A stretch of DNA of 64,000 nt from a virus. Under the pieces are notes generated by a model. The model searched no databases and was not told where the DNA came from. It was given only the letters and a program-made list of their open reading frames with translations. Each line of letters begins with the position of its first letter. Within the stretch, counting starts at the first letter, position 1. A program made the translations under genes and the position numbers. Of this stretch, positions 1-64,000 are shown piece after piece. Location: IMG/VR virus record IMGVR_UViG_3300020470_001965; one strand, written 5' to 3'.

Positions 1-194
1 TTCAAGTATATCCTAATGGTCTTGAATCTGTGCGTAAGAGTGTAGAGAATTGTGTGCAGATGTGTGGATTAGATAAAAGATTGATGGAAGATTTACTCAA
101 AGGTGAGTGGTCAGAATCTACAACATTGAATAGTATGGGTAGACAATCACAAAAGATTGTGATAGAGTATAACATTAAGCAGAAAGATGATTGA
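1..194 (+). CDS. 3' end of a hypothetical phage protein (partial)
   Basis: Open frame from base 3 (QVYPNGLESVRKS...GRQSQKIVIEYNIKQKDD) ending TGA 192-194; overlaps the next ATG. Confidence 0.6.
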   Translation, partial: QVYPNGLESVRKSVENCVQMCGLDKRLMEDLLKGEWSESTTLNSMGRQSQKIVIEYNIKQKDD

Positions 195-363
195 GAAATA
201 TATTATACTCTCGTTGTTATATCTGGAGTATATTACACAGAAACTATTATGTTTACCCTATCATCTTTATATTAAAATCAGTAATTGGAATTTTAATAGA
301 AACTTAGACCAAAGAAATCAGGAGTTAGCAGCACAAACACCACTAATAATGAAAGATGATTGA
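187..363 (+). CDS. small hypothetical protein (58 aa, MIEKYIILSLLYLEY...)
   Basis: Hand-translated; start and stop both overlap the neighbouring genes (ATGATTGA junctions), typical of translational coupling. Confidence 0.55.
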   Translation: MIEKYIILSLLYLEYITQKLLCLPYHLYIKISNWNFNRNLDQRNQELAAQTPLIMKDD

Positions 364-1153
364 CACAGTATTATATGGTGATTGTCGTGAGACACTACCA
401 CAAATAACAACTAAATGTAGGATGTGTGTAACATCTCCACCTTATTATGGACTGCGTAATTATAAGTCAAGTGATAAACAAATAGGACTTGAACAATCAC
501 CTGAAGAGTATGTTGATGAGTTAGTTGGTGTGTTTAGATTAGTAAGAAATATACTAACTGATGATGGTACATTATGGGTGAATATTGGTGATAGTTATTA
601 TAACTATCGTGGTGGTAAAGGTCAGGCATTACCTAATCAATCATTTGGTGGTGATCAAGATTTACCACAGATTAACCCACGTAGAGGTAATAAATTAGAA
701 GGATTAAAAGAGAAAGATCTAATCGGTATCCCTTGGATGTTAGCATTTGCATTACGTGCGGATGGTTGGTACTTACGACAAGATATTATATGGAGTAAAC
801 CAAACCCCATGCCTGAGAGTGTAAGGGATAGATGTACTAAGTCACATGAATATATTTTCTTATTGAGTAAGAATCAGAATTATTATTTTGATGTGGATAG
901 TATAAAAGTACCAACGGTTGATGGTAGACAGTTGAAACGTAAGAAATCAGTATGGGAAGTCAAGGTCAAACCTCATAGGTCAACAGGACATCATGCAACA
1001 TATCCTGAGGAGTTGATAAGACCTGCTATTCAAGCAGGCAGCGAGGTCAATGACGTTATACTTGATCCCTTCATGGGTAGTGGCACCACTGCTGATGTTG
1101 CATGGTCACTAGACAGACATTATATGGGATGTGATTTAGTGGACAGTTGGTAA
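356..1153 (+). CDS. DNA amino-methyltransferase, beta class (N6_N4_Mtase; SPPY suggests N4-mC)
   Basis: Motif IV TSPPY near the N-terminus, motif I DPFMGSGTT near the C-terminus; also LRQDIIWSKPNPMPES and HATYPEEL. Confidence 0.93.
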   Translation: MIDTVLYGDCRETLPQITTKCRMCVTSPPYYGLRNYKSSDKQIGLEQSPEEYVDELVGVFRLVRNILTDDGTLWVNIGDSYYNYRGGKGQALPNQSFGGDQDLPQINPRRGNKLEGLKEKDLIGIPWMLAFALRADGWYLRQDIIWSKPNPMPESVRDRCTKSHEYIFLLSKNQNYYFDVDSIKVPTVDGRQLKRKKSVWEVKVKPHRSTGHHATYPEELIRPAIQAGSEVNDVILDPFMGSGTTADVAWSLDRHYMGCDLVDSW

Positions 1154-1199
1154 AAGTGTCACAAGGTGTGTTGCGTCCCCATTTTATCTCATGTATATT
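1139..1199 (+). promoter_or_regulatory. early promoter cassette 1: operator-like GGACAGTT-N5-AAGTGTCAC, -35 TTGCGT, -10 TATATT
   Basis: -35 at 1171-1176, -10 at 1194-1199, 17 bp spacer; the same upstream motif recurs at other gene boundaries. Confidence 0.75.
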
Positions 1200-1225
1200 A
1201 AGAGAGTCAAAAACGACACAGCATT

Positions 1226-1807
1226 ATGACACTAACAACAGACCTTGACCGCCTCACCACTTGGACAATCAAAGAAACCAACAGGTATCTAAGTGAGTTC
1301 ACCATTTATGGAAAGACTCTTCAGGATTATAAGGACACAATGTCCACTGCTGATTTCACCAAGTTCTTTCAATATATTGTCAATGACATAATTGAAGAGG
1401 GTATCAAACAACTCGGTATCGATGGCAGGAGAGAGGAAGTTAGTGGGTATGATTATGTCTTTAGTGATACTAAAGTAGAGTTCAAACTACTTGGTGGCAC
1501 TGAGAAGGCATCATTCGCAACTGGTAACAAGACCAGTCACTTCGGTGGTGCTAAGACCAACATAGTGTGGGCAATCAAGTATACTTTCAATAACAATCAG
1601 ATTGATTCATTTGGGTCTGTAGTTATTGATACAAACTTGACTGAATCTAACGTTTGGAAGTCATCTTCAGGACGTAAAGATTCATTCTCTACATTGAAAC
1701 TATTAAACAATGAAGAGGACTGCATACTATCACAATTAGGGATAGTAAAACCTGCACAAAAGTATCTACATTTCATCCCATTACCAACTGACACTCTAGT
1801 CGCTTGA
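1226..1807 (+). CDS. candidate PD-(D/E)xK endonuclease (type II restriction-enzyme-like)
   Basis: GYDYVFSDTKVEFKL fits D-x7-E-x-K after an acidic helix (NDIIEE); lies between two MTases and has its own promoter. Confidence 0.5.
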   Translation: MTLTTDLDRLTTWTIKETNRYLSEFTIYGKTLQDYKDTMSTADFTKFFQYIVNDIIEEGIKQLGIDGRREEVSGYDYVFSDTKVEFKLLGGTEKASFATGNKTSHFGGAKTNIVWAIKYTFNNNQIDSFGSVVIDTNLTESNVWKSSSGRKDSFSTLKLLNNEEDCILSQLGIVKPAQKYLHFIPLPTDTLVA

Positions 1808-1850
1808 CAAATTGTAGAGGATATGGTTATAATGACTGTATCCTCTTTTT
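1804..1850 (+). promoter_or_regulatory. consensus sigma70 promoter overlapping a terminator-like hairpin
   Basis: TTGACA 1804-1809 and TATAAT 1828-1833 (18 bp spacer); inverted repeat AGAGGATATGGTT/GACTGTATCCTCT followed by a T run; motif variant AACTGACAC at 1786. Confidence 0.75.
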
Positions 1851-1858
1851 AATGTTCA

Positions 1859-2707
1859 ATGTTAGATATTGATAAGACTTATCATCTTAACTGTATTGCT
1901 GGCATGGAGAAACTTGATGAGGATTGTATTGATTTGGTGGTAACATCTCCACCTTATGATCAATTAAGGACATATAATGATAGCAGCAAATGGTCAATGG
2001 ACATATTCTATTCTGTGGCAGCACAGTTAAATAGAGTCTTAAAACCTGGTGGTGTTATTATGTGGAATGTGAATGATGCTACTGTTGACGGTAGTGAGAC
2101 AGGCACAAGTTTCAGGCAAGCATTACATTTTAAGGATGTATGTGGGTTAAGGTTACATGATACCATGATATATGAAAAGACTGGTATAGCATTTGCTAGC
2201 GGTCCAAAGAGTGTTAGATATAGTCAGGCATTTGAGTATTGTTTCATATTATCTAAGGGTAAACCTAAGACAACAAATATTATATGTGACAAACCAAATA
2301 AGTGGGCAGGATCTACATCATGGGGCAAAGCACGTAGTAGAAAGAAGACAGGTGAATTAGATATTAGAGAGAATAAGACTAATCCAATCAAGGAATTTGG
2401 TGCTAGAAATAATATCTGGAGAATCAAGAACTGCGGTGGATTTGGTCAATCAAATAAAGAGAGTTACAAGCATCCTGCAACGATGCCTGAAGAGTTGGCA
2501 CGAGGTCACATTCAAACTTGGACAAATGAAGGTGATTTAGTATTAGATCCTTTCATGGGTAGTGGCACAACTGCACAAGTAAGTTTAGAGGAGAAGAGAC
2601 ATTTTATAGGGTTTGAGATTGATGACACATATTATGATATGTGTGTAAATAGAGTGAGACCAATGCAAGACAATCTTCTTACTAGATTAAATGACATTAA
2701 GACGTAA
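1859..2707 (+). CDS. DNA amino-methyltransferase, beta class
   Basis: DLVVTSPPY, RVLKPGG, HPATMPEEL, DLVLDPFMGSGTT, FIGFEID. Confidence 0.94.
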   Translation: MLDIDKTYHLNCIAGMEKLDEDCIDLVVTSPPYDQLRTYNDSSKWSMDIFYSVAAQLNRVLKPGGVIMWNVNDATVDGSETGTSFRQALHFKDVCGLRLHDTMIYEKTGIAFASGPKSVRYSQAFEYCFILSKGKPKTTNIICDKPNKWAGSTSWGKARSRKKTGELDIRENKTNPIKEFGARNNIWRIKNCGGFGQSNKESYKHPATMPEELARGHIQTWTNEGDLVLDPFMGSGTTAQVSLEEKRHFIGFEIDDTYYDMCVNRVRPMQDNLLTRLNDIKT

Positions 2708-2894
2708 AGTATGGGTAACACCCATATCACAACAAAGCAAACTTACATTTGTTCAGTATCTCAATTCAAAGAATATTGTGAGACTAGAGCATAAACGAGA
2801 GGATAAGATATTCCTTTCAAGTTTAGATAACCCAGATTATTGGTTTTGGATTAATGTAAACAATGACCCAAATTGGGAGTATAAAGAACTATGA
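2691..2894 (+). CDS. hypothetical protein
   Basis: 67 aa ORF overlapping both neighbours. Confidence 0.65.
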   Translation: MTLRRKVWVTPISQQSKLTFVQYLNSKNIVRLEHKREDKIFLSSLDNPDYWFWINVNNDPNWEYKEL

Positions 2895-3214
2895 CCAACT
2901 CATACTTTAGTAAAACAATGTTAGATACAAACGCTAGTTACAACGAATCTCCAGACGTAGGTCACAGGAGTATACAAGATCATAGAAATGATATTAATTG
3001 TTGTATAGATAACCTGAAGGACATATTGCACGACTATGTTGAAAACGAGGTGCTTACACCTGGTGAGTTTGTGTCATGTGTCAAAGACGCACTTAATGAC
3101 AATATTAGGCATCACAATGACCGACTTAAGTTGCTCAAAGATGCTGAGTCATTGCTTGTTAATGTACAACAACCAGAGTTACTAAATGAACAAGAAAGGC
3201 AAACAAGAGGGTGA
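2891..3214 (+). CDS. hypothetical helical protein
   Basis: 107 aa ORF, ATGA overlap with upstream gene. Confidence 0.7.
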   Translation: MTNSYFSKTMLDTNASYNESPDVGHRSIQDHRNDINCCIDNLKDILHDYVENEVLTPGEFVSCVKDALNDNIRHHNDRLKLLKDAESLLVNVQQPELLNEQERQTRG

Positions 3215-3404
3215 TGCAGCATCAGCAGCACTTGATAGAATTATTGAATTAAATAATAAACTAGCAGGTGGTGATTTGGGTGTTGATGATATCGAAGATA
3301 ACATCAGCGATAGAATAAATGCTTCCGAAGATCTCAAGAAGATATTAGAGAAAGCACGAGAGAATCAACGTAAATCTTATCATCAATGGAGAGCAAGTGA
3401 CTAG
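3186..3404 (+). CDS. hypothetical coiled-coil protein
   Basis: 72 aa ORF in a packed gene run. Confidence 0.6.
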   Translation: MNKKGKQEGDAASAALDRIIELNNKLAGGDLGVDDIEDNISDRINASEDLKKILEKARENQRKSYHQWRASD

Positions 3405-3948
3405 AGTTATAGATGATTATTTCCCTAAATGGTTAGTTGATATAGTATCCAAAGACACGGAGACTATGCCTGTTAAGTATACGAACTCACCGTATGCTGA
3501 TTTTGATAAGGCACGATTCTTTGGTTCAATGTTATACTTGGACGACAAATTTCAAGATATTCATTATTACTGGTTTTGTGAATATTTCAATCGTTGTGTA
3601 TACAATGATATTTGCAAAGATGATAACATTGAGCACTGCCATCGTATCCTATTAAATGCACAATTACCAGGTATGAATGGGTGTAATCATTGTGATGCAG
3701 ACTCGGAAGATTATCTCACTGTTATATACATGGCACATGGTAATAGTGGGGATACAGTTATAGTTGATAAAGAGGGAAATGATGTAGAAAGAGTATCATT
3801 TAAGGAAGGACGGATGGTTATATTTAATAGCGCAGAATACCATAGAGGAGAAGCACCAGAATCAGGGTACAGAGTATCACTTGGTGCAGTATATCCTCTC
3901 AAACCTATACAAGAACTGTATTCACCATTTATAACACCATTAACATGA
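3397..3948 (+). CDS. 2OG-Fe(II) oxygenase
   Basis: HCD (HxD) ... FKEGRMVIFNSAEYH ... YRVSL: facial-triad residues plus RxS 2-oxoglutarate motif; GTG start. Confidence 0.85.
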   Translation: MTRVIDDYFPKWLVDIVSKDTETMPVKYTNSPYADFDKARFFGSMLYLDDKFQDIHYYWFCEYFNRCVYNDICKDDNIEHCHRILLNAQLPGMNGCNHCDADSEDYLTVIYMAHGNSGDTVIVDKEGNDVERVSFKEGRMVIFNSAEYHRGEAPESGYRVSLGAVYPLKPIQELYSPFITPLT

Positions 3949-4175
3949 AATATAACATGAATGAGCATGAATCAATCGTCATTAATAGGAGAACAACTAT
4001 TAAAGATTTAATCTCAAATTATATGACATCTGATCTATCAGCAGATGAAATATACACTGAGTTCTTATCAGAATTGCAAGATTACGTTAAATATCATGAA
4101 ATAAGTCAGGAGAAGGCAACACGTTTGCATCTATTGTTCAGTGGTGCTAAACTACCCTTAGGCAACAGGTTATGA
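3945..4175 (+). CDS. hypothetical protein
   Basis: 76 aa ORF with ATGA overlap. Confidence 0.65.
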   Translation: MKYNMNEHESIVINRRTTIKDLISNYMTSDLSADEIYTEFLSELQDYVKYHEISQEKATRLHLLFSGAKLPLGNRL

Positions 4176-4586
4176 ATGAGACTGAATCTTAAACAACTGA
4201 AATATTTGAGAGGAGTCCTGTCCATAGCAAGGATGTATAAACCCTATGAGGATAGAGGGGATGTCAACGCACCTAAGGGCAGTCTGTGGAATGATGACCT
4301 GCACGATTTATTCGTGCAAATAGAGGCAGAAATAAGCAGACGGTTTCCAAAGTGTCCACCATGGTCCCCATACGGTCAGTTTTCTGATATTATAGAAGAG
4401 TCAAAGAAATTAAACGAATCCATGACACTGACCAAAGTCAACCAACTCACTCTCACTGACGATGAATTGAGAGTCGTTGAAGACCTTCTCACCTTTGTTA
4501 CTGACATCGGTCTTCCATCCGATATCGAGGATAATGAGGCAGCGTATGATTCATTATTCAACAAAGTATTTGGGGAGTATGAGTAA
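4176..4586 (+). CDS. hypothetical protein; probably an in-frame join of two genes (second start ATG 4422, MTLTKVNQ...)
   Basis: The ORF reads through a promoter cassette at 4339-4393, followed by an internal ATG. Confidence 0.6.
   Translation: MRLNLKQLKYLRGVLSIARMYKPYEDRGDVNAPKGSLWNDDLHDLFVQIEAEISRRFPKCPPWSPYGQFSDIIEESKKLNESMTLTKVNQLTLTDDELRVVEDLLTFVTDIGLPSDIEDNEAAYDSLFNKVFGEYE
4339..4393 (+). promoter_or_regulatory. early promoter cassette inside the 4176 ORF
   Basis: GACGGTT...AAGTGTCCAC (4350-4359), -10 TATTAT 4388-4393, leader AGAGTCAAA like that before 1226. Confidence 0.65.
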
Positions 4587-4745
4587 ATGAGTTGCTTGCA
4601 GAATGAAATGATTCTCGAAAACCTATTTGATGAGGTGCTCGCAGAATTAGAATCAAAAAACTTTCATCTTCTCTTCACACCTGCTGAAATAGAAGATACC
4701 GCTTCCAAAATCGCACAACAACGCTTTGAGGACTTATGCCAATGA
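4587..4745 (+). CDS. small hypothetical protein (52 aa, MSCLQNEMILENLFDEV...RFEDLCQ)
   Basis: Hand-translated; fills the gap exactly, ATGA overlap with the next gene. Confidence 0.65.
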   Translation: MSCLQNEMILENLFDEVLAELESKNFHLLFTPAEIEDTASKIAQQRFEDLCQ

Positions 4746-5071
4746 CTTTAACACCTCTCGACCTTGAGGACTGCCAACGTAGAAATCATGTTGAGGGATA
4801 TGTTGAAGACATCTGGATCACATACGATAGTATATGGGAAGGTGACAAACGCCTTCCCACTTTTGTGATCACTAATAAAGATGACTCAACCTATAAAGTA
4901 TCACAACGACACAAGATTCAATACAATAATATTGATAGATGGGATTATGCACAAGTGGGTGAATTTCCTACAGTTAACGAGTGTAAATACTTTATATTTG
5001 ATTATATCAATCAAATGGATACTCAACTTCAATTAAAAGAACATGGCATCAATAACATCAGTAAGTATTAA
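4742..5071 (+). CDS. hypothetical protein, paralogue of 5043..5423
   Basis: Start at ATG 4742 via ATGA overlap; shared motifs LPxxxIT...QR and W.Y......T..ECK.FI..YIN. Confidence 0.7.
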   Translation: MTLTPLDLEDCQRRNHVEGYVEDIWITYDSIWEGDKRLPTFVITNKDDSTYKVSQRHKIQYNNIDRWDYAQVGEFPTVNECKYFIFDYINQMDTQLQLKEHGINNISKY

Positions 5072-5423
5072 TTCAGACTATCCATATCATCATGAAAGTG
5101 TATTCATTAGTGATGATAATATAGTGGTTGATAGTGTACAATTACCTGCATATACTATCACAGAAAATAATACTAAATTTGAGATAAATCAACGTCTTCC
5201 ATGTGTACTTAACAACCCATTAGGTATGAAGAGATATTATGAAACTAGGGTAGATAACAAGCATTTGTATAAGTTTGACAGTAAAGATGTGTTATGGACG
5301 TATGAAAGAATTGATACATATAATACTATCACTGAGTGTAAACAATTCATTGAAGGGTATATAAATGAAGAGGTAACGCAACGCATCCTCGCATCACAAG
5401 CAGAGAGAAATCAGGACAGTTGA
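5043..5423 (+). CDS. hypothetical protein, paralogue of 4742..5071
   Basis: 126 aa ORF ending inside a promoter-cassette motif. Confidence 0.7.
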   Translation: MASITSVSINSDYPYHHESVFISDDNIVVDSVQLPAYTITENNTKFEINQRLPCVLNNPLGMKRYYETRVDNKHLYKFDSKDVLWTYERIDTYNTITECKQFIEGYINEEVTQRILASQAERNQDS

Positions 5424-5490
5424 CAAACTGGACTTTTTTGTGACAAACGCTTAACATTTGACTATATTGTCAAGTGTAGGTCTGTATACT
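5414..5490 (+). promoter_or_regulatory. promoter cassette variant GGACAGTTGACAAACTGGAC with -10 TATACT
   Basis: Motif 5414-5433, hairpin CATTTGAC/GTCAAGTG, TATACT 5485-5490; spacing longer than in the other copies. Confidence 0.55.
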
Positions 5491-5516
5491 GTAAGGGTAA
5501 TCACGCATCGTATTGA

Positions 5517-5849
5517 ATGCCAGCAACACGCACCCGCAGACCTCGCAAGTCAACTGCTAAGAAACCAGTTGCACCCAAGAAACCCACTGCTAAGGTAATC
5601 GTGACTGAAACTACTACGACTGTGACACCTGACACACCTGTCAGACCTGACACCCTACTAAAATTTGAAGACTATCAAAAAGACTTCAAAATTAGATGGG
5701 AAATCCACCTCTATGAGTGGAATGCCTTGATTCAAGATTGCAAATGGGTCTATAAGCAATCACGCCCATACGTGCTCAAAGCGTATGAGTATTGCAAAGA
5801 CTCTTACGACAGAGCATTCAATCAAGACACACCCCAACCAGTCAAATAA
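5517..5849 (+). CDS. hypothetical protein with Lys/Arg/Pro/Ala-rich N-terminal tail
   Basis: MPATRTRRPRKSTAKKPVAPKKPTAK then an aromatic helical domain. Confidence 0.75.
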   Translation: MPATRTRRPRKSTAKKPVAPKKPTAKVIVTETTTTVTPDTPVRPDTLLKFEDYQKDFKIRWEIHLYEWNALIQDCKWVYKQSRPYVLKAYEYCKDSYDRAFNQDTPQPVK

Positions 5850-5892
5850 GTGTCACACAACCCCTCTCACGAGGGGTTTTTTAATGTATACT
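5838..5892 (+). promoter_or_regulatory. promoter cassette with embedded stem-loop (PeSL-like)
   Basis: CCAGTC-N4-AAGTGTCAC, then stem CCCCTC-TCAC-GAGGGG plus T run (intrinsic terminator shape), then TATACT 5887-5892. Confidence 0.75.
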
Positions 5893-5896
5893 AATA

Positions 5897-5945
5897 GTAT
5901 GGGAAACAAACCTAGTCACTCACTGGGTTTTGTTTCTCTCACCCT
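5897..5945 (+). repeat. 49 bp leader hairpin repeat, copy 1
   Basis: GTATGGGAAACAAACCTAGTCACTCACTGGGTTTTGTTTCTCTCACCCT; 47/49 identical to 7783-7831. Confidence 0.9.
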
Positions 5946-5960
5946 CTATTTCTTTTCATC

Positions 5961-6149
5961 ATGACTACACAGTATGCATGGGGTGGTGATAACAATTTCA
6001 CCACAGATGAGTATGAAGAACTCATCACTATGGTACATGATAAAATCAAGAAAGAATATAGTGATGATGAAACTTGCAGATTTTATTCACAACTTCTCGG
6101 CAAACTGCTTGTCGCTGCTAATCAAGAAGTTGGAGATGTTTCCTTTTAA
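5961..6149 (+). CDS. hypothetical protein
   Basis: 62 aa ORF directly after promoter and leader hairpin. Confidence 0.7.
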   Translation: MTTQYAWGGDNNFTTDEYEELITMVHDKIKKEYSDDETCRFYSQLLGKLLVAANQEVGDVSF

Positions 6150-6151
6150 TT

Positions 6152-6298
6152 ATGACAAAACTCACACGATTAGAGTACGGTGTAGTACTCAAAAGCATCA
6201 TGAATCAGCGAGTATTTCTTGAAGATAACGAGAAAGATTGCATCGATTCATTGTTAGATAAACTCTACAATCAGGAGGTGCTAAATGAAACAAATTGA
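6152..6298 (+). CDS. small hypothetical protein (48 aa, MTKLTRLEYGVVLK...)
   Basis: Hand-translated; fills the gap and contains the AGGAGG RBS for 6285. Confidence 0.55.
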   Translation: MTKLTRLEYGVVLKSIMNQRVFLEDNEKDCIDSLLDKLYNQEVLNETN

Positions 6299-6494
6299 AT
6301 TCAGTTGTCGCATCGTTTGTGATGATGACGATGGCATAAATGCTTATCATTTATGTGAAGAAATCCAGGCATATTTGAATTCTAATCATCACTTATATGA
6401 TGAAGATTCTGACGAATATGCTAATGCTAAGGTCACAGGATATAAGGTCTTAATTGATAACTATGTCCCTTTCATTGCACAAGATGAGTATTAA
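6285..6494 (+). CDS. acidic hypothetical protein
   Basis: 69 aa, AGGAGG RBS upstream. Confidence 0.7.
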   Translation: MKQIEFSCRIVCDDDDGINAYHLCEEIQAYLNSNHHLYDEDSDEYANAKVTGYKVLIDNYVPFIAQDEY

Positions 6495-7728
6495 ACTAAG
6501 ACCACATCAATCACGTGCTTTGTTATCAATGAAGCACCACAATAAAGGTCAAATTGTTGTACCTACTGGTGGTGGTAAAACATTCATTATGATACAAGAT
6601 CTCATCGCAAATTGTGATGAAGGTGATGATCAAGTGAATGTAATTGTGGCACCTCGTATTCTATTAGCACAGCAATTATGTGATGATTTTAGATCATTTA
6701 CTGATGAAATCATCAACCCTTCATTAAACATATTGCATGTGCATTCTGGTAGAACACCACATAAATCAACAACAAAATGTGATGAGATAATATCATTTAT
6801 TGATGAAAATCCATTCAATAAAATGATATTCACCACATATCATAGTTTACATCGAATCGTTGAATCTGGTATCAAAATTGATACAATCTATTTCGATGAA
6901 GCACACAACAGCACTGCAAGATCATTCTTTGAAAGTGTTAGTAAGGTGAGTGAATATGCATCACGTTGTTATTACTTTACAGCAACACCTAGAGTGAGTT
7001 ATAAACATGAAAGAGGTATGAATAATGCTGAGGTTTATGGTACTATTATTGAAAATGTGCCTGCACCTGAGTTAATTAAGGGTGGAAGTATTCTACCACC
7101 TACAATCGTACCTTTTGAGCATGATGTACATTATAGCAAAGAAAATGCACACGTGCATCACTCTGAAACTGTGCAATCTATTCTTGATAGTATAGATGAA
7201 ACACACGATGCAAAAGTGTTAGTTAGTGTCCCAAGTTCTAGGGTATTAAATAACATGCTTGGTCGTACATTATTACTCAAAGAGTTAGGAACTCGTGGGT
7301 ATGATGTATTACATATTACCTCTAAATTTGGTGCTTATGTCAACAAAACAAAAGTTAATCGCACGAAGTTCTTTGAAACTCTCAAAGAATGGGGGCAAGA
7401 AAGTAACAAGAAATTCGTTATCTTTCATTACTCGATCTTATCGGAAGGTATCAATGTTAGTGGACTCACTCATACAATCTTCTTGCGAAATCTTAATGTC
7501 ATCGAGATGGCACAATCTATCGGTCGTGTTATTAGACTTGATAAATCAGATTCCAAGAATATTCAGGCAGGCAATATTCCTGCTGGCGTTGTTAGTTTGT
7601 ATCGCAAATCCACTGGTTATTGTGTTGTACCTGTTCACAAAGATTATGGCACAAAGTGTATTAAAAGATTGAATCGCATTACTAATGATATATTTGTAGA
7701 GGGGACGCACACCCATGCGGTGTGCTAG
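6484..7728 (+). CDS. superfamily 2 DEAH-box helicase (ResIII-like)
   Basis: LRPHQ (Q motif), VPTGGGKT, FDEAH, FTAT, LSEGINV, QSIGRVIR; ATG 6484 (MSIKLRPHQ) is more likely than 6454. Confidence 0.92.
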   Translation: MSIKLRPHQSRALLSMKHHNKGQIVVPTGGGKTFIMIQDLIANCDEGDDQVNVIVAPRILLAQQLCDDFRSFTDEIINPSLNILHVHSGRTPHKSTTKCDEIISFIDENPFNKMIFTTYHSLHRIVESGIKIDTIYFDEAHNSTARSFFESVSKVSEYASRCYYFTATPRVSYKHERGMNNAEVYGTIIENVPAPELIKGGSILPPTIVPFEHDVHYSKENAHVHHSETVQSILDSIDETHDAKVLVSVPSSRVLNNMLGRTLLLKELGTRGYDVLHITSKFGAYVNKTKVNRTKFFETLKEWGQESNKKFVIFHYSILSEGINVSGLTHTIFLRNLNVIEMAQSIGRVIRLDKSDSKNIQAGNIPAGVVSLYRKSTGYCVVPVHKDYGTKCIKRLNRITNDIFVEGTHTHAVC

Positions 7729-7778
7729 TCCGCAAAGTGTCCACTAAATGCGGACAACGTGCGGAAATGCCCTATAAT
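7725..7778 (+). promoter_or_regulatory. early promoter cassette
   Basis: AAGTGTCCAC 7735-7744, TATAAT 7773-7778. Confidence 0.75.
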
Positions 7779-7782
7779 ACAT

Positions 7783-7831
7783 GTATGAGAAACAAACCTA
7801 GTCACTCACTGGGTTTTGTTTCTCCCACCCT
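7783..7831 (+). repeat. 49 bp leader hairpin repeat, copy 2
   Basis: GTATGAGAAACAAACCTAGTCACTCACTGGGTTTTGTTTCTCCCACCCT. Confidence 0.9.
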
Positions 7832-7848
7832 TTACCCCACTGACTCAA

Positions 7849-8172
7849 ATGCGTAAAATCGAATCTGAAATGAATTCAGCAATTCGCCAGCGTCGCAACT
7901 GGAGCAAAGCAAACACTTCAGTCACAGTAACGGATCGAGTGGTAAATGTTCATCTACACGGCAACCTAATTGCACGTATTGGTGATACATTCATTCAAAT
8001 CTTTGACGGTGGTTGGCAATCAGTCACCACAAAATCAAGACTAAATGCTATTTTGGATGAGGTAAGTTATGGTGCTGGTGTATTCCAACAAAACTGGAAT
8101 TGGTATCTAAATGATAACAAGTTCGGCACAGTTCCTTTCTTCTCAGGCATTGAAGTTTCAGCAGATAGTTAA
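7849..8172 (+). CDS. conserved-looking phage hypothetical protein (MRKIESEMNSAI...DGGWQSVTTKSRLNA)
   Basis: ATG 7849 follows promoter and leader; the TTG at 7816 lies inside the hairpin. Confidence 0.75.
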   Translation: MRKIESEMNSAIRQRRNWSKANTSVTVTDRVVNVHLHGNLIARIGDTFIQIFDGGWQSVTTKSRLNAILDEVSYGAGVFQQNWNWYLNDNKFGTVPFFSGIEVSADS

Positions 8173-8181
8173 CAACTATCA

Positions 8182-8209
8182 CGACCTGATTATGTCGCTA
8201 AACTAATCA
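8182..8209 (+). other. predicted compact H-type RNA pseudoknot
   Basis: CGAC/GTCG stem; loop TGATTA complementary to downstream TAATCA after linker CTAAAC. Confidence 0.5.
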
Positions 8210-8238
8210 TTTTTCATGTCAAATTGCATCCACTAATT

Positions 8239-8355
8239 ATGTCACAGTCTTACAATGTTGCCTCTGTTCGTTATCTAACTGAAGACCTCAGTAAGTGTCA
8301 ATCAGGCAACGAATTACTCAGAGTTATTGATGCTTGGATAGCAAACAATAACTAA
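8239..8355 (+). CDS. small hypothetical protein (38 aa, MSQSYNVASVRYLTEDL...)
   Basis: Hand-translated; followed by a terminator. Confidence 0.45.
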   Translation: MSQSYNVASVRYLTEDLSKCQSGNELLRVIDAWIANNN

Positions 8356-8362
8356 CATTTAT

Positions 8363-8388
8363 GGGGGTGCAATCACACCCCCTATTTT
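8363..8388 (+). terminator. intrinsic terminator
   Basis: GGGGGTG-CAATCA-CACCCCC then TATTTT. Confidence 0.65.
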
Positions 8389-8408
8389 AATACTTTGCGA
8401 GCATAATC

Positions 8409-8597
8409 ATGTCTTTTTCAGTTGCACTCAGTCCAGCACACTTTCAGGCACTTAAGAATCATTTAGTGGACGAATATGGTTATATGTCAGCATATCTAAA
8501 TAATCTTACTATTCATCAAGTATGCGAAGAAATTAGGAATAGAGATGATATTGATTTTATCAAATTACTTGACCAAACTAATCCTTTAATCCCCTAA
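8409..8597 (+). CDS. hypothetical protein
   Basis: 62 aa ORF. Confidence 0.55.
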   Translation: MSFSVALSPAHFQALKNHLVDEYGYMSAYLNNLTIHQVCEEIRNRDDIDFIKLLDQTNPLIP

Positions 8598-8813
8598 ATC
8601 TCCACATGCAAATTAACACAAACTCAATCAAAGATACAGTCCACGGTGACACATTGCAACGGATCTATCATTCAGTTACTAACAATCAACCAACTCAAAT
8701 CATCCGTCCGCAAAGTGTGTACAATCCACCCAGATCACGCAACTTGAGTATACTTAATGACTAATACATAGTTTACACAGTATTACACAGTACGCGCTAA
8801 TTTTTTCCACATC

Positions 8814-9452
8814 ATGTCAACAACTGACCCACTATCTGACACACTAAGTGACAAGATCCAACATGAAACTTATGGTCTATTTCCTATACCTGTCACCAAG
8901 TATTCTGTCCCAAATCATTCACATTTAAAAGAGCAAATCTTATTGTGGATGAATGAATCTAAAATACTAGAAAAGCATGGGAGAGAAGCAATTTGCCACA
9001 ATGTTGCCCAGATAGGTAATAACAATGAGGTTGTAAATGCAATTCCTGAGTTATATCGTACAATCATAGATGCAGTCGAGAAACATAACAATAACAGCAT
9101 CAAATATAAGTCTAAGTTCTCAATTAATGATAGTTACCTTGAGTTAGCATCAGAAGGGGCAATTTACGCACCCCACGAAGTTAGTAACTGTCTCTACAGT
9201 TTGTGTTACTTTATCAACTACAATCCTGCCGACCATTCTTTTATGAAATGGAGACGCAATATAAGTTCTAATCATTACCCCATAATTCAAATCGATTCTT
9301 TAGAACTTACACCCTACAATATGACAGAAGCAACATTTGAAATTAGTGAAGGAGATATTGTTATTTTTCCCTCTAATCTTACGCATGGTTATGATACTAA
9401 CCCTAAGAATGAGAGAATAACACTTACTGCCAATATTACACCATCTAATTAA
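8814..9452 (+). CDS. 2OG-Fe(II) oxygenase-like protein (TIGR02466-type)
   Basis: LFPIPV start, PHEVSN, EGDIVIFPSNLTHG, ERITLTANI. Confidence 0.8.
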   Translation: MSTTDPLSDTLSDKIQHETYGLFPIPVTKYSVPNHSHLKEQILLWMNESKILEKHGREAICHNVAQIGNNNEVVNAIPELYRTIIDAVEKHNNNSIKYKSKFSINDSYLELASEGAIYAPHEVSNCLYSLCYFINYNPADHSFMKWRRNISSNHYPIIQIDSLELTPYNMTEATFEISEGDIVIFPSNLTHGYDTNPKNERITLTANITPSN

Positions 9453-9459
9453 CAATGAG

Positions 9460-9504
9460 TTTTCCACACAGTTATTCACACTTTTCCACAGTAATTGTTG
9501 AAAA
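9460..9504. promoter_or_regulatory. cluster of DnaA-box-like 9-mers
   Basis: TTTTCCACA 9460, TTATTCACA 9472, TTTTCCACA 9482, inverted TGTTGAAAA 9496; more at 8803, 9813, 9827. Confidence 0.65.
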
Positions 9505-9626
9505 CAGTGTATATTTTAAATGTCGAAATAAATGTAGTTGTGTGATATTTAATTCGAGTTAAATGCAGCGGAGTTGTTGTTATCTAAGAGCGTAACACAT
9601 CGCCAGATTTTTGTCAACAACTCACA

Positions 9627-9682
9627 GACATATTACAAAGTGTCCACTATCACTTGACTTTGCCCAATTTTTCCACTATTAT
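9627..9682 (+). promoter_or_regulatory. early promoter cassette
   Basis: GACA...AAGTGTCCAC 9638-9647, TTGACT 9654-9659, 17 bp spacer, TATTAT 9677-9682. Confidence 0.8.
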
Positions 9683-9704
9683 ACATCTATCGCAACTAAT
9701 TCCA

Positions 9705-9893
9705 ATGGGAAGGACTTACAAACGAAATGACCCCTATTCATCACATAGGGCGAAAAGTTTGAGAGAAAAGCGTAAACAATCGAGAAGCAAATCTCGAAGC
9801 GTTGATGATACTTTTTCCACAGATTATGCGGATAAGTATCACAAACCCCGCACACAGTTTGATTCACATACGGAGGACAATCGTCATGGATGA
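9705..9893 (+). CDS. small basic protein (MGRTYKRNDP...KSLREKRKQSR)
   Basis: ATG 9705 after the promoter; the ORF-track start at 9654 is the -35 box. Confidence 0.65.
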   Translation: MGRTYKRNDPYSSHRAKSLREKRKQSRSKSRSVDDTFSTDYADKYHKPRTQFDSHTEDNRHG

Positions 9894-9987
9894 GACTAAC
9901 TACAACCCACTCGAATCTGACTGGGTTGATGATATGTTATACGAGGACGATTACTCCACTGATTGTGAAGAATTGCCCACAGATTAA
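9886..9987 (+). CDS. very acidic 33 aa peptide
   Basis: GGAGG RBS upstream; MDETNYNPLESDWVDDMLYEDDYSTDCEELPTD. Confidence 0.5.
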   Translation: MDETNYNPLESDWVDDMLYEDDYSTDCEELPTD

Positions 9988-10024
9988 CCCCCCATTCTTT
10001 GCCCTTTCTTGCCCCTTATTTGCC

Positions 10025-10198
10025 ATGACCAAAGTAACAACAATTCAATCACAATTTCCCTCAGTAGATGTTAAATTGTGGGAAAGAGGTAAGCGATACT
10101 TTTGGGCGTATAATTACGATGGATGTAATAAGAATGGACCGTTTAAATCTGAGAAGTTAGCATTAGCGGACGCACAACGATTAACGGAGGGAAACTAA
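10025..10198 (+). CDS. hypothetical protein (MTKVTTIQSQF...GPFKSEKLALADA)
   Basis: ATG 10025 within the 9890 ORF; TAATG coupling to the next gene. Confidence 0.6.
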   Translation: MTKVTTIQSQFPSVDVKLWERGKRYFWAYNYDGCNKNGPFKSEKLALADAQRLTEGN

Positions 10199-10386
10199 TG
10201 TCAATTCCAACCAAATTCGCAGCAATTCTTGATAATTATGATAAAGGATTACTGGGGATAAATGATACAATCGAAATGGCACAGTTGTTGATAGATACGG
10301 GGTTAAATGAGACCCTGCTACAGTATCAACAATTATGTGATTATTACATCGCTGAGGGTTTATGTTATGATGTGCAATATGAGTGA
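10198..10386 (+). CDS. hypothetical protein
   Basis: 62 aa, GGAGG RBS. Confidence 0.7.
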   Translation: MSIPTKFAAILDNYDKGLLGINDTIEMAQLLIDTGLNETLLQYQQLCDYYIAEGLCYDVQYE

Positions 10387-10414
10387 TTAAGTATTAAATA
10401 GTATACACACAGTT

Positions 10415-10518
10415 AGTAACACATATGGGCAGTGATTTGCCGTCCATTTGTGTTACTTAGCGTCCCGTTATATTAAAAACATCCCTATCGCTAACCTACA
10501 AAAGTATCACAGCGATAG
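10415..10518. repeat. two intergenic inverted repeats
   Basis: AGTAACACA...TGTGTTACT (10415-10457, imperfect long stem); CTATCGCT...AGCGATAG (10485-10518). Confidence 0.75.
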
Positions 10519-10551
10519 AAAAATATTTCTCAGTAAAAAAATTTCCCAGGT

Positions 10552-11037
10552 ATGTCGAGTCCCCAGAGGTTGAAAGAAAAGCAAGCACTAGAAGAGTTGC
10601 ACAGTGACTTGGTAGGTCGCCCTTGGCCTGGTAGAAGATATCCAGGGTGCTACGAGGTGATTCAACTATATGCGAAGAAAGTATTAGACAGGGACTTGAA
10701 AAACTTCAGTGGATTATACACAAGTTTCAAAGATGAAGCAGTGGCAGAAGAGAATGGGTTGTGGATAACCAAACCAACATGGGGAGAGCCATTAGACTTC
10801 TCAGTAATACAAGAGAATGATTTACTGCTTTATAAGATTTACACAGACGACCTCGGAGGCGGTTACTCTGCGAAGCTAGCAGACCGTGCTCCGAATCATG
10901 GTGCAGTTTATCTTGGCAATAAGTTTATCCTTCATCAGGTATGGCAGGAAGAAAGTAGAATAGATGATTTGACACATCCTTCATGTTATCTCTATCAGAC
11001 TAACTGTATAGGTGTAGTTAGGGAAAACACTACATAA
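10552..11037 (+). CDS. NlpC/P60-family protein (lambda gpK C-terminal-like)
   Basis: LVGRPW...GCYEVIQLY (catalytic Cys) and NHGAVYLGNKFILH (His...His). Confidence 0.75.
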   Translation: MSSPQRLKEKQALEELHSDLVGRPWPGRRYPGCYEVIQLYAKKVLDRDLKNFSGLYTSFKDEAVAEENGLWITKPTWGEPLDFSVIQENDLLLYKIYTDDLGGGYSAKLADRAPNHGAVYLGNKFILHQVWQEESRIDDLTHPSCYLYQTNCIGVVRENTT

Positions 11038-11063
11038 TGTAATTACAACTGAATACTAATGAT

Positions 11064-11228
11064 ATGAGCAAAAGGTATACTCTTACTATCATGGAGGATG
11101 AATACGGGGATTCATATCTTCAATTATCAGATGAATTGCTAGCAGAGTTTGACTGGGAAGTCGGAGATATGTTAGAATATAGTGAGGAGACTGATGGGTC
11201 TCTATGTTTGTTTAAGGTGGATGAATGA
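11064..11228 (+). CDS. AbrB/SpoVT-like small protein (54 aa)
   Basis: Hand-translated: ...YLQLSDELLAEFDWEVGDMLEYSEETDGSLCLFKV matches the AbrB swapped-hairpin pattern. Confidence 0.65.
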   Translation: MSKRYTLTIMEDEYGDSYLQLSDELLAEFDWEVGDMLEYSEETDGSLCLFKVDE

Positions 11229-11293
11229 GATATAATCAAATATGTCTTACGCTACTTGTGATTATTAACTTGATTAATCTAATAAAAAATTAG
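11225..11293 (+). CDS. 22 aa hydrophobic micro-ORF (MRYNQICLTLLVIINLINLIKN)
   Basis: ATGA overlap with the AbrB-like stop. Confidence 0.35.
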   Translation: MRYNQICLTLLVIINLINLIKN

Positions 11294-11333
11294 CGTCTGA
11301 AAAAATCCGAAAAATCCGCGAGGTGAATCTCTA

Positions 11334-11624
11334 ATGGGAAAATATGTGCATGGTGATGTGGTTGAAAAGATTGAGAAACCCATCCCTGAATTTAAGACTG
11401 ATGCCGAATTCATAAACTGGGCGTTTCAACAGCAAGCAGAAGCACTAACGAATCTTGCTAAACGTGTCGAGAGGGTAGAAATGGCACTACAAAAAATCCC
11501 TCCCCCTGGTGCCGATATGATTAAATATAAAATACCAGGTCAAGACGAATACTCTAACCTAAAAGAATTACTGGATAATCTGTTTGAGAGAATAAATACT
11601 ATCGAGACTGTAGTCGGTATATAA
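11334..11624 (+). CDS. hypothetical coiled-coil protein
   Basis: 96 aa, GAGGTG RBS, TAATG coupling to the next gene. Confidence 0.75.
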   Translation: MGKYVHGDVVEKIEKPIPEFKTDAEFINWAFQQQAEALTNLAKRVERVEMALQKIPPPGADMIKYKIPGQDEYSNLKELLDNLFERINTIETVVGI

Positions 11625-14600
11625 TGGCAGCCTATGTCCAGGAGACTGGTAGAAGTTTTCCCAATCCTACCACATCAGGTAATTTCACTCAAGTGTTTAA
11701 AAGACCCCAGAGTGGAGATTACAGGACTCATGGCGACTATCCTAATGTAGGTAGTGGTGCAAATGATTATAGGATAACCTTTGAGGGTGCTGGTGCAGGA
11801 AGCATGCCACTCGGCAAAGATATTGTCCATTACCTAGGGGATGATGACCCAACGGTCATCGGTGGCACGAGACAAGCGATATACAGGCATTACAGAGGGT
11901 CTAAGGATGACCACAAGTATACCAATACTCCTGAGATACAAAAACAGGATATGGGTTGCGAGAATGAATCATGGAAGAAGGCAGCAAGAGGATATAATAA
12001 AGAGCCAAGGTCAGGAAGACCAGTATTCTGGTTGATGAGGGAGCAAGTAGAGAATGCTATACCTATCAAACAGTTTTATTCCTATTGGCCTGATGATACA
12101 CAACTATGTGCTGGTAGTAACGTCCCCACTGGATTAAATGGGGTAGGTTGTGGTAGAAACAAATATGTCGAATGTAATACCCTTGGGTATGCCTTTGCTA
12201 CAGAAGCACACGCACAGGAGTATTGCACAGGGTCTGAGGTGCCTGTACCGTTGTATGAGTATCTTCACCCCGACCCAGACCATTTTTATACTGTAGACCC
12301 TGCTAGTGAGGTAAACCTCGCTGACAACAGTCCTATACCTCCTCTGGACCCTATTCATAGGCAATACAGTTATTTGGGTATCCTTTGTTGGGTTTTTGCT
12401 GATGATGTCAGGGACCAACCTAATAAATTAGTAGTCGATATTGGTAAAATAGGTCCAACTGGTCAATGTATTGATAAATCTGGTTGGTATGACTATACAG
12501 ATGACGACCAATACTCCTATGGAGAGCCTGGATGGGGTACAGGAGGGTGGTCTGAGTTCATGTATCGTCAAATGCGTGACTCAAATGGTAATCATGTCGA
12601 AGGTCCACCAGCAATTAATGGTTGGGGTAACCCAGATAACGTAGAAGCACTGTCAAATGATGCATTTTTCGAGTGGTCCTATGGTTTAAGTGGTGCTGTG
12701 AAGGCATCTGTACCTAGATTCTTAGGTTTTGAGGATAGTTACGACTCACAATTCCTATATTATCTCTACGATACGACGTATCCGTGGAATGGACCCATAT
12801 ATTCAACGCAATATATCCTCTCAAACGCTCAATGTTGTCCAAATACGACTGACCCTGAGGGTTGTCCGCAGTGTGCTCCTGAATGGACCTACCATTCTCA
12901 CTTCTATGAGATACATGAGGACACTTGGGAGACCACAAAGTCCCGCATTACCATCTCAGACCAGAGTTCAGTCGGTGTAAAAGAGTCATTTTTCACTTGT
13001 GACACTGAAAGTAGACGTATTTTCTTCCGCTATATGACACGAGATGGTGATTTTAACAGCGGAGACCAGATAAATGGGTGGGATATTGTCTCAGTTTACT
13101 ATTTTGGAGACCAATTGAAGTGCGGAGTAATGGAATTTACTCAATTTGGTGCCGTAGGAAACACATTTTCCTATGAACAGCAGTTCACATCCTCTGATGG
13201 AGGTCAAATTAAGGTTCTTGCTGGTTACGGTATAGCAAATAAGGTTGCATTTACGGGTGTTTACGAATTTCCAAAGAAAGTTTCATACTGGAAAGTGCAA
13301 ATTAACCCTAAAGCACTCATTCCTTGGCGCACATTAGACGAAGCAGTGCTTGAAGCAGTCGTAGATGACGACGGAAGCATACATTCTGTCAATATTATCA
13401 ACGGAGGACGTGGATATATCGAGCCAACCATAGCGGTATTGCATCCTAGAGAGATGGAAGACTTCTCTCCTAACGATACTGCTAAGTTTATGGGTGATTC
13501 CGTCAGTATGGATGAGGACTGGAAGAAGACATTTAAGACACCAGAGTCCTCTCAGACGGTCATGGACAGCACGAGAGACACCCAGAAGACCTTTGGTGTC
13601 CATACAGGGGTAATTCCTATCCCAGAGGATAAGAATAGAGAAAGATTTCAGATGCGTAAGGCAATTCTTGAGATATCTGAGCTCAATGAGTTAGGTATAA
13701 TCAAGGCAGTACGTGTTGTAGACGGTGGTGCGGGATATTCACAGGCAGATTTACCTAAAGTTATCGTTGCAGAGCCTGAGCACATCAAGTGGGATAGTGC
13801 TAAAGAGGACGGTGCGCCTGACCCACAAGCATTTGGCGCAACTAATACACAACTTACGGATGGTATTGGTGGTGGTATCGAAGGAGGCGCACAAGGATTC
13901 GATGAAGACGGAGATAATATGCAGTATATCAACTCCTCATTTGACTTAATTAAGTCAGGTAAGGCAGTTGACGTACCTGATAGTTACATACGCGCAGCAG
14001 AATTGTCAGAGGACACCACATCTTACTGTATGAATCTGCCAGCAGCGTGTATTGAGATTGGTCCTGGTGTAGGTTTGATATCTAATGCGATGCCTGACAG
14101 GGAACAGTTTAGTCAAGTTTCCTCAATGTCCCCAGGTATAGCGCAATTTGAAAAGGATGTAATGCCTTTCGCTATGCAAGGAGCGCAACAGGTAGACAGC
14201 TATGTTGAGAATCAGTCTCACCTGTATGGTCCTTTCGGAAAGGATAGATGTATAAAGACAGGGCAACCAAAACTCTATAACATTACTCGATGGTTTGATA
14301 TGCCCTGTGCGTATTTAGATGTCGGTGATGATGGTGTGCAGAAAGCATTTGGTTGGTTACCTTACAAGTATTGTGCATCCAAACAAGAATTAGCATCATA
14401 CAGAGTATCCATTGAGTGTGAGGGTAAGATTACAGGATCTCAAGGTGAGGACTGTATGGATTGGATTCAATCCCTACCTAAACCACACATGATGCGGAGA
14501 AGAGACCCACAGGGTAATGCTGGTAAGAGGACTTGGAATTGTAGACGAGGAAGTATACAAGGTAGATGTTATAGAGATCCTAATAATAGCGCAGATATTA

Positions 14601-15205
14601 TCTTTGTCCCCGTAGGACTAGATGAGAATACGTGGGACTATAACAGAAGTAACTTCACAGAGCTCGAGCAATTGCAGATGTGGGCTGGTAGTAATATTAG
14701 TAGTAGCGCAGCAGTGCAGACATGGTTAGGACACCCTACGGCACAAGACCCTGCTGGTACTCCGCACTCGGTAGACTATACTGCGCTTACGGTAGCATCG
14801 TGTAGTAACGGACAACCACCTAATGATTGTTGGGATAGGTATGTGCGCGGAGTGGTTGCTAATGATGGTCCGTTGAGAGTGTATTGCGGATATGATAATG
14901 ACGGTAATGGTATAGCAGGTAATACATTCTGTGGTACTCCTGAACTATATGATGCCTGCGTAGCACTGGATAAGTGTATGGATGCATCTATTGCTATCAA
15001 CCCTAACAGGATGAAGGGGACTGGTTCAAATAAAGTAATGATGATGGGACCATATAATGGTACAATGACCGTGCGGAATAATCTGACAGGTAGTATAAAT
15101 GCACTAGACAGAGCAATCCGTAACTATGGTAACCCATACTTCGATGAATGCAGTCAAACTGACTCTTGGACTGATGGCACTACATTGAATGAGGAGTTTA
15201 AATAA
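11624..15205 (+). CDS. large Cys-rich virion structural protein
   Basis: 1193 aa; PLYEY...DHFYT repeat motif; V.IINGGRGY / VVDGGAGY repeats shared with gp7 and gp8; AATAAATA late-promoter variant at about 11591. Confidence 0.75.
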   Translation: MAAYVQETGRSFPNPTTSGNFTQVFKRPQSGDYRTHGDYPNVGSGANDYRITFEGAGAGSMPLGKDIVHYLGDDDPTVIGGTRQAIYRHYRGSKDDHKYTNTPEIQKQDMGCENESWKKAARGYNKEPRSGRPVFWLMREQVENAIPIKQFYSYWPDDTQLCAGSNVPTGLNGVGCGRNKYVECNTLGYAFATEAHAQEYCTGSEVPVPLYEYLHPDPDHFYTVDPASEVNLADNSPIPPLDPIHRQYSYLGILCWVFADDVRDQPNKLVVDIGKIGPTGQCIDKSGWYDYTDDDQYSYGEPGWGTGGWSEFMYRQMRDSNGNHVEGPPAINGWGNPDNVEALSNDAFFEWSYGLSGAVKASVPRFLGFEDSYDSQFLYYLYDTTYPWNGPIYSTQYILSNAQCCPNTTDPEGCPQCAPEWTYHSHFYEIHEDTWETTKSRITISDQSSVGVKESFFTCDTESRRIFFRYMTRDGDFNSGDQINGWDIVSVYYFGDQLKCGVMEFTQFGAVGNTFSYEQQFTSSDGGQIKVLAGYGIANKVAFTGVYEFPKKVSYWKVQINPKALIPWRTLDEAVLEAVVDDDGSIHSVNIINGGRGYIEPTIAVLHPREMEDFSPNDTAKFMGDSVSMDEDWKKTFKTPESSQTVMDSTRDTQKTFGVHTGVIPIPEDKNRERFQMRKAILEISELNELGIIKAVRVVDGGAGYSQADLPKVIVAEPEHIKWDSAKEDGAPDPQAFGATNTQLTDGIGGGIEGGAQGFDEDGDNMQYINSSFDLIKSGKAVDVPDSYIRAAELSEDTTSYCMNLPAACIEIGPGVGLISNAMPDREQFSQVSSMSPGIAQFEKDVMPFAMQGAQQVDSYVENQSHLYGPFGKDRCIKTGQPKLYNITRWFDMPCAYLDVGDDGVQKAFGWLPYKYCASKQELASYRVSIECEGKITGSQGEDCMDWIQSLPKPHMMRRRDPQGNAGKRTWNCRRGSIQGRCYRDPNNSADIIFVPVGLDENTWDYNRSNFTELEQLQMWAGSNISSSAAVQTWLGHPTAQDPAGTPHSVDYTALTVASCSNGQPPNDCWDRYVRGVVANDGPLRVYCGYDNDGNGIAGNTFCGTPELYDACVALDKCMDASIAINPNRMKGTGSNKVMMMGPYNGTMTVRNNLTGSINALDRAIRNYGNPYFDECSQTDSWTDGTTLNEEFK

Positions 15206-15738
15206 TGGCATTTGGTTTCCTAAGACCTGTATCCTCATTAAATGGATTACCGTGTAGTGGTCACGGACTTTGTTTGCCGTCTACAATCCACTCTGTACAG
15301 GCATGTGGTACTCCACCCATACCTTATAGTATTACAATTAAGAATTTTACATGTTGGTGGCCTCCACAACCATTGATTCCAATATTCCCAGTTACTCCTT
15401 TGAGAGCAACTGTATTGGTTAATGGTATTCCCATCATGTTAATGGGTGATACATTCACACCACACATTTCAGTATGTACCAATATTGTTGTGTACATTTG
15501 TCCTTGTGGTAAAGCGATGTGTCCCACCCCAACTCCTATACCGTGTAGCACTCTAACCATAGAAGATGCTGGAGGAGTTGGTCATATTAGGGTTTTACAA
15601 GCAACGACCGTAACGGTATTTGCTCTTAAACGACCTATAGCAAGGATACTAGACCCATTAGGGGTTGGATTCCCTGGATTTAGTTACCCTTGTTCATCTG
15701 TAGTTGCCTGGGGGCATGCAACTGTGCTAGCATCATAG
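15205..15738 (+). CDS. PAAR-domain spike tip protein (T4 gp5.4-like) with Cys-rich insertions
   Basis: GHG..., TVLVNGIPIMLMGD...H, TVFALKRPIARILD, CSSVVAWGHATV; upstream of gp25. Confidence 0.8.
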   Translation: MAFGFLRPVSSLNGLPCSGHGLCLPSTIHSVQACGTPPIPYSITIKNFTCWWPPQPLIPIFPVTPLRATVLVNGIPIMLMGDTFTPHISVCTNIVVYICPCGKAMCPTPTPIPCSTLTIEDAGGVGHIRVLQATTVTVFALKRPIARILDPLGVGFPGFSYPCSSVVAWGHATVLAS

Positions 15739-15753
15739 AAACTTGAGGTTAAA

Positions 15754-15900
15754 ATGGCAAAATCGACAACTGGAGCATGGGGAACTGGGTCATATGTGAC
15801 TCCAAACCCGAAAAAAACACGTCAAGGTAACAGCAAAAACACAAAATATGCTGCTACTTCTCGTAATGGTGCTAGAAAGAAGTACAAAGGTCAAGGTTAA
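15754..15900 (+). CDS. small basic protein (48 aa, ...PKKTRQG...KKYKGQG)
   Basis: Hand-translated, GAGG RBS; fills the PAAR-gp25 gap. Confidence 0.7.
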   Translation: MAKSTTGAWGTGSYVTPNPKKTRQGNSKNTKYAATSRNGARKKYKGQG

Positions 15901-15903
15901 CCC

Positions 15904-15911
15904 TATAAATA
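15904..15911 (+). promoter_or_regulatory. T4-type late promoter
   Basis: Exact TATAAATA upstream of gp25. Confidence 0.85.
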
Positions 15912-15938
15912 ACTTTATACTTGCACTAAATATAAGGA

Positions 15939-16352
15939 ATGCCCGCCTATCGGTTTAGATCCGAGAAATATGTCTCCAGAGGATTTAAGGACTTAGCAGT
16001 CTCATTCAAATCAAATCCTAATACTGGAGATTTTGGTGTGGTTAAAAATGAAAATGCTATAAAGCAGTCAGTTCGTAATCTAATCTTGACCCAATTTGGT
16101 GAAAGACCTTTTCAAGAGGAGATTGGATCACGAGTTACTGCACTTTTATTTGAACCATGGGATCCATTTAGCGTGGATACTATGAAAGGAGAGATATTTA
16201 ACTGTTTACAAAGACTTGAGCCTCGTATTGAATGTACATCTGTGAAAATTCGTGATGAATCTGACACCAACGCTGTATTTGTTGAGATAGATTACACTAT
16301 TGTTGGAGAAGAGTTAACCCAAACCGTAGACTTTCTACTAGAAAGAGCATAA
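15939..16352 (+). CDS. gp25: baseplate wedge subunit gp25
   Basis: AIKQSVRNLILTQFGERPF...IGS...LLFE...EPRI. Confidence 0.93.
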   Translation: MPAYRFRSEKYVSRGFKDLAVSFKSNPNTGDFGVVKNENAIKQSVRNLILTQFGERPFQEEIGSRVTALLFEPWDPFSVDTMKGEIFNCLQRLEPRIECTSVKIRDESDTNAVFVEIDYTIVGEELTQTVDFLLERA

Positions 16353-16353
16353 A

Positions 16354-18432
16354 ATGGCAGCAATACCATCACAATTAACGTCGTTAGACTTCTTTGAAAT
16401 CAAAGAATCCATCAGATCATATCTAAGGACTCGAAAAGAGTTTACTGATTATGATTTTGAGGGATCTTCTGCCAGCTATTTGATTGATATTCTTGCGTAT
16501 AACACATATTATACTGCTTTCAACGCTAATATGGCGTTAAATGAAGCTTTTCTTGAGACAGCAACCGTTAGAGATAACATTGTAAGGATTGCAAAGCAGT
16601 TAAACTATACACCTAGGTCAATAAAAGCACCTAGAGCATGTCTAAAAATCATTGCACAGACTACAACTTCATTAAATGGCACAACTTTCCCTGAATATGC
16701 GACTTTACAGAAGGGAGATGTCTTTGTAGCAGAGAATGATACAGACGATTTTACATTTACAGTAACAAATGACATCAAAGTACCTGTTAATACTACTACA
16801 GGACTAGCAACATTCGATAATGTACTGGTTTATCAAGGTAATTTGATGCAATTCCACTATACAGTGGACTATACTAAGAAACAAGACTTCATTATACCCT
16901 CTGAAAATGTTGATACTGGTCTTTTGACTGTTGATATCAGTCCAAATGCCCAATCTTCAGAGATTGATACCTATAATTTGGTATCAAATGCTACAGCATT
17001 GAATTCTACTTCCAGAATTTACTATTTGGAAGAGACAGATGACCTCAGATACCGTCTTTTATTCGGAGATGGGGTATTAGGACGTAAATTGATTGATGGA
17101 GAATACATTACAATCAATTATGTGACCACTTATGGTGTTGATGCTAACGGATGTCGCAATTTTGACTACATTGGTAACATAATTGACTCTGATGGTAGGG
17201 TAATATCACCTGGAGCAATCTCCATAGAGACAAAGGATGCCTCACAGGACGGCGAAGAGCGTGAAACAGGTCTATCCGTCAAGTTTAGAGCACCTAGAGC
17301 GTATGCAACCCAAAATAGGGCAGTTACAGAGTCCGATTATGAGCATATTGTCTCGGAAATCTATCCTCAGGCAGCATCAGTGACTGCTTATGGTGGTGAG
17401 AAGTTATCTCCACCCATTTATGGTAAGGTTTACGTCGCAATTCGACCAAAAACAGGAAATAAACTAAACGCTAGCACCAAACAGAAGATTAAAAACGATT
17501 TGAAGAAGTATTCGGTTGCTTCTATCGAGCCAGTCATCATTGACCCAACAAGTTTCTACATTATTCCGAAATCTTACGTTTACTATAACGGTGGAGAGAC
17601 TAATTTGACTGGTGCTCAACTTGGTACTAAGGTTTTACAAGCAATTGATGAATTTAACACTAATGGACAGAATAATAGGTTTGGTAATCGTTTAGATGGG
17701 TCTAAATTTGGCTCTATGATTGATAATGCTGATACTAGCATTTCTGGTAACGTTACTCAACTCACATTAGGTCAAAATCTTGACCAATTTACGTTTGGAA
17801 ACGTATTTACTCAATGTTTGGACTTTGGAAACCCATTATTCGACCCTTCAGACCTAGCAGGCAACAAAGATGGTGATGCATGTGCTCCATCATTCTCTGT
17901 AGTCAAATCTGGGACATTTTATGCCACAGGATACACTGAGGATCTTGTGAATTTGACATTAGCGGATGGAACTACCGATGCTTCGGTATCAACTCCCACT
18001 ATATCAACCAATTCTGCAAATACAGTGTTAGTTGCAGTAAATATTAGAGATGATGGTAAAGGAAACTTGATTTTGGTTACTAAGAGAGATGAGACTGAGG
18101 TAATCCTCAATCCAGCTGTCGGTACCGTTGATTATGGAAGTGGAAAAGTCTGTGTAGGACCTATAGCAATACAAGGTACTCCTGATGGCACCACAAGACT
18201 TCCGATACAGGCATATCCAGCAGGTGGATCACTTGTAGTTCCTCCTGGTGTTGACCCAACAATCTTTAACCCCGTAGTCAATCCAATTGACTATACAATC
18301 AACGATGTTTCAATCCCCAACTTCGATCCTAACAACTTTAGTGGTTATAATTATGGTAACGTAGGGGGTATAAATATCATTGATTATCCAACAGATACAT
18401 TCACGTATCCAGTCAGCGAATCTTGTTTCTAA
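16354..18432 (+). CDS. gp6: baseplate wedge subunit gp6
   Basis: LDFFEIKESI...FTDYDFEGS...LAYNTYY...NEAFLETA; QNRAVTESDYE; YGKVY. Confidence 0.95.
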   Translation: MAAIPSQLTSLDFFEIKESIRSYLRTRKEFTDYDFEGSSASYLIDILAYNTYYTAFNANMALNEAFLETATVRDNIVRIAKQLNYTPRSIKAPRACLKIIAQTTTSLNGTTFPEYATLQKGDVFVAENDTDDFTFTVTNDIKVPVNTTTGLATFDNVLVYQGNLMQFHYTVDYTKKQDFIIPSENVDTGLLTVDISPNAQSSEIDTYNLVSNATALNSTSRIYYLEETDDLRYRLLFGDGVLGRKLIDGEYITINYVTTYGVDANGCRNFDYIGNIIDSDGRVISPGAISIETKDASQDGEERETGLSVKFRAPRAYATQNRAVTESDYEHIVSEIYPQAASVTAYGGEKLSPPIYGKVYVAIRPKTGNKLNASTKQKIKNDLKKYSVASIEPVIIDPTSFYIIPKSYVYYNGGETNLTGAQLGTKVLQAIDEFNTNGQNNRFGNRLDGSKFGSMIDNADTSISGNVTQLTLGQNLDQFTFGNVFTQCLDFGNPLFDPSDLAGNKDGDACAPSFSVVKSGTFYATGYTEDLVNLTLADGTTDASVSTPTISTNSANTVLVAVNIRDDGKGNLILVTKRDETEVILNPAVGTVDYGSGKVCVGPIAIQGTPDGTTRLPIQAYPAGGSLVVPPGVDPTIFNPVVNPIDYTINDVSIPNFDPNNFSGYNYGNVGGINIIDYPTDTFTYPVSESCF
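18369..18376 (+). promoter_or_regulatory. T4-type late promoter for gp7
   Basis: Exact TATAAATA about 60 nt upstream of ATG 18438. Confidence 0.75.
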
Positions 18433-18437
18433 GATAG

Positions 18438-21400
18438 ATGCCTACGAAGAATATTAACGTCTCGGATAGGGTAGAATATCAACTACCCGATTTTATTCGG
18501 CAGGAAGACAGACAATTAGTCAATTTCTTGTTTGAGTACTATAAGTCTCAAGAGAAGACGGGTAGACCGTATGATATCCTAAACAACCTTTTAGGATACT
18601 TAGATCTTGACCAATATAGCTCAACAGAGTTGTCTAGTAGTACTCTGTTGCTGAAGGATATTGGTGTTTATGATAAGAAGATAGAAATTGAGTCAATTGA
18701 TGGATTCCAGCAGAAGAATGGATCCATAATGATTGACAATGAGGTCATCTACTACGAGGATGTGACTCGTGGTCCTGATGTCATCATTACTCCAGGTATT
18801 TCGTTTGAACAGTTTAATAAGAAGAAGCAACAGTTAGAAAATCCATTCCAACTGTTTGATGGCGTAGAAACAATATTCCCATTATCATTTTTAGGCACTC
18901 CAGTTGCCCCACCTTCTGCTGAACACCTCATTGTAATCACTTACAATGAAATGAAGGTTCCTGGAGTTGACTATTTCATTGAAGGTACAAATATCCGTTT
19001 CCAGGAACCTCCTAGAATGAGGACTGGTGCTGATGACTCAGAATTTACTCAACTTACATATCTAATTGGTTATTCTGACCAAGATATCATTACGACCGAT
19101 GCGATTCCGTTTGAAGAATGGCAGAATACTAAAAACTACCCGCTAAGAGTAAACACACAACCATATACTCCAACATCAGAGATTGGTCTTGTAATTAAGA
19201 AGAATAATCGTCTTCAAGTCCCATATACTGATTTCACAGTATTCCAAGATAGGGTTGTCTTCAAGAATCCTATTGGTGCTGCTGATAATATCCATATTCG
19301 CTCTGTAGAGTATATTGCACCCGCATATGGTTCAGGTGCTACTGCAATCGCTTCTGTGGACGACGCAGGACAGATTCAAGCACTCATTCCTAAGAAGGGT
19401 GGTAGCAAATATAGACTAGATTTCAATCCTAAGGTAACTATCCTCTCAACTAGCGGTGGTGGATCTACTGCTAGGTCTCTTATTGGTGGTATTAAGGATG
19501 TTACCCTAATTGACGGTGGTCAAGGTTATAGTTCCTATAATCCACCTGTTCCTGTTTGTGCTCCTCCGACGAATACCTTCGGAACACCTGCAAAACTGGC
19601 ACTAACCGTTGATGACACCACTGGAAAGATTGATACTGTAACTATTACCAATAGTGGTAGTGGTTATGACTTCATTCCTGCTATTTCCTTCCAAAATCCA
19701 GGTGGTGCTACTATTAGTGCTCCTACTATTGATGGTGAGGGAAGAGTTAACATTGGATCTATCTCTGTATTGACGATGGGTCTGAATTACAGCAATCCAC
19801 CAACTGTTTACATTGATCCAGCACCTGATGACGGTATCAATGCTCAAGCAATATCAAAAATTAACCAAGATGGTCAAGTATACGAGATTAACATAGTTAA
19901 TCGTGGTAAAGGTTATACTTCCGTCCCTAGAGTCCAAATTATTGACCCAATTGGTGCTCAGGTGCTTGACGTAACAGTTGCATCTGGTTCAGTTACCAAT
20001 ATTGAGATGTTAACAGGTGGTCAAGGTTATACTGACGCTCCATCTGTCTATATTGTTGATGATCGTAAGGATTCCTACGGTGTACCAATCGGAGGCACGG
20101 GTGCAACTGCTGCTGCCACGATTTTCAACGGAGAAATCACTGATATCAACATTACTAACTTTGGTACTGGATATTCGACTGAATTCCCACCTAAAATCTA
20201 CATTGCTGAGCCTCAGAAGGCACGTGCATCAGTAGATGTAGGATTTGACGAAGTTACTGGTTTTGACATCTTAGAAGAGGGTATAGGATACTCTCCTAGC
20301 GCATTCCTAGAGTGCTCCAGGGGCGTTTCTGGACCTGTTGCTTACGATAACCTTCATAATGAGATATATGCTGGTGAATCTGCTCTGAGGCAGTCAAATC
20401 ACCTTGCTGGACAAACAGTTATCAATTTAGACTCCTTATTCATCAAGGAAGTCTTTGATAAGTTCAGAAGACAGTATTTGCCGACTATTGACGTTGATTT
20501 TTCGTCAGTTGACCCAATTCAGGTCATTAAAAACATTACTGACTTCTATATCAGTAAAGGTACTAAATTAGCGACTCAATATCTCTTCAAAATCCTATTT
20601 GGCGAAGATGTTGACCTTTATTATCCAAAAGATGAGATTATTAGTCCATCTCACGCTACTTGGGTTGTAGATACAGTTTTAAGGGCAGAATTGATTTCTG
20701 GAGACCCTTCAAACCTTATAGATTCGCAAGTTAACCAATATGCCGATGAAGTAGACCTTAATGTCGCTGCTGCAAGTGCATTAATCGAAAATGTCATCAC
20801 AATCATAGAAGGAACTGATACAATCTACGAATTGGCGATTTCTGAAGAAACTTTGGAAGGATCCTTCGTAATTCCTTATAAAACCAAACTTGTAGAGCCA
20901 TTAACGACTACAGGGCAAATTATTACCGTTGACTCGACAATTGGATGGCCTGAGAGAAACGGCACCATCTTAATTGACGATAATGAGACTGTTCAGTATA
21001 AAGAGAAGAGTTTAAACCAATTTATCGAATGTACTCGCTCTAAAAACGGAGTTGTCGAAGATTGGGATCCTGGTACTGTTATTCAGTCGGATATCTTCGT
21101 TTATACCAATAAAGGCACTTCTGAAGAGTGTAAATTAAGAATATTAGGAATTGCTGAAGCAGGAACAACAGTTCTTAACGATACTGGGTCATATTACATA
21201 AAAGGCGATAAATTGAAGGTTGCCAACCTTGGATCTACTGCTGAAGACCAAAGGTTGTCATCTTGGTTATATAACGTCAAAAAACTGATTCAAGTTACCA
21301 GTATTACTCCTGGTGGTGTTAATAACCAAACTGCGACTGTAGTTTGCGATAATCCTCATGGATTATTGGTTGAAGACACTGTTACCGTATATGGTGCAAA

Positions 21401-24400
21401 CCCAGTTGTCTATAACGGCACATTTGTCGTTACAGCACGTCTTGACCAATATAGCTTCTCATATGAGATAGCAACCCCTACTGAGATACTTCCTCAAGGT
21501 AATATCTTATTATCAGTTGACCTTAACAGAGGTAAGTCAACTATTGCCTCAATTAATAAGGTCGTTAGTGAATTTACGACTAATATACAAAATGCGTTTT
21601 TTAATGATAATTATGTTTATGTTGCTGCTAGTGGCTTACCCAACTACAAGATTGGTCCTTTCACTGGGTCGGCACTCATCCCAGGAAACCAAAGAAAACT
21701 CTTAAGGTTCCCTCGGACAGTACAAACTATTTCAGAGAGACAAGACGTTTCACCAGGTACCGCAATCGGTTCTTGGATTAACGGTGTTTCTATATGGTCT
21801 TATAAGTCAAAAGAATATATTCAATATGGTCCATTAACCAATATCAGTGTTGATAACGTTGGTATTGGATATGACGCTGGAGCAAAACCAAACCTAGAAA
21901 TTACAGGAGGTGGTGGAATAAACGCTGCTGCTGAGGTAGTAGTTAATGGTGCATTAGAAAGTTTCGATGTAACTGAAGAAGGTAGTGGTTATACTGAGTC
22001 ACCTTTGGTATCAATCGTTGGTGGCGGTGGTGTAGGTGCTACTGCACAAGCAGTTATTACTGGTGGTAGAGTAACAAGAATTCTAGTTGAGCAACCAGGC
22101 TCAGGTTATACTTCACAACCTAGTGTTTCTATCACAGGTGGTGGAGGTAGTGGTGCAACTGCAAATGCTAATGTCCGTGGTCCTATTTCTGGCATTACCA
22201 TTACTAATGCAGGTACTGGATATACTTCACTTCCAGCTGTTAAGGTTAACTCTGGTGAAGGTGCTTTAGCACAACCAATCGTTATTAACGGTAGAATCGT
22301 ATCTATCGCTATTATTAACTCTGGTGAGTCCTATACGACTGCTCCTAACGTAATCATCAATGGTGATGGATTTGGTGCAATCGCTAAAGCAACTATCGGT
22401 CTCACTGGTGAGGATAAAGGGCGTGTATTGGGTGTAACCATTACTAACAAGGGTATTGGGTATACACAGGGTATGACGACCGTCAGACTCGAATCAGTGG
22501 GTCAATTAGCGACCTTTACACCTACTGTATATCAGTGGAATAGAAACCTACAATATGACCTTGTTGACAATTATGACATTGCAAGAGGTTATGTCTTTAC
22601 AGGATATAACAACCAGTTTGGTGGTGAATATGCTCACCTATCAGACCCTAAAGAATTAAGATATGTTGTTGGTGATAACGTCTTCTTAGACCCAGTTACT
22701 CAACAATTCCAAGAATTAGTAGCTAACTTTAAGCACTCTCCAATTATAGGTTGGGCGTTTGATGGTAACCCAATTTATGGTCCTTATGGATATATCGATC
22801 CTACTGACCAGAATAGTGGTATCAGAAGGATGCGTACATCCTATAAACTTAAATCTAACATCTTGTATGATGAAGCAACTAACCCAAATCCTGCTCGTAT
22901 AGATGGTCCTGACCTTGAAACTTATCCACCAGGACAATTTGTTGCTGACTACTACTATGACTTCCAGTCTGGTGATTTAGACAACTATAATGGACGTTTC
23001 TGTAAGACACCTGAGTACCCAGATGGTACCTATGCTTACTTCATTACAGTTGACTCATCTGATGCTGGTGTCGCTGAATTCCCATACATCATGGGACCAC
23101 AGTTTAACTCATTACCAGATAACTGGAACTTCTCTCAAGTAGCAACACAAGAGAATATCCCATCTGGTGTTGTTAGATATAGAGACCCTTATGTTGAGGT
23201 TGATATTGACGTTGAGCGTCAACCTAACCAAGAGGCAGATGTATTAACTACTGAGATTGAAGGATATCCTTTAATCTTTGAAATCCAAGACTCGAATAAC
23301 GATGGAATAATTGATGCTGATGAGCAGCAAGAAATTCTGGAGATGTCCGAGGAGGCAACGCTACAGATATATGATTACTTTCCTTCTGTATCAGCAGAAT
23401 CAAGAGTTGACATCGAAGTTGAAACAACGACCCAATTTGAAAACGCTCAAATCGACGGATTCGTAGTTGAGAACCCAGGTGAATCTTATCAGGTAAATGA
23501 CACCGTATTCTTCGATAATGAAGGTACTGGTGGTTTTGGTGCATCTGCACTTATTGAATCTGTTAAGGGACAGAAGATAATTGGATACTCTAAGGAGATG
23601 ATTGGTGACCGTCCTTATGGTCACATCACTACTGAAATAGGACATGAGTTACGTCAACAAGACGAAATCATTGTAAATTCTCGTCCTATCATTGATAATA
23701 CCAGTAAGATATACAGAGTTAAAGTTGTTGCTGGTGTTGAAAGAATTAATCTAATTCAAGAAGGTACAGGATATGTTGAAGATATCCCACCAACTTTTGA
23801 AGTTATAACTCCACAGGGTCAGGATGCTCAACTGGAGATTATTCGTGAATTGACAGGTCAAGTTAAGACTGTCAATATTATCAACTCTGGTAATGGATAT
23901 GATGAGGATAATCCTCCTCAAATTAGGGTATCACATCCACAGCAATTCAAGAAGACCCGTTATTGGTTATCTGAATATATGGAGGCTGCTGGAGTAATTG
24001 ATATCCATCATACTGTACAGTCATCTCTGAGATATACTTACATTTGTGGTAGTATCACCGAACCTGATGGTGATATGTCAGGTCTTCTTGCTAAGTTTGA
24101 CGACTTAGGTCAGTTAATCTGGGAAAGGACTCTTATACCTCAGAACGTAGGTCAGAAGAAACTTGAATTCGTCAGGATGCATCTTGATGAGTCTTTAGAA
24201 AACGACATGATATATGTCGCAGGTCAGTATTATGATCCAAACAACTCTACATTTAATCCAGATGTCTGGATGGCACAGTATGAGTCTGGATTCAATAATG
24301 CCAATGCTCCTGACGGTATATTAAAGTGGCAGAAAGCAATTGCAGGTATATCTGGTAGTACAAGAAGAGACTGGGTAACAAGCATCTGCTTAGACCAAGA

Positions 24401-27400
24401 TAAGAATATCTACCTTGGTGGTTATACTGATAGTAATTCACCAGATCCTAATGATATCTGGATTGTCCAGTGTGATATTGATGGTGACCTTGTAGAGAAG
24501 AGAAAGATTGCATCTGCTGATGGATCAGAAGAATTATATCAGTTACAGTATATCTCCCAAGATACCTTCATGTTTGTTGGTATCAATAAAGAGAATAATG
24601 ATGTAATGTATGGTGTATTCTACTATGATGGTGCAAACCTAGAAATTAGTTGGATACGTCAAGTCCCTGTTGCTGGTGGATATGTAAGAAACCCACAATT
24701 CATCATTGATGAATATGATGATGTTGTCTTGATTTGGGACATCTATAATAATGGTGCTGCCAAGTATGACAAGATTCAGATTAACAAGTTCCCATTAGCA
24801 ACTGCTAATACTCAGTGGGAATGGACTAAGACTGTAACTGTTTCTGGTAGTCCAGATAGTGTCAGACATGCTGGTATCAGTGTTGATAACTTTGGTAACT
24901 ATACCCTTGTTACTGATGTCATAGAAAGTCAGAATCAGCGTTATTCTATCGTTCATTACATGAAGTATGATGGTAGTCTAATTGCTGAGACTAAAGTTGA
25001 TGATACTGTCAATATTGGTTTCCAAGCAAAAGACCATGTTGTTGATAACTCTGGTGATTGCATCCTTACTGTTAATAGGCAGCAATCTGACCAAATGGCA
25101 GCATATCGTTTCAACGATGTTCTTGACCTTGACTATGACTTCACGAAGCAGAATTTAGCAACATTTAACATCTATTCTCCTTCAGATGCATCAGTTGATA
25201 CTTCATTCTACAGATTCGGCACTTCAGCACTAAAACTAAGTGCAGTTTGCCCAATTAAGCTTTCTGGTTACAATTTATCCAATCCTGAGTTTAGTTTCCA
25301 AGGTTGGTTCTCTATGGCGACTGCACAACAGTCTGCACAGAATACCAAACCACTATTCTTTGATTTAACTCCCATAACAGGAGATTCCATTCAAGTTGAG
25401 CTTGATGGTGATTCAAATAGTGCAAACTTTGAGAAATGGGTAATGTATGTTAATAGCGTTGAGGTTGCTACTTCTACCTCTGCTACTAACTGGACTACCT
25501 TTGCAGGTGGTGCTTGGTGCCATGTAACCTTCCAGAAGAGAGAAGAGTCACTTGGTTTATACCGTTATGAGGTATTCATCAATGGTAACCAGCAATTAAG
25601 TTATCAGAGCACATCTGATATCAATATGGCAGATATGACCATTGCTGGTAAGTATTCTGCTCCTGTATCTGGCACATCCTTTATTGGTTGGATTGATGAC
25701 CTTGTAGTTGATGATAATGCTCCATATGCTACTGCTGCATACACTTTACCTACAGATGAGCTTCCAGTAACAACATCTAACTCTGATGTTGCTCTAATTA
25801 AGTTTGATAGACTTCATAGTAGAAGAGATTCATATACTGCTACAGGTCTAACAAAATATACAGACTTTGCCTTTACTGATGCTTCAGTACAGACTACATG
25901 GGTTGCCCTCGCTGCTGGTGCTATAACACTTTGGGAAACAGGTCCAGGTGGTCTTCAGATATTGGATATGTCTCAGGCACCTTCTACTTACATTCCTGGT
26001 ACATATACACTAACTGAAAATAATTATGAGTATGCAACCAAGACTTCTACGATTCCATCACCTGCTGGTAAGAAATTATTGATTACTGCTGATGTAATCA
26101 GTAAGTTCTACATGCGTGATGCTCTATATCAGAAGATTGATAATGTAATGGAGTTTACCTTCAGTCAGGATATTAAACTGACTAAGGGTGCTATCTTAGA
26201 ACAATTCAATGACGCTGGTGTAACTCAGGCATATGGTACTATTGTTAAAGTGCCTGAAGGCACACTTCTTAACCCTGGTTACGGCACTAAGTACCAGGTT
26301 GGTAAGATTTTTGGTACTTTCAATAACACTGATCGTTACAGGACTACTGCTAATGATGTCAACCAAATAACTGGCACATACTTTGACACAGAAGAGCCAG
26401 AAGAGCCTTGGGAAGCAGGTAAGGCATATCTAGCAAACGATAAGGTATATTCAGATAAGAAGATTTACCAAGCACAGGGTGCTGGTACATCAGGTAATAT
26501 TGCACCAACTCATACTGCTGGTGTTGTTAGTGATGGTGTAATTAACTGGGCATTCATCGATGATGCTGGTAAGTTTACTATTGACTTAACAGAGCATCCT
26601 CATCCTAGACCTCAATATCTTGGACTTGATATGCCTGAGTGGGTAGATGGTCTTCTATATGTTGAAGGACAGCAAGTTTGGCATAAACTCAATGTATATG
26701 AAGTAGCAGTAGGTGGTGCTGGTGTTGCAGGTACAACTCCTCCTACACATACTACTGGTAGTGCTTCAGATGGTGGTGTAACTTGGGATTATAAGTCAAC
26801 CAGTGAAGCAATTGGAACCTATGCTAGAAACATGGGTTATGACCAAGGTAACAACTATTCAGTCCAGATTGTAGAGATTCATCCTGGATCAACATTCATT
26901 CCAGAAGACGTTGTAAGTCTTAATGCAGATAACATTACTGTTGCTGAAGATGAGAAGAGTGTTGTTGTCTCTGGATTCGCTTCTGTTAAGAAGATTCGTG
27001 TTACTGCAAGATTAGAGAAAGACTTAATAAGGACTGGTGAGGTTAGGACTAAGTATGTCTATGCCACATCAAATAGTGCTCATGGATTTGCAGCAGGTGA
27101 TATTCTATTCACTGAAGGATTCCAAGGTATTCAATTCAATGGTAGTTTCTTTGTAGACCAAGTAATTGGTACTAGAGAGTATACATTTGGTATTAGGGAT
27201 ACTGCTGTAAGTGATCCAACATTCAATAACAATGCGATTAATAATGTCAACATATATGCCAAGCACCCAACATTAGAATTTACTAGAAATCATCAGTATG
27301 TCTTTGACATATCTGATACTTCAAACTTTGGTTATTACCTATCCTTCTCTCAGGATAACCAGTATAAACTGGAATACTCATTTAACAATATCACTAGGTC

Positions 27401-30400
27401 TGGTACTCCTGGAGTTCCTCTTGGTGGTGGTAGCTATCCATTTGTTAAATTCTCAGTATTAGGTGATGTAACTAATATCTCATACTACTTTGACCCATCT
27501 AGGGTTGGTGCTAATTCACCTGTTGGTGATAATTCATTCATTGATGTTATTACTACTCCTTATCAGGGTACATTTAAGATATCAGAAGTCATTGGTGACT
27601 ATGAGTTTAAATTCCCTCTACTTAAGGAACCAGAAAGACAGAATGCTGAGATAATTAATGACGAGTTTGATAATCCATATTCTTACTATTCAACTACTTC
27701 TACAAGAGCAGTTGGACCTATAAACAGCATTAAGTTAGTTGCTGCTGGTGGATTCTATCAGAAACTACCAATCATTAGTGATATAGCATCCTTCAGACAG
27801 ATTGAGAAGTGTGTTATAACCTCTGGAGGTACTGAATATGCTCCAGGTGTCTATTATGACGTTCCTATTGATGGAGATGGTGAAGGTGCTAAATGTACTA
27901 TTACTGTTGAAGTTGATGATGAAGTTGGGTCAGGCACACTGACTGATGTTGCTGTAACCGACCCAGGTAAAGGATATACTATTGCATCTATTGATATTGA
28001 TGCAATACCAGGAATACTTGGTAGTCAGTTAGCAGGATCTGGTGGTACTGTTGATGTTATCATTCCTGATGAAGGTAGCGGTGCTTCTGTCTTCTTAACA
28101 GGTACTAATATTGGTAAGATTAAGAGACTGAAGAATAATGAGTTTGGTTTCGGTTATTCTCACGATTATACCCTGAAACCTGAAATTACCTTCCCAGTTA
28201 ACCTTCAGTTATTCAATACTTCAATACTTTCCGAAATTAAGATAACTGACCCAGGTGCTGGCTATACTTCAACTCCTGCTGTCGTAATCGAAGGTGGTGG
28301 AGGTAGTGGAGCAGAAGCAGAGGCAGTTATTAAGAATAACCGTCTAAACGAGATTATTATTAAAAACCCAGGCGCAGGATACTCATCTGAGCCTACAGTA
28401 ACTTTAAAGTCTGAATTTAACTATGTTGTTAACTTAGACCTTAATTATCTTCAATTTAACTTCCCACATGGTATTACAACTGGTGCTGAAATTACATTCC
28501 GTGCAGATAACGTAGGAAGCACAGTTGGTGAATTACCTAAGCCATCTACCGCAGGTTTGACAAGTTTGGTAGAAGGACAGGTTTATTATGCTATTGCTGG
28601 TGAAGCAGCTGGTTTAGAGTCTGACCAAATCAGATTTGGTTTAACTTTACAATCTGCACAGGCAGGTGATTATATTACCTTCCTGACCCAAGGTAGTGGT
28701 CGTCAGACACTTCTAACTGAGGTATTCGGTGGTAAAGCAACTGCTGTTGTAGAAACCTCCAGATTCCTCGAAGGAGAGCAAGTATTCCAAGGATCTGCGA
28801 TAGAAACACAAACTGCAATTGGTACTGTATCTACAAACACTGGTTGGCAGATTGGACCTAAGATTCTTAAGATTGTTGATTATACTGGTGATTGGATTGC
28901 TGGAGAGAAAGTAACAGGTGTTATTTCTAAAGCATCAGGTCTTATTGATAACCTGAGCATTGCTCGTGGTGTATTAAATATTGGCTCCCTAACGAAGACA
29001 CCAGGCCGATTTATTGATGACGTTGGTAAGCCTTCTGAGATTGTCCAGAAGATACAGGATAGTTTCTTCTATCAGAACTTCTCATACGTTATTCAGTCAC
29101 AGACTCCTATCACAGAGTGGAAGACTCAAGTATTAGAGAATAACCACCCTGCTGGTTTCAATATGTTTGGTCAGTTACAACTGACTGGTGGTAAGGACGT
29201 ATCTGGTCGTAAGATTGGTACTGAGTTTACTAAGCAGGTAAACATCAACAACTACAGTAATGTTAACCAGATAACCTCATTTGGTGCAGCACAACCAATA
29301 TACACTGATTATAACAATACTGAGGTTCTTTTCCGTAAGAAGCGTTTGACATCTTCTGAGGAAATTCTAACTTCTATTGTTAAGAAACTGGATGATATTT
29401 CACCACAGTTTAATGGTATAGACAAGCAATTCCCAATTACTGTTGAGGGTGAGCAAGTTATTGTCCAACAGAATCAGTTGATGATTACACTTAACGGTGT
29501 TATTCAGTCTCCTGGTGAATCTTATCAGGTTGTTGGTCCTAACTTAGTATTCTCTGAACCACCTAAACCAGCATCTAAAGTTAACTATAGAATCTTAGGA
29601 GTTACTCCTACACCTATCTACAGAATTGCACTTTACACTTCTGGTGGTGGCACTAACTTTGGTATCTTCCCAACAATGGGACAGCAAGTCCAAGGTGTAT
29701 TCTCAGATGCTGTTGCAACTGTTATAGATTCTGGATTAGCACATATTGATGTTATTAACGTAACTGGTGGTACTTTCCAACTCAATGAAGAGATTGTAAG
29801 AGGTGAAATCTTCTCTGCTCTTATCGAATCTGTCGAATTGGTTAATACTGAAACTATCTTTGAGTTTGGTGAGACTATTACTAACCTTGAAGGTGATACT
29901 GCTATTATTGAAGAAACTAACGTTGTTGACGGTGTTGTTAATGACCGTTTAGTTGTTTCTAAGACTTCAGGTACTGCTAAGTTTGAAACTGGTATATTTG
30001 ACCTTAAACTCAACGAATACGTCTATTCTGCCTCATCTAAGATTGCAGGACAGATTACATTCATTTCTCCATACATTGACCCAATAACAAGTGAAGTTGT
30101 TGACGAATTAATCATCAACAGAGGGTCTACATTCTTCGGATTGCTATTTGAGCGTCTTGTAAGTTTGGAGAATCCTAATGTCATCCTAGACGACATTTCA
30201 CAATCTTCTATTACTCCTACTGAGCTTTATAACCCAGATGAGCGTATTAACGCTGATTTCCTTGATTTTGAAGAAGTAAGGACTACAGAAATCACTTATA
30301 CCAATCTTGCCAATGGTACGATTGAAGTTGGTGATAGAATCGTTTCTAAGGACGTAGATTACGGAAACCCAGTTTCTACCTTCCACGGTATTGCTGCAAA

Positions 30401-33400
30401 CCGATTCTTAGACGCAAAACGCAACGTTGCTAATAATAAGCAAGAAATCATCGATTTCGCTGAAGGAGCGATTGCGGTACAGTTTGAAGACTATTATTTC
30501 CCATCTGACGTTATTACTAACCCTTGGAGTCGCTTCAAGGACGCATATCGCCTAATTCAGAAGAATAAGGCAATGATTGCTGGTATGGCGTTTGATGACA
30601 TGAAGACGCAGTATCCTAGCTCTTCTATTCCTTCAGATTCCAAATGTAAGCGAGATATCGAATATTTAATCGATGCAATCTCGATTGACATGTATGCAGG
30701 TGGAAACCGCTATACACGTAAGTTCTGTCAGCAATACTTCGATGCAAACGGCACCTTTACATACGTTAACGGCCAGAGTGCAGAAACTAAGTTTGCTTAC
30801 GAAAAAGCAGTTGAAAGGATGAATGCTGCTCTTGCTAACCAGTATTCAGGCACAATTAACGCAGTTAACTCTGGAGACTCCTGGACTGCTTATCAAGACA
30901 CTACAATCACTGCTGACCCTTCTCCTGGCGATGATTACGGCACAAACGGTAGTAACACTTCAAATACCGATGCTGCTAACTGCTCAGACGTACAATCAGC
31001 AATTACGACTTTAGGTAACATTGTAGACACTACTCTTACTAATGGTAACTTAGGTGAGCTTCCTGATGAAACAGAAGGCACATATTCACCTCACCAAGAG
31101 AAGTGCCGTCGTGACCTTGGATATTTCGTAGATGCACTTGCTAACGACTTAGGATCTGGTGGTAACTTCAATATAGTCGAATTTACTAAAAAATTCTTCG
31201 ATGATGCTGGTGTTCCTTTAACTAACGGTATTGTTGGTGAAGAAGCAGAAGCAGTCCATGCTTTCACTCAAGCAGGTGAATTATCGAAACGTGCCATCAA
31301 TAACTTGATGTATTGGAAGGATCTAAGTGGTATTGGATATAACCTTAATGATCCTACTACTTACACTGGTGGTACTGCTCCTGCTCATCGTTACGATGCA
31401 AACTACGATACAGGTAATAATCAGGATATTGCTAACTGTGCAAACGTTAAGACCTATATTGACACTTTAAGTGGTATTGCAACAACTGCAATGACTGCTG
31501 GTAACTTAACCAACATTAATGCACTTGCTAGCATCACAGACGGCACATTCCAAGATGGAGAGACCATCAGGACGATTAAACTCGCATATAAGGATAAATC
31601 CACTGGATTGTTTGCTACAGGCGATTCTATCAAGGGTGTAACTTCTGGAGCGACTTGTGAGTCAATTGGTGCAAATAGCGGTCTTAAGTGGATATTTACG
31701 GGTGCTATAACTGGTACATTCCAAGCAAACGAATATATCACTAATTCCACTTTATCTGTCCAAGGTGCTGTTACACAGTCAGTAATCGTTAAAAAGGCAG
31801 AATTAAGTGGATCTAAGTCAATTTACATTCCTGCTGCTGGATATCTGAATGCTGCTGATAGTTACGACTTTAATTTCGGAACTGGCGACTTTACAGTTTC
31901 TGGTTGGTTTAGACCTGCTGTAAACGTTGGCACACAACATTTATTTGATTTCCGTCGTTTAAGTGCTGCTGAAGGACTTAATATCAGATTTGACGGTCAA
32001 CAACTTAAAGTATACAATGGCACAACTTTAGGTATTAGTAGTGGTAACGTATTCGCTAATACTGGTGAATGGTATCATATTGAGGTTGTTAGGTCTTCTA
32101 ACGTTACTCAGGCATATGTAAACGGTGCTCAGGTTGGTAGTAACTGGACTGACAATAATGACTATGCTTATGCTCCTTGTGCAGTAGGTACATCATTCCA
32201 GCAATTACAAGGTTGGACAGGTCATATTGATAACGTATATGTTAAGAAGGGAGTAGCAGACCATACTTCTGGATTCACTCCATCTAACATCTTTGACCCA
32301 GATGCTGTTGATATGGTATTGGGATTAGATGGTGAAGCACCATTTGTTGTCTCTACTACTTCTGTATATGCTAAGTATACTGGTCAGAATACATCATCTG
32401 CTACTGCTAAGAAAGTTGATTATGATGAAAGAGACATCATCATTGAGGATGTTGACCTAGGTCGTCAGGAATACAGAAACTGTGCTGATATTCTTGACCT
32501 TAATGCTGCATGGATTGCTGAAGAAGCAGTCGGTATGATGAAGGCTACGTTTAGTGACTTCACTATTCGTGGTGACGATCCTGCTTCAAACTTCTACGGT
32601 GGTACCAATACATGTATAAGAGATACTAAGGACTATATCCTTGGTGCTATGATTAAAGACCTTCATGAAGGTGGAAACTATCATACTCTCTATACTGCTA
32701 GGACTTATCTAACTGCTTCAGGTAAATTAGACCATATTGAAGAAGAGGTACTACAGGCACTGTATACATGGGATAAGGTAATTGACCTTTGCAACCTAGT
32801 CCTTACAACTACAAGCACAGACCTTTCTGGTACATATACAACTAAATTAAGAATACCTAATAACTTCTCTACTCCTGCATCACAGGCAGTACAGGATTAT
32901 ATCACTCAATTAGGCACAGACCTACTTGAAGTTGTTGCTCCTAAGGATGTTAGGTTTAGGGATTCTGGCGTATTAATCTGGAAGAATAGAGATTATATTG
33001 CAGAAGAGACTGCTGAGTATATTCAGAACAAGTATCAGCAGACAATCAATTCTACAACATATGACTTCCTTGAGATGCCTGGATATGGACAACCATATTG
33101 TGAGAGGGACATCAAGGATCATATACTACCTGCTGTAATTAATGACCTTGCTACAGGTGGTACATATCAGACACAAGCTGTCATAGACAATTATCTTGAT
33201 AGCAACCAAAACATCCTTCATGTTGAGCATGAAATTAATCCAATGCTCGATGCTATTGATTTTGCAAGGATGCTTTGCTTAAAGGCAATTAACAACTTAC
33301 TTCTATCACCAGGTGAAGTTGCTGCTGAGTTGGGTGCTCCTGCTCAAATGCAAGATGAGTATTACACACCTCTATACACAACTAATACTGCATATAGAGA

Positions 33401-36400
33401 TGATACAATCGTAATTGACCCTGAAGGATATCCTCAGACAACAAGGACTTCTAATGACAGATACCTTGATGCTGTTGAAATGATTCAGACTAACAAGCAC
33501 GTTATTGCTAAGGAAGTTGTTGCAATAATGAATGACTTGTCTAAGTTTGAAGGACTCAATATTCCTGGTGGAGCAATCAACTGTGAAGATGACGTTATTG
33601 ACATGATTGACTCAATCAGTCATGATATACAGTATGATTGTAACGAGAAGACATACGATGCAGCAGCATTGTATATTGAGCCTGAAGATAACTCACTGAA
33701 GCATATCGAAGGTGAGTGGGAAGCATCTATCACTGTTGTGAAGATACTTCGTGATGTCTGTGCTTTGACTATGCGTAATGCATTTGGTAGGGACTACCAT
33801 GATGGTGGTGAACCTGATATCAAGCCAGTTCAGACTTATGAGCAGAATCCAAGAGAGACAGTCTATAAATTATGTGGAGATGCTATTGATGGAAACATAC
33901 GCTATATTGCGGAGCAAGCGGTTGCAGCAGGAACTAAGCAATTCCCTTCTCTTAACATCCCTGGCGGACCTATTAACTGCGTCCATGACGTTACTGATAT
34001 CCTTAGGTCATTAGTATTCAACTTGAAGTATGGTGGTAACAACATGCTTCAGTATGGCACAGAATACTATGTTAACTCTGGTGGTAACCTAATTCACGTA
34101 ACCTCACAGTCTACAGAGTCTGTCTGGATAATGAATAAGGCAAAAGAGTTTGCTATTCGTGCTATGAAGGACCAGGTTATTACTAATGATGCTGGTCATA
34201 GCGTTGGACAGAGATTCTATGATGCAGTTCCTAAGCCTACTAACCAACTATTAATATCTGAGCCTGCTGGTACTGGACAAGGTGCTGGTGGTGGCGGTGG
34301 TATAACAACCACTATGAATAATATTGTTACTAGAGAATTTGACTTTGGTGACACATTAATATCAACTACTGACAGCTCTGTTGGTTTGGTACCTGATGAG
34401 GATGCTGTATTCCGTTGCATCACCACTCTTCCAAGTGGCACACCTACAGATTGTACCCTCTTTGAATGTGGTAGTGCTTCATCTGGTGTTTGGTTTGGTA
34501 TTAGAGACAATGGTACATATCTGAGACTACGTGCAGGTACTGCAACTCAGTCTTATGCTGGCGGTGCTTCATATACTTCTGATACTGGTCTTGCAATGCT
34601 TGACTTACAAATCAGTAGTCTATCAACATACTTTGATGGTGGAGACCATGAATTAGTTTGGGAAATCAGAGTTGGTGGCGATATTGGTACTGGTCCAGGA
34701 CGTGTTAAGTTGTGGATTGATGGTGTGCCAGTAGGTGAAGCGGTTACTCCTGGTCTTAACAGTGTTACTGGTTTGACTGGTGGTCAAGGAATGTTTGCTG
34801 ATGCCAACTACGGTGGATTCGGAATGTCATCAACAACATGGCCTTCAGGTGAGCCTGGTGCTAAGAATGTATTTACTGTTAACGTTGGTGCTACACCTAA
34901 GATTGCATATGATGTTTCTCATGCTGATTATGATGCCAGCACTGGTGACTTAGTACTTAATGTTGGACATCATGACTTTACTAATAATACTAAGATTCAA
35001 CTGAAGACTAACTCTTTAATCTTCACTTGTACTCAAGACGACAACGCAACTAATCATTCTTATCCTAGGTCTGGTGACCCCGCAGGTAATACTGCTGTAG
35101 ATATTATTGATGTTGGAGTCGTACCTTTCACTGCAACTGACGCTGCTTACGACCCCAACAGTGGCATCATGACAGTGACAGTCCCAAGTCACAACTTCGC
35201 TGATTCAACAACCCATACAGCGTCTGATGCCACTTACGATCCTAACACAGGGATACTCGAAGTGACCGTCAATAATCACGGTTTCAAGACAGGGGAGCAG
35301 GTTAAGATTCATCAAGGGTCATTAATATTCACTTGCTCACAAGATAATCATGCTTCTAAGCATGGATATCCAAGGACAAAGGATCCTGCTGGAGACCAGT
35401 GGTTAGCAATTGAAGAAGTAACCATGCACACCTTTAAGGTGCAGGTTGGTCAAACTGCTAAGAGAGAATATGATGTATCTGATGCAACATATGACCAAGC
35501 AACTGGTGAATTAAAATTAGAAGTTGGTAATCATAACTTCGTTGAAGCAACACAACATATAGCAACTGATGCTGAGTTTACCGCTAAGACTGGTATGCTC
35601 AAGATTCATTGCTCTCAGCATGGATTCGGTAATGGTGACCAAATCCTGATTCAGGATGGATCCATGACATTCACTTGCTCAATGGATAACCATTACACCA
35701 ATCACGTTTATCCAAGGTCTACTGACCCTGCTAGTGAGAAGTGGTTATCTGTAGAGAATGCTACTGAAGATTCATTTGAAGTTAATATAGGTGAATCTCC
35801 TATCAAGCACTTCACACCAACAGGTGCTTCTTATAACTCTGCTACTGGTGAGATGACCCTTACTATAGGGACACATACCTTATCAGTTGGCACACATATC
35901 AAGATTGCAGGTTACTCTCTAAACTTCACATGTGCAATGGACAACTATAAGTCCATCCATGCATATCCTAGAGTAACTGACCCATATCATAATGAGCCAA
36001 TGGCAATTACTGCGGTAACTGCTGATACTATCACAGTTAACGTTGGTAGCACCCCTCAGGTCAATCATACACCTACCGATGGTGATTACGATCCATTAAC
36101 AGGTGACATGGTATTACATATTGGCAACCATGACTTACGTCCTATTACAAGGTATCCAGTATCTAATGCGTCTTACAATCCATTGACAGGATTGATGACC
36201 ATCACATCTGTTGCACATAATATTGGCACAGGTGACATGGTTAAGATTAGACCTAACTCATTAACCTTTACATGTGCTATGGATGGTAATTCCACCGAGC
36301 ACTCATATCCAAGACTTACTGACCCTGTTGCTGGACAATGGTTACCAGTAACTGGTTCTACTGCTGACACATTTGATGTCAATGTCGGCATGTCTCCTAG

Positions 36401-39400
36401 CGTTAACTACACACCATCTGCTGTCTCCTTTACACCTACTACAGGTGATATGGTGATGACACTTGGTAATAACTGGTTACGTGCTCCAGAGACACATAAG
36501 CATACCAACGCTGCATATGATCCTACTACAGGTATCATGACATTAACTGTTGCGGATCATGGATTCGCTAATGGTGACAGAGTTTGGATTGCTTCTAATT
36601 CTATTAATTTCAATTGCACCTTAGACGGTGGATTCAGTGAGCACCGTTATCCTCGTGCTTCTGACCCTGCTGGTAACAGATTCCTTACTGTTACTAACAT
36701 TACTAAGGATACATTTGATGTCCAAGTCCTAGATGTAGTACCTTCTACTAACCAGTCTGCTCATACATTCATTCCTGAGCAAGGTATTACTCCTACTGGT
36801 GCTACTTTTGATACTGCAACTGGTATCATGACTATCACTTCTGGCACTCATCATCTACAAGATGGTGACTACATCAGAATTGCTGATGGTGCTGTAACCT
36901 TCCGTTGTGATGAAGATGGACAAGCATCTGACCATGCATATCCAAGAGCAACAGACCCTGTAAGTGGTAAGTGGATACAGGTATTCAATACAACTAATAC
37001 TAACTTCAGTTTCCAAGTATTAGAAAACGTCCCTTGCACAAATACAACTACTCACGTATTCCAGTCTGCTGTATCTAACAGTATTGAGAGAGGAAATATT
37101 ATCAAGGGTGGTGAAGCACTTAAGGTTCAAACCAACTCTCTCACATTTACATGTGCTCAAGATGACCACGCTACCAACCACACATATCCTAGGTCTACTG
37201 GATCTAACTTCGGTGGTAACAGTGGTGCTGACCCAGTATATGATAAGGCAATCCCAATTAAGCATGTCGGGACTACTAAGCATACAGTAACTACAGGTGC
37301 TTATAATCCTTCTACAGGTGTTATGACACTAACCGTGCCTAATCACGGATTCATAACTCATACACCAATGACAGCTACTGACGGTAGTTACAACCCTGCT
37401 ACAAGTGTTATGACACTTAAGGTTGGTAACCACGGTCTAGTTGAAGGTGACAGAATTATGATTACTGATGGTGGTGTTACATTCAGATGTGATAAGGATG
37501 ATAACTCTACTACTCATACATACCCAAGATCAACCGACCCTGTATCAGGTAAGTGGTTAACTGTTTCTAACGTAACCTCTGATTACTTTGATGTAACTAC
37601 TGGTCGTTTCTTCGGTCATAATCAAATTACTAGCGATGCAGTCCACACCTTCAGCTCAGGAGCACAAGGTGGTATTTGGAAGGCAAATGACAAGATTAAG
37701 ATGGACCCTGAGTCTATCACCTTTAGATGTGCTAAAGACAACAACAATACCAATCATGCGTATCCTAGAAAGTCTGACCCATCTCATCATGAGTGGTTAC
37801 CTATTTCTAATGCTAATCAGAATACGTTTGATGTCCAAGTCGGACGTTCACAAGACACTTCAGTCCACCAGTTTGTATCCGCAAAACCAAGTGGAGTTGA
37901 AAGACCTGACGGCACCATAACACTTCATGTTGGTAAGTCTTCTAATACTACTGAGCATACATTTGTAAGTGCTGCTACTGGATGTATCCAAACAGGTGGT
38001 AACCATATTCATTCATTCGTTGCTAATAATGCTCTAACACCTACCAATGCTGGTTACAACCCCAACACAGGTATCATGACCTTGACTATTAATGGTCACG
38101 GTTTGATTGATGGTGACAGGGTTATGTTGAATGACGATGCAATCGTATTCCGTTGTGATGAAGACGCACAAGCATCAGACCATGCTTACCCACGTAATAC
38201 CGACCCATCTAGCGGTCAGTGGTTACCTATTCAAAATGTAACTGCAAATACATTTGATATTAAAGTCCTATTCGACGTACCTTCTACTAACGTAACAACT
38301 CACGTATTCCAGTCTGCTGCATCGAATAGTGTTAATGTATTTGCTGTATGGAGAGAAGGAGATTCAATCAGAATTGACGATGATTCACTCATCTTCACTT
38401 GTGGTATGGATGGACATTCTACTAACCACACATATCCTAGAGGATCTGGTTCTAACTACTCTGGTGATATAGCAACCACAGCTGGTGCTGACCCATACTT
38501 CCAGAATTCCATTAAGATTCAAGATGTAACCCGTGTTAGAAAGACAGCAACTAACGTTGCTTATACTCCAGACACAGGTGTAATGACCATCACTCTTGGT
38601 GCATCTCACGGTGTGTCTAATGGAGACAGAATTAAGATTGCTCCTTACTCAATCTCATTGAAATGTGAGAAGGACAACTATGCTACTGAGCACAAATATC
38701 CACGTCCTACAGACCCAATGTTTGACCAGTGGTTGACAGTTTCTAATGCTCAAGCAACTACTATAGATGTCAACGTAGGTCTATCTGGTGCTAACGATAG
38801 ATTTGCACATACCTTCCACTCTGCTGATGCTAACGGTATTCATCATCAGTCTGGTAAGATTCGTGTCCACGTTGGTAAATCTTCCAACACTTCTGAGCAC
38901 AGATTCGTTGGTGTTTCTGGATTACAACCTGTAATTGCTGGTGGTAACTACGCTCACGCATTTGTAAGTGCTAACTCTGGTGCAGTCCACACAGGTGGTG
39001 ATTACATTCATAAGTTTGTTTCTGCTACTCATCTAACTCCAACTAACGCAACATATAACCCAACAACAGGTATCATGCAGTTGACTGCTGCTGACCACGG
39101 TTTAGTTGTTGGTAGTTACATCAAGATGGATGAAGGTGCTGTAACCTTTACCTGCACACAAGATGGTGATGCATCTTATCACTCATATCCAAGGTCTTCC
39201 GACCCAATGAATGATACATGGATGAAGGTACTTGCTGCAACTGCTACTACATTTGATGTCCAAGTATTAAACAACACTCCATCTACAAATACTACTGCTC
39301 ATACATTTAAGTCTGCTGGTAGAAACAGTGTTACTCTTGCTTCCTTTACTAAAGCAAATGATACTGTATCTCTAAGACCTGATGGATTAGTATTCACCTG

Positions 39401-42400
39401 CACTAAGGATGGTAATGCTACTGAGCATTCATATCCTAGAGTAACTGACCCTGCATATAACGAGTCACTTAAGATTCTTGATTCTGGCATCTCACAACAT
39501 ACCCCAACAGGTGCAACATATACACCTTCCACTGGTGTATTACAACTTACTGTTAACAACCATAACTTTGCTAGTGGTGACAAGATAATGATTGAGGATG
39601 ATTCACTCCTCTTCACTTGCACAATGGATGATAACTCTACTGCTAAGGCATATCCAAGAGGATCTGACCCAATCAGTCGTCAGTGGAGAGATGTTACTAT
39701 TGTTAATAGCAATACAATTAGTATTAATGTTGGTACTACTGCTAATACCACTAAGAATGTCTTAGATGCTTCTTATACTGCTACCACTGGTAAATTAGAG
39801 CTTAACATTGGTAACCATGACCTTAAGTCTGGTCAAGCAATTAAGTTGGCAGACAACTCCTTGACATTCACATGTGACATGGACAACCATGGTTCTCAGC
39901 ATACCTATCCTAGAACCACAATTAATCAGTGGACAGCAACTGGTGCAACATATAATGGTAATAGTGGTTATATGACCCTGACGGTTAACAACCACGGACT
40001 AGATGACGGATCACTCATCAAGATAGATGATAATGCTTTAACCTTCCGTTGTGACTTTGATGGTAATTCCTCAGACCATGACTATCCACGTGCTTCTGAC
40101 CCAATTAGCGGTAACTGGACTAAGATTAAGAATACAACAACCAATACATTTGATGTATTCGTTGGTAAGTCACCATTCGTAGGTTGGGATCCACAAGACG
40201 TTGATTACAACCCAACTACAGGTGTAATGAAGGTTGTTATTGGTACTCACAACCTTGCAGTTGGTGAGAAGATTTGGCTCGCTGAAGAATCATTCACCTT
40301 CACATGTGCTCAAGATAATCATCAGACTGACCATAAGTATCCTCGCTCTTCTGACCCATCATTTAACAGTCCTGTAGAAATAACTGCTGTAGAAGACGGG
40401 TCAATATCATTCAACGTATTATCTACTACACCTTCTACTAATACCACAGCACATACATTTAAGAAGTCCAAGGGTATGACACCTACTGCGATTTCTTACA
40501 GTCCTGCTTCTGGAGCAATGACTGTTACTGTTGCTAATCATGGCATGGTAAATGGTGAAGTTATTAAGATTGAAGACTTTGGATTAACATTTACATGTGC
40601 TAAAGATAGTCATGCTACTGAGCACGTATATCCACGTCCTACCGACCCATTCAGCGGTAGATGGATGGAGATTTCTAGTGTAACAAATGATACATTTGTA
40701 GTTAATGTATTAGATGATGCACCTTCTTCCAATACTTCTTCTCATACATTTGTTTCTGCTAAGGCAGGTTGCATCATTAGAGGTTCTATCAGGACTGGTG
40801 GTGCATACACTCACTCCTTCCAGAGTTGTGCTGCTAACGGAATCAAGCAAAAGCGTGACAGAGTATATGACCACTCAATCACTATTGAGTCTGTTGGTGA
40901 TGCTACCTATACAGCGACTGCTGCTGCATATACTGCTTCAACTGGTTTATTAACACTAACAGTTGCTAACAACCCATTCTCCAATGGAGACCATATCAAA
41001 CTAGCAGATAATTCTATTATCTTCACTTGTGATATGGATGGCAATGCTACTCAGCACTCATATCCACGTCCTTCCGACCCTGCATCAGGTAAGTATCTTG
41101 AGGTATCTAATGTATCTGGTAACGACTTTGATGTTAATGTCGGAGCAACTGCTGCTGCACCATACAATGTAAGTGATGCAACTTATGATCCTACTACAGG
41201 TGAAATGACACTGGACATTGGTCCTCACCCATTCGATAGTGCTTCTCAGCATACAGTAGAGAATGCAACATATAATCCTTTAACTGGTTATATGACTATC
41301 CATCTCAACGATCATGGATTCGAGATTGGTGATAGAGTCCACTTCGCTCAGGAGTCTATATCATTCAGTTGTCAGATGGACAACTACATTACTAACAAGG
41401 CATATCCTCGTGCTACCGACCCAATGGCAGAAAGGTGGCAGGAAGTTGAGAATGTCACACAACATACATTTGATGTATATGTTGGATCAGATCCTCTCGA
41501 AACTTTTAATGTAACTGCTGCAACATATAATCCCACAAGTGGAGATTTGGTACTAACCATCGGTGACCACCATCTTACAGTGGGCGAAAGTATAAAACTG
41601 AAAACAGAATCATTAGTATTCACTTGTGACTTTAACGGTGATGGCAATACCACTCAGAAAGCATATCCTCGTGCAACAGGATCATCTGCTGTAGGTAACA
41701 ATGGTGCTGACTATGTTTACAATACTGCAATCACTATTACTGCTGTTACTGCTAACACAATTACTCTGAATGTTAACGGTGGTCAAGGTGCTATTACAGA
41801 CACTACTGCTCACAACTTCGTCTTAACTGCTGCCTCTACTGGTGCAGTAATTGCTGGTGGATATCATCCACATACATTCTCAAGTGCTGTTGCTAACGGT
41901 CTTTACAGGTCACATCAATCTGTATACCTAGTTGCTGATGGATTATCATTCAAGTGTAATCAGGACAACTTCTCTACTACTCACACATATCCACGTGCTG
42001 CTGGTGTTACTACTTCCACTGTAACTGCTGCAACTTACGATCCTACTTCTGGACACATGAGGTTGACAGTCACTGGACATGGTTATAACAATAATGACTG
42101 GATTAAGATTGCTGATAACTCACTGACATTCAGATGTCAGCAAGATAGTCTAGGTAGTGACCACACATATCCTCGTAGTACTGACCCAGTTAGCGGCAAG
42201 TGGATTCAAATCCGTAACGTAACTACTAACACATTTGATGTCCAAGTCTTGAAGGATGTCCCTTCAACTAACGTTACTGACCATGTATTCCAGAGTGCTT
42301 CTGCTAACGGTATTACACATAAGAAGGATCCATATTATGACACTGCACTTCCTATCAAGTCAGTAACTGGATCTACAATTACTATTAATATTGGTAAATC

Positions 42401-45400
42401 TTCTAACACCTCAGTCCACCAGTGGGCAGGTGGAGTATCAGTTGGTGCTGTAACAGGTGGTGGTCAATATACACACACCTTTGTATCTGCTGTTGCAGAT
42501 GGTATTCATTGGAAGGATTCTACTATCGTTATTGACGTTGGTGAATCACAAGCACACAGCTGGACACCTACTGCTGTATCCTACGATCCTTCTAACGGTG
42601 AAATGACCGTTACGGTTCCTGGTCACAATATACAGTCAGGTGACAAGTTAAGACTAGCAAGTAAAGGTTTCACCTTCCAGTGTAATCAGGATAGTTATGG
42701 ATCAGATCACAAGTATCCACGTCCTAATGGTTACAGTGGTGCAACTGCTGATGACCCTGCATACGATGATAGAGTCACAGTAGCAAGTGTTAGTGGAGAT
42801 GACTTCGTAGTTAATGTTGGCACATCTTCTAATACAACTGCTCACCAATGGGTAAACACAGTATCTAACGAGACTTATACCCCAACCAGTGCATCTTATA
42901 ATCCTGAAACAGGTAAGATGAATATCAGCATTCCTGCTGATACTAAGGATGTTAGCACTGCTACCTACAACCCAACTACAGGTGTCTTGGAAATGACCAT
43001 TGGGTCACATACCTTGACTACAAGCGATAAGATTAAACTGAAGCCTAATTCACTGTCATTTACATGTGACTATCTGGGTGATGGTAATGCAACTGTTAAG
43101 ACATATCCACGTGCAAATGGTGCGGAGACTTCTACTGGTGCTGACTATGCATACGACACAGTATTAGACATTACTGCTGTTAGTGGTACCACTATTACAG
43201 TTAATGTTAACGGTGGTCAAGGTGCTGTTACAGATACCTCTGCTCACACATGGTCTGGTGGCACATCAACTGGTGCTGTAATCGTAGCAAATGACTTTGC
43301 TAACGGTGACTTCATCAAGATTGTTGATGGCACATTCGTATTCACATGTGATAAAGATAATAACTCAACCAACCATGCATATCCAAGGTCTACTGACCCC
43401 TCTAGTGGTAGATGGTTAGAGATATCAAACTGGAATGGTGACACATTTGATGTCCAAGTCCTAGATGTAGTACCTTCTACAAACACCACTGCTCATACAT
43501 TCGTATCCATTAGTGGATCCAATGGTGTTAGTAGGTCTATGATTACCTCAGGTGGTAACTATAGTCATACTTTCGTATCTGCTTCTGCTGGTGCAGTTAA
43601 GGTTGGTGGCGACTTCACTCACACATTTGACTCTGCTAAGACTGGTTGTCTACACAGACAGAATGGTTGGATTACTCTTGACGTTAAGGCTGCTGCCTCT
43701 GCTGACCAGTATGCACATACATTTGTCCGTGCTGTCGCAGGTGCTTTAATCGGTGGTGGTAATTATAGTCATACATTTGTATCTGCTGCTACTAACGGTA
43801 TTGAGAAAGCAAACGAATACATCTATATCGATGAAGGCTCTATCCATATGACATGTGATAGAGATGATAATACTTCAATACATGCATATCCTAGAGCAAC
43901 TGACTTTGCTGGAGATGAGTGGTTAGCAGTACATAATACTACTTCCACAACATTTGATGTAATGATTGGTAAGTCCTCTGACAAGACCAAGCATCATTTT
44001 GTTGCTGCTGATTTACATGGAATTAAGAAACAAGACGGCACTATTACTGTTAACGTTGGAATAGGTGGTGTTGGAAATAGATTCGCTCACACCTTCGTAA
44101 GTGCTATCTCTGGTGCAGTCATCAAGGGTGGTGACTACAGACACACATGGGTAAGTGGTGCTGCAAATGCTATCACTGTTGTTGATAGTGGATTACAACT
44201 AACACCTACAGATGGTTTCTACGACCCTGTATCTGGTGACCTAACACTTACTGTTGCTGGTCATAGTCTGACTCAGAATGATAATATTACTCTCGCTCCT
44301 GGATCTGTTGTATTCACTTGCACAAGTGACCAGAATGCAACTAACCATGCATATCCTAGAGCAACTGACTTTGCTGACGGTAGAATATTACCTGTCACTG
44401 CTGTCAACTCCTGGGCATACCCAGTATCTACGAAGCTTTCATACTATAGAAGTCGTCTTGTAGACTACAACTATACAGGTACAGAAGCTGGTAACGTTGA
44501 GGGTGAGATAGCATCTCTAATTCAATTCGTAACTGATGGTATCCAGACTCCTGGTATCGTCAATGGTAGGTCATATACAATGCCAATCTGTTGGCCCGTT
44601 AAGTATACCGATGATGTTGTTGTAAGAGACCTATCTGTTACTTACGATACCGCAGGTGGTGGACAAGATGCTAACGGCACATGGAATCAGACATGTATGG
44701 AAAGTGCATCTGCACTCAGCACATTGACTGATATCTTTATCAATACTATTCAGGAAGCAGCAGAGAATCAAGTTAATTACTTAACTGCTAGTGTAACTAA
44801 GACATTCCCATTCAATAGTAATACTAACTATCAAGCAGGTACTTGCTACGATTGCACATCAACTGCTGATACTCTCTTTGATATCATGTTGCATGCCCTT
44901 GGTGGTGGTGCTACTAACAGTAAGAGAGTTTCCAACATATTACTGTTTAACACACAGTCTATATGTGGTAGGTCATTTGATGAGACTGTTGCAACGTATC
45001 CAGGAACCAACCTCACTATTGACTTTGCTCAGGATGTCCTCAAGGCAGTCCGTTATGACTTGGTAACTGGTGGTAATGCTGGTGCATTCAAATTATCTCA
45101 GACATGGTTTGACGGTGAAGGTAACTTCATTGCATTCCCAACCGTAACTAGGTCTCACATCCTATTCTGTCTAACCAGAATTAGAGAGTATATTAAGAGT
45201 GTCATGTATCTCCATACTTCTGATGCTGTATGGTTGAACTATGATGTATACATCCCAACAGATAGATTCGAGTGGAATCAGGAAGCTGTTGAATTCATGG
45301 TTGACTCTTCACTCAACCCAATTGAGTATGCATTAGAAAGGTCTACATTCGCTACTGAAGCAAGAGTAACCTTCATCCCATCTACTGATGTTGTTAACCT

Positions 45401-48182
45401 AAGCAACAAGTATGAGGTAGGTAAGGACTGGAATACAGACCCTGCACTTGTCCTACTAACTCCAGAAGTTGAAGTTGGATTTGAAAGAGCAGAATATAGA
45501 GTTCGTATTGAGCAACCAAATAACTTACGTCGTGGTGATGTATTATCATACATCCCTGCTTCGCAGACTTCTCTAACTGCATTGGCAACTCAACCATACT
45601 ACTATTGCTTAACTGCTACTGCTGAGTGGTTTGAGATTGGTGTATCACCAATCCACGATGGACGTTTCAGAGTCTTCCAGTTAGATACATCTAACACTGG
45701 ACAACAGATACTTGCAGTTGAGAGACGTAGTGGAATCACAAGAACCACTCCTACATACCCATCTGACCCATCTGTAACTCCTATTCAGGGTGGATTCAAT
45801 GCTGCTGATGTTATCTTCGGAGGCACATCTGATGCTTCTGCTGAGATATCTGCTATCACAATGAATGCAGCAAATATCAGACAACTCTTTACTCACTTCC
45901 CAACATCTAACCAGTCTCAAAACAACTCTGTTTATCAGACATTCACCAACGGTGAGCAAGTTAGAGTTGTAGGTGCAGTAACCAATACTGGATTTGTATT
46001 ACAAGCAGGTCCAATTGCTGAGGATGGCACTTCCTTCTTGAAGATTCATACAATCGCTGGTGCTATTAACCAGAATGATGTATTAGAAGGAGTCGATAGT
46101 GGTACCACAGCAACTGTTGGAGTCCCATCGGATCGCTTCTTTACAAACCTTAAGATGGGAAGCTTTAATCAGGGTGATTGGTTCTTTGATAGAGATTCTT
46201 CAGTCGAAGGATATATCGCTGAGTATGCTAACAAGTCTGGTAGTCTAACAGGTAACAGTGGTGGTCGTATCACGATTGATGTTGAAACAATCGCTGATGC
46301 ATGGATACCAGGTGATGTTATCTACGGTAGTGTTACTTCTTACATCCTTGATATCAAGGGTATCAGTGGCACACAATTACAACTTAACCAGTATGTCCAC
46401 GGACGTAATGTATACGAGTTGGATCTTGGCACTGCAATCATTGACACTGGTGTTAATGATACATTCAACGTTGGTGACGAGGTAGTCCTACTACAAGGTA
46501 CCACAGAGAAGAATCCAGGATTCAGAGCAACTGTAACCAAGTATACAAACGACCCAGATAATTCTATCCACAAACTTTGGATTGGTAACCTAGTCCCAGT
46601 TGGACTTGGTGCTCCTATATCTGAGGTAACCAACCCTAATAACAACATTGGTAAATTGGTTATCGGGTCTAACTTCCCAACAATCTACGCAGGTGTTAAT
46701 GCATATACAGATACACCTTACAGCTCTTACGCTAAGGTAGTTGCTATTGAGCAACAGGGTATTACTGCTACCATCTGGGTAGAAGATGCAGTTGGTGATT
46801 TCGTTGATAACATGACTCTTTCATCTGACGATGGATGGGGTGCTGCTGTTTCTTCTGCTCGCACACTTGAGGGTAGAGTTGAGCGTTACTTCAGAGGATT
46901 TGATGGAGTCCAGACTACATTTGACCTCACTGTTGCTAACGGTGAAGCATACTTCCCAGACCCTGCTGGACACCTATTAGCATTCGTTAATGGTATCCTA
47001 CAACCTCCTGGTGCAACTAACGCATACGTTGCATTCTCTGACAAGATACAGTTTACTGAAGCACCTGTAATTGGATCTCAATTCGTCGGTTACTACGTTG
47101 GTAAATTACGTCAGTTAGATGACATATCATTTGAGTTTGACTCCTTGAAGTCATCCTTTAACCTTAAGCGTCAGGGTCTATTCTACTCCTTGACATTGAC
47201 TGAGGGTGTATCATCTAACGTTATACGACCTGAGAATAACATCATCGTTTCACTCAATGGTATTATTCAGGAACCAGGTATCGCATACGAGATTGTTGGT
47301 TCACGTATCATCTTCGCTGAAGTCCCAAGATTCGGTGCTACATTCGTTGGATTCTCCTACATTGGTAGTGACGCTGACGTTATAGCAGCAACCGTGGTAC
47401 CACCTATCGAAGCTGGTGACAACCTCATGATAGAGGGTGAAGAATTTGCTCGTGAAGTTGCTCTAATTGAGTCTTCTAACTCCTTGATTACCTTTGAATA
47501 TACTGGGTCAGTTAAGGGTAGAAATGCAGATGCTATCGCATCTATAACTGCTGGTCAAATTAATAACGCTGTCCTAACCAACCCTGGCGATGGTTACACC
47601 TCACGTCCTAACGTTGACGTTATCTCCTCTTCTGGATTTGACGCTCGTTTGAAGGCACTTATGGGTGTATCTCGTGTTGATGTTAAGACTTCTGGTACTG
47701 GATATTCAATGCCATCAGTGGCTGTTGATAACGAAGTCCCAGACGACTGGACTCCTCCTGAAGGTGGTCCTATCAACGGTGGATTTGACGTACTCGCAGG
47801 TGAAGGTCCAGATGGACAACAGGGTGGTGGAGTTACTCCTGGCACAATAGCAATTGTTACAGACCCAGTTAACGTAACTGTTAACCAAGGTCAGACTGCT
47901 GCCTTCACAGTTGTTTCTACTGTAACTAACGATGAGACAATGAATTATCAGTGGCAGAAGAAGGAATACGGTACACAGACTTGGAGCAACATCATTGGTG
48001 CTAACCAGTCAACCTATAACACAGGTAATACCGTACAGGCAGACGATGGTGATGAATATAGAGTCGCTATTACAGCATCTGGTGCAACCCCAGTTTACTC
48101 ACTATCTGCTATCTTGACAGTCCAGACTGGTGCAACTGTAATCAGCAACTTCAGTCCAACAATGATATTTGACGACATCTAA
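18438..48182 (+). CDS. gp7: giant gp7-like baseplate wedge initiator / multidomain virion protein (9914 aa)
   Basis: Between gp6 and gp8; core motifs QLPDFIR, DFYISKGT...LFKILFGE, IQDSFFYQNFSY...HPAGF; plus YHYH-like, propeller-like, LamG-like, CBM-like, helical CxRD, YPR-repeat and Ig-like regions. Confidence 0.85.
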   Translation: MPTKNINVSDRVEYQLPDFIRQEDRQLVNFLFEYYKSQEKTGRPYDILNNLLGYLDLDQYSSTELSSSTLLLKDIGVYDKKIEIESIDGFQQKNGSIMIDNEVIYYEDVTRGPDVIITPGISFEQFNKKKQQLENPFQLFDGVETIFPLSFLGTPVAPPSAEHLIVITYNEMKVPGVDYFIEGTNIRFQEPPRMRTGADDSEFTQLTYLIGYSDQDIITTDAIPFEEWQNTKNYPLRVNTQPYTPTSEIGLVIKKNNRLQVPYTDFTVFQDRVVFKNPIGAADNIHIRSVEYIAPAYGSGATAIASVDDAGQIQALIPKKGGSKYRLDFNPKVTILSTSGGGSTARSLIGGIKDVTLIDGGQGYSSYNPPVPVCAPPTNTFGTPAKLALTVDDTTGKIDTVTITNSGSGYDFIPAISFQNPGGATISAPTIDGEGRVNIGSISVLTMGLNYSNPPTVYIDPAPDDGINAQAISKINQDGQVYEINIVNRGKGYTSVPRVQIIDPIGAQVLDVTVASGSVTNIEMLTGGQGYTDAPSVYIVDDRKDSYGVPIGGTGATAAATIFNGEITDINITNFGTGYSTEFPPKIYIAEPQKARASVDVGFDEVTGFDILEEGIGYSPSAFLECSRGVSGPVAYDNLHNEIYAGESALRQSNHLAGQTVINLDSLFIKEVFDKFRRQYLPTIDVDFSSVDPIQVIKNITDFYISKGTKLATQYLFKILFGEDVDLYYPKDEIISPSHATWVVDTVLRAELISGDPSNLIDSQVNQYADEVDLNVAAASALIENVITIIEGTDTIYELAISEETLEGSFVIPYKTKLVEPLTTTGQIITVDSTIGWPERNGTILIDDNETVQYKEKSLNQFIECTRSKNGVVEDWDPGTVIQSDIFVYTNKGTSEECKLRILGIAEAGTTVLNDTGSYYIKGDKLKVANLGSTAEDQRLSSWLYNVKKLIQVTSITPGGVNNQTATVVCDNPHGLLVEDTVTVYGANPVVYNGTFVVTARLDQYSFSYEIATPTEILPQGNILLSVDLNRGKSTIASINKVVSEFTTNIQNAFFNDNYVYVAASGLPNYKIGPFTGSALIPGNQRKLLRFPRTVQTISERQDVSPGTAIGSWINGVSIWSYKSKEYIQYGPLTNISVDNVGIGYDAGAKPNLEITGGGGINAAAEVVVNGALESFDVTEEGSGYTESPLVSIVGGGGVGATAQAVITGGRVTRILVEQPGSGYTSQPSVSITGGGGSGATANANVRGPISGITITNAGTGYTSLPAVKVNSGEGALAQPIVINGRIVSIAIINSGESYTTAPNVIINGDGFGAIAKATIGLTGEDKGRVLGVTITNKGIGYTQGMTTVRLESVGQLATFTPTVYQWNRNLQYDLVDNYDIARGYVFTGYNNQFGGEYAHLSDPKELRYVVGDNVFLDPVTQQFQELVANFKHSPIIGWAFDGNPIYGPYGYIDPTDQNSGIRRMRTSYKLKSNILYDEATNPNPARIDGPDLETYPPGQFVADYYYDFQSGDLDNYNGRFCKTPEYPDGTYAYFITVDSSDAGVAEFPYIMGPQFNSLPDNWNFSQVATQENIPSGVVRYRDPYVEVDIDVERQPNQEADVLTTEIEGYPLIFEIQDSNNDGIIDADEQQEILEMSEEATLQIYDYFPSVSAESRVDIEVETTTQFENAQIDGFVVENPGESYQVNDTVFFDNEGTGGFGASALIESVKGQKIIGYSKEMIGDRPYGHITTEIGHELRQQDEIIVNSRPIIDNTSKIYRVKVVAGVERINLIQEGTGYVEDIPPTFEVITPQGQDAQLEIIRELTGQVKTVNIINSGNGYDEDNPPQIRVSHPQQFKKTRYWLSEYMEAAGVIDIHHTVQSSLRYTYICGSITEPDGDMSGLLAKFDDLGQLIWERTLIPQNVGQKKLEFVRMHLDESLENDMIYVAGQYYDPNNSTFNPDVWMAQYESGFNNANAPDGILKWQKAIAGISGSTRRDWVTSICLDQDKNIYLGGYTDSNSPDPNDIWIVQCDIDGDLVEKRKIASADGSEELYQLQYISQDTFMFVGINKENNDVMYGVFYYDGANLEISWIRQVPVAGGYVRNPQFIIDEYDDVVLIWDIYNNGAAKYDKIQINKFPLATANTQWEWTKTVTVSGSPDSVRHAGISVDNFGNYTLVTDVIESQNQRYSIVHYMKYDGSLIAETKVDDTVNIGFQAKDHVVDNSGDCILTVNRQQSDQMAAYRFNDVLDLDYDFTKQNLATFNIYSPSDASVDTSFYRFGTSALKLSAVCPIKLSGYNLSNPEFSFQGWFSMATAQQSAQNTKPLFFDLTPITGDSIQVELDGDSNSANFEKWVMYVNSVEVATSTSATNWTTFAGGAWCHVTFQKREESLGLYRYEVFINGNQQLSYQSTSDINMADMTIAGKYSAPVSGTSFIGWIDDLVVDDNAPYATAAYTLPTDELPVTTSNSDVALIKFDRLHSRRDSYTATGLTKYTDFAFTDASVQTTWVALAAGAITLWETGPGGLQILDMSQAPSTYIPGTYTLTENNYEYATKTSTIPSPAGKKLLITADVISKFYMRDALYQKIDNVMEFTFSQDIKLTKGAILEQFNDAGVTQAYGTIVKVPEGTLLNPGYGTKYQVGKIFGTFNNTDRYRTTANDVNQITGTYFDTEEPEEPWEAGKAYLANDKVYSDKKIYQAQGAGTSGNIAPTHTAGVVSDGVINWAFIDDAGKFTIDLTEHPHPRPQYLGLDMPEWVDGLLYVEGQQVWHKLNVYEVAVGGAGVAGTTPPTHTTGSASDGGVTWDYKSTSEAIGTYARNMGYDQGNNYSVQIVEIHPGSTFIPEDVVSLNADNITVAEDEKSVVVSGFASVKKIRVTARLEKDLIRTGEVRTKYVYATSNSAHGFAAGDILFTEGFQGIQFNGSFFVDQVIGTREYTFGIRDTAVSDPTFNNNAINNVNIYAKHPTLEFTRNHQYVFDISDTSNFGYYLSFSQDNQYKLEYSFNNITRSGTPGVPLGGGSYPFVKFSVLGDVTNISYYFDPSRVGANSPVGDNSFIDVITTPYQGTFKISEVIGDYEFKFPLLKEPERQNAEIINDEFDNPYSYYSTTSTRAVGPINSIKLVAAGGFYQKLPIISDIASFRQIEKCVITSGGTEYAPGVYYDVPIDGDGEGAKCTITVEVDDEVGSGTLTDVAVTDPGKGYTIASIDIDAIPGILGSQLAGSGGTVDVIIPDEGSGASVFLTGTNIGKIKRLKNNEFGFGYSHDYTLKPEITFPVNLQLFNTSILSEIKITDPGAGYTSTPAVVIEGGGGSGAEAEAVIKNNRLNEIIIKNPGAGYSSEPTVTLKSEFNYVVNLDLNYLQFNFPHGITTGAEITFRADNVGSTVGELPKPSTAGLTSLVEGQVYYAIAGEAAGLESDQIRFGLTLQSAQAGDYITFLTQGSGRQTLLTEVFGGKATAVVETSRFLEGEQVFQGSAIETQTAIGTVSTNTGWQIGPKILKIVDYTGDWIAGEKVTGVISKASGLIDNLSIARGVLNIGSLTKTPGRFIDDVGKPSEIVQKIQDSFFYQNFSYVIQSQTPITEWKTQVLENNHPAGFNMFGQLQLTGGKDVSGRKIGTEFTKQVNINNYSNVNQITSFGAAQPIYTDYNNTEVLFRKKRLTSSEEILTSIVKKLDDISPQFNGIDKQFPITVEGEQVIVQQNQLMITLNGVIQSPGESYQVVGPNLVFSEPPKPASKVNYRILGVTPTPIYRIALYTSGGGTNFGIFPTMGQQVQGVFSDAVATVIDSGLAHIDVINVTGGTFQLNEEIVRGEIFSALIESVELVNTETIFEFGETITNLEGDTAIIEETNVVDGVVNDRLVVSKTSGTAKFETGIFDLKLNEYVYSASSKIAGQITFISPYIDPITSEVVDELIINRGSTFFGLLFERLVSLENPNVILDDISQSSITPTELYNPDERINADFLDFEEVRTTEITYTNLANGTIEVGDRIVSKDVDYGNPVSTFHGIAANRFLDAKRNVANNKQEIIDFAEGAIAVQFEDYYFPSDVITNPWSRFKDAYRLIQKNKAMIAGMAFDDMKTQYPSSSIPSDSKCKRDIEYLIDAISIDMYAGGNRYTRKFCQQYFDANGTFTYVNGQSAETKFAYEKAVERMNAALANQYSGTINAVNSGDSWTAYQDTTITADPSPGDDYGTNGSNTSNTDAANCSDVQSAITTLGNIVDTTLTNGNLGELPDETEGTYSPHQEKCRRDLGYFVDALANDLGSGGNFNIVEFTKKFFDDAGVPLTNGIVGEEAEAVHAFTQAGELSKRAINNLMYWKDLSGIGYNLNDPTTYTGGTAPAHRYDANYDTGNNQDIANCANVKTYIDTLSGIATTAMTAGNLTNINALASITDGTFQDGETIRTIKLAYKDKSTGLFATGDSIKGVTSGATCESIGANSGLKWIFTGAITGTFQANEYITNSTLSVQGAVTQSVIVKKAELSGSKSIYIPAAGYLNAADSYDFNFGTGDFTVSGWFRPAVNVGTQHLFDFRRLSAAEGLNIRFDGQQLKVYNGTTLGISSGNVFANTGEWYHIEVVRSSNVTQAYVNGAQVGSNWTDNNDYAYAPCAVGTSFQQLQGWTGHIDNVYVKKGVADHTSGFTPSNIFDPDAVDMVLGLDGEAPFVVSTTSVYAKYTGQNTSSATAKKVDYDERDIIIEDVDLGRQEYRNCADILDLNAAWIAEEAVGMMKATFSDFTIRGDDPASNFYGGTNTCIRDTKDYILGAMIKDLHEGGNYHTLYTARTYLTASGKLDHIEEEVLQALYTWDKVIDLCNLVLTTTSTDLSGTYTTKLRIPNNFSTPASQAVQDYITQLGTDLLEVVAPKDVRFRDSGVLIWKNRDYIAEETAEYIQNKYQQTINSTTYDFLEMPGYGQPYCERDIKDHILPAVINDLATGGTYQTQAVIDNYLDSNQNILHVEHEINPMLDAIDFARMLCLKAINNLLLSPGEVAAELGAPAQMQDEYYTPLYTTNTAYRDDTIVIDPEGYPQTTRTSNDRYLDAVEMIQTNKHVIAKEVVAIMNDLSKFEGLNIPGGAINCEDDVIDMIDSISHDIQYDCNEKTYDAAALYIEPEDNSLKHIEGEWEASITVVKILRDVCALTMRNAFGRDYHDGGEPDIKPVQTYEQNPRETVYKLCGDAIDGNIRYIAEQAVAAGTKQFPSLNIPGGPINCVHDVTDILRSLVFNLKYGGNNMLQYGTEYYVNSGGNLIHVTSQSTESVWIMNKAKEFAIRAMKDQVITNDAGHSVGQRFYDAVPKPTNQLLISEPAGTGQGAGGGGGITTTMNNIVTREFDFGDTLISTTDSSVGLVPDEDAVFRCITTLPSGTPTDCTLFECGSASSGVWFGIRDNGTYLRLRAGTATQSYAGGASYTSDTGLAMLDLQISSLSTYFDGGDHELVWEIRVGGDIGTGPGRVKLWIDGVPVGEAVTPGLNSVTGLTGGQGMFADANYGGFGMSSTTWPSGEPGAKNVFTVNVGATPKIAYDVSHADYDASTGDLVLNVGHHDFTNNTKIQLKTNSLIFTCTQDDNATNHSYPRSGDPAGNTAVDIIDVGVVPFTATDAAYDPNSGIMTVTVPSHNFADSTTHTASDATYDPNTGILEVTVNNHGFKTGEQVKIHQGSLIFTCSQDNHASKHGYPRTKDPAGDQWLAIEEVTMHTFKVQVGQTAKREYDVSDATYDQATGELKLEVGNHNFVEATQHIATDAEFTAKTGMLKIHCSQHGFGNGDQILIQDGSMTFTCSMDNHYTNHVYPRSTDPASEKWLSVENATEDSFEVNIGESPIKHFTPTGASYNSATGEMTLTIGTHTLSVGTHIKIAGYSLNFTCAMDNYKSIHAYPRVTDPYHNEPMAITAVTADTITVNVGSTPQVNHTPTDGDYDPLTGDMVLHIGNHDLRPITRYPVSNASYNPLTGLMTITSVAHNIGTGDMVKIRPNSLTFTCAMDGNSTEHSYPRLTDPVAGQWLPVTGSTADTFDVNVGMSPSVNYTPSAVSFTPTTGDMVMTLGNNWLRAPETHKHTNAAYDPTTGIMTLTVADHGFANGDRVWIASNSINFNCTLDGGFSEHRYPRASDPAGNRFLTVTNITKDTFDVQVLDVVPSTNQSAHTFIPEQGITPTGATFDTATGIMTITSGTHHLQDGDYIRIADGAVTFRCDEDGQASDHAYPRATDPVSGKWIQVFNTTNTNFSFQVLENVPCTNTTTHVFQSAVSNSIERGNIIKGGEALKVQTNSLTFTCAQDDHATNHTYPRSTGSNFGGNSGADPVYDKAIPIKHVGTTKHTVTTGAYNPSTGVMTLTVPNHGFITHTPMTATDGSYNPATSVMTLKVGNHGLVEGDRIMITDGGVTFRCDKDDNSTTHTYPRSTDPVSGKWLTVSNVTSDYFDVTTGRFFGHNQITSDAVHTFSSGAQGGIWKANDKIKMDPESITFRCAKDNNNTNHAYPRKSDPSHHEWLPISNANQNTFDVQVGRSQDTSVHQFVSAKPSGVERPDGTITLHVGKSSNTTEHTFVSAATGCIQTGGNHIHSFVANNALTPTNAGYNPNTGIMTLTINGHGLIDGDRVMLNDDAIVFRCDEDAQASDHAYPRNTDPSSGQWLPIQNVTANTFDIKVLFDVPSTNVTTHVFQSAASNSVNVFAVWREGDSIRIDDDSLIFTCGMDGHSTNHTYPRGSGSNYSGDIATTAGADPYFQNSIKIQDVTRVRKTATNVAYTPDTGVMTITLGASHGVSNGDRIKIAPYSISLKCEKDNYATEHKYPRPTDPMFDQWLTVSNAQATTIDVNVGLSGANDRFAHTFHSADANGIHHQSGKIRVHVGKSSNTSEHRFVGVSGLQPVIAGGNYAHAFVSANSGAVHTGGDYIHKFVSATHLTPTNATYNPTTGIMQLTAADHGLVVGSYIKMDEGAVTFTCTQDGDASYHSYPRSSDPMNDTWMKVLAATATTFDVQVLNNTPSTNTTAHTFKSAGRNSVTLASFTKANDTVSLRPDGLVFTCTKDGNATEHSYPRVTDPAYNESLKILDSGISQHTPTGATYTPSTGVLQLTVNNHNFASGDKIMIEDDSLLFTCTMDDNSTAKAYPRGSDPISRQWRDVTIVNSNTISINVGTTANTTKNVLDASYTATTGKLELNIGNHDLKSGQAIKLADNSLTFTCDMDNHGSQHTYPRTTINQWTATGATYNGNSGYMTLTVNNHGLDDGSLIKIDDNALTFRCDFDGNSSDHDYPRASDPISGNWTKIKNTTTNTFDVFVGKSPFVGWDPQDVDYNPTTGVMKVVIGTHNLAVGEKIWLAEESFTFTCAQDNHQTDHKYPRSSDPSFNSPVEITAVEDGSISFNVLSTTPSTNTTAHTFKKSKGMTPTAISYSPASGAMTVTVANHGMVNGEVIKIEDFGLTFTCAKDSHATEHVYPRPTDPFSGRWMEISSVTNDTFVVNVLDDAPSSNTSSHTFVSAKAGCIIRGSIRTGGAYTHSFQSCAANGIKQKRDRVYDHSITIESVGDATYTATAAAYTASTGLLTLTVANNPFSNGDHIKLADNSIIFTCDMDGNATQHSYPRPSDPASGKYLEVSNVSGNDFDVNVGATAAAPYNVSDATYDPTTGEMTLDIGPHPFDSASQHTVENATYNPLTGYMTIHLNDHGFEIGDRVHFAQESISFSCQMDNYITNKAYPRATDPMAERWQEVENVTQHTFDVYVGSDPLETFNVTAATYNPTSGDLVLTIGDHHLTVGESIKLKTESLVFTCDFNGDGNTTQKAYPRATGSSAVGNNGADYVYNTAITITAVTANTITLNVNGGQGAITDTTAHNFVLTAASTGAVIAGGYHPHTFSSAVANGLYRSHQSVYLVADGLSFKCNQDNFSTTHTYPRAAGVTTSTVTAATYDPTSGHMRLTVTGHGYNNNDWIKIADNSLTFRCQQDSLGSDHTYPRSTDPVSGKWIQIRNVTTNTFDVQVLKDVPSTNVTDHVFQSASANGITHKKDPYYDTALPIKSVTGSTITINIGKSSNTSVHQWAGGVSVGAVTGGGQYTHTFVSAVADGIHWKDSTIVIDVGESQAHSWTPTAVSYDPSNGEMTVTVPGHNIQSGDKLRLASKGFTFQCNQDSYGSDHKYPRPNGYSGATADDPAYDDRVTVASVSGDDFVVNVGTSSNTTAHQWVNTVSNETYTPTSASYNPETGKMNISIPADTKDVSTATYNPTTGVLEMTIGSHTLTTSDKIKLKPNSLSFTCDYLGDGNATVKTYPRANGAETSTGADYAYDTVLDITAVSGTTITVNVNGGQGAVTDTSAHTWSGGTSTGAVIVANDFANGDFIKIVDGTFVFTCDKDNNSTNHAYPRSTDPSSGRWLEISNWNGDTFDVQVLDVVPSTNTTAHTFVSISGSNGVSRSMITSGGNYSHTFVSASAGAVKVGGDFTHTFDSAKTGCLHRQNGWITLDVKAAASADQYAHTFVRAVAGALIGGGNYSHTFVSAATNGIEKANEYIYIDEGSIHMTCDRDDNTSIHAYPRATDFAGDEWLAVHNTTSTTFDVMIGKSSDKTKHHFVAADLHGIKKQDGTITVNVGIGGVGNRFAHTFVSAISGAVIKGGDYRHTWVSGAANAITVVDSGLQLTPTDGFYDPVSGDLTLTVAGHSLTQNDNITLAPGSVVFTCTSDQNATNHAYPRATDFADGRILPVTAVNSWAYPVSTKLSYYRSRLVDYNYTGTEAGNVEGEIASLIQFVTDGIQTPGIVNGRSYTMPICWPVKYTDDVVVRDLSVTYDTAGGGQDANGTWNQTCMESASALSTLTDIFINTIQEAAENQVNYLTASVTKTFPFNSNTNYQAGTCYDCTSTADTLFDIMLHALGGGATNSKRVSNILLFNTQSICGRSFDETVATYPGTNLTIDFAQDVLKAVRYDLVTGGNAGAFKLSQTWFDGEGNFIAFPTVTRSHILFCLTRIREYIKSVMYLHTSDAVWLNYDVYIPTDRFEWNQEAVEFMVDSSLNPIEYALERSTFATEARVTFIPSTDVVNLSNKYEVGKDWNTDPALVLLTPEVEVGFERAEYRVRIEQPNNLRRGDVLSYIPASQTSLTALATQPYYYCLTATAEWFEIGVSPIHDGRFRVFQLDTSNTGQQILAVERRSGITRTTPTYPSDPSVTPIQGGFNAADVIFGGTSDASAEISAITMNAANIRQLFTHFPTSNQSQNNSVYQTFTNGEQVRVVGAVTNTGFVLQAGPIAEDGTSFLKIHTIAGAINQNDVLEGVDSGTTATVGVPSDRFFTNLKMGSFNQGDWFFDRDSSVEGYIAEYANKSGSLTGNSGGRITIDVETIADAWIPGDVIYGSVTSYILDIKGISGTQLQLNQYVHGRNVYELDLGTAIIDTGVNDTFNVGDEVVLLQGTTEKNPGFRATVTKYTNDPDNSIHKLWIGNLVPVGLGAPISEVTNPNNNIGKLVIGSNFPTIYAGVNAYTDTPYSSYAKVVAIEQQGITATIWVEDAVGDFVDNMTLSSDDGWGAAVSSARTLEGRVERYFRGFDGVQTTFDLTVANGEAYFPDPAGHLLAFVNGILQPPGATNAYVAFSDKIQFTEAPVIGSQFVGYYVGKLRQLDDISFEFDSLKSSFNLKRQGLFYSLTLTEGVSSNVIRPENNIIVSLNGIIQEPGIAYEIVGSRIIFAEVPRFGATFVGFSYIGSDADVIAATVVPPIEAGDNLMIEGEEFAREVALIESSNSLITFEYTGSVKGRNADAIASITAGQINNAVLTNPGDGYTSRPNVDVISSSGFDARLKALMGVSRVDVKTSGTGYSMPSVAVDNEVPDDWTPPEGGPINGGFDVLAGEGPDGQQGGGVTPGTIAIVTDPVNVTVNQGQTAAFTVVSTVTNDETMNYQWQKKEYGTQTWSNIIGANQSTYNTGNTVQADDGDEYRVAITASGATPVYSLSAILTVQTGATVISNFSPTMIFDDI
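34870..44420 (+). repeat. 30 intragenic protein repeats F-x-C-x2-D-x5-H-x-YPR-x2-DP within gp7
   Basis: Counted by hand in the translation; first YPR at about 35061, last at about 44352. Confidence 0.9.
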
Positions 48183-48190
48183 ATAAAACT

Positions 48191-49780
48191 ATGGCTGCTA
48201 CCGCAACTATTAACGAAGCAACACAAGCACTCACGGTGAGCTCGAATTTACTTCCGTCTCCCGTGAGCAGTGGTACGTTCCCAAATAACGATAACCCAAA
48301 TAGTATAGTAGAGCACGATTGGGATTGGACATTCCAATATCGTGGTGGTACATTTGGCACAACAAGAGTATTTGATGATAATACTTGGACACAAGATGGT
48401 TTTATTAGGTCGATTAATATATCTGTTAATGATTTAAACAACTTTACAGGTGGCACACCTAATATACAAGCAGGTGATGAGGTCTTATTTGACTTCGGAG
48501 ACATAAAAAGAAGATATATTTTTAGAGGCACTACCTTTACATCTATTGCTGGTGAGTTTTGGTTAGCAACTGACCAAAGAATTGACATTATAATGGAGGA
48601 TAGTGGCACAGGATTGAATGGTACATACACATATCATGACCAAAGAAACGGTAGATCCAACACACCATTAGGCACTATTGGTGTTACTGGTAATGGAGTG
48701 ATGATTTTCAACCCTTCTGGTGGTACAAGTATGAATCCACCATCAGGATTTAACTGGGTTGCTGCTGGTGACACTCCCTTTGTTGAATTTGGAGAGGATT
48801 CTTGTGCTGGACACCCACAAGAGCAGGGTATATACCACTATGATGACGCAGATTTCTTAGATTGTTGGAAATCTAACTCCACAATGGCATCATATAACGA
48901 TTATTATGGTGCAACTCAGTACAATGGTAACAATATTCGTCACCCAGACGGTCATTCTAAGATAATTGGTATAGCATTTGATGGATTTCCCATCTATGGA
49001 CCTTATGCATACGACCAATCTTGGGATAGTTTGAGTGGTACAAGAGTTATGAGGACTTCCTATTCAGTAAAAGCAACTGAAACACCAGGAAGACCTGATT
49101 ATGGTAATGATACGGACAATCCTCCTGCTGGAGCACTCATGCAGGACTGGGAATATGTTGAAGCAACAGGAGATTTAGACATACACAACGGAAGATTCTG
49201 TGTAACACCTGAATATCCTAATGGAACCTATGCATATTTCGTAACTGTTGACCAAACTGACGTTAGCATAACAAAATTCCCATATATTTTGGGACTTCAG
49301 AGCAGAGAAACACTTACAGCACCTGAAAATAATGGATCAAACCCTGTCCAACAGGGTGGAGATGGTGGAGATGGTGGTGGAGTAACTTCTACATTACAAA
49401 TTGCTCTACAACCAGCAAATGTATCAGTCAATGCAAACCAAACTGCTACATTTACCATATCAGCACAGATATTACCAGAAGACGGACCTATTTCTTATCA
49501 GTGGTATAGGTCTACTGACGGTGGATACGCATTCGCTGCTGTAACTGGTGCAACAACTAACACTTATGCAGTCACTGCTTTAGCATATATGACTGGTTAT
49601 AGGTATCGTTGTCGCATTGCAGGACCAGTAGGAGGCGAAGCAGCAACAAACTCGCCATTGGATTCACAAGCTGCGGTTCTTACTGTCACTGGCAGTGGAG
49701 ATGGTGGATCACTTGCTAATAGATTCGATAGTACTCAGTCTACTATGGATTCAACGCAACAAACATTCGATGGCACCTAA
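48191..49780 (+). CDS. YHYH-domain virion protein with Ig-like domain
   Basis: GIYHYD, GHSKIIGIAFDGFPIYGPY, GDLDIHNGRFCVTPEYPNGTYAYF; QPANVSV...YQWY...YRYRC; CTAAATA late-promoter variant 48179-48185. Confidence 0.85.
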   Translation: MAATATINEATQALTVSSNLLPSPVSSGTFPNNDNPNSIVEHDWDWTFQYRGGTFGTTRVFDDNTWTQDGFIRSINISVNDLNNFTGGTPNIQAGDEVLFDFGDIKRRYIFRGTTFTSIAGEFWLATDQRIDIIMEDSGTGLNGTYTYHDQRNGRSNTPLGTIGVTGNGVMIFNPSGGTSMNPPSGFNWVAAGDTPFVEFGEDSCAGHPQEQGIYHYDDADFLDCWKSNSTMASYNDYYGATQYNGNNIRHPDGHSKIIGIAFDGFPIYGPYAYDQSWDSLSGTRVMRTSYSVKATETPGRPDYGNDTDNPPAGALMQDWEYVEATGDLDIHNGRFCVTPEYPNGTYAYFVTVDQTDVSITKFPYILGLQSRETLTAPENNGSNPVQQGGDGGDGGGVTSTLQIALQPANVSVNANQTATFTISAQILPEDGPISYQWYRSTDGGYAFAAVTGATTNTYAVTALAYMTGYRYRCRIAGPVGGEAATNSPLDSQAAVLTVTGSGDGGSLANRFDSTQSTMDSTQQTFDGT

Positions 49781-49806
49781 ATACAACTGTAGAAAAGTAA
49801 CTACCA

Positions 49807-51297
49807 ATGCCTAAGCAGAACTTAAATATTGGGTCGGCTGCAAATGACGGGACAGGCGATAGTCTCAGGGATGGTGCTATCAAACTGAATAGCGTCATTG
49901 ATGAGTTGTACACTGCTCTCGGCAACGATACCAACCTACAAATCAACGTCGGCACTCCCTCGACTGGTCAATTCCTCAAGTGGAATGGCACAGCATTTGC
50001 TGAAGGGGGTTTTAATGCATTAACAGAAGACCTTAGTGTTAATACCCATAGTATTGTATCAACCGCTAATGGTAATATTGATATTAAACCAAATGGTACT
50101 GGACATATAAGATTTTGGACAGGAAGCACAGGTGCTCCTCTGACTATAATTGATGGTGCAGATGGTAAGTTAAAGTGGTCTAACCACTTTGATAATGTTG
50201 CTGGTCTACCAGATGCAACTACCTATCATGGTATGTTTGCTCATGCTCATGCTGAAGGAAAGGGATACTTTGCTCACGCTGGTAACTGGGTAGAAATAGT
50301 TGATGTCACATCAAGCATTGGTAAGCTTACTGACGTAGATATGACAGTCGGTGGAGGTCCGAGTGATGGTCAAGTTCTTAAATGGTCCGCATCAAATAAT
50401 CACTGGTATGCTGCTAACGATGAAACTGCATCTGGTGGCGGTGGTGGAACCACTCAAAATTTATTTGAAGGAATCGTTGCTGACTCTGGCAGTACTACTG
50501 CTAGTGCTCCTACTGATGTCCTTACAATTGCGGGAGGCACTGAGATCTCGACTTCAATCGCAGGAGACACCCTCACCATAAACATGACAGGTACTCTGGG
50601 TGATGCAAACCAGAATGCTTATGGAATAATTGGAAGTGACTCAGGAAACAAAACCGCAGGTAGTGCAACTGCTACTATTAACGTCGTTGGTGGGACTGGG
50701 GTTAGTACTGCTATTTCAGGAGATGACCTTACGATTACTAATGATTCTCCCAACGTAGTCCAAGAAGTTTATAGAACAATAACTGGAGACAGTGGTACCA
50801 CAACTGCTGCGTTGTCCACATCATCTCTGGCGATTGTAGGTGCAACAAACCATATATCAACTGCTGTTACATCAAATACTGTAACACTAAGTGTTATCAA
50901 TCCTCTACCAGCTTCTGCTACTGAGAATGATAATATCATTTATGATGAGCAGAATGGTGAATGGGTTGTTACTGAGAGTCCTACTGTTGGATTCACCGTT
51001 TCGTCAAATGGAACTTCAGCATATAGATTAGCTGGTGGTGGTGTTAATGCATCATCTGATAACCCAACAATCTATGTCTATAGAGGTTTCACTTATAGAT
51101 TCTATAACTCCACAGGTGCAGGTCACCCATTTGCCTTAAGGCAGACTTCTGGTGGTAGTGCTGTTACTAATGGTGTTAGTGGATCACAAACAGGTGTGCA
51201 GTATTGGACAATTCCACAGACATTATCTGCTGGCACAACCTATGTTTATCAATGCACACTCCACTCAGCAATGGTTGGAAATATAGTAGTAGTCTAA
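49807..51297 (+). CDS. gp9/gp10-like baseplate-attached fibre with C-terminal cupredoxin-like domain
   Basis: N-terminus KQNLNIGSAANDGTGDSLRDG..K.N....ELY; three DSG-T-TA repeats; C-terminal GHPF...YQCTLHSAMVG; CTAAATA upstream. Confidence 0.8.
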   Translation: MPKQNLNIGSAANDGTGDSLRDGAIKLNSVIDELYTALGNDTNLQINVGTPSTGQFLKWNGTAFAEGGFNALTEDLSVNTHSIVSTANGNIDIKPNGTGHIRFWTGSTGAPLTIIDGADGKLKWSNHFDNVAGLPDATTYHGMFAHAHAEGKGYFAHAGNWVEIVDVTSSIGKLTDVDMTVGGGPSDGQVLKWSASNNHWYAANDETASGGGGGTTQNLFEGIVADSGSTTASAPTDVLTIAGGTEISTSIAGDTLTINMTGTLGDANQNAYGIIGSDSGNKTAGSATATINVVGGTGVSTAISGDDLTITNDSPNVVQEVYRTITGDSGTTTAALSTSSLAIVGATNHISTAVTSNTVTLSVINPLPASATENDNIIYDEQNGEWVVTESPTVGFTVSSNGTSAYRLAGGGVNASSDNPTIYVYRGFTYRFYNSTGAGHPFALRQTSGGSAVTNGVSGSQTGVQYWTIPQTLSAGTTYVYQCTLHSAMVGNIVVV

Positions 51298-51298
51298 T

Positions 51299-53149
51299 AT
51301 GGCAAGAACAGTCCCTGGTAGCGGTGCTTCTATTACCCCTATATTCAATAGTATATACGGGGTAAGGGATGTTTATGTGAACTCAGGTGGTCAGGATTAT
51401 GATCCTAATGACCCACCAAGATTACGAATAGAGAATTGTGGCACACCTATTAGAGATGCAGTTTTAAGAGCAGTTATTGCTAATAATGGTGAGATAACTG
51501 CTGTAGAAGTATTAGACCCAGGAGAAGGTTATGACCCGTTACGTCTTGTTATTGATGATGATGGTTCCTCTCAAACTGCTGCTGGCAACGTATATCTTAA
51601 AGACGACGGGTCTGGTGGATTGGATTTCATCCAAATTACCACACCTGGAGACAGTTATTTCGATGCTACAGCCAGGATAGATGGTGGTGGAGGGTCAGGT
51701 AGTGAGCTTGTCCCTGTTACTGGACTGGTAACTGGTATTGCTATTGAAGAAGAAGGTAGAAACTACACAGAAGAAGATGTAAACATCATCATATCAGGTG
51801 GTGGAGGAGACGGTGCTACTGGTGTTGCTAGTGTCAATCGTTTTGGTTCAGTTACATCCATTACATTAACAAATCAAGGTGAATTCTTTGAAACACCTCC
51901 TCTGATACAGATAATTAAAGGCGGGGGTAGTGGTGCAACGGCCGAAGCATTCATTGACCTTGGAAGAATAACAAATATTGACCTCTTGTCTGGTGGTGGA
52001 GGATATGTTGCCGACCCAGAGGTTATCTTTACTAGAGATACTGACCTTATTAGGACTGCAAGAAATAGACAGTCACTTAACTCTGTCTTATACAACCTTA
52101 CAGGTCTATTAGAAGATGCCAACTCTAATCAATCAACTATACATGTTGAGACAACTAATCCTTATCCAGGATCAGGTAAAGTATTGATTGGTAGAGAGGT
52201 TATAAGATATACTGGTAAAACTGCAACCTCATTCACTGGATGTGATAGAGGTATTAACTTCAGATTTGACCAGAAAGTTATCTTAGATAACTTACAGGAT
52301 GACCCAGAAACAGGTGAAACTCAATACTTATTCCAAGTAACTGACAAAGTTAGAAGAGTAGTTGAGAGTGAATCAAACCGAGTTGCTATTGTATATGACT
52401 GGGATCCTAGTGAAAGAGCACTATATCTGACATTCCAAGTTGATGAATTAGCATTCATTGATGGTGGTAGGTCTAATGAGAAGGCAAAGATTATTGCTTT
52501 TGTAGCAGGTACTGCTGGTGCTTCAGGGACAGGTGTTGAGCCTCATACCCTAATAGAATCCATTGGTAATGATATTGTTACATTCACGAATCCATTAGGT
52601 GCTATCCTAAATAGAGCATTCGAGGATGATGATGAGTTAGATGGTGCTGGTGACGGCATACCTGACTTAATTAACACTAATACTGAGTTTGAAAATCAGA
52701 TTAGTCTTGATGGTGGTATAGCATCATCTCTCTATGGTATTGAAGAGACATTAGGTGGCACAAACACCACACTCTTCCAAGTAGGAGACCAAATATATGA
52801 TGGTAACCAGAACTCTTTAGTAGCAACAATACAGGGTGCTGGTGCTTTAGGGGATGGAGATTCTCATACATCTACTGCTACCATTAAAGCAACATATTTA
52901 CAAGCATCTGCTGCATTTAATGCTACCGAGCAATTAGAAGCTTTGACAACAGGCATTACCGCAACTGGTGTAACTCTAACTGCTGGTGACACATCAGAAC
53001 AAATAATCATCACAGCTCAAAGCATAACATCTAATGGTGCTAACTATAAGTTTACCATAGGTGAAACCCTTAGAGGTAACTCTACTGGAGCACAAGCGAA
53101 GATAGATTATGTAGAGTACAATACCTACCTCAGAAATGAGGAGGACTAA
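51299..53149 (+). CDS. virion structural protein with Gly-rich (GxGY...GGG.GA.A) repeats
   Basis: 616 aa; same repeat type as gp7; in the baseplate cluster. Confidence 0.75.
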   Translation: MARTVPGSGASITPIFNSIYGVRDVYVNSGGQDYDPNDPPRLRIENCGTPIRDAVLRAVIANNGEITAVEVLDPGEGYDPLRLVIDDDGSSQTAAGNVYLKDDGSGGLDFIQITTPGDSYFDATARIDGGGGSGSELVPVTGLVTGIAIEEEGRNYTEEDVNIIISGGGGDGATGVASVNRFGSVTSITLTNQGEFFETPPLIQIIKGGGSGATAEAFIDLGRITNIDLLSGGGGYVADPEVIFTRDTDLIRTARNRQSLNSVLYNLTGLLEDANSNQSTIHVETTNPYPGSGKVLIGREVIRYTGKTATSFTGCDRGINFRFDQKVILDNLQDDPETGETQYLFQVTDKVRRVVESESNRVAIVYDWDPSERALYLTFQVDELAFIDGGRSNEKAKIIAFVAGTAGASGTGVEPHTLIESIGNDIVTFTNPLGAILNRAFEDDDELDGAGDGIPDLINTNTEFENQISLDGGIASSLYGIEETLGGTNTTLFQVGDQIYDGNQNSLVATIQGAGALGDGDSHTSTATIKATYLQASAAFNATEQLEALTTGITATGVTLTAGDTSEQIIITAQSITSNGANYKFTIGETLRGNSTGAQAKIDYVEYNTYLRNEED

Positions 53150-53153
53150 CTCC

Positions 53154-53161
53154 CATAAATA
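53154..53161 (+). promoter_or_regulatory. late promoter variant CATAAATA
   Basis: Intergenic, just upstream of gp8. Confidence 0.7.
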
Positions 53162-53183
53162 AAAAGAAGGCAATTGTAAAGTA

Positions 53184-54719
53184 ATGGCGTTACTTACCGA
53201 CCAATTTAGAATATTTACTGCTGAGAGATTCAGAAAGTCTCTTGAAGGTCCTGATGCGACACAATCTGACCTGTTGGCAGGTGCTAGTCGGGATCGTCTA
53301 TACGTCTTTATCGGTAGACCACAACCGTGGGATAACGAGAATGCTCCTCCAGACCCAGTAGATTCATTCCAAGAATTTTCCGATGACTTTTCGGATATGA
53401 TATCCCTGAAGCGTGTGTTAGCGAATGACACCATTCAGGTAATCCGTCGTACAGACTGGATTCCCCCAGAGCAGACTACTGGTGGTCTGGGTTATGTTTA
53501 TGATATGTATCGTCATGATTACTCCTCGACTAAAACGGCATCGTCGGGTGCTACGAAGTTATACGACGCGGATTTCTACGTTGTTAACTCGTCCTATCAA
53601 GTATACAAGTGCATTTACAACGGGACATCTCCTTCTGATCCTAATGGTAAACCTAGTACTGTTGAGCCTACTGGCACCTCCACTTCAATTATCACAACTG
53701 CTGACGGTTACCGTTGGAAGTATATGTATACGATCCCTGTGGGTCAAGTCCTGAAATTCTTCTCCAACGAATATATGCCAGTGTTATCTGACACTGCTGT
53801 TGTGGCAGACGCTGTTGGTGGAGAGATTGACACTGTTATTATTGCATCTTCAGGTGCAGGTTATAACAATGGCACCTATGAAAATGTCCCCATCAAGGGT
53901 GATGGTGTAGGTGGTAGGGTATCACTTGTAGTTGATGGTGGTCGTATTGTATCTGCTACTGTTACATCTGGTGGTAGTGGTTATACATTCGGTAAGATTA
54001 TTATTGATGAGGTAAACGGTATTGGAGCTGGCACAGGAACAGGTGGTAGCGTCGAAGTCGTAATTGCCCCAGTAAAAGGTCATGGTGCTGATCCAGCAAC
54101 TGAGTTGGGTGGATTTAGAGTCATGATTAACACCAAGTTTACATACGATGAGGGTAGTGGTGACTTCCCAACTGACAACGACTATCGTCGTATTGGTCTA
54201 GTCATTAACCCAAACAAGTATGGCACTCAGGAGTTAACTTCTGAGCTTACGTTATCTGCAACGAAGGCAGTTATTTTCTCTCCTACGTTTACAGGTAACT
54301 TCCAAACTGATGAGATTATAACTCAATCCCGTACTGTTGGTGGTCAGCAAGTGACTGCTAGAGGTCGGGTTATTTCATGGAATAGTACCACTAAGGTACT
54401 TAAGTATTATCAAAATAGGATTGACGGTGTTTTCCCTGAATTCACTGGTAACCTTATTGAATTTGAAGGAGGCAACCCTGTTGTGGGTTCAACCTCAGGT
54501 GCATCTGCTGACCCAGACATTAACTTCCCGATTGTTTCTGGATCCTCTACGAGGGTTATTAACAACGCTGAGTATGACTTAGGTATGGCATTCACTAACG
54601 GTTATGCAAAGGCAGAAGTTGACCCCAACTCTGGCGAAGTTATCTACATAGATAACCGAGGAGCGATTACTCGTGCAGGAGACCAAATCGAAGACATCAA
54701 AATCGTAATCGAGTTCTAA
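53184..54719 (+). CDS. gp8: baseplate wedge subunit gp8
   Basis: TDQFRI, YVFIGRPQPW, YDMYRHDY, VYKCIYN, DGYRWKYMYTI, SGEVIYIDNR...Q.EDIKIVIEF. Confidence 0.93.
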   Translation: MALLTDQFRIFTAERFRKSLEGPDATQSDLLAGASRDRLYVFIGRPQPWDNENAPPDPVDSFQEFSDDFSDMISLKRVLANDTIQVIRRTDWIPPEQTTGGLGYVYDMYRHDYSSTKTASSGATKLYDADFYVVNSSYQVYKCIYNGTSPSDPNGKPSTVEPTGTSTSIITTADGYRWKYMYTIPVGQVLKFFSNEYMPVLSDTAVVADAVGGEIDTVIIASSGAGYNNGTYENVPIKGDGVGGRVSLVVDGGRIVSATVTSGGSGYTFGKIIIDEVNGIGAGTGTGGSVEVVIAPVKGHGADPATELGGFRVMINTKFTYDEGSGDFPTDNDYRRIGLVINPNKYGTQELTSELTLSATKAVIFSPTFTGNFQTDEIITQSRTVGGQQVTARGRVISWNSTTKVLKYYQNRIDGVFPEFTGNLIEFEGGNPVVGSTSGASADPDINFPIVSGSSTRVINNAEYDLGMAFTNGYAKAEVDPNSGEVIYIDNRGAITRAGDQIEDIKIVIEF

Positions 54720-54722
54720 GAC

Positions 54723-57700
54723 ATGCCACAGAATACTAATTTAAACATTAGTCCTTATTTTGACGACTTCGATAAGGATAAGAATTTTTACAGAGTGTTA
54801 TTCCGACCTGGATATCCAATACAGGCACGTGAATTAACGACACTACAATCGATTCTTCAGAATCAGTTGGAATCGATTGGACAGCACTTCTTCAAAGAAG
54901 GTGCTATGGTTATTCCTGGTCAGGTTGGTTACGACCTACAGGTGCAAGCGATTGTACTTCAACAATCTTTCCTTGGGGTAGATATTGAGACCTATAGGAA
55001 TCAATTGACTGGACAGATTATTGAGGGTATAACAACTGGTATCAAAGCAAAAGTATTATATTCAATTCCTGCTACAGAGTCTTCACGTGGCTATGTCACT
55101 CTGTATGTTAAGTATATTGAATCAGGTGATACTACTTCAGATACTACTATCAAGACCTTCCAAGCTAATGAGCAGTTACTTGCCGAGAATGAGATTACGT
55201 TCGGCACAACTCTTATTGAGGTAGGATCTCCATTCGCACAACTTCTTCCTGTTGATTCAACTGCTATAGCATCTACTGCATATATCAATCAGGGTGTATA
55301 CTTTATCAGAGGACATTTCGTAGATGTACCATCGTCTCACCTTATCCTTGAGCAATATAGCAACAACCCTTCCTACAGGGTTGGATTGGAAGTTTCAGAA
55401 TCCATTGTCACTCCAGAAGACGACCCGTCTCTTAATGACAATGCGGCTGGCACATCTAACTACTCTGCTCCAGGTGGTCACAGATTTAGAATTAAAACTG
55501 CTCTCGTCAAGAAAGCAATCAATGACGAAACTGACAAAAACTTCATTGAATTATTGCGTATCAACAACTCAAAAGTTGAGCAATTCGTTAATCACACTGC
55601 ATATTCAGAGCTTGAAAGATCTCTCGCAAGACGTACGTTTGAGGAGAGTGGAGACTATGTAATTGATACCTTCAGTGTTACTGCAAGGGAAAACTTAGAT
55701 GATGGATTTAACAACGGTGTATATCGTGCAGGTGAAACTACTTCAGGTGGTGCTATTGCATCAGATGATTTGATATCATTCGAGGTATCACCAGGACGTG
55801 CATATGTTAAAGGATATAGGACTGAGTTTCTTGTACCACAATTTGTGGATGCTCCTAAGCCAAGAGACTTTGAGTCAGTAAATAACGCTATATTAGCATT
55901 CAGGTTAGGACAATTTGTAAAAGTCTACGACGTATATGGATGGCCAGATTTAACTGGTGAAGGAGTTTCTGCTGCTTACCAGACACTAGAATTATATGAT
56001 GACTGGACTCTTAATACCACTAACTCAGTAGTAGGTAGACAGATTGGTAGATGTCGCACTGCTCAGTTGCAAGAAGATACAGCAACTGTGTGGGATATGT
56101 GGATCTTTGATGCACAAATGTGGACTGCTATCAACTTTGTTGCAGGTAATACCACAGTACAAGTTGGTGATAGACTAAGAGGACGTACATCTAACGCTAA
56201 AGGTTTTGTTGCTGATGCTGGTGCAGGTAACTATTGCTCACTAGAGCAGGTCTCTGGTACATTCATACCAGGTGAGGTTATTGAAAGAGACGGTAGGGTA
56301 GTTGGTACTCTTGATGCTGCTCATACATTCAACCTTACTGACACTAGATCATGTCGTGGTAGAAACGCAGGTAACACTATTATCTTTGGTGCTAACTGGT
56401 TACTCAACGACCTTAAAGAATTAGAAGGTAGCACACATACTCTTGATATTACTTCTGGTACTAAAACCTTAGTTGGTTTCCGTAGTAAGTATGCTGAAGA
56501 CCTTCGCCCAGGTGATGTTATATCACATACAAACTCCAGTGGAGAGGGTGAAAATTCGACTCGTATTGAGAGAGTAGACCCTCAATATATCAAGGTATAC
56601 CCTGGTAACTCACATACAGGAAGTGCCTATAATATTTTCGACTACCTTACCCAAACGGCCAGAGTTGATCATTCGCTGACTAAGGGTAGTATAGTTGGTG
56701 CTCCGACTGAATATTCTACGATGGTAAGGATGCGTCCTTTCATCTTCCAGAAAGATTACCAGAATGGAGAATTGTCTATTGACTGTCCACGGACATCAAT
56801 GAAGTCAATCTCTGACGAATCATTCTTTGTCTATAGGACATTTGCTAACAAGACTGTTGTATCTGGTGGTGTTACTGTATCACTACCTGAGTCTGAACAG
56901 TTTGCAACACTGGATGATGAGAACTATATCCTAACGATTGTTGCTGAATCAGGAAGTGCATGGAGTGTTGGTGATAACCTTAACATTGATGCATTAAATG
57001 ATTCTGGTGTTTTGACAGTTACCTTTGGTGCTGACAGACAGAGTATTACTATTGACCAGTTAGCAAACGTATCAACTGTCAAATTAACTGCTCTTGTATC
57101 TAAGAATATTGTTACTAAGAAGATTAAGACCGCCGCTAAGATGAGAGCGATGAAGGTCATCAGGACACGTGAGAATAATGATGTCCAGAAGTATGGTCTT
57201 GCTTATGGTAACCTATATGGTACTCGTATTGAAGACGAGGATATTTCATTCGCATTGAATGATGTCTATAAGATTCATGCTGTATATGAATCTGAAAATG
57301 ACAATGAAGCATTTGCACCTTATTGTGTACTTACAGAAGCAACCTTCTTTGATAGTGGGTCAGTTGTAATAGGTAAGACATCAGGTGCTAGAGGTAGGGT
57401 TATACAGTTTATTAACTCCACTCTGAGACTACATTTTGTCCAATTAAATGAGATACCTTTCATACCAGGTGAAGGTATAGACGGTGTAGACGATGATGGT
57501 AACCCATTAACAGCAATAATTGACGACGCTGAAGGGTCAGTGGCCAAAGGTAGTAAAGTTATTACTACACAGTTTGAACTAGACCCAGGACAGAAAGCAC
57601 ACTTCTATGATGTTTGTAGATTACAGAGGTTAGCACAGTTTACACCTCCTATCCGTAAACTTCTAGTTATCTTTGACTACTTCGTACATGAATCATCTGG

Positions 57701-60700
57701 AGATTACTTTGCTGCACAGTCATATACTGGTATTACCTACAAAGAAATTCCAAAATATAAACTTGATGGATCAATTAACTACATCAGAGACCAAGTGGAC
57801 TTCCGTCCAGGTGTCGGTGAGTTAGCATCAGGTACAGGTACTATATCTGCTCCCTTCTATGTAAATTGTGCCTCGCTCGATTTTGCGGCCAGACAATTTG
57901 ACACCTCTGGTGGTGTTGGTGGATCTACCATCTTTGATATACCGAAGGTGAATACAGAGATTCGTATGGACTATTCATACTATCTCCCACGTGCAGATAA
58001 ACTATACCTAACACATGATAATATCTTGAAGATAGTTCAAGGTGTTTCTTCTGAAGACTTACCACCACCTGATGAGATTCAGAATGCTATGTTGTTATGC
58101 TCTATTGAATATAGACCATACACATATGATGTAGAAAGAGATATCTTAATTACACCTGAGATTATTCGTCGATATACCATGAAGGATATCGGTGACTTAG
58201 AGACTCGACTATCTCACGTTGAATACTATACTTCTCTATCTCTACTTGAGGTACAGGCAGAGAATACTAAGACATATGATGACAACGGATTCGACCGTCT
58301 GAAGAATGGTTACGTTGTTGATGACTTCACTGACCACACATTAGGTGACGTGCTCAGTGTTGACTATAAGTGCTCTATGGACTTTAGGATGGGTCACTTA
58401 AGACCATCTCACTATACGACTAACGTCCCACTAGAGATGGACATTACAGCGTCCACAAATATTGTCAAGACTCCAGGTAACATGGCATTGTTACCTTGGG
58501 AAGACGAAGTAATAATTACACAACCTTATGCATCTAGGACAGAGAATGTAAACCCATTTAACGTGTTTACTTTCATTGGTCGTATTGACCTGACTCCTGC
58601 ATCAGATGACTGGGTTGATATTAAACGTTTACCTGCTCGTGTTGAAAACGTAGAAGGTGACTTCTCTGCTGTAAGTAGAGACCTACAGGTTGACCAAAAT
58701 GGATTCGCTCCTATTCAGTGGGGTTCATGGAGGACTAACTGGACAGGTGAGTCACTACAATCTACAAGTAGATGGAGAAACAGGTCAGGTTCATTCAGTG
58801 CAGGTGGTCGTAGACTCGGTAGATTGGGTCACGGTCAAGGAAGACAACCACTGTTTGTCCACGAAAGAAGGACATGGAGGGTTGTTAACAACCAAGCACG
58901 TCAAGGTGTTAGGACTCGTGTCGTACCTAAGATTGACCGTAAGTCATTAGGTGACAGAGAATTATCACGTAGTGTTATACCTTGGATTAGGTCACGTAAC
59001 GTTGCATTCAACGTTGAAAGACTTAAGCCTCGCACAAGATTCTATGTATTCTTTGATGGTGTTAATGTAAGTAACTACATCACACCTAAGGTTATTGAGT
59101 TAATCAAGTCTTCTACAGCAGACCCAGATACTAACGAGACACCTTTCGTTGTTGGTGAGACTGTTATAGGACAGACCTCAGGTTGCCGTCTAAAGATTGC
59201 TGCTGCAAATGATGGATATAAGACTGACCCATATGGGACAGGTACTGATGCATTAGCAGAGTCTTATGCATCACAAACAGGTTATATTAATATTGATACT
59301 ACAGTTGCTGCTGAGAGTGTTAACCCTAATTTCTTCGGAAATGTAAACGTCGGTGAGGTGCTAGTAGGCCAGACTTCTGGTGCTCGCGCTAAAGTTAAAG
59401 ACCGTCGTATTCTTACAGATAACATTGGTAGTGTTAAAGGTACATTCTTTATTCCTAATCCAGGTAATGATTCCAACCCACGTTGGGCAACTGGTACTAG
59501 GACAATTAGATTTACCACTAATGAAGTTAACTCTAAAGCACCAGGAGATGTCCAGTCATCAGCTGATGGCACATATACTGCACAAGGTCAGTTAAGGACA
59601 ATCCGAGAGACTATTCTTTCTATCCGTAATGCTGAGTTGGTTAGAGATACAGTATCTGATACAAGGACTGTCATCACAACTAGGTCTGAGACAAGACAGA
59701 TTGGTTGGTATGACCCTCTTGCACAATCCTTTATCGTTGATGAAGAGGGTGGTGTATTCCTAACTGGTATTGATATCTTCTTCAAGAGTAAGGATGCTAA
59801 CATTCCTATCTCTATGCAGATAAGGACTATGGAGAATGGTATGCCTACTAAGGATATCTTACCTTTCTCTGATACAACTATTAGTCCTGATTCAATTGAA
59901 TTGTCTGATAACGCAGCAATTCCAACAAGGTTTACATTCAGGTCACCTGTTTATATCAAACAGTCAACTGAATACTGTTTCGTCTTACTATCTGACTCAA
60001 ACGAATATAATGTCTGGATATCCCGAATGGGAGACATCGATGTCTCAGGGACAAGGACTATATCTGAGCAGCCCTATGCTGGTGTCTTATTCAAGTCACA
60101 AAACGCATCTACTTGGACTGCTGACCAGTTTGAAGACTTGAAGTTCACGGTGTATCGTGCCAAGTTTACTCAGATGAGTGGTACTGCAATACTTAAGAAT
60201 GCAGAATTAGGACGTGGTAACGGTGGTATTCACAACTTGATTGAGAATCCAATCCTAACATTGAAGCCAAAACAGACTCTACTTCTACCTGTAGGAAACA
60301 ATTATAACTTCACTATTGGTGCAAGAATTACACAGAGTCCATCAGGTGCATCTGCTACTATTAAAGAGTTTGATGCTGTATCAGACCCAGAAAAATTAAC
60401 GGTCACCGACATTGATGGCCAGTTTGCAGCAGGTTTCTTAGATGCTAACAACGACCCATTCCAAGGTCTTGCTTCATCTCAGTCTGTCGCAGAGATTGTA
60501 TTGTCTGCTATCTACAATGGTGTCTTTGAGCAGGGAGATGTGGTCACAGGATCTACTTCTGCTGCACAAGGTATCTGTACTTCATATGATGCAGGCACTA
60601 GCACATTGACTCTAAACTATATCACTAAAGCATTCGACCCAAGTGATACGTTATCAGAGCCAGGAGGCACGTCAGCTACTATAACAAGTATCACCTATAC

Positions 60701-62051
60701 TGGTGACTCCTATAATGCATATCCAACTCAAGCACCATCATTCCCTGAAGATGATAAGGAGATTGTGGTCTTCCATAGAAACCACGGTATGCACCAAAGG
60801 TCAAACAATGTAAACATAGAAGGTGTAATATCTGAAGTACCTTCTACTACATTATCCAGCACACTATCTGCTGGTGCAACATCTATTCAATTAACTGATG
60901 CTTCCCAATTCCATGCGATTATTGGTGGCACAGCAATAGGTAACCTTAACCCAGGATACTTGAAGATTGAAGATGAGATTATCAAATACTCTGCTATATC
61001 TGCCAATGGCCAAGTAGTTACAGTTGCTACAAGTGGACGTGGTGCCGATGCTACTGCTGATGTAGAGCATGCTTCTGGTGCAATAGTCGAGTGTTATAAC
61101 CTAGATGGTATTCCTCTAGTAGAAATTAATAAGACACACACGAAGATTGAATGTCCTTGGATTGATAGCTTCATGTTGTCAGTAGACCATGCTGCTACCA
61201 ATGGTATTCGAGGTGGTGGCACAGGTGTCTGGGCATCTCAAAACGTACAGTTTGAGACTCTAACACCTACTGTTTCTACGATGGTACTACCTGATACTGA
61301 AATCGTTGCTCGCGTCAATACCACATCTGGTACCTCTGTAGGTAGTGGTGGTGGAGAAGGTGCAAGTCAACCACGTGATAGTAATTCCTTTATTAATAAT
61401 GGTCAATATGTTGATATCGTACTGAATGAATTAAATAATTTCGCAGTACCTCAATTGATTTGTTCTAAAATTAATGAGCAGAATAAACTTGATGGTAACA
61501 AGTCATTGACAATGGCATTAGACTTGACTACTACAAAGGATACAGTATCTCCATGTATCGACCTTGATAGGTTATCTCTGGTGACTACTACCAACAGAAT
61601 CAACTGGTGGCCTGGTGGTCCTGCTCCTTATGGACAGCAATCCCAGATTGATAGGACAATGGATGTATCAACACTTCCACAAGGTGACCAAAATGATGCT
61701 GTATATGTTACACGTCTCGCTCGCCTAGGTTCTGAATCCAGAACATTGAAGGTTGATTATCAGATCACTAGACACCCAAGTACTGAGGTAAGAGTTTACT
61801 ACAGGACATTTAAAACAGGTGACAACGCAGATCCATCTACTACAGACTGGGCGTTGATAGGTGATCCAGTTAAGACTAATGAAGCTCAATATGATGATAC
61901 TGCTACAGATGAGCCTCTCTGGAAAGACATCTCTTACGAGAAGCGCGGGTTGAATTTCAACGCATTCCAGATCAAAATTGTTATGAGGTCTTGGTCACAA
62001 GCAAGAATACCATTGATTGCTGACCTACGTGCTATAGCTTTAGCTAGCTAG
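54723..62051 (+). CDS. DUF4815-domain (VrlC-like) virion structural protein, 2442 aa
   Basis: PYFDDFD..KNFYRVLFRPGYPIQARELT.LQSILQNQ; RRYTMKDIG.LE.R...VEYYTSLSLLE; WYDPLAQSF. Confidence 0.88.
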   Translation: MPQNTNLNISPYFDDFDKDKNFYRVLFRPGYPIQARELTTLQSILQNQLESIGQHFFKEGAMVIPGQVGYDLQVQAIVLQQSFLGVDIETYRNQLTGQIIEGITTGIKAKVLYSIPATESSRGYVTLYVKYIESGDTTSDTTIKTFQANEQLLAENEITFGTTLIEVGSPFAQLLPVDSTAIASTAYINQGVYFIRGHFVDVPSSHLILEQYSNNPSYRVGLEVSESIVTPEDDPSLNDNAAGTSNYSAPGGHRFRIKTALVKKAINDETDKNFIELLRINNSKVEQFVNHTAYSELERSLARRTFEESGDYVIDTFSVTARENLDDGFNNGVYRAGETTSGGAIASDDLISFEVSPGRAYVKGYRTEFLVPQFVDAPKPRDFESVNNAILAFRLGQFVKVYDVYGWPDLTGEGVSAAYQTLELYDDWTLNTTNSVVGRQIGRCRTAQLQEDTATVWDMWIFDAQMWTAINFVAGNTTVQVGDRLRGRTSNAKGFVADAGAGNYCSLEQVSGTFIPGEVIERDGRVVGTLDAAHTFNLTDTRSCRGRNAGNTIIFGANWLLNDLKELEGSTHTLDITSGTKTLVGFRSKYAEDLRPGDVISHTNSSGEGENSTRIERVDPQYIKVYPGNSHTGSAYNIFDYLTQTARVDHSLTKGSIVGAPTEYSTMVRMRPFIFQKDYQNGELSIDCPRTSMKSISDESFFVYRTFANKTVVSGGVTVSLPESEQFATLDDENYILTIVAESGSAWSVGDNLNIDALNDSGVLTVTFGADRQSITIDQLANVSTVKLTALVSKNIVTKKIKTAAKMRAMKVIRTRENNDVQKYGLAYGNLYGTRIEDEDISFALNDVYKIHAVYESENDNEAFAPYCVLTEATFFDSGSVVIGKTSGARGRVIQFINSTLRLHFVQLNEIPFIPGEGIDGVDDDGNPLTAIIDDAEGSVAKGSKVITTQFELDPGQKAHFYDVCRLQRLAQFTPPIRKLLVIFDYFVHESSGDYFAAQSYTGITYKEIPKYKLDGSINYIRDQVDFRPGVGELASGTGTISAPFYVNCASLDFAARQFDTSGGVGGSTIFDIPKVNTEIRMDYSYYLPRADKLYLTHDNILKIVQGVSSEDLPPPDEIQNAMLLCSIEYRPYTYDVERDILITPEIIRRYTMKDIGDLETRLSHVEYYTSLSLLEVQAENTKTYDDNGFDRLKNGYVVDDFTDHTLGDVLSVDYKCSMDFRMGHLRPSHYTTNVPLEMDITASTNIVKTPGNMALLPWEDEVIITQPYASRTENVNPFNVFTFIGRIDLTPASDDWVDIKRLPARVENVEGDFSAVSRDLQVDQNGFAPIQWGSWRTNWTGESLQSTSRWRNRSGSFSAGGRRLGRLGHGQGRQPLFVHERRTWRVVNNQARQGVRTRVVPKIDRKSLGDRELSRSVIPWIRSRNVAFNVERLKPRTRFYVFFDGVNVSNYITPKVIELIKSSTADPDTNETPFVVGETVIGQTSGCRLKIAAANDGYKTDPYGTGTDALAESYASQTGYINIDTTVAAESVNPNFFGNVNVGEVLVGQTSGARAKVKDRRILTDNIGSVKGTFFIPNPGNDSNPRWATGTRTIRFTTNEVNSKAPGDVQSSADGTYTAQGQLRTIRETILSIRNAELVRDTVSDTRTVITTRSETRQIGWYDPLAQSFIVDEEGGVFLTGIDIFFKSKDANIPISMQIRTMENGMPTKDILPFSDTTISPDSIELSDNAAIPTRFTFRSPVYIKQSTEYCFVLLSDSNEYNVWISRMGDIDVSGTRTISEQPYAGVLFKSQNASTWTADQFEDLKFTVYRAKFTQMSGTAILKNAELGRGNGGIHNLIENPILTLKPKQTLLLPVGNNYNFTIGARITQSPSGASATIKEFDAVSDPEKLTVTDIDGQFAAGFLDANNDPFQGLASSQSVAEIVLSAIYNGVFEQGDVVTGSTSAAQGICTSYDAGTSTLTLNYITKAFDPSDTLSEPGGTSATITSITYTGDSYNAYPTQAPSFPEDDKEIVVFHRNHGMHQRSNNVNIEGVISEVPSTTLSSTLSAGATSIQLTDASQFHAIIGGTAIGNLNPGYLKIEDEIIKYSAISANGQVVTVATSGRGADATADVEHASGAIVECYNLDGIPLVEINKTHTKIECPWIDSFMLSVDHAATNGIRGGGTGVWASQNVQFETLTPTVSTMVLPDTEIVARVNTTSGTSVGSGGGEGASQPRDSNSFINNGQYVDIVLNELNNFAVPQLICSKINEQNKLDGNKSLTMALDLTTTKDTVSPCIDLDRLSLVTTTNRINWWPGGPAPYGQQSQIDRTMDVSTLPQGDQNDAVYVTRLARLGSESRTLKVDYQITRHPSTEVRVYYRTFKTGDNADPSTTDWALIGDPVKTNEAQYDDTATDEPLWKDISYEKRGLNFNAFQIKIVMRSWSQARIPLIADLRAIALAS

Positions 62052-62110
62052 AACCTCATCCCCAACCCTTACATGGTTGATTATAATTATTATTTGGAGA
62101 CTTGTCAAGC

Positions 62111-62377
62111 ATGAATCCCGATGACCATATCCAGACCTTTAAAGAAGACCTGATACCCGTTGAGGGACATGATGGTTGGTTTAGAGATCCTGATTCGAAC
62201 GCAATCGTAAATTGTAACCAAACGCAATACGAGCAATACATGGCATCGTACAATAAACGTGAAAAGCGTAACCAAGCGTTTGATACTTTACAAAATGAGG
62301 TATCTGAGTTAAAATCAGATATCAGTGATATTAAAGAACTACTGAAATTAGCAATAGGAGGGAAAAATGCCAGCTGA
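62111..62377 (+). CDS. small coiled-coil protein
   Basis: PVEGHDGWFRDPDSNAIVN followed by coiled coil; ATG 62111 with GGAGA upstream. Confidence 0.75.
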   Translation: MNPDDHIQTFKEDLIPVEGHDGWFRDPDSNAIVNCNQTQYEQYMASYNKREKRNQAFDTLQNEVSELKSDISDIKELLKLAIGGKNAS

Positions 62378-62588
62378 TGTGACAGAAACAGTAGACCAAG
62401 CAGAATTGCTAGGTCAATTTCAAGAGCGATACAGAGGTTTGATTAGTGAGAATCAAGAGCTTGCTAAGAAAATTAAAAATAATGAATCTCAAGCGTTAAA
62501 ACTACTCGGTGCTATTGAGACCTTAGAATATCTTAATCCATCCGAGCCAACCGAAGAAAAAGAAACGGAAGGACAGTCTGACGCATAA
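62367..62588 (+). CDS. small coiled-coil protein
   Basis: AGGAGG RBS; LKLLGAIETLEYL. Confidence 0.75.
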   Translation: MPADVTETVDQAELLGQFQERYRGLISENQELAKKIKNNESQALKLLGAIETLEYLNPSEPTEEKETEGQSDA

Positions 62589-62591
62589 ATA
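62584..62591 (+). promoter_or_regulatory. late promoter variant CATAAATA
   Basis: Upstream of the tail fibre gene. Confidence 0.65.
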
Positions 62592-62633
62592 AAGCAGGTA
62601 CAACTGTATGCAGTGCTAGGATCCTTATAAGCA

Positions 62634-64000
62634 ATGGCAAATAGAATACAATTAAGACGGGACGGCGCACAGCAGTGGGCGAACGTCAACCCCATTCTTG
62701 CTCAAGGTGAGATCGGTATCGAAATTGATACCTCTCGACTGAAGGTAGGAGATGGGGTTACTGCGTGGAACTCTCTAAAGTATGAGAGACCCCTCGAAAC
62801 AGAATCTAACACTGCAAATACTCTAGTTAAGAGAGACGCTGACGGTAACTTTGAAGCAGGTGCCATTACTGCATCACTTATCGGTAACAGTGCTACAGCA
62901 ACTAGACTCGCTAACGCAAGACAAATCGCCTTAGGTGGTGATATGTCAGGTAGTGGCACGTTCGATGGATCCGCGAACCTAACCATTACTGCTGAGTTGA
63001 ATTATGTTGTTAACCTACCACACTATGATCCTAACAACTTATCTGCTACAGGTACATACAGTCAGGTAACAGTTGACTCAAGGGGTCGTATTACTGATGC
63101 AGACAACCCAACTACATTGGCTGCATATGGAATTGCTGACGCACAACCATTAGATAGTGACCTAACTTCTCTTGCAAGTATGACCACGTTTGGTCTACTC
63201 TCAAGACAGGCAGAAGGTACTATTGTCAGTAGGACACTAACAGGTGGTAGCCAAAGAATTATTGTACAGTATGGTGATGGTGCTTCACAGAATCCATTCA
63301 TCGACCTTGCTGACACTACAGTTGTTGTAGGTGATTACAACCCTGTAGGTAACTTAGATACTCCTCTCATCTCTGCAACTACAGGTGATGAGACAGTCAA
63401 CACTTGTAACTTTACAGTTGACCGATATGGTAGACTAACTGCTGCTGAGACCTCTGCTATTGCTACTGCAAAGCAAGGTAGTTTGGATGCAGTATATGAC
63501 AATGCCACATCTTATTCGAGATATGATAAGGTAAAGAACTCTGCTGATAAACTCTATCAAGCGATTGCTGATATTTCAGCTGGTGGCGGGGAACCTGCCC
63601 ATACAGATACATCTGACTCTGGTTCATGGAGATACCTTGGAAGTGCTTTAGCACCTCAGAAAGGTGTCGCTTCATTTGACCAAGAAGATTTCGATGTAAC
63701 TCTATGGGATGCTGGTAATAATATAGAAGGTGGTTTTGTTAGCATCGCAGAAAGGGGTGTTGACAATCTACAACTACAAAATAATAGAGTCTCTTTTGCT
63801 GACGGAAATACAAAAGAAGACTTTGAATTAGACCAGGAGTTGACAGCAACTACTGGATATAGAGGTTTTAATTATCTTAATTATGTCAAGGTTAATGACA
63901 CAAGTGGTAATCTACTGTTTGGGGCAAATAATACGGGTGATGGTGGTGCTGGAGAGATTGATGTCAACGTCAGATCCTATTTCAGTGATCCAGACATTAC
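62634..64000 (+). CDS. tail fibre protein, partial (Mtd_N-like N-terminus)
   Basis: Hand-translated MANRIQLRRDGAQQWANVNPILAQGEIGIEIDTSRLKVGDGVTAWNSLKY; later VTVDSKGRIT and TVDRYGRLT fibre motifs; appears open to the window end, so absent from the ORF track. Confidence 0.85.
   Translation, partial: MANRIQLRRDGAQQWANVNPILAQGEIGIEIDTSRLKVGDGVTAWNSLKYERPLETESNTANTLVKRDADGNFEAGAITASLIGNSATATRLANARQIALGGDMSGSGTFDGSANLTITAELNYVVNLPHYDPNNLSATGTYSQVTVDSRGRITDADNPTTLAAYGIADAQPLDSDLTSLASMTTFGLLSRQAEGTIVSRTLTGGSQRIIVQYGDGASQNPFIDLADTTVVVGDYNPVGNLDTPLISATTGDETVNTCNFTVDRYGRLTAAETSAIATAKQGSLDAVYDNATSYSRYDKVKNSADKLYQAIADISAGGGEPAHTDTSDSGSWRYLGSALAPQKGVASFDQEDFDVTLWDAGNNIEGGFVSIAERGVDNLQLQNNRVSFADGNTKEDFELDQELTATTGYRGFNYLNYVKVNDTSGNLLFGANNTGDGGAGEIDVNVRSYFSDPDI

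What the first reader, a model, noticed from the sequence alone, without database searches (positions are those of the whole stretch)
34870..44420. Russian-doll nesting of 30 'YPR' modules suggests a branched, tree-like protein
Seen: the roughly 100 aa module reads A.Y.P.TG...LT...H....G..I.I...S..FTC..D.....H.YPR..DP...W..I......F.V.V......HTFVSA. The copies are not simply tandem. Module 17 stops at HTYPR (about 39906) and resumes at KRDRVYD (about 40851) after three inserted modules. Module 24 stops at HTYPR (about 41988) and resumes at KKDPYYD (about 42321) after one. Other modules are split after the first His or before the last strand, so runs of orphan closing strands (GG.Y.HTFVSA) pile up at about 38940-39030 and 43550-43800, like closing brackets. 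Inference: domains were inserted recursively into at least three permissive loops, giving a dendritic rather than linear fibre.
Basis: partly seen in the sequence, partly recalled or inferred. Interest (0 to 1): 0.75.

Follow-up and report, generated by a model that had tools for sequence, protein, structure and literature searches.

The report
Russian-doll nested barrel domains, cyanophage baseplate
A 9,914-residue baseplate protein of a marine cyanobacterial virus carries 30 copies of one small beta-barrel domain, and 28 of them sit inside loops of other copies, up to seven levels deep, which makes it one of the deepest self-nested protein architectures seen so far.

Summary
One ORF (18438-48182, 9,914 aa) sits just after gp6 in a T4-like cyanophage baseplate module. 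It holds exactly 30 'YPR' modules (aa 5496-8657). Element HMMs find 30 N-terminal hairpins and 30 cores. Seven hairpins are orphaned and seven cores lack a hairpin. A stack parser reads all tokens with no violation: 30 modules, 9 of them discontinuous, three insertion loops, depth 7. Modules 2-29 all lie inside root module 1. Random orderings of the 23 pieces parse correctly 3 times in 2,000,000. Nine differently nested homologue architectures are also balanced, and other lineages are purely tandem. AlphaFold2 models of a 2-module unit (pLDDT 90.7, pTM 0.84) and a 5-module nested unit (pLDDT 87.2, pTM 0.83) are confident and rigid. Single compact PDB barrels align across model residues 1 to 511-537, so the split pieces are predicted to form one barrel. 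The fold matches the inserted beta-barrel of phage endosialidases and the E1 FCCH domain. The closest precedent is the six-level recursive SI3 insertion of cyanobacterial RNA polymerase. This case has a different fold, more copies and greater depth, and it is in a virion protein. Function (probably multivalent glycan binding) is inferred only.

The parts
18438..48182 (+). Giant ORF (9,914 aa) in the gp7 position of the baseplate gene cluster
   Evidence: ORF list. gp6 domains lie directly upstream, with gp9/10-like and gp8 downstream. PHROG 'baseplate wedge / virion structural protein' hits. tblastn hits lie under genes annotated gp7 or structural protein in 298 cyanophage records.
34923..44408 (+). 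Array of 30 YPR beta-barrel modules (aa 5496-8657)
   Evidence: 30 YPR; 30 A + 30 B element-HMM hits; full parse.
34923..35117 (+). Root module m1, first piece (A, B, C1; aa 5496-5560)
44034..44105 (+). Root module m1, closing strand C2 + D (aa 8533-8556). Modules 2-29 lie between the two m1 pieces.
   Evidence: HMM C2 and D hits; stack parse.
35130..35198 (+). m29 hairpin (aa 5565-5587). Its core lies 2,870 residues downstream.
   Evidence: Orphan A hit; pairing by stack parse.
43812..44009 (+). m29 core without hairpin (B, C1, C2, D; aa 8459-8524)
   Evidence: Module HMM positions 19-86 only.
35475..35540 (+). m15 piece 1 (hairpin, aa 5680-5701)
39357..39479 (+). m15 piece 2 (B + C1, aa 6974-7014)
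43662..43733 (+). m15 piece 3 (C2 + D, aa 8409-8432). The C2 token was placed by eye.
36069..36137 (+). m12 piece 1 (hairpin, aa 5878-5900)
38358..38534 (+). m12 piece 2 (B + long-loop C1, aa 6641-6699)
38850..38915 (+). m12 piece 3 (C2 + D, aa 6805-6826). The C2 token was placed by eye.
36402..38036 (+). Self-contained five-module nested unit (aa 5989-6533). m8 is in three pieces; it hosts m6 and m7 in one loop and m10 in another, and m10 hosts m9. This unit was modelled.
   Evidence: AF2 pLDDT 87.2, pTM 0.83. Compact PDB barrels align over model range 1..511-537, and endosialidase barrels over 28..238. The unit is collinear in 46 homologous loci at 35-81% identity.
37278..37892 (+). Two-module unit (aa 6281-6485): m10 hairpin, complete m9, m10 core. 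This unit was modelled.
   Evidence: AF2 pLDDT 90.7, pTM 0.84. The inner module is model residues 28-137, one compact barrel.
39765..39917 (+). m17 piece 1 (A + B, ends at HTYPR)
   Evidence: Module HMM positions 4-55 only.
40854..40898 (+). m17 piece 2 (C1, RDRVYDHSITIESVG), after m18-m20. Placed by eye.
42513..42563 (+). m17 piece 3 (C2 + D), after m21-m25. Placed by eye.
41169..41237 (+). m24 piece 1 (hairpin)
41919..41999 (+). m24 piece 2 (core B, ends at HTYPR)
   Evidence: Module HMM positions 22-54 only.
42327..42434 (+). m24 piece 3 (C1, C2, D), after m25
   Evidence: Module HMM positions 54-85 only.
42879..42935 (+). m28 hairpin
43302..43511 (+). m28 core (B to D), after m27
   Evidence: Module HMM positions 18-97 only.
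44202..44408 (+). m30, top-level module. It ends after C1 and no closing strand was found.
   Evidence: left open.
38934..39026 (+). Extra GG.Y.H.FVSA strands after closure of m12
   Evidence: D-HMM hits. Their role is unexplained.
43542..43787 (+). Run of GG.Y.H.FVSA strands interleaved with the closing strand of m15

Best explanation
The segment is a self-similar, recursively nested array of 30 homologous ~85-residue six-stranded beta-barrel domains within a giant gp7-position baseplate protein of a T4-like cyanophage. Each barrel reads hairpin A, core B (ending F-T-C..D..H.YPR), strand C1 (DP..W..I), strand C2 (F.V.V), and an optional return strand D (H.F.SA). Complete copies of the barrel, or whole sub-trees of copies, sit inside three surface loops of other copies: A|B, after YPR, and C1|C2. 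Nine barrels are therefore made from two or three pieces, up to 2,900 residues apart. Modules 2-29 hang inside one root barrel, and the nesting reaches seven levels. Shown: the sequence grammar, its balance, and its conservation. Predicted: the pieces refold into single barrels, and entry and exit strands pair as a neck, giving a compact and rigid branched cluster rather than beads on a string. Inferred: with six gp7 copies per baseplate (by analogy with T4), about 180 lectin-like barrels would form a multivalent bush. This bush probably binds host surface glycans. Because only the root barrel lies in the main-chain path, the bush would not carry load during baseplate rearrangement.
For: There are exactly 30 YPR motifs, all in this region. 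The module HMM gives partial hits that are complementary: hairpin only, core only, C-half only. Element HMMs find 30 A and 30 B; 7 hairpins are orphaned, 7 cores lack a hairpin, and the A/B string is a Dyck word. A four-token stack parse gives 30 modules, 0 violations and depth 7. Random order of the pieces is valid in 3 of 2,000,000 trials. Eleven of the 15 by-eye tokens are recovered by relaxed HMMs, with 0-1 hits elsewhere in the 9,914 aa. Of the complete homologue architectures with at least one nest, 9 distinct ones are balanced Dyck words, and the 5 exceptions trace to a sub-threshold hairpin or a degenerate core. The window differs from its relative L001 by one balanced 'AB AABB' insert. 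A five-module nested unit is collinear across lineages at 35-42% identity. AF2 gives the two-module unit pLDDT 90.7 and pTM 0.84 with orphan hairpin pLDDT ~93, and the five-module unit pLDDT 87.2 and pTM 0.83 with orphan pieces at ~84-93. Compact single domains align over model residues 1..532, 1..511 and 1..537, the span of split m8: SelB 186-269 (Z 4.8, rmsd 2.8, 66 aa), the HFTV1 tail chain (Z 4.3) and P22 coat 226-349 (Z 4.0). Four endosialidase barrels align 83-84 of 85 residues over 28..238, meaning the entry and exit strands of the m6+m7 insert belong to one unit. All three insertion points fall in loops of the modelled barrel.
Against: No experimental structure exists. Model coordinates could not be inspected, so contacts are inferred from aligned ranges, pLDDT and pTM. 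The rows supporting the split barrel have modest Z (4.0-4.8). The alignments given to AF2 were built from units chosen as collinear. Four tokens are still placed by eye. A residue-coupling test for matching each orphan hairpin to its predicted core was inconclusive. About ten extra GG.Y.H.FVSA strands are not explained by the grammar, and m30 does not close. Function rests only on fold resemblance.
Confidence: 0.8

Rival explanations
1. This is a plain tandem array of variable repeats. Orphan hairpins are extra decorations or decayed modules. Hairpin-less cores complete their barrel with the preceding H.F.SA strand plus the following strand. Nothing reassociates over long distances.
For: Every hairpin-less core is directly preceded by an H.F.SA..N.I strand pair. 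Some lineages have purely tandem arrays. The coupling test did not single out the predicted partners.
Against: This reading does not predict equal numbers of orphan hairpins and hairpin-less cores (7 = 7 here, and equal in the balanced homologue architectures). It does not predict the non-crossing order, nor the orphan C1 and C2 pieces. In the models the H.F.SA strand and the next strand belong to the inner domain (range 28-137 / 319-429), not to the following core. The orphan hairpins are confidently placed.
Confidence: 0.1
2. The pieces complement each other between subunits. In an oligomer, orphan hairpins of one chain complete hairpin-less cores of another chain (domain swapping), rather than within one chain.
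For: Many phage fibre proteins are trimers with intertwined chains (general knowledge). Equal counts of halves would also hold under this model.
Against: Swapping does not require the strictly nested, non-crossing order that is observed. Monomer models are already confident and globally rigid, with pTM 0.83-0.84. T4 gp7 is a single copy per wedge (established knowledge of T4 baseplate structure).
Confidence: 0.07
3. The apparent nesting is an artefact of how repeats were parsed: short, low-information tokens were assigned to fit a bracket model.
For: C1 and C2 are 10-15 residues long. Fifteen of 119 tokens were first placed by eye.
Against: The A and B tokens alone (HMM E <= 0.01) already give 30 = 30 and a Dyck word, here and in homologues. 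Relaxed C1 and C2 HMMs hit almost only inside the array and recover 11 of the 15 by-eye tokens. The strands predicted by AF2 coincide with the tokens.
Confidence: 0.03

Closest known systems
SI3 insertion of cyanobacterial RNA polymerase beta' (recursive insertion of sandwich-barrel hybrid motifs)
   Same: Homologous small beta domains are inserted into one another recursively, with bifurcating hosts. Six-level nesting of eight domains is reported for Prochlorococcus rpoC2 (PMC13114784; structures in PMC10895346 and PMC10120043).
   Different: The fold differs (endosialidase-barrel / FCCH-like; no RNA polymerase chain among the listed structural matches). There are 30 copies rather than 8-9, depth 7, and three insertion loops. 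It sits in a virion baseplate protein, and the architecture varies widely between related phages, from purely tandem to deeply nested.
Beta-barrel domain of phage endosialidases (endoNF of K1F, phi92; Pfam PF12195)
   Same: This is the best structural match: Z 6.6-7.7, rmsd 2.0-2.3 A over 76-81 residues, 18-20% identity. It is also a domain that occurs as an insert within another domain, with adjacent termini. From memory, it is inserted in the endoNF propeller and carries a sialic-acid site.
   Different: The Pfam match is far below threshold (10.6 bits against 35). The endosialidase has a single copy and it does not host further inserts. The F-T-C..D..H.YPR..DP signature is specific to the cyanophage family.
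FCCH domain of ubiquitin-activating E1 enzymes (Pfam PF16190)
   Same: Equally good structural match (Z 7.0-7.5, rmsd ~2.8-3.0 A, 73-78 residues). From memory, it is also an inserted domain in its host.
   Different: Identity is 6-15% and the Pfam score is below threshold (14.9 bits against 29.5). The biology is unrelated, so this is probably a shared fold only.
Tandem Ig-like, PKD or BIG domain arrays of phage fibres and bacterial adhesins
   Same: Many copies of one small beta domain in a giant surface protein. Some cyanophage relatives of this protein do have purely tandem YPR arrays, with 8 to 24 copies.
   Different: Those are beads on a string with contiguous domains. Here 28 of 30 copies lie inside other copies and 9 are discontinuous.
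T4 gp7 baseplate wedge protein
   Same: The gene sits directly after gp6 in a baseplate cluster. There are PHROG baseplate-wedge hits and a weak Baseplate_wedge Pfam hit near the N-terminus.
   Different: The protein is about ten times longer. The Pfam hit is just below its cut-off (24.7 bits against 27). As far as I know, T4 gp7 has no YPR modules.

Membership tests
Recursive homotypic domain insertion (SI3-type architecture) | A domain's sequence is interrupted by one or more complete copies of the same domain family | tested here: met
   Complementary partial HMM hits flank complete modules. The count is 30 A = 30 B, with 7 orphan hairpins and 7 hairpin-less cores. Stack parse gives 0 violations.
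Recursive homotypic domain insertion (SI3-type architecture) | The interrupted pieces fold back into one domain | tested here: met
   Met in prediction only. AF2 pTM is 0.83-0.84, with confident orphan pieces. Compact PDB barrels align across model residues 1..511-537. There is no experimental structure and coordinates were not inspectable.
Recursive homotypic domain insertion (SI3-type architecture) | Inserted domains themselves host inserts (multi-level nesting) | tested here: met
   Depth 7. Hosts m8, m12, m15, m17 and m24 carry inserts in two different loops.
Recursive homotypic domain insertion (SI3-type architecture) | Sandwich-barrel hybrid motif fold, in RNA polymerase | tested here: inconclusive
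   No RNA polymerase chain appears among the 50 rows listed in any of the four structure comparisons. A family that is not listed is not excluded. The gene context is clearly a phage baseplate, not RNA polymerase.
Endosialidase beta-barrel domain (PF12195) | Sequence match above Pfam's gathering score | tested here: not met
   10.6 bits against a cut-off of 35, E 0.59.
Endosialidase beta-barrel domain (PF12195) | Same fold over the whole domain | tested here: met
   4hiz, 1v0e, 3ju4, 3gvk and 3gvj give Z 6.6-7.7, rmsd 2.0-2.3 A, 76-81 of ~85 residues and 18-20% identity. Z below 8 can reflect only a common arrangement.
Endosialidase beta-barrel domain (PF12195) | Sialic-acid / glycan binding site | not testable with these tools
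   No coordinates or ligand modelling were available.
E1 FCCH domain (PF16190) | Sequence match above Pfam's gathering score | tested here: not met
   14.9 bits against a cut-off of 29.5, E 0.028. The structural match is Z 7.0-7.5.
T4 gp7-type baseplate wedge protein | Position after gp6 in the baseplate gene cluster | tested here: met
   Gp6-like domains are in the ORF at 16354-18432, directly upstream. gp9/10-like and gp8 lie downstream.
T4 gp7-type baseplate wedge protein | Baseplate_wedge domain (PF23786) above threshold | tested here: not met
   24.7 bits against a cut-off of 27, at aa 690-734. PHROG baseplate-wedge families do match strongly.

The most novel reading that the evidence does not exclude
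The 3,090-residue stretch from aa 5496 to 8581 is physically one giant discontinuous domain tree: 29 homologous barrels of which 28 are nested in a single root barrel, seven levels deep and branching at five hosts. This would be the deepest and largest homotypic recursive domain insertion known. It would be evolving rapidly between related cyanophages by gain and loss of whole balanced sub-trees, and it would build a rigid dendritic, multivalent glycan-binding bush on the baseplate that is mechanically shielded from main-chain tension.
Probability: 0.55. Interest if true: 0.85.

Novelty: new variant of a known kind. Interest (0 to 1): 0.72.

Why it matters
Domain insertion is common, but multi-level self-insertion is rare. 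The survey I read names six-level nesting in cyanobacterial RNA polymerase as its example of deep nesting (PMC13114784).

- **A second, larger natural example.** This case has a different fold and a different setting, a virion protein. Dozens of natural variants range from purely tandem to seven-level nested.
- **A comparative system.** The variants could show how nested architectures arise, which loops tolerate inserts, and how such chains fold when the halves of a domain are made thousands of residues apart.
- **Likely outside automated surveys.** As far as I know, giant proteins of this size are not in the AlphaFold database, so surveys built on it would miss this class.
- **Phage biology.** It suggests that the enormous baseplate proteins of marine cyanophages are compact branched clusters of lectin-like barrels rather than long fibres. 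That bears on host recognition by some of the most abundant viruses in the ocean.

Tried and rejected
- **Complex prediction.** I intended to fold the m29 hairpin (aa 5560-5593) with its core 2,870 residues downstream (aa 8434-8528) as two chains, using alignments A4 and A5.
- **'atlas' structure library.** Not available.
- **Foldseek against the PDB.** Nothing at E <= 0.001 for the two-module model.
- **Profile search of PDB sequences.** Only chance-level hits, E >= 0.035.
- **Megablast of 5 kb against GenBank phages.** No match.
- **Pattern scan of 185,579 prokaryote genomes with the two-module unit.** No relative found. This scan finds only close relatives.
- **Residue-coupling partner test.** Pair log-odds were learned from 1,013 contiguous modules and used to match each orphan hairpin to its bracket partner. 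The true partner ranked top in 33% of cases against 28% expected, which is inconclusive.
- **Model coordinates.** They are not exposed to the script box, so no contact map could be computed.
- **T4 fibre His-box comparison.** I considered whether the H.F.SA strands are T4 fibre-type His-box repeats of a trimeric shaft. This was not tested. Those that lie inside the two modelled units (aa 6281-6485 and 5989-6533) are placed as the last barrel strand or a return strand, while the extra strand at the end of the second model was left disordered (pLDDT < 50) and the other extra strands lie outside both models.


Full report
**What is there.** The flagged stretch lies inside one uninterrupted ORF, 18438-48182 on the + strand, 9,914 aa. 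The ORF directly upstream carries gp6 domains, and gp9/10-like and gp8 genes follow downstream. PHROG profiles for 'baseplate wedge subunit' and 'virion structural protein' match strongly. A 1,000-aa piece finds 298 phage records by tblastn: 288 from Synechococcus/Prochlorococcus phages or cyanophages and 10 named only 'Marine virus'. The matches lie under genes annotated gp7, structural protein or tail fibre. There is no near-identical DNA in GenBank phages. So this is the gp7-position baseplate protein of an uncultured T4-like cyanophage.

**Checking the observation.** 'YPR' occurs exactly 30 times, all between aa 5542 and 8639.

A module HMM built from 17 contiguous copies returns full-length hits. 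It also returns partial hits of three complementary kinds:
- hairpin only (profile 1-26),
- core without hairpin (profile ~20-90),
- C-terminal half only (profile 54-85, at aa 7962-7993, right after module 25).

**The grammar.** I split the module into five elements:
- A: the Y.P.TG.L.L hairpin ending in His.
- B: ending F-T-C..D..H.YPR.
- C1: DP..W..I.
- C2: F.V.V.
- D: H.F.SA, optional.

HMMs rebuilt from 471 distinct contiguous modules of this protein and 74 related loci find 30 A and 30 B. Seven A hairpins are orphaned, each followed directly by another A. Seven B cores lack a hairpin. Read as brackets, the A/B string is balanced and never goes negative.

A stack parser over all four ordered tokens accepts the whole array with zero violations. 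It yields 30 modules, 21 contiguous and 9 in two or three pieces, with maximum depth 7. Child modules sit in three sites: A|B (15), after YPR (4) and C1|C2 (9). Modules 2-29 all lie between the two pieces of module 1 (aa 5496-5560 and 8533-8556). Module 29's hairpin and core are 2,870 residues apart. Only module 30 fails to close.

Fifteen of the short C1 and C2 tokens were first placed by eye. Relaxed HMMs recover 11 of them, while hitting 0 (C1) or 1 (C2) places in the other ~6,800 residues. Random orderings of the 23 pieces of the split modules parse validly 3 times in 2,000,000.

**Homologues.** Two scans of IMG/VR fetched 154 loci. Among the arrays that are complete in the first 74 loci, 9 distinct architectures with at least one nest are balanced and non-crossing. 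Their module counts are 28, 27, 26, 21, 20, 19, 19, 18, 18, 17, 12 and 12 including the window's relatives, with depth up to 5. Other lineages are purely tandem, with 8, 11, 12, 16 or 24 copies.

The five unbalanced architectures have simple explanations. In three, the core orthologous to m29 has a partner hairpin that falls below threshold. In the other two, a hairpin is followed by a degenerate core lacking YPR.

The window differs from its 75-81% relative L001 by exactly one balanced insert, 'AB AABB'. The five-module nested unit 'AABABBAABB' is collinear in 46 loci, down to 35% identity. Indels therefore respect the bracket structure.

**Structure predictions.** The two-module unit aa 6281-6485 consists of hairpin, complete module, then hairpin-less core. 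With 38 collinear units as the alignment, it folds with mean pLDDT 90.7 and pTM 0.84, and the orphan hairpin scores ~93.

The five-module unit aa 5989-6533 folds with pLDDT 87.2 and pTM 0.83, and its orphan pieces score ~84-93. A pTM this high for five domains implies one rigid assembly rather than beads on a string.

- The contiguous inner modules align as single compact barrels (model 28-137 and 319-429).
- Compact single domains align across model residues 1..532, 1..511 and 1..537. These are SelB residues 186-269 (Z 4.8, rmsd 2.8 A, 66 residues), a Haloferax virus tail chain (Z 4.3) and the P22 coat region 226-349 (Z 4.0). That is the span expected if the three pieces of module 8 form one barrel.
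- Four endosialidase barrels align 83-84 of their 85 residues over 28..238. This ties the strand entering the m6+m7 insert to the strand leaving it.

All three insertion points fall in loops between predicted strands. These are predictions and the Z scores are modest, but they agree with the grammar.

**Fold and likely role.** The module has no Pfam family above threshold, and no PDB relative by sequence or by Foldseek. An exhaustive structural comparison gives two best matches. One is the beta-barrel domain of phage endosialidases (phi92, K1F; Z up to 7.7, rmsd 2.0 A, 77 residues, 20% identity). The other is the FCCH domain of E1 enzymes (Z ~7.3-7.5). FNR and riboflavin-synthase-type barrels follow. 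The two top folds also appear as the only sub-threshold Pfam hits.

Both are, to my knowledge, domains that occur as inserts within other domains, and the endosialidase barrel binds sialic acid. I therefore infer, without a test, that the array is a multivalent glycan-binding bush at the baseplate periphery. Because only the root barrel lies in the main-chain path, the bush would not be under tension when the baseplate rearranges.

The family has 724 representatives at 50% identity among 1.84 billion proteins. None was found in a limited scan of prokaryote genomes.

**Comparison with what is known.** Nested insertion is known. A 2026 survey names the cyanobacterial RNA polymerase SI3 region, with eight domains in a six-level recursive insertion, as its example of deep nesting (PMC13114784). 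This case follows the same principle but differs in several ways. The fold is different, there are 30 copies, the depth is 7, three loops host inserts, the protein is a virion component, and related phages show a wide spread of architectures. I file it as a new variant of a known kind.

**Open points.**
- About ten extra GG.Y.H.FVSA strands follow closures and are not explained by the grammar. One of them is disordered in the model, which suggests its partner lies outside the modelled unit.
- Module 30 lacks a closing strand.
- A coupling test of partner identity was inconclusive.
- The two-chain complementation test could not be run.
- How inserts arise is unknown. Simple tandem duplication cannot create nesting, so non-tandem copying into loops followed by selection for foldable products is implied.

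Noticed in passing
window 38934-39026, 43542-43787 and eight other places in 37998-44180: There are about ten extra 'GG.Y.H.FVSA' strands that belong to no module in the grammar. They always follow the closure of a split module or the last module of an insert. The one inside the five-module model is disordered (pLDDT < 50), as if its partner lies outside that unit.
   Followed up: partly
window 44202-44408 and downstream to 48182: Module 30 ends after strand C1 and no closing strand was found. Either it is a truncated barrel, or part of the 1,250-residue C-terminal region is itself inserted in its last loop.
   Followed up: partly
every module, e.g. window 37278-37892: Several residues are invariant or nearly invariant per module in 38 aligned units: the His at the hairpin end, the Cys of F-T-C, an Asp three residues later, the His before YPR, Tyr-Pro-Arg, Asp-Pro, and the His of H.F.SA. 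This set could be a metal site, as another first-stage note suggested. The geometry could not be checked.
   Followed up: partly
window 34866-34898 (aa 5477-5487): A C2-like strand (NVFTVNVGATP) lies just before module 1, after a region (aa ~5300-5470) that looks concanavalin/LamG-like by eye. Pfam reports Laminin_G_3 with 2 stretches, the best at aa 4476-4602.
   Followed up: no
window about 47850-48179 (aa ~9805-9914): The extreme C-terminus reads like an Ig-like domain (D.G.Y.V....G......A.L.V pattern). This is by eye only.
   Followed up: no
window 22620-23054 (aa 1395-1539 of the giant) and ORF 48191-49780: A YHYH domain (PF14240) occurs both inside the giant protein and in the next gene downstream.
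   Followed up: no
L044, L047, L051 (24 modules); L038, L050 etc. (16); L036 (12); L058 (8): Some cyanophage lineages carry the same module in strictly tandem arrays with no nesting. Nested and linear forms of one family therefore coexist in nature.
   Followed up: partly
L067-L070, near aa 123-190 of the L067 open frame: A hairpin is followed by a degenerate core (…LRF[AS]CPTKD…) without YPR that appears to host the whole six-module array. This would be a host module that has lost the family signature.
   Followed up: no
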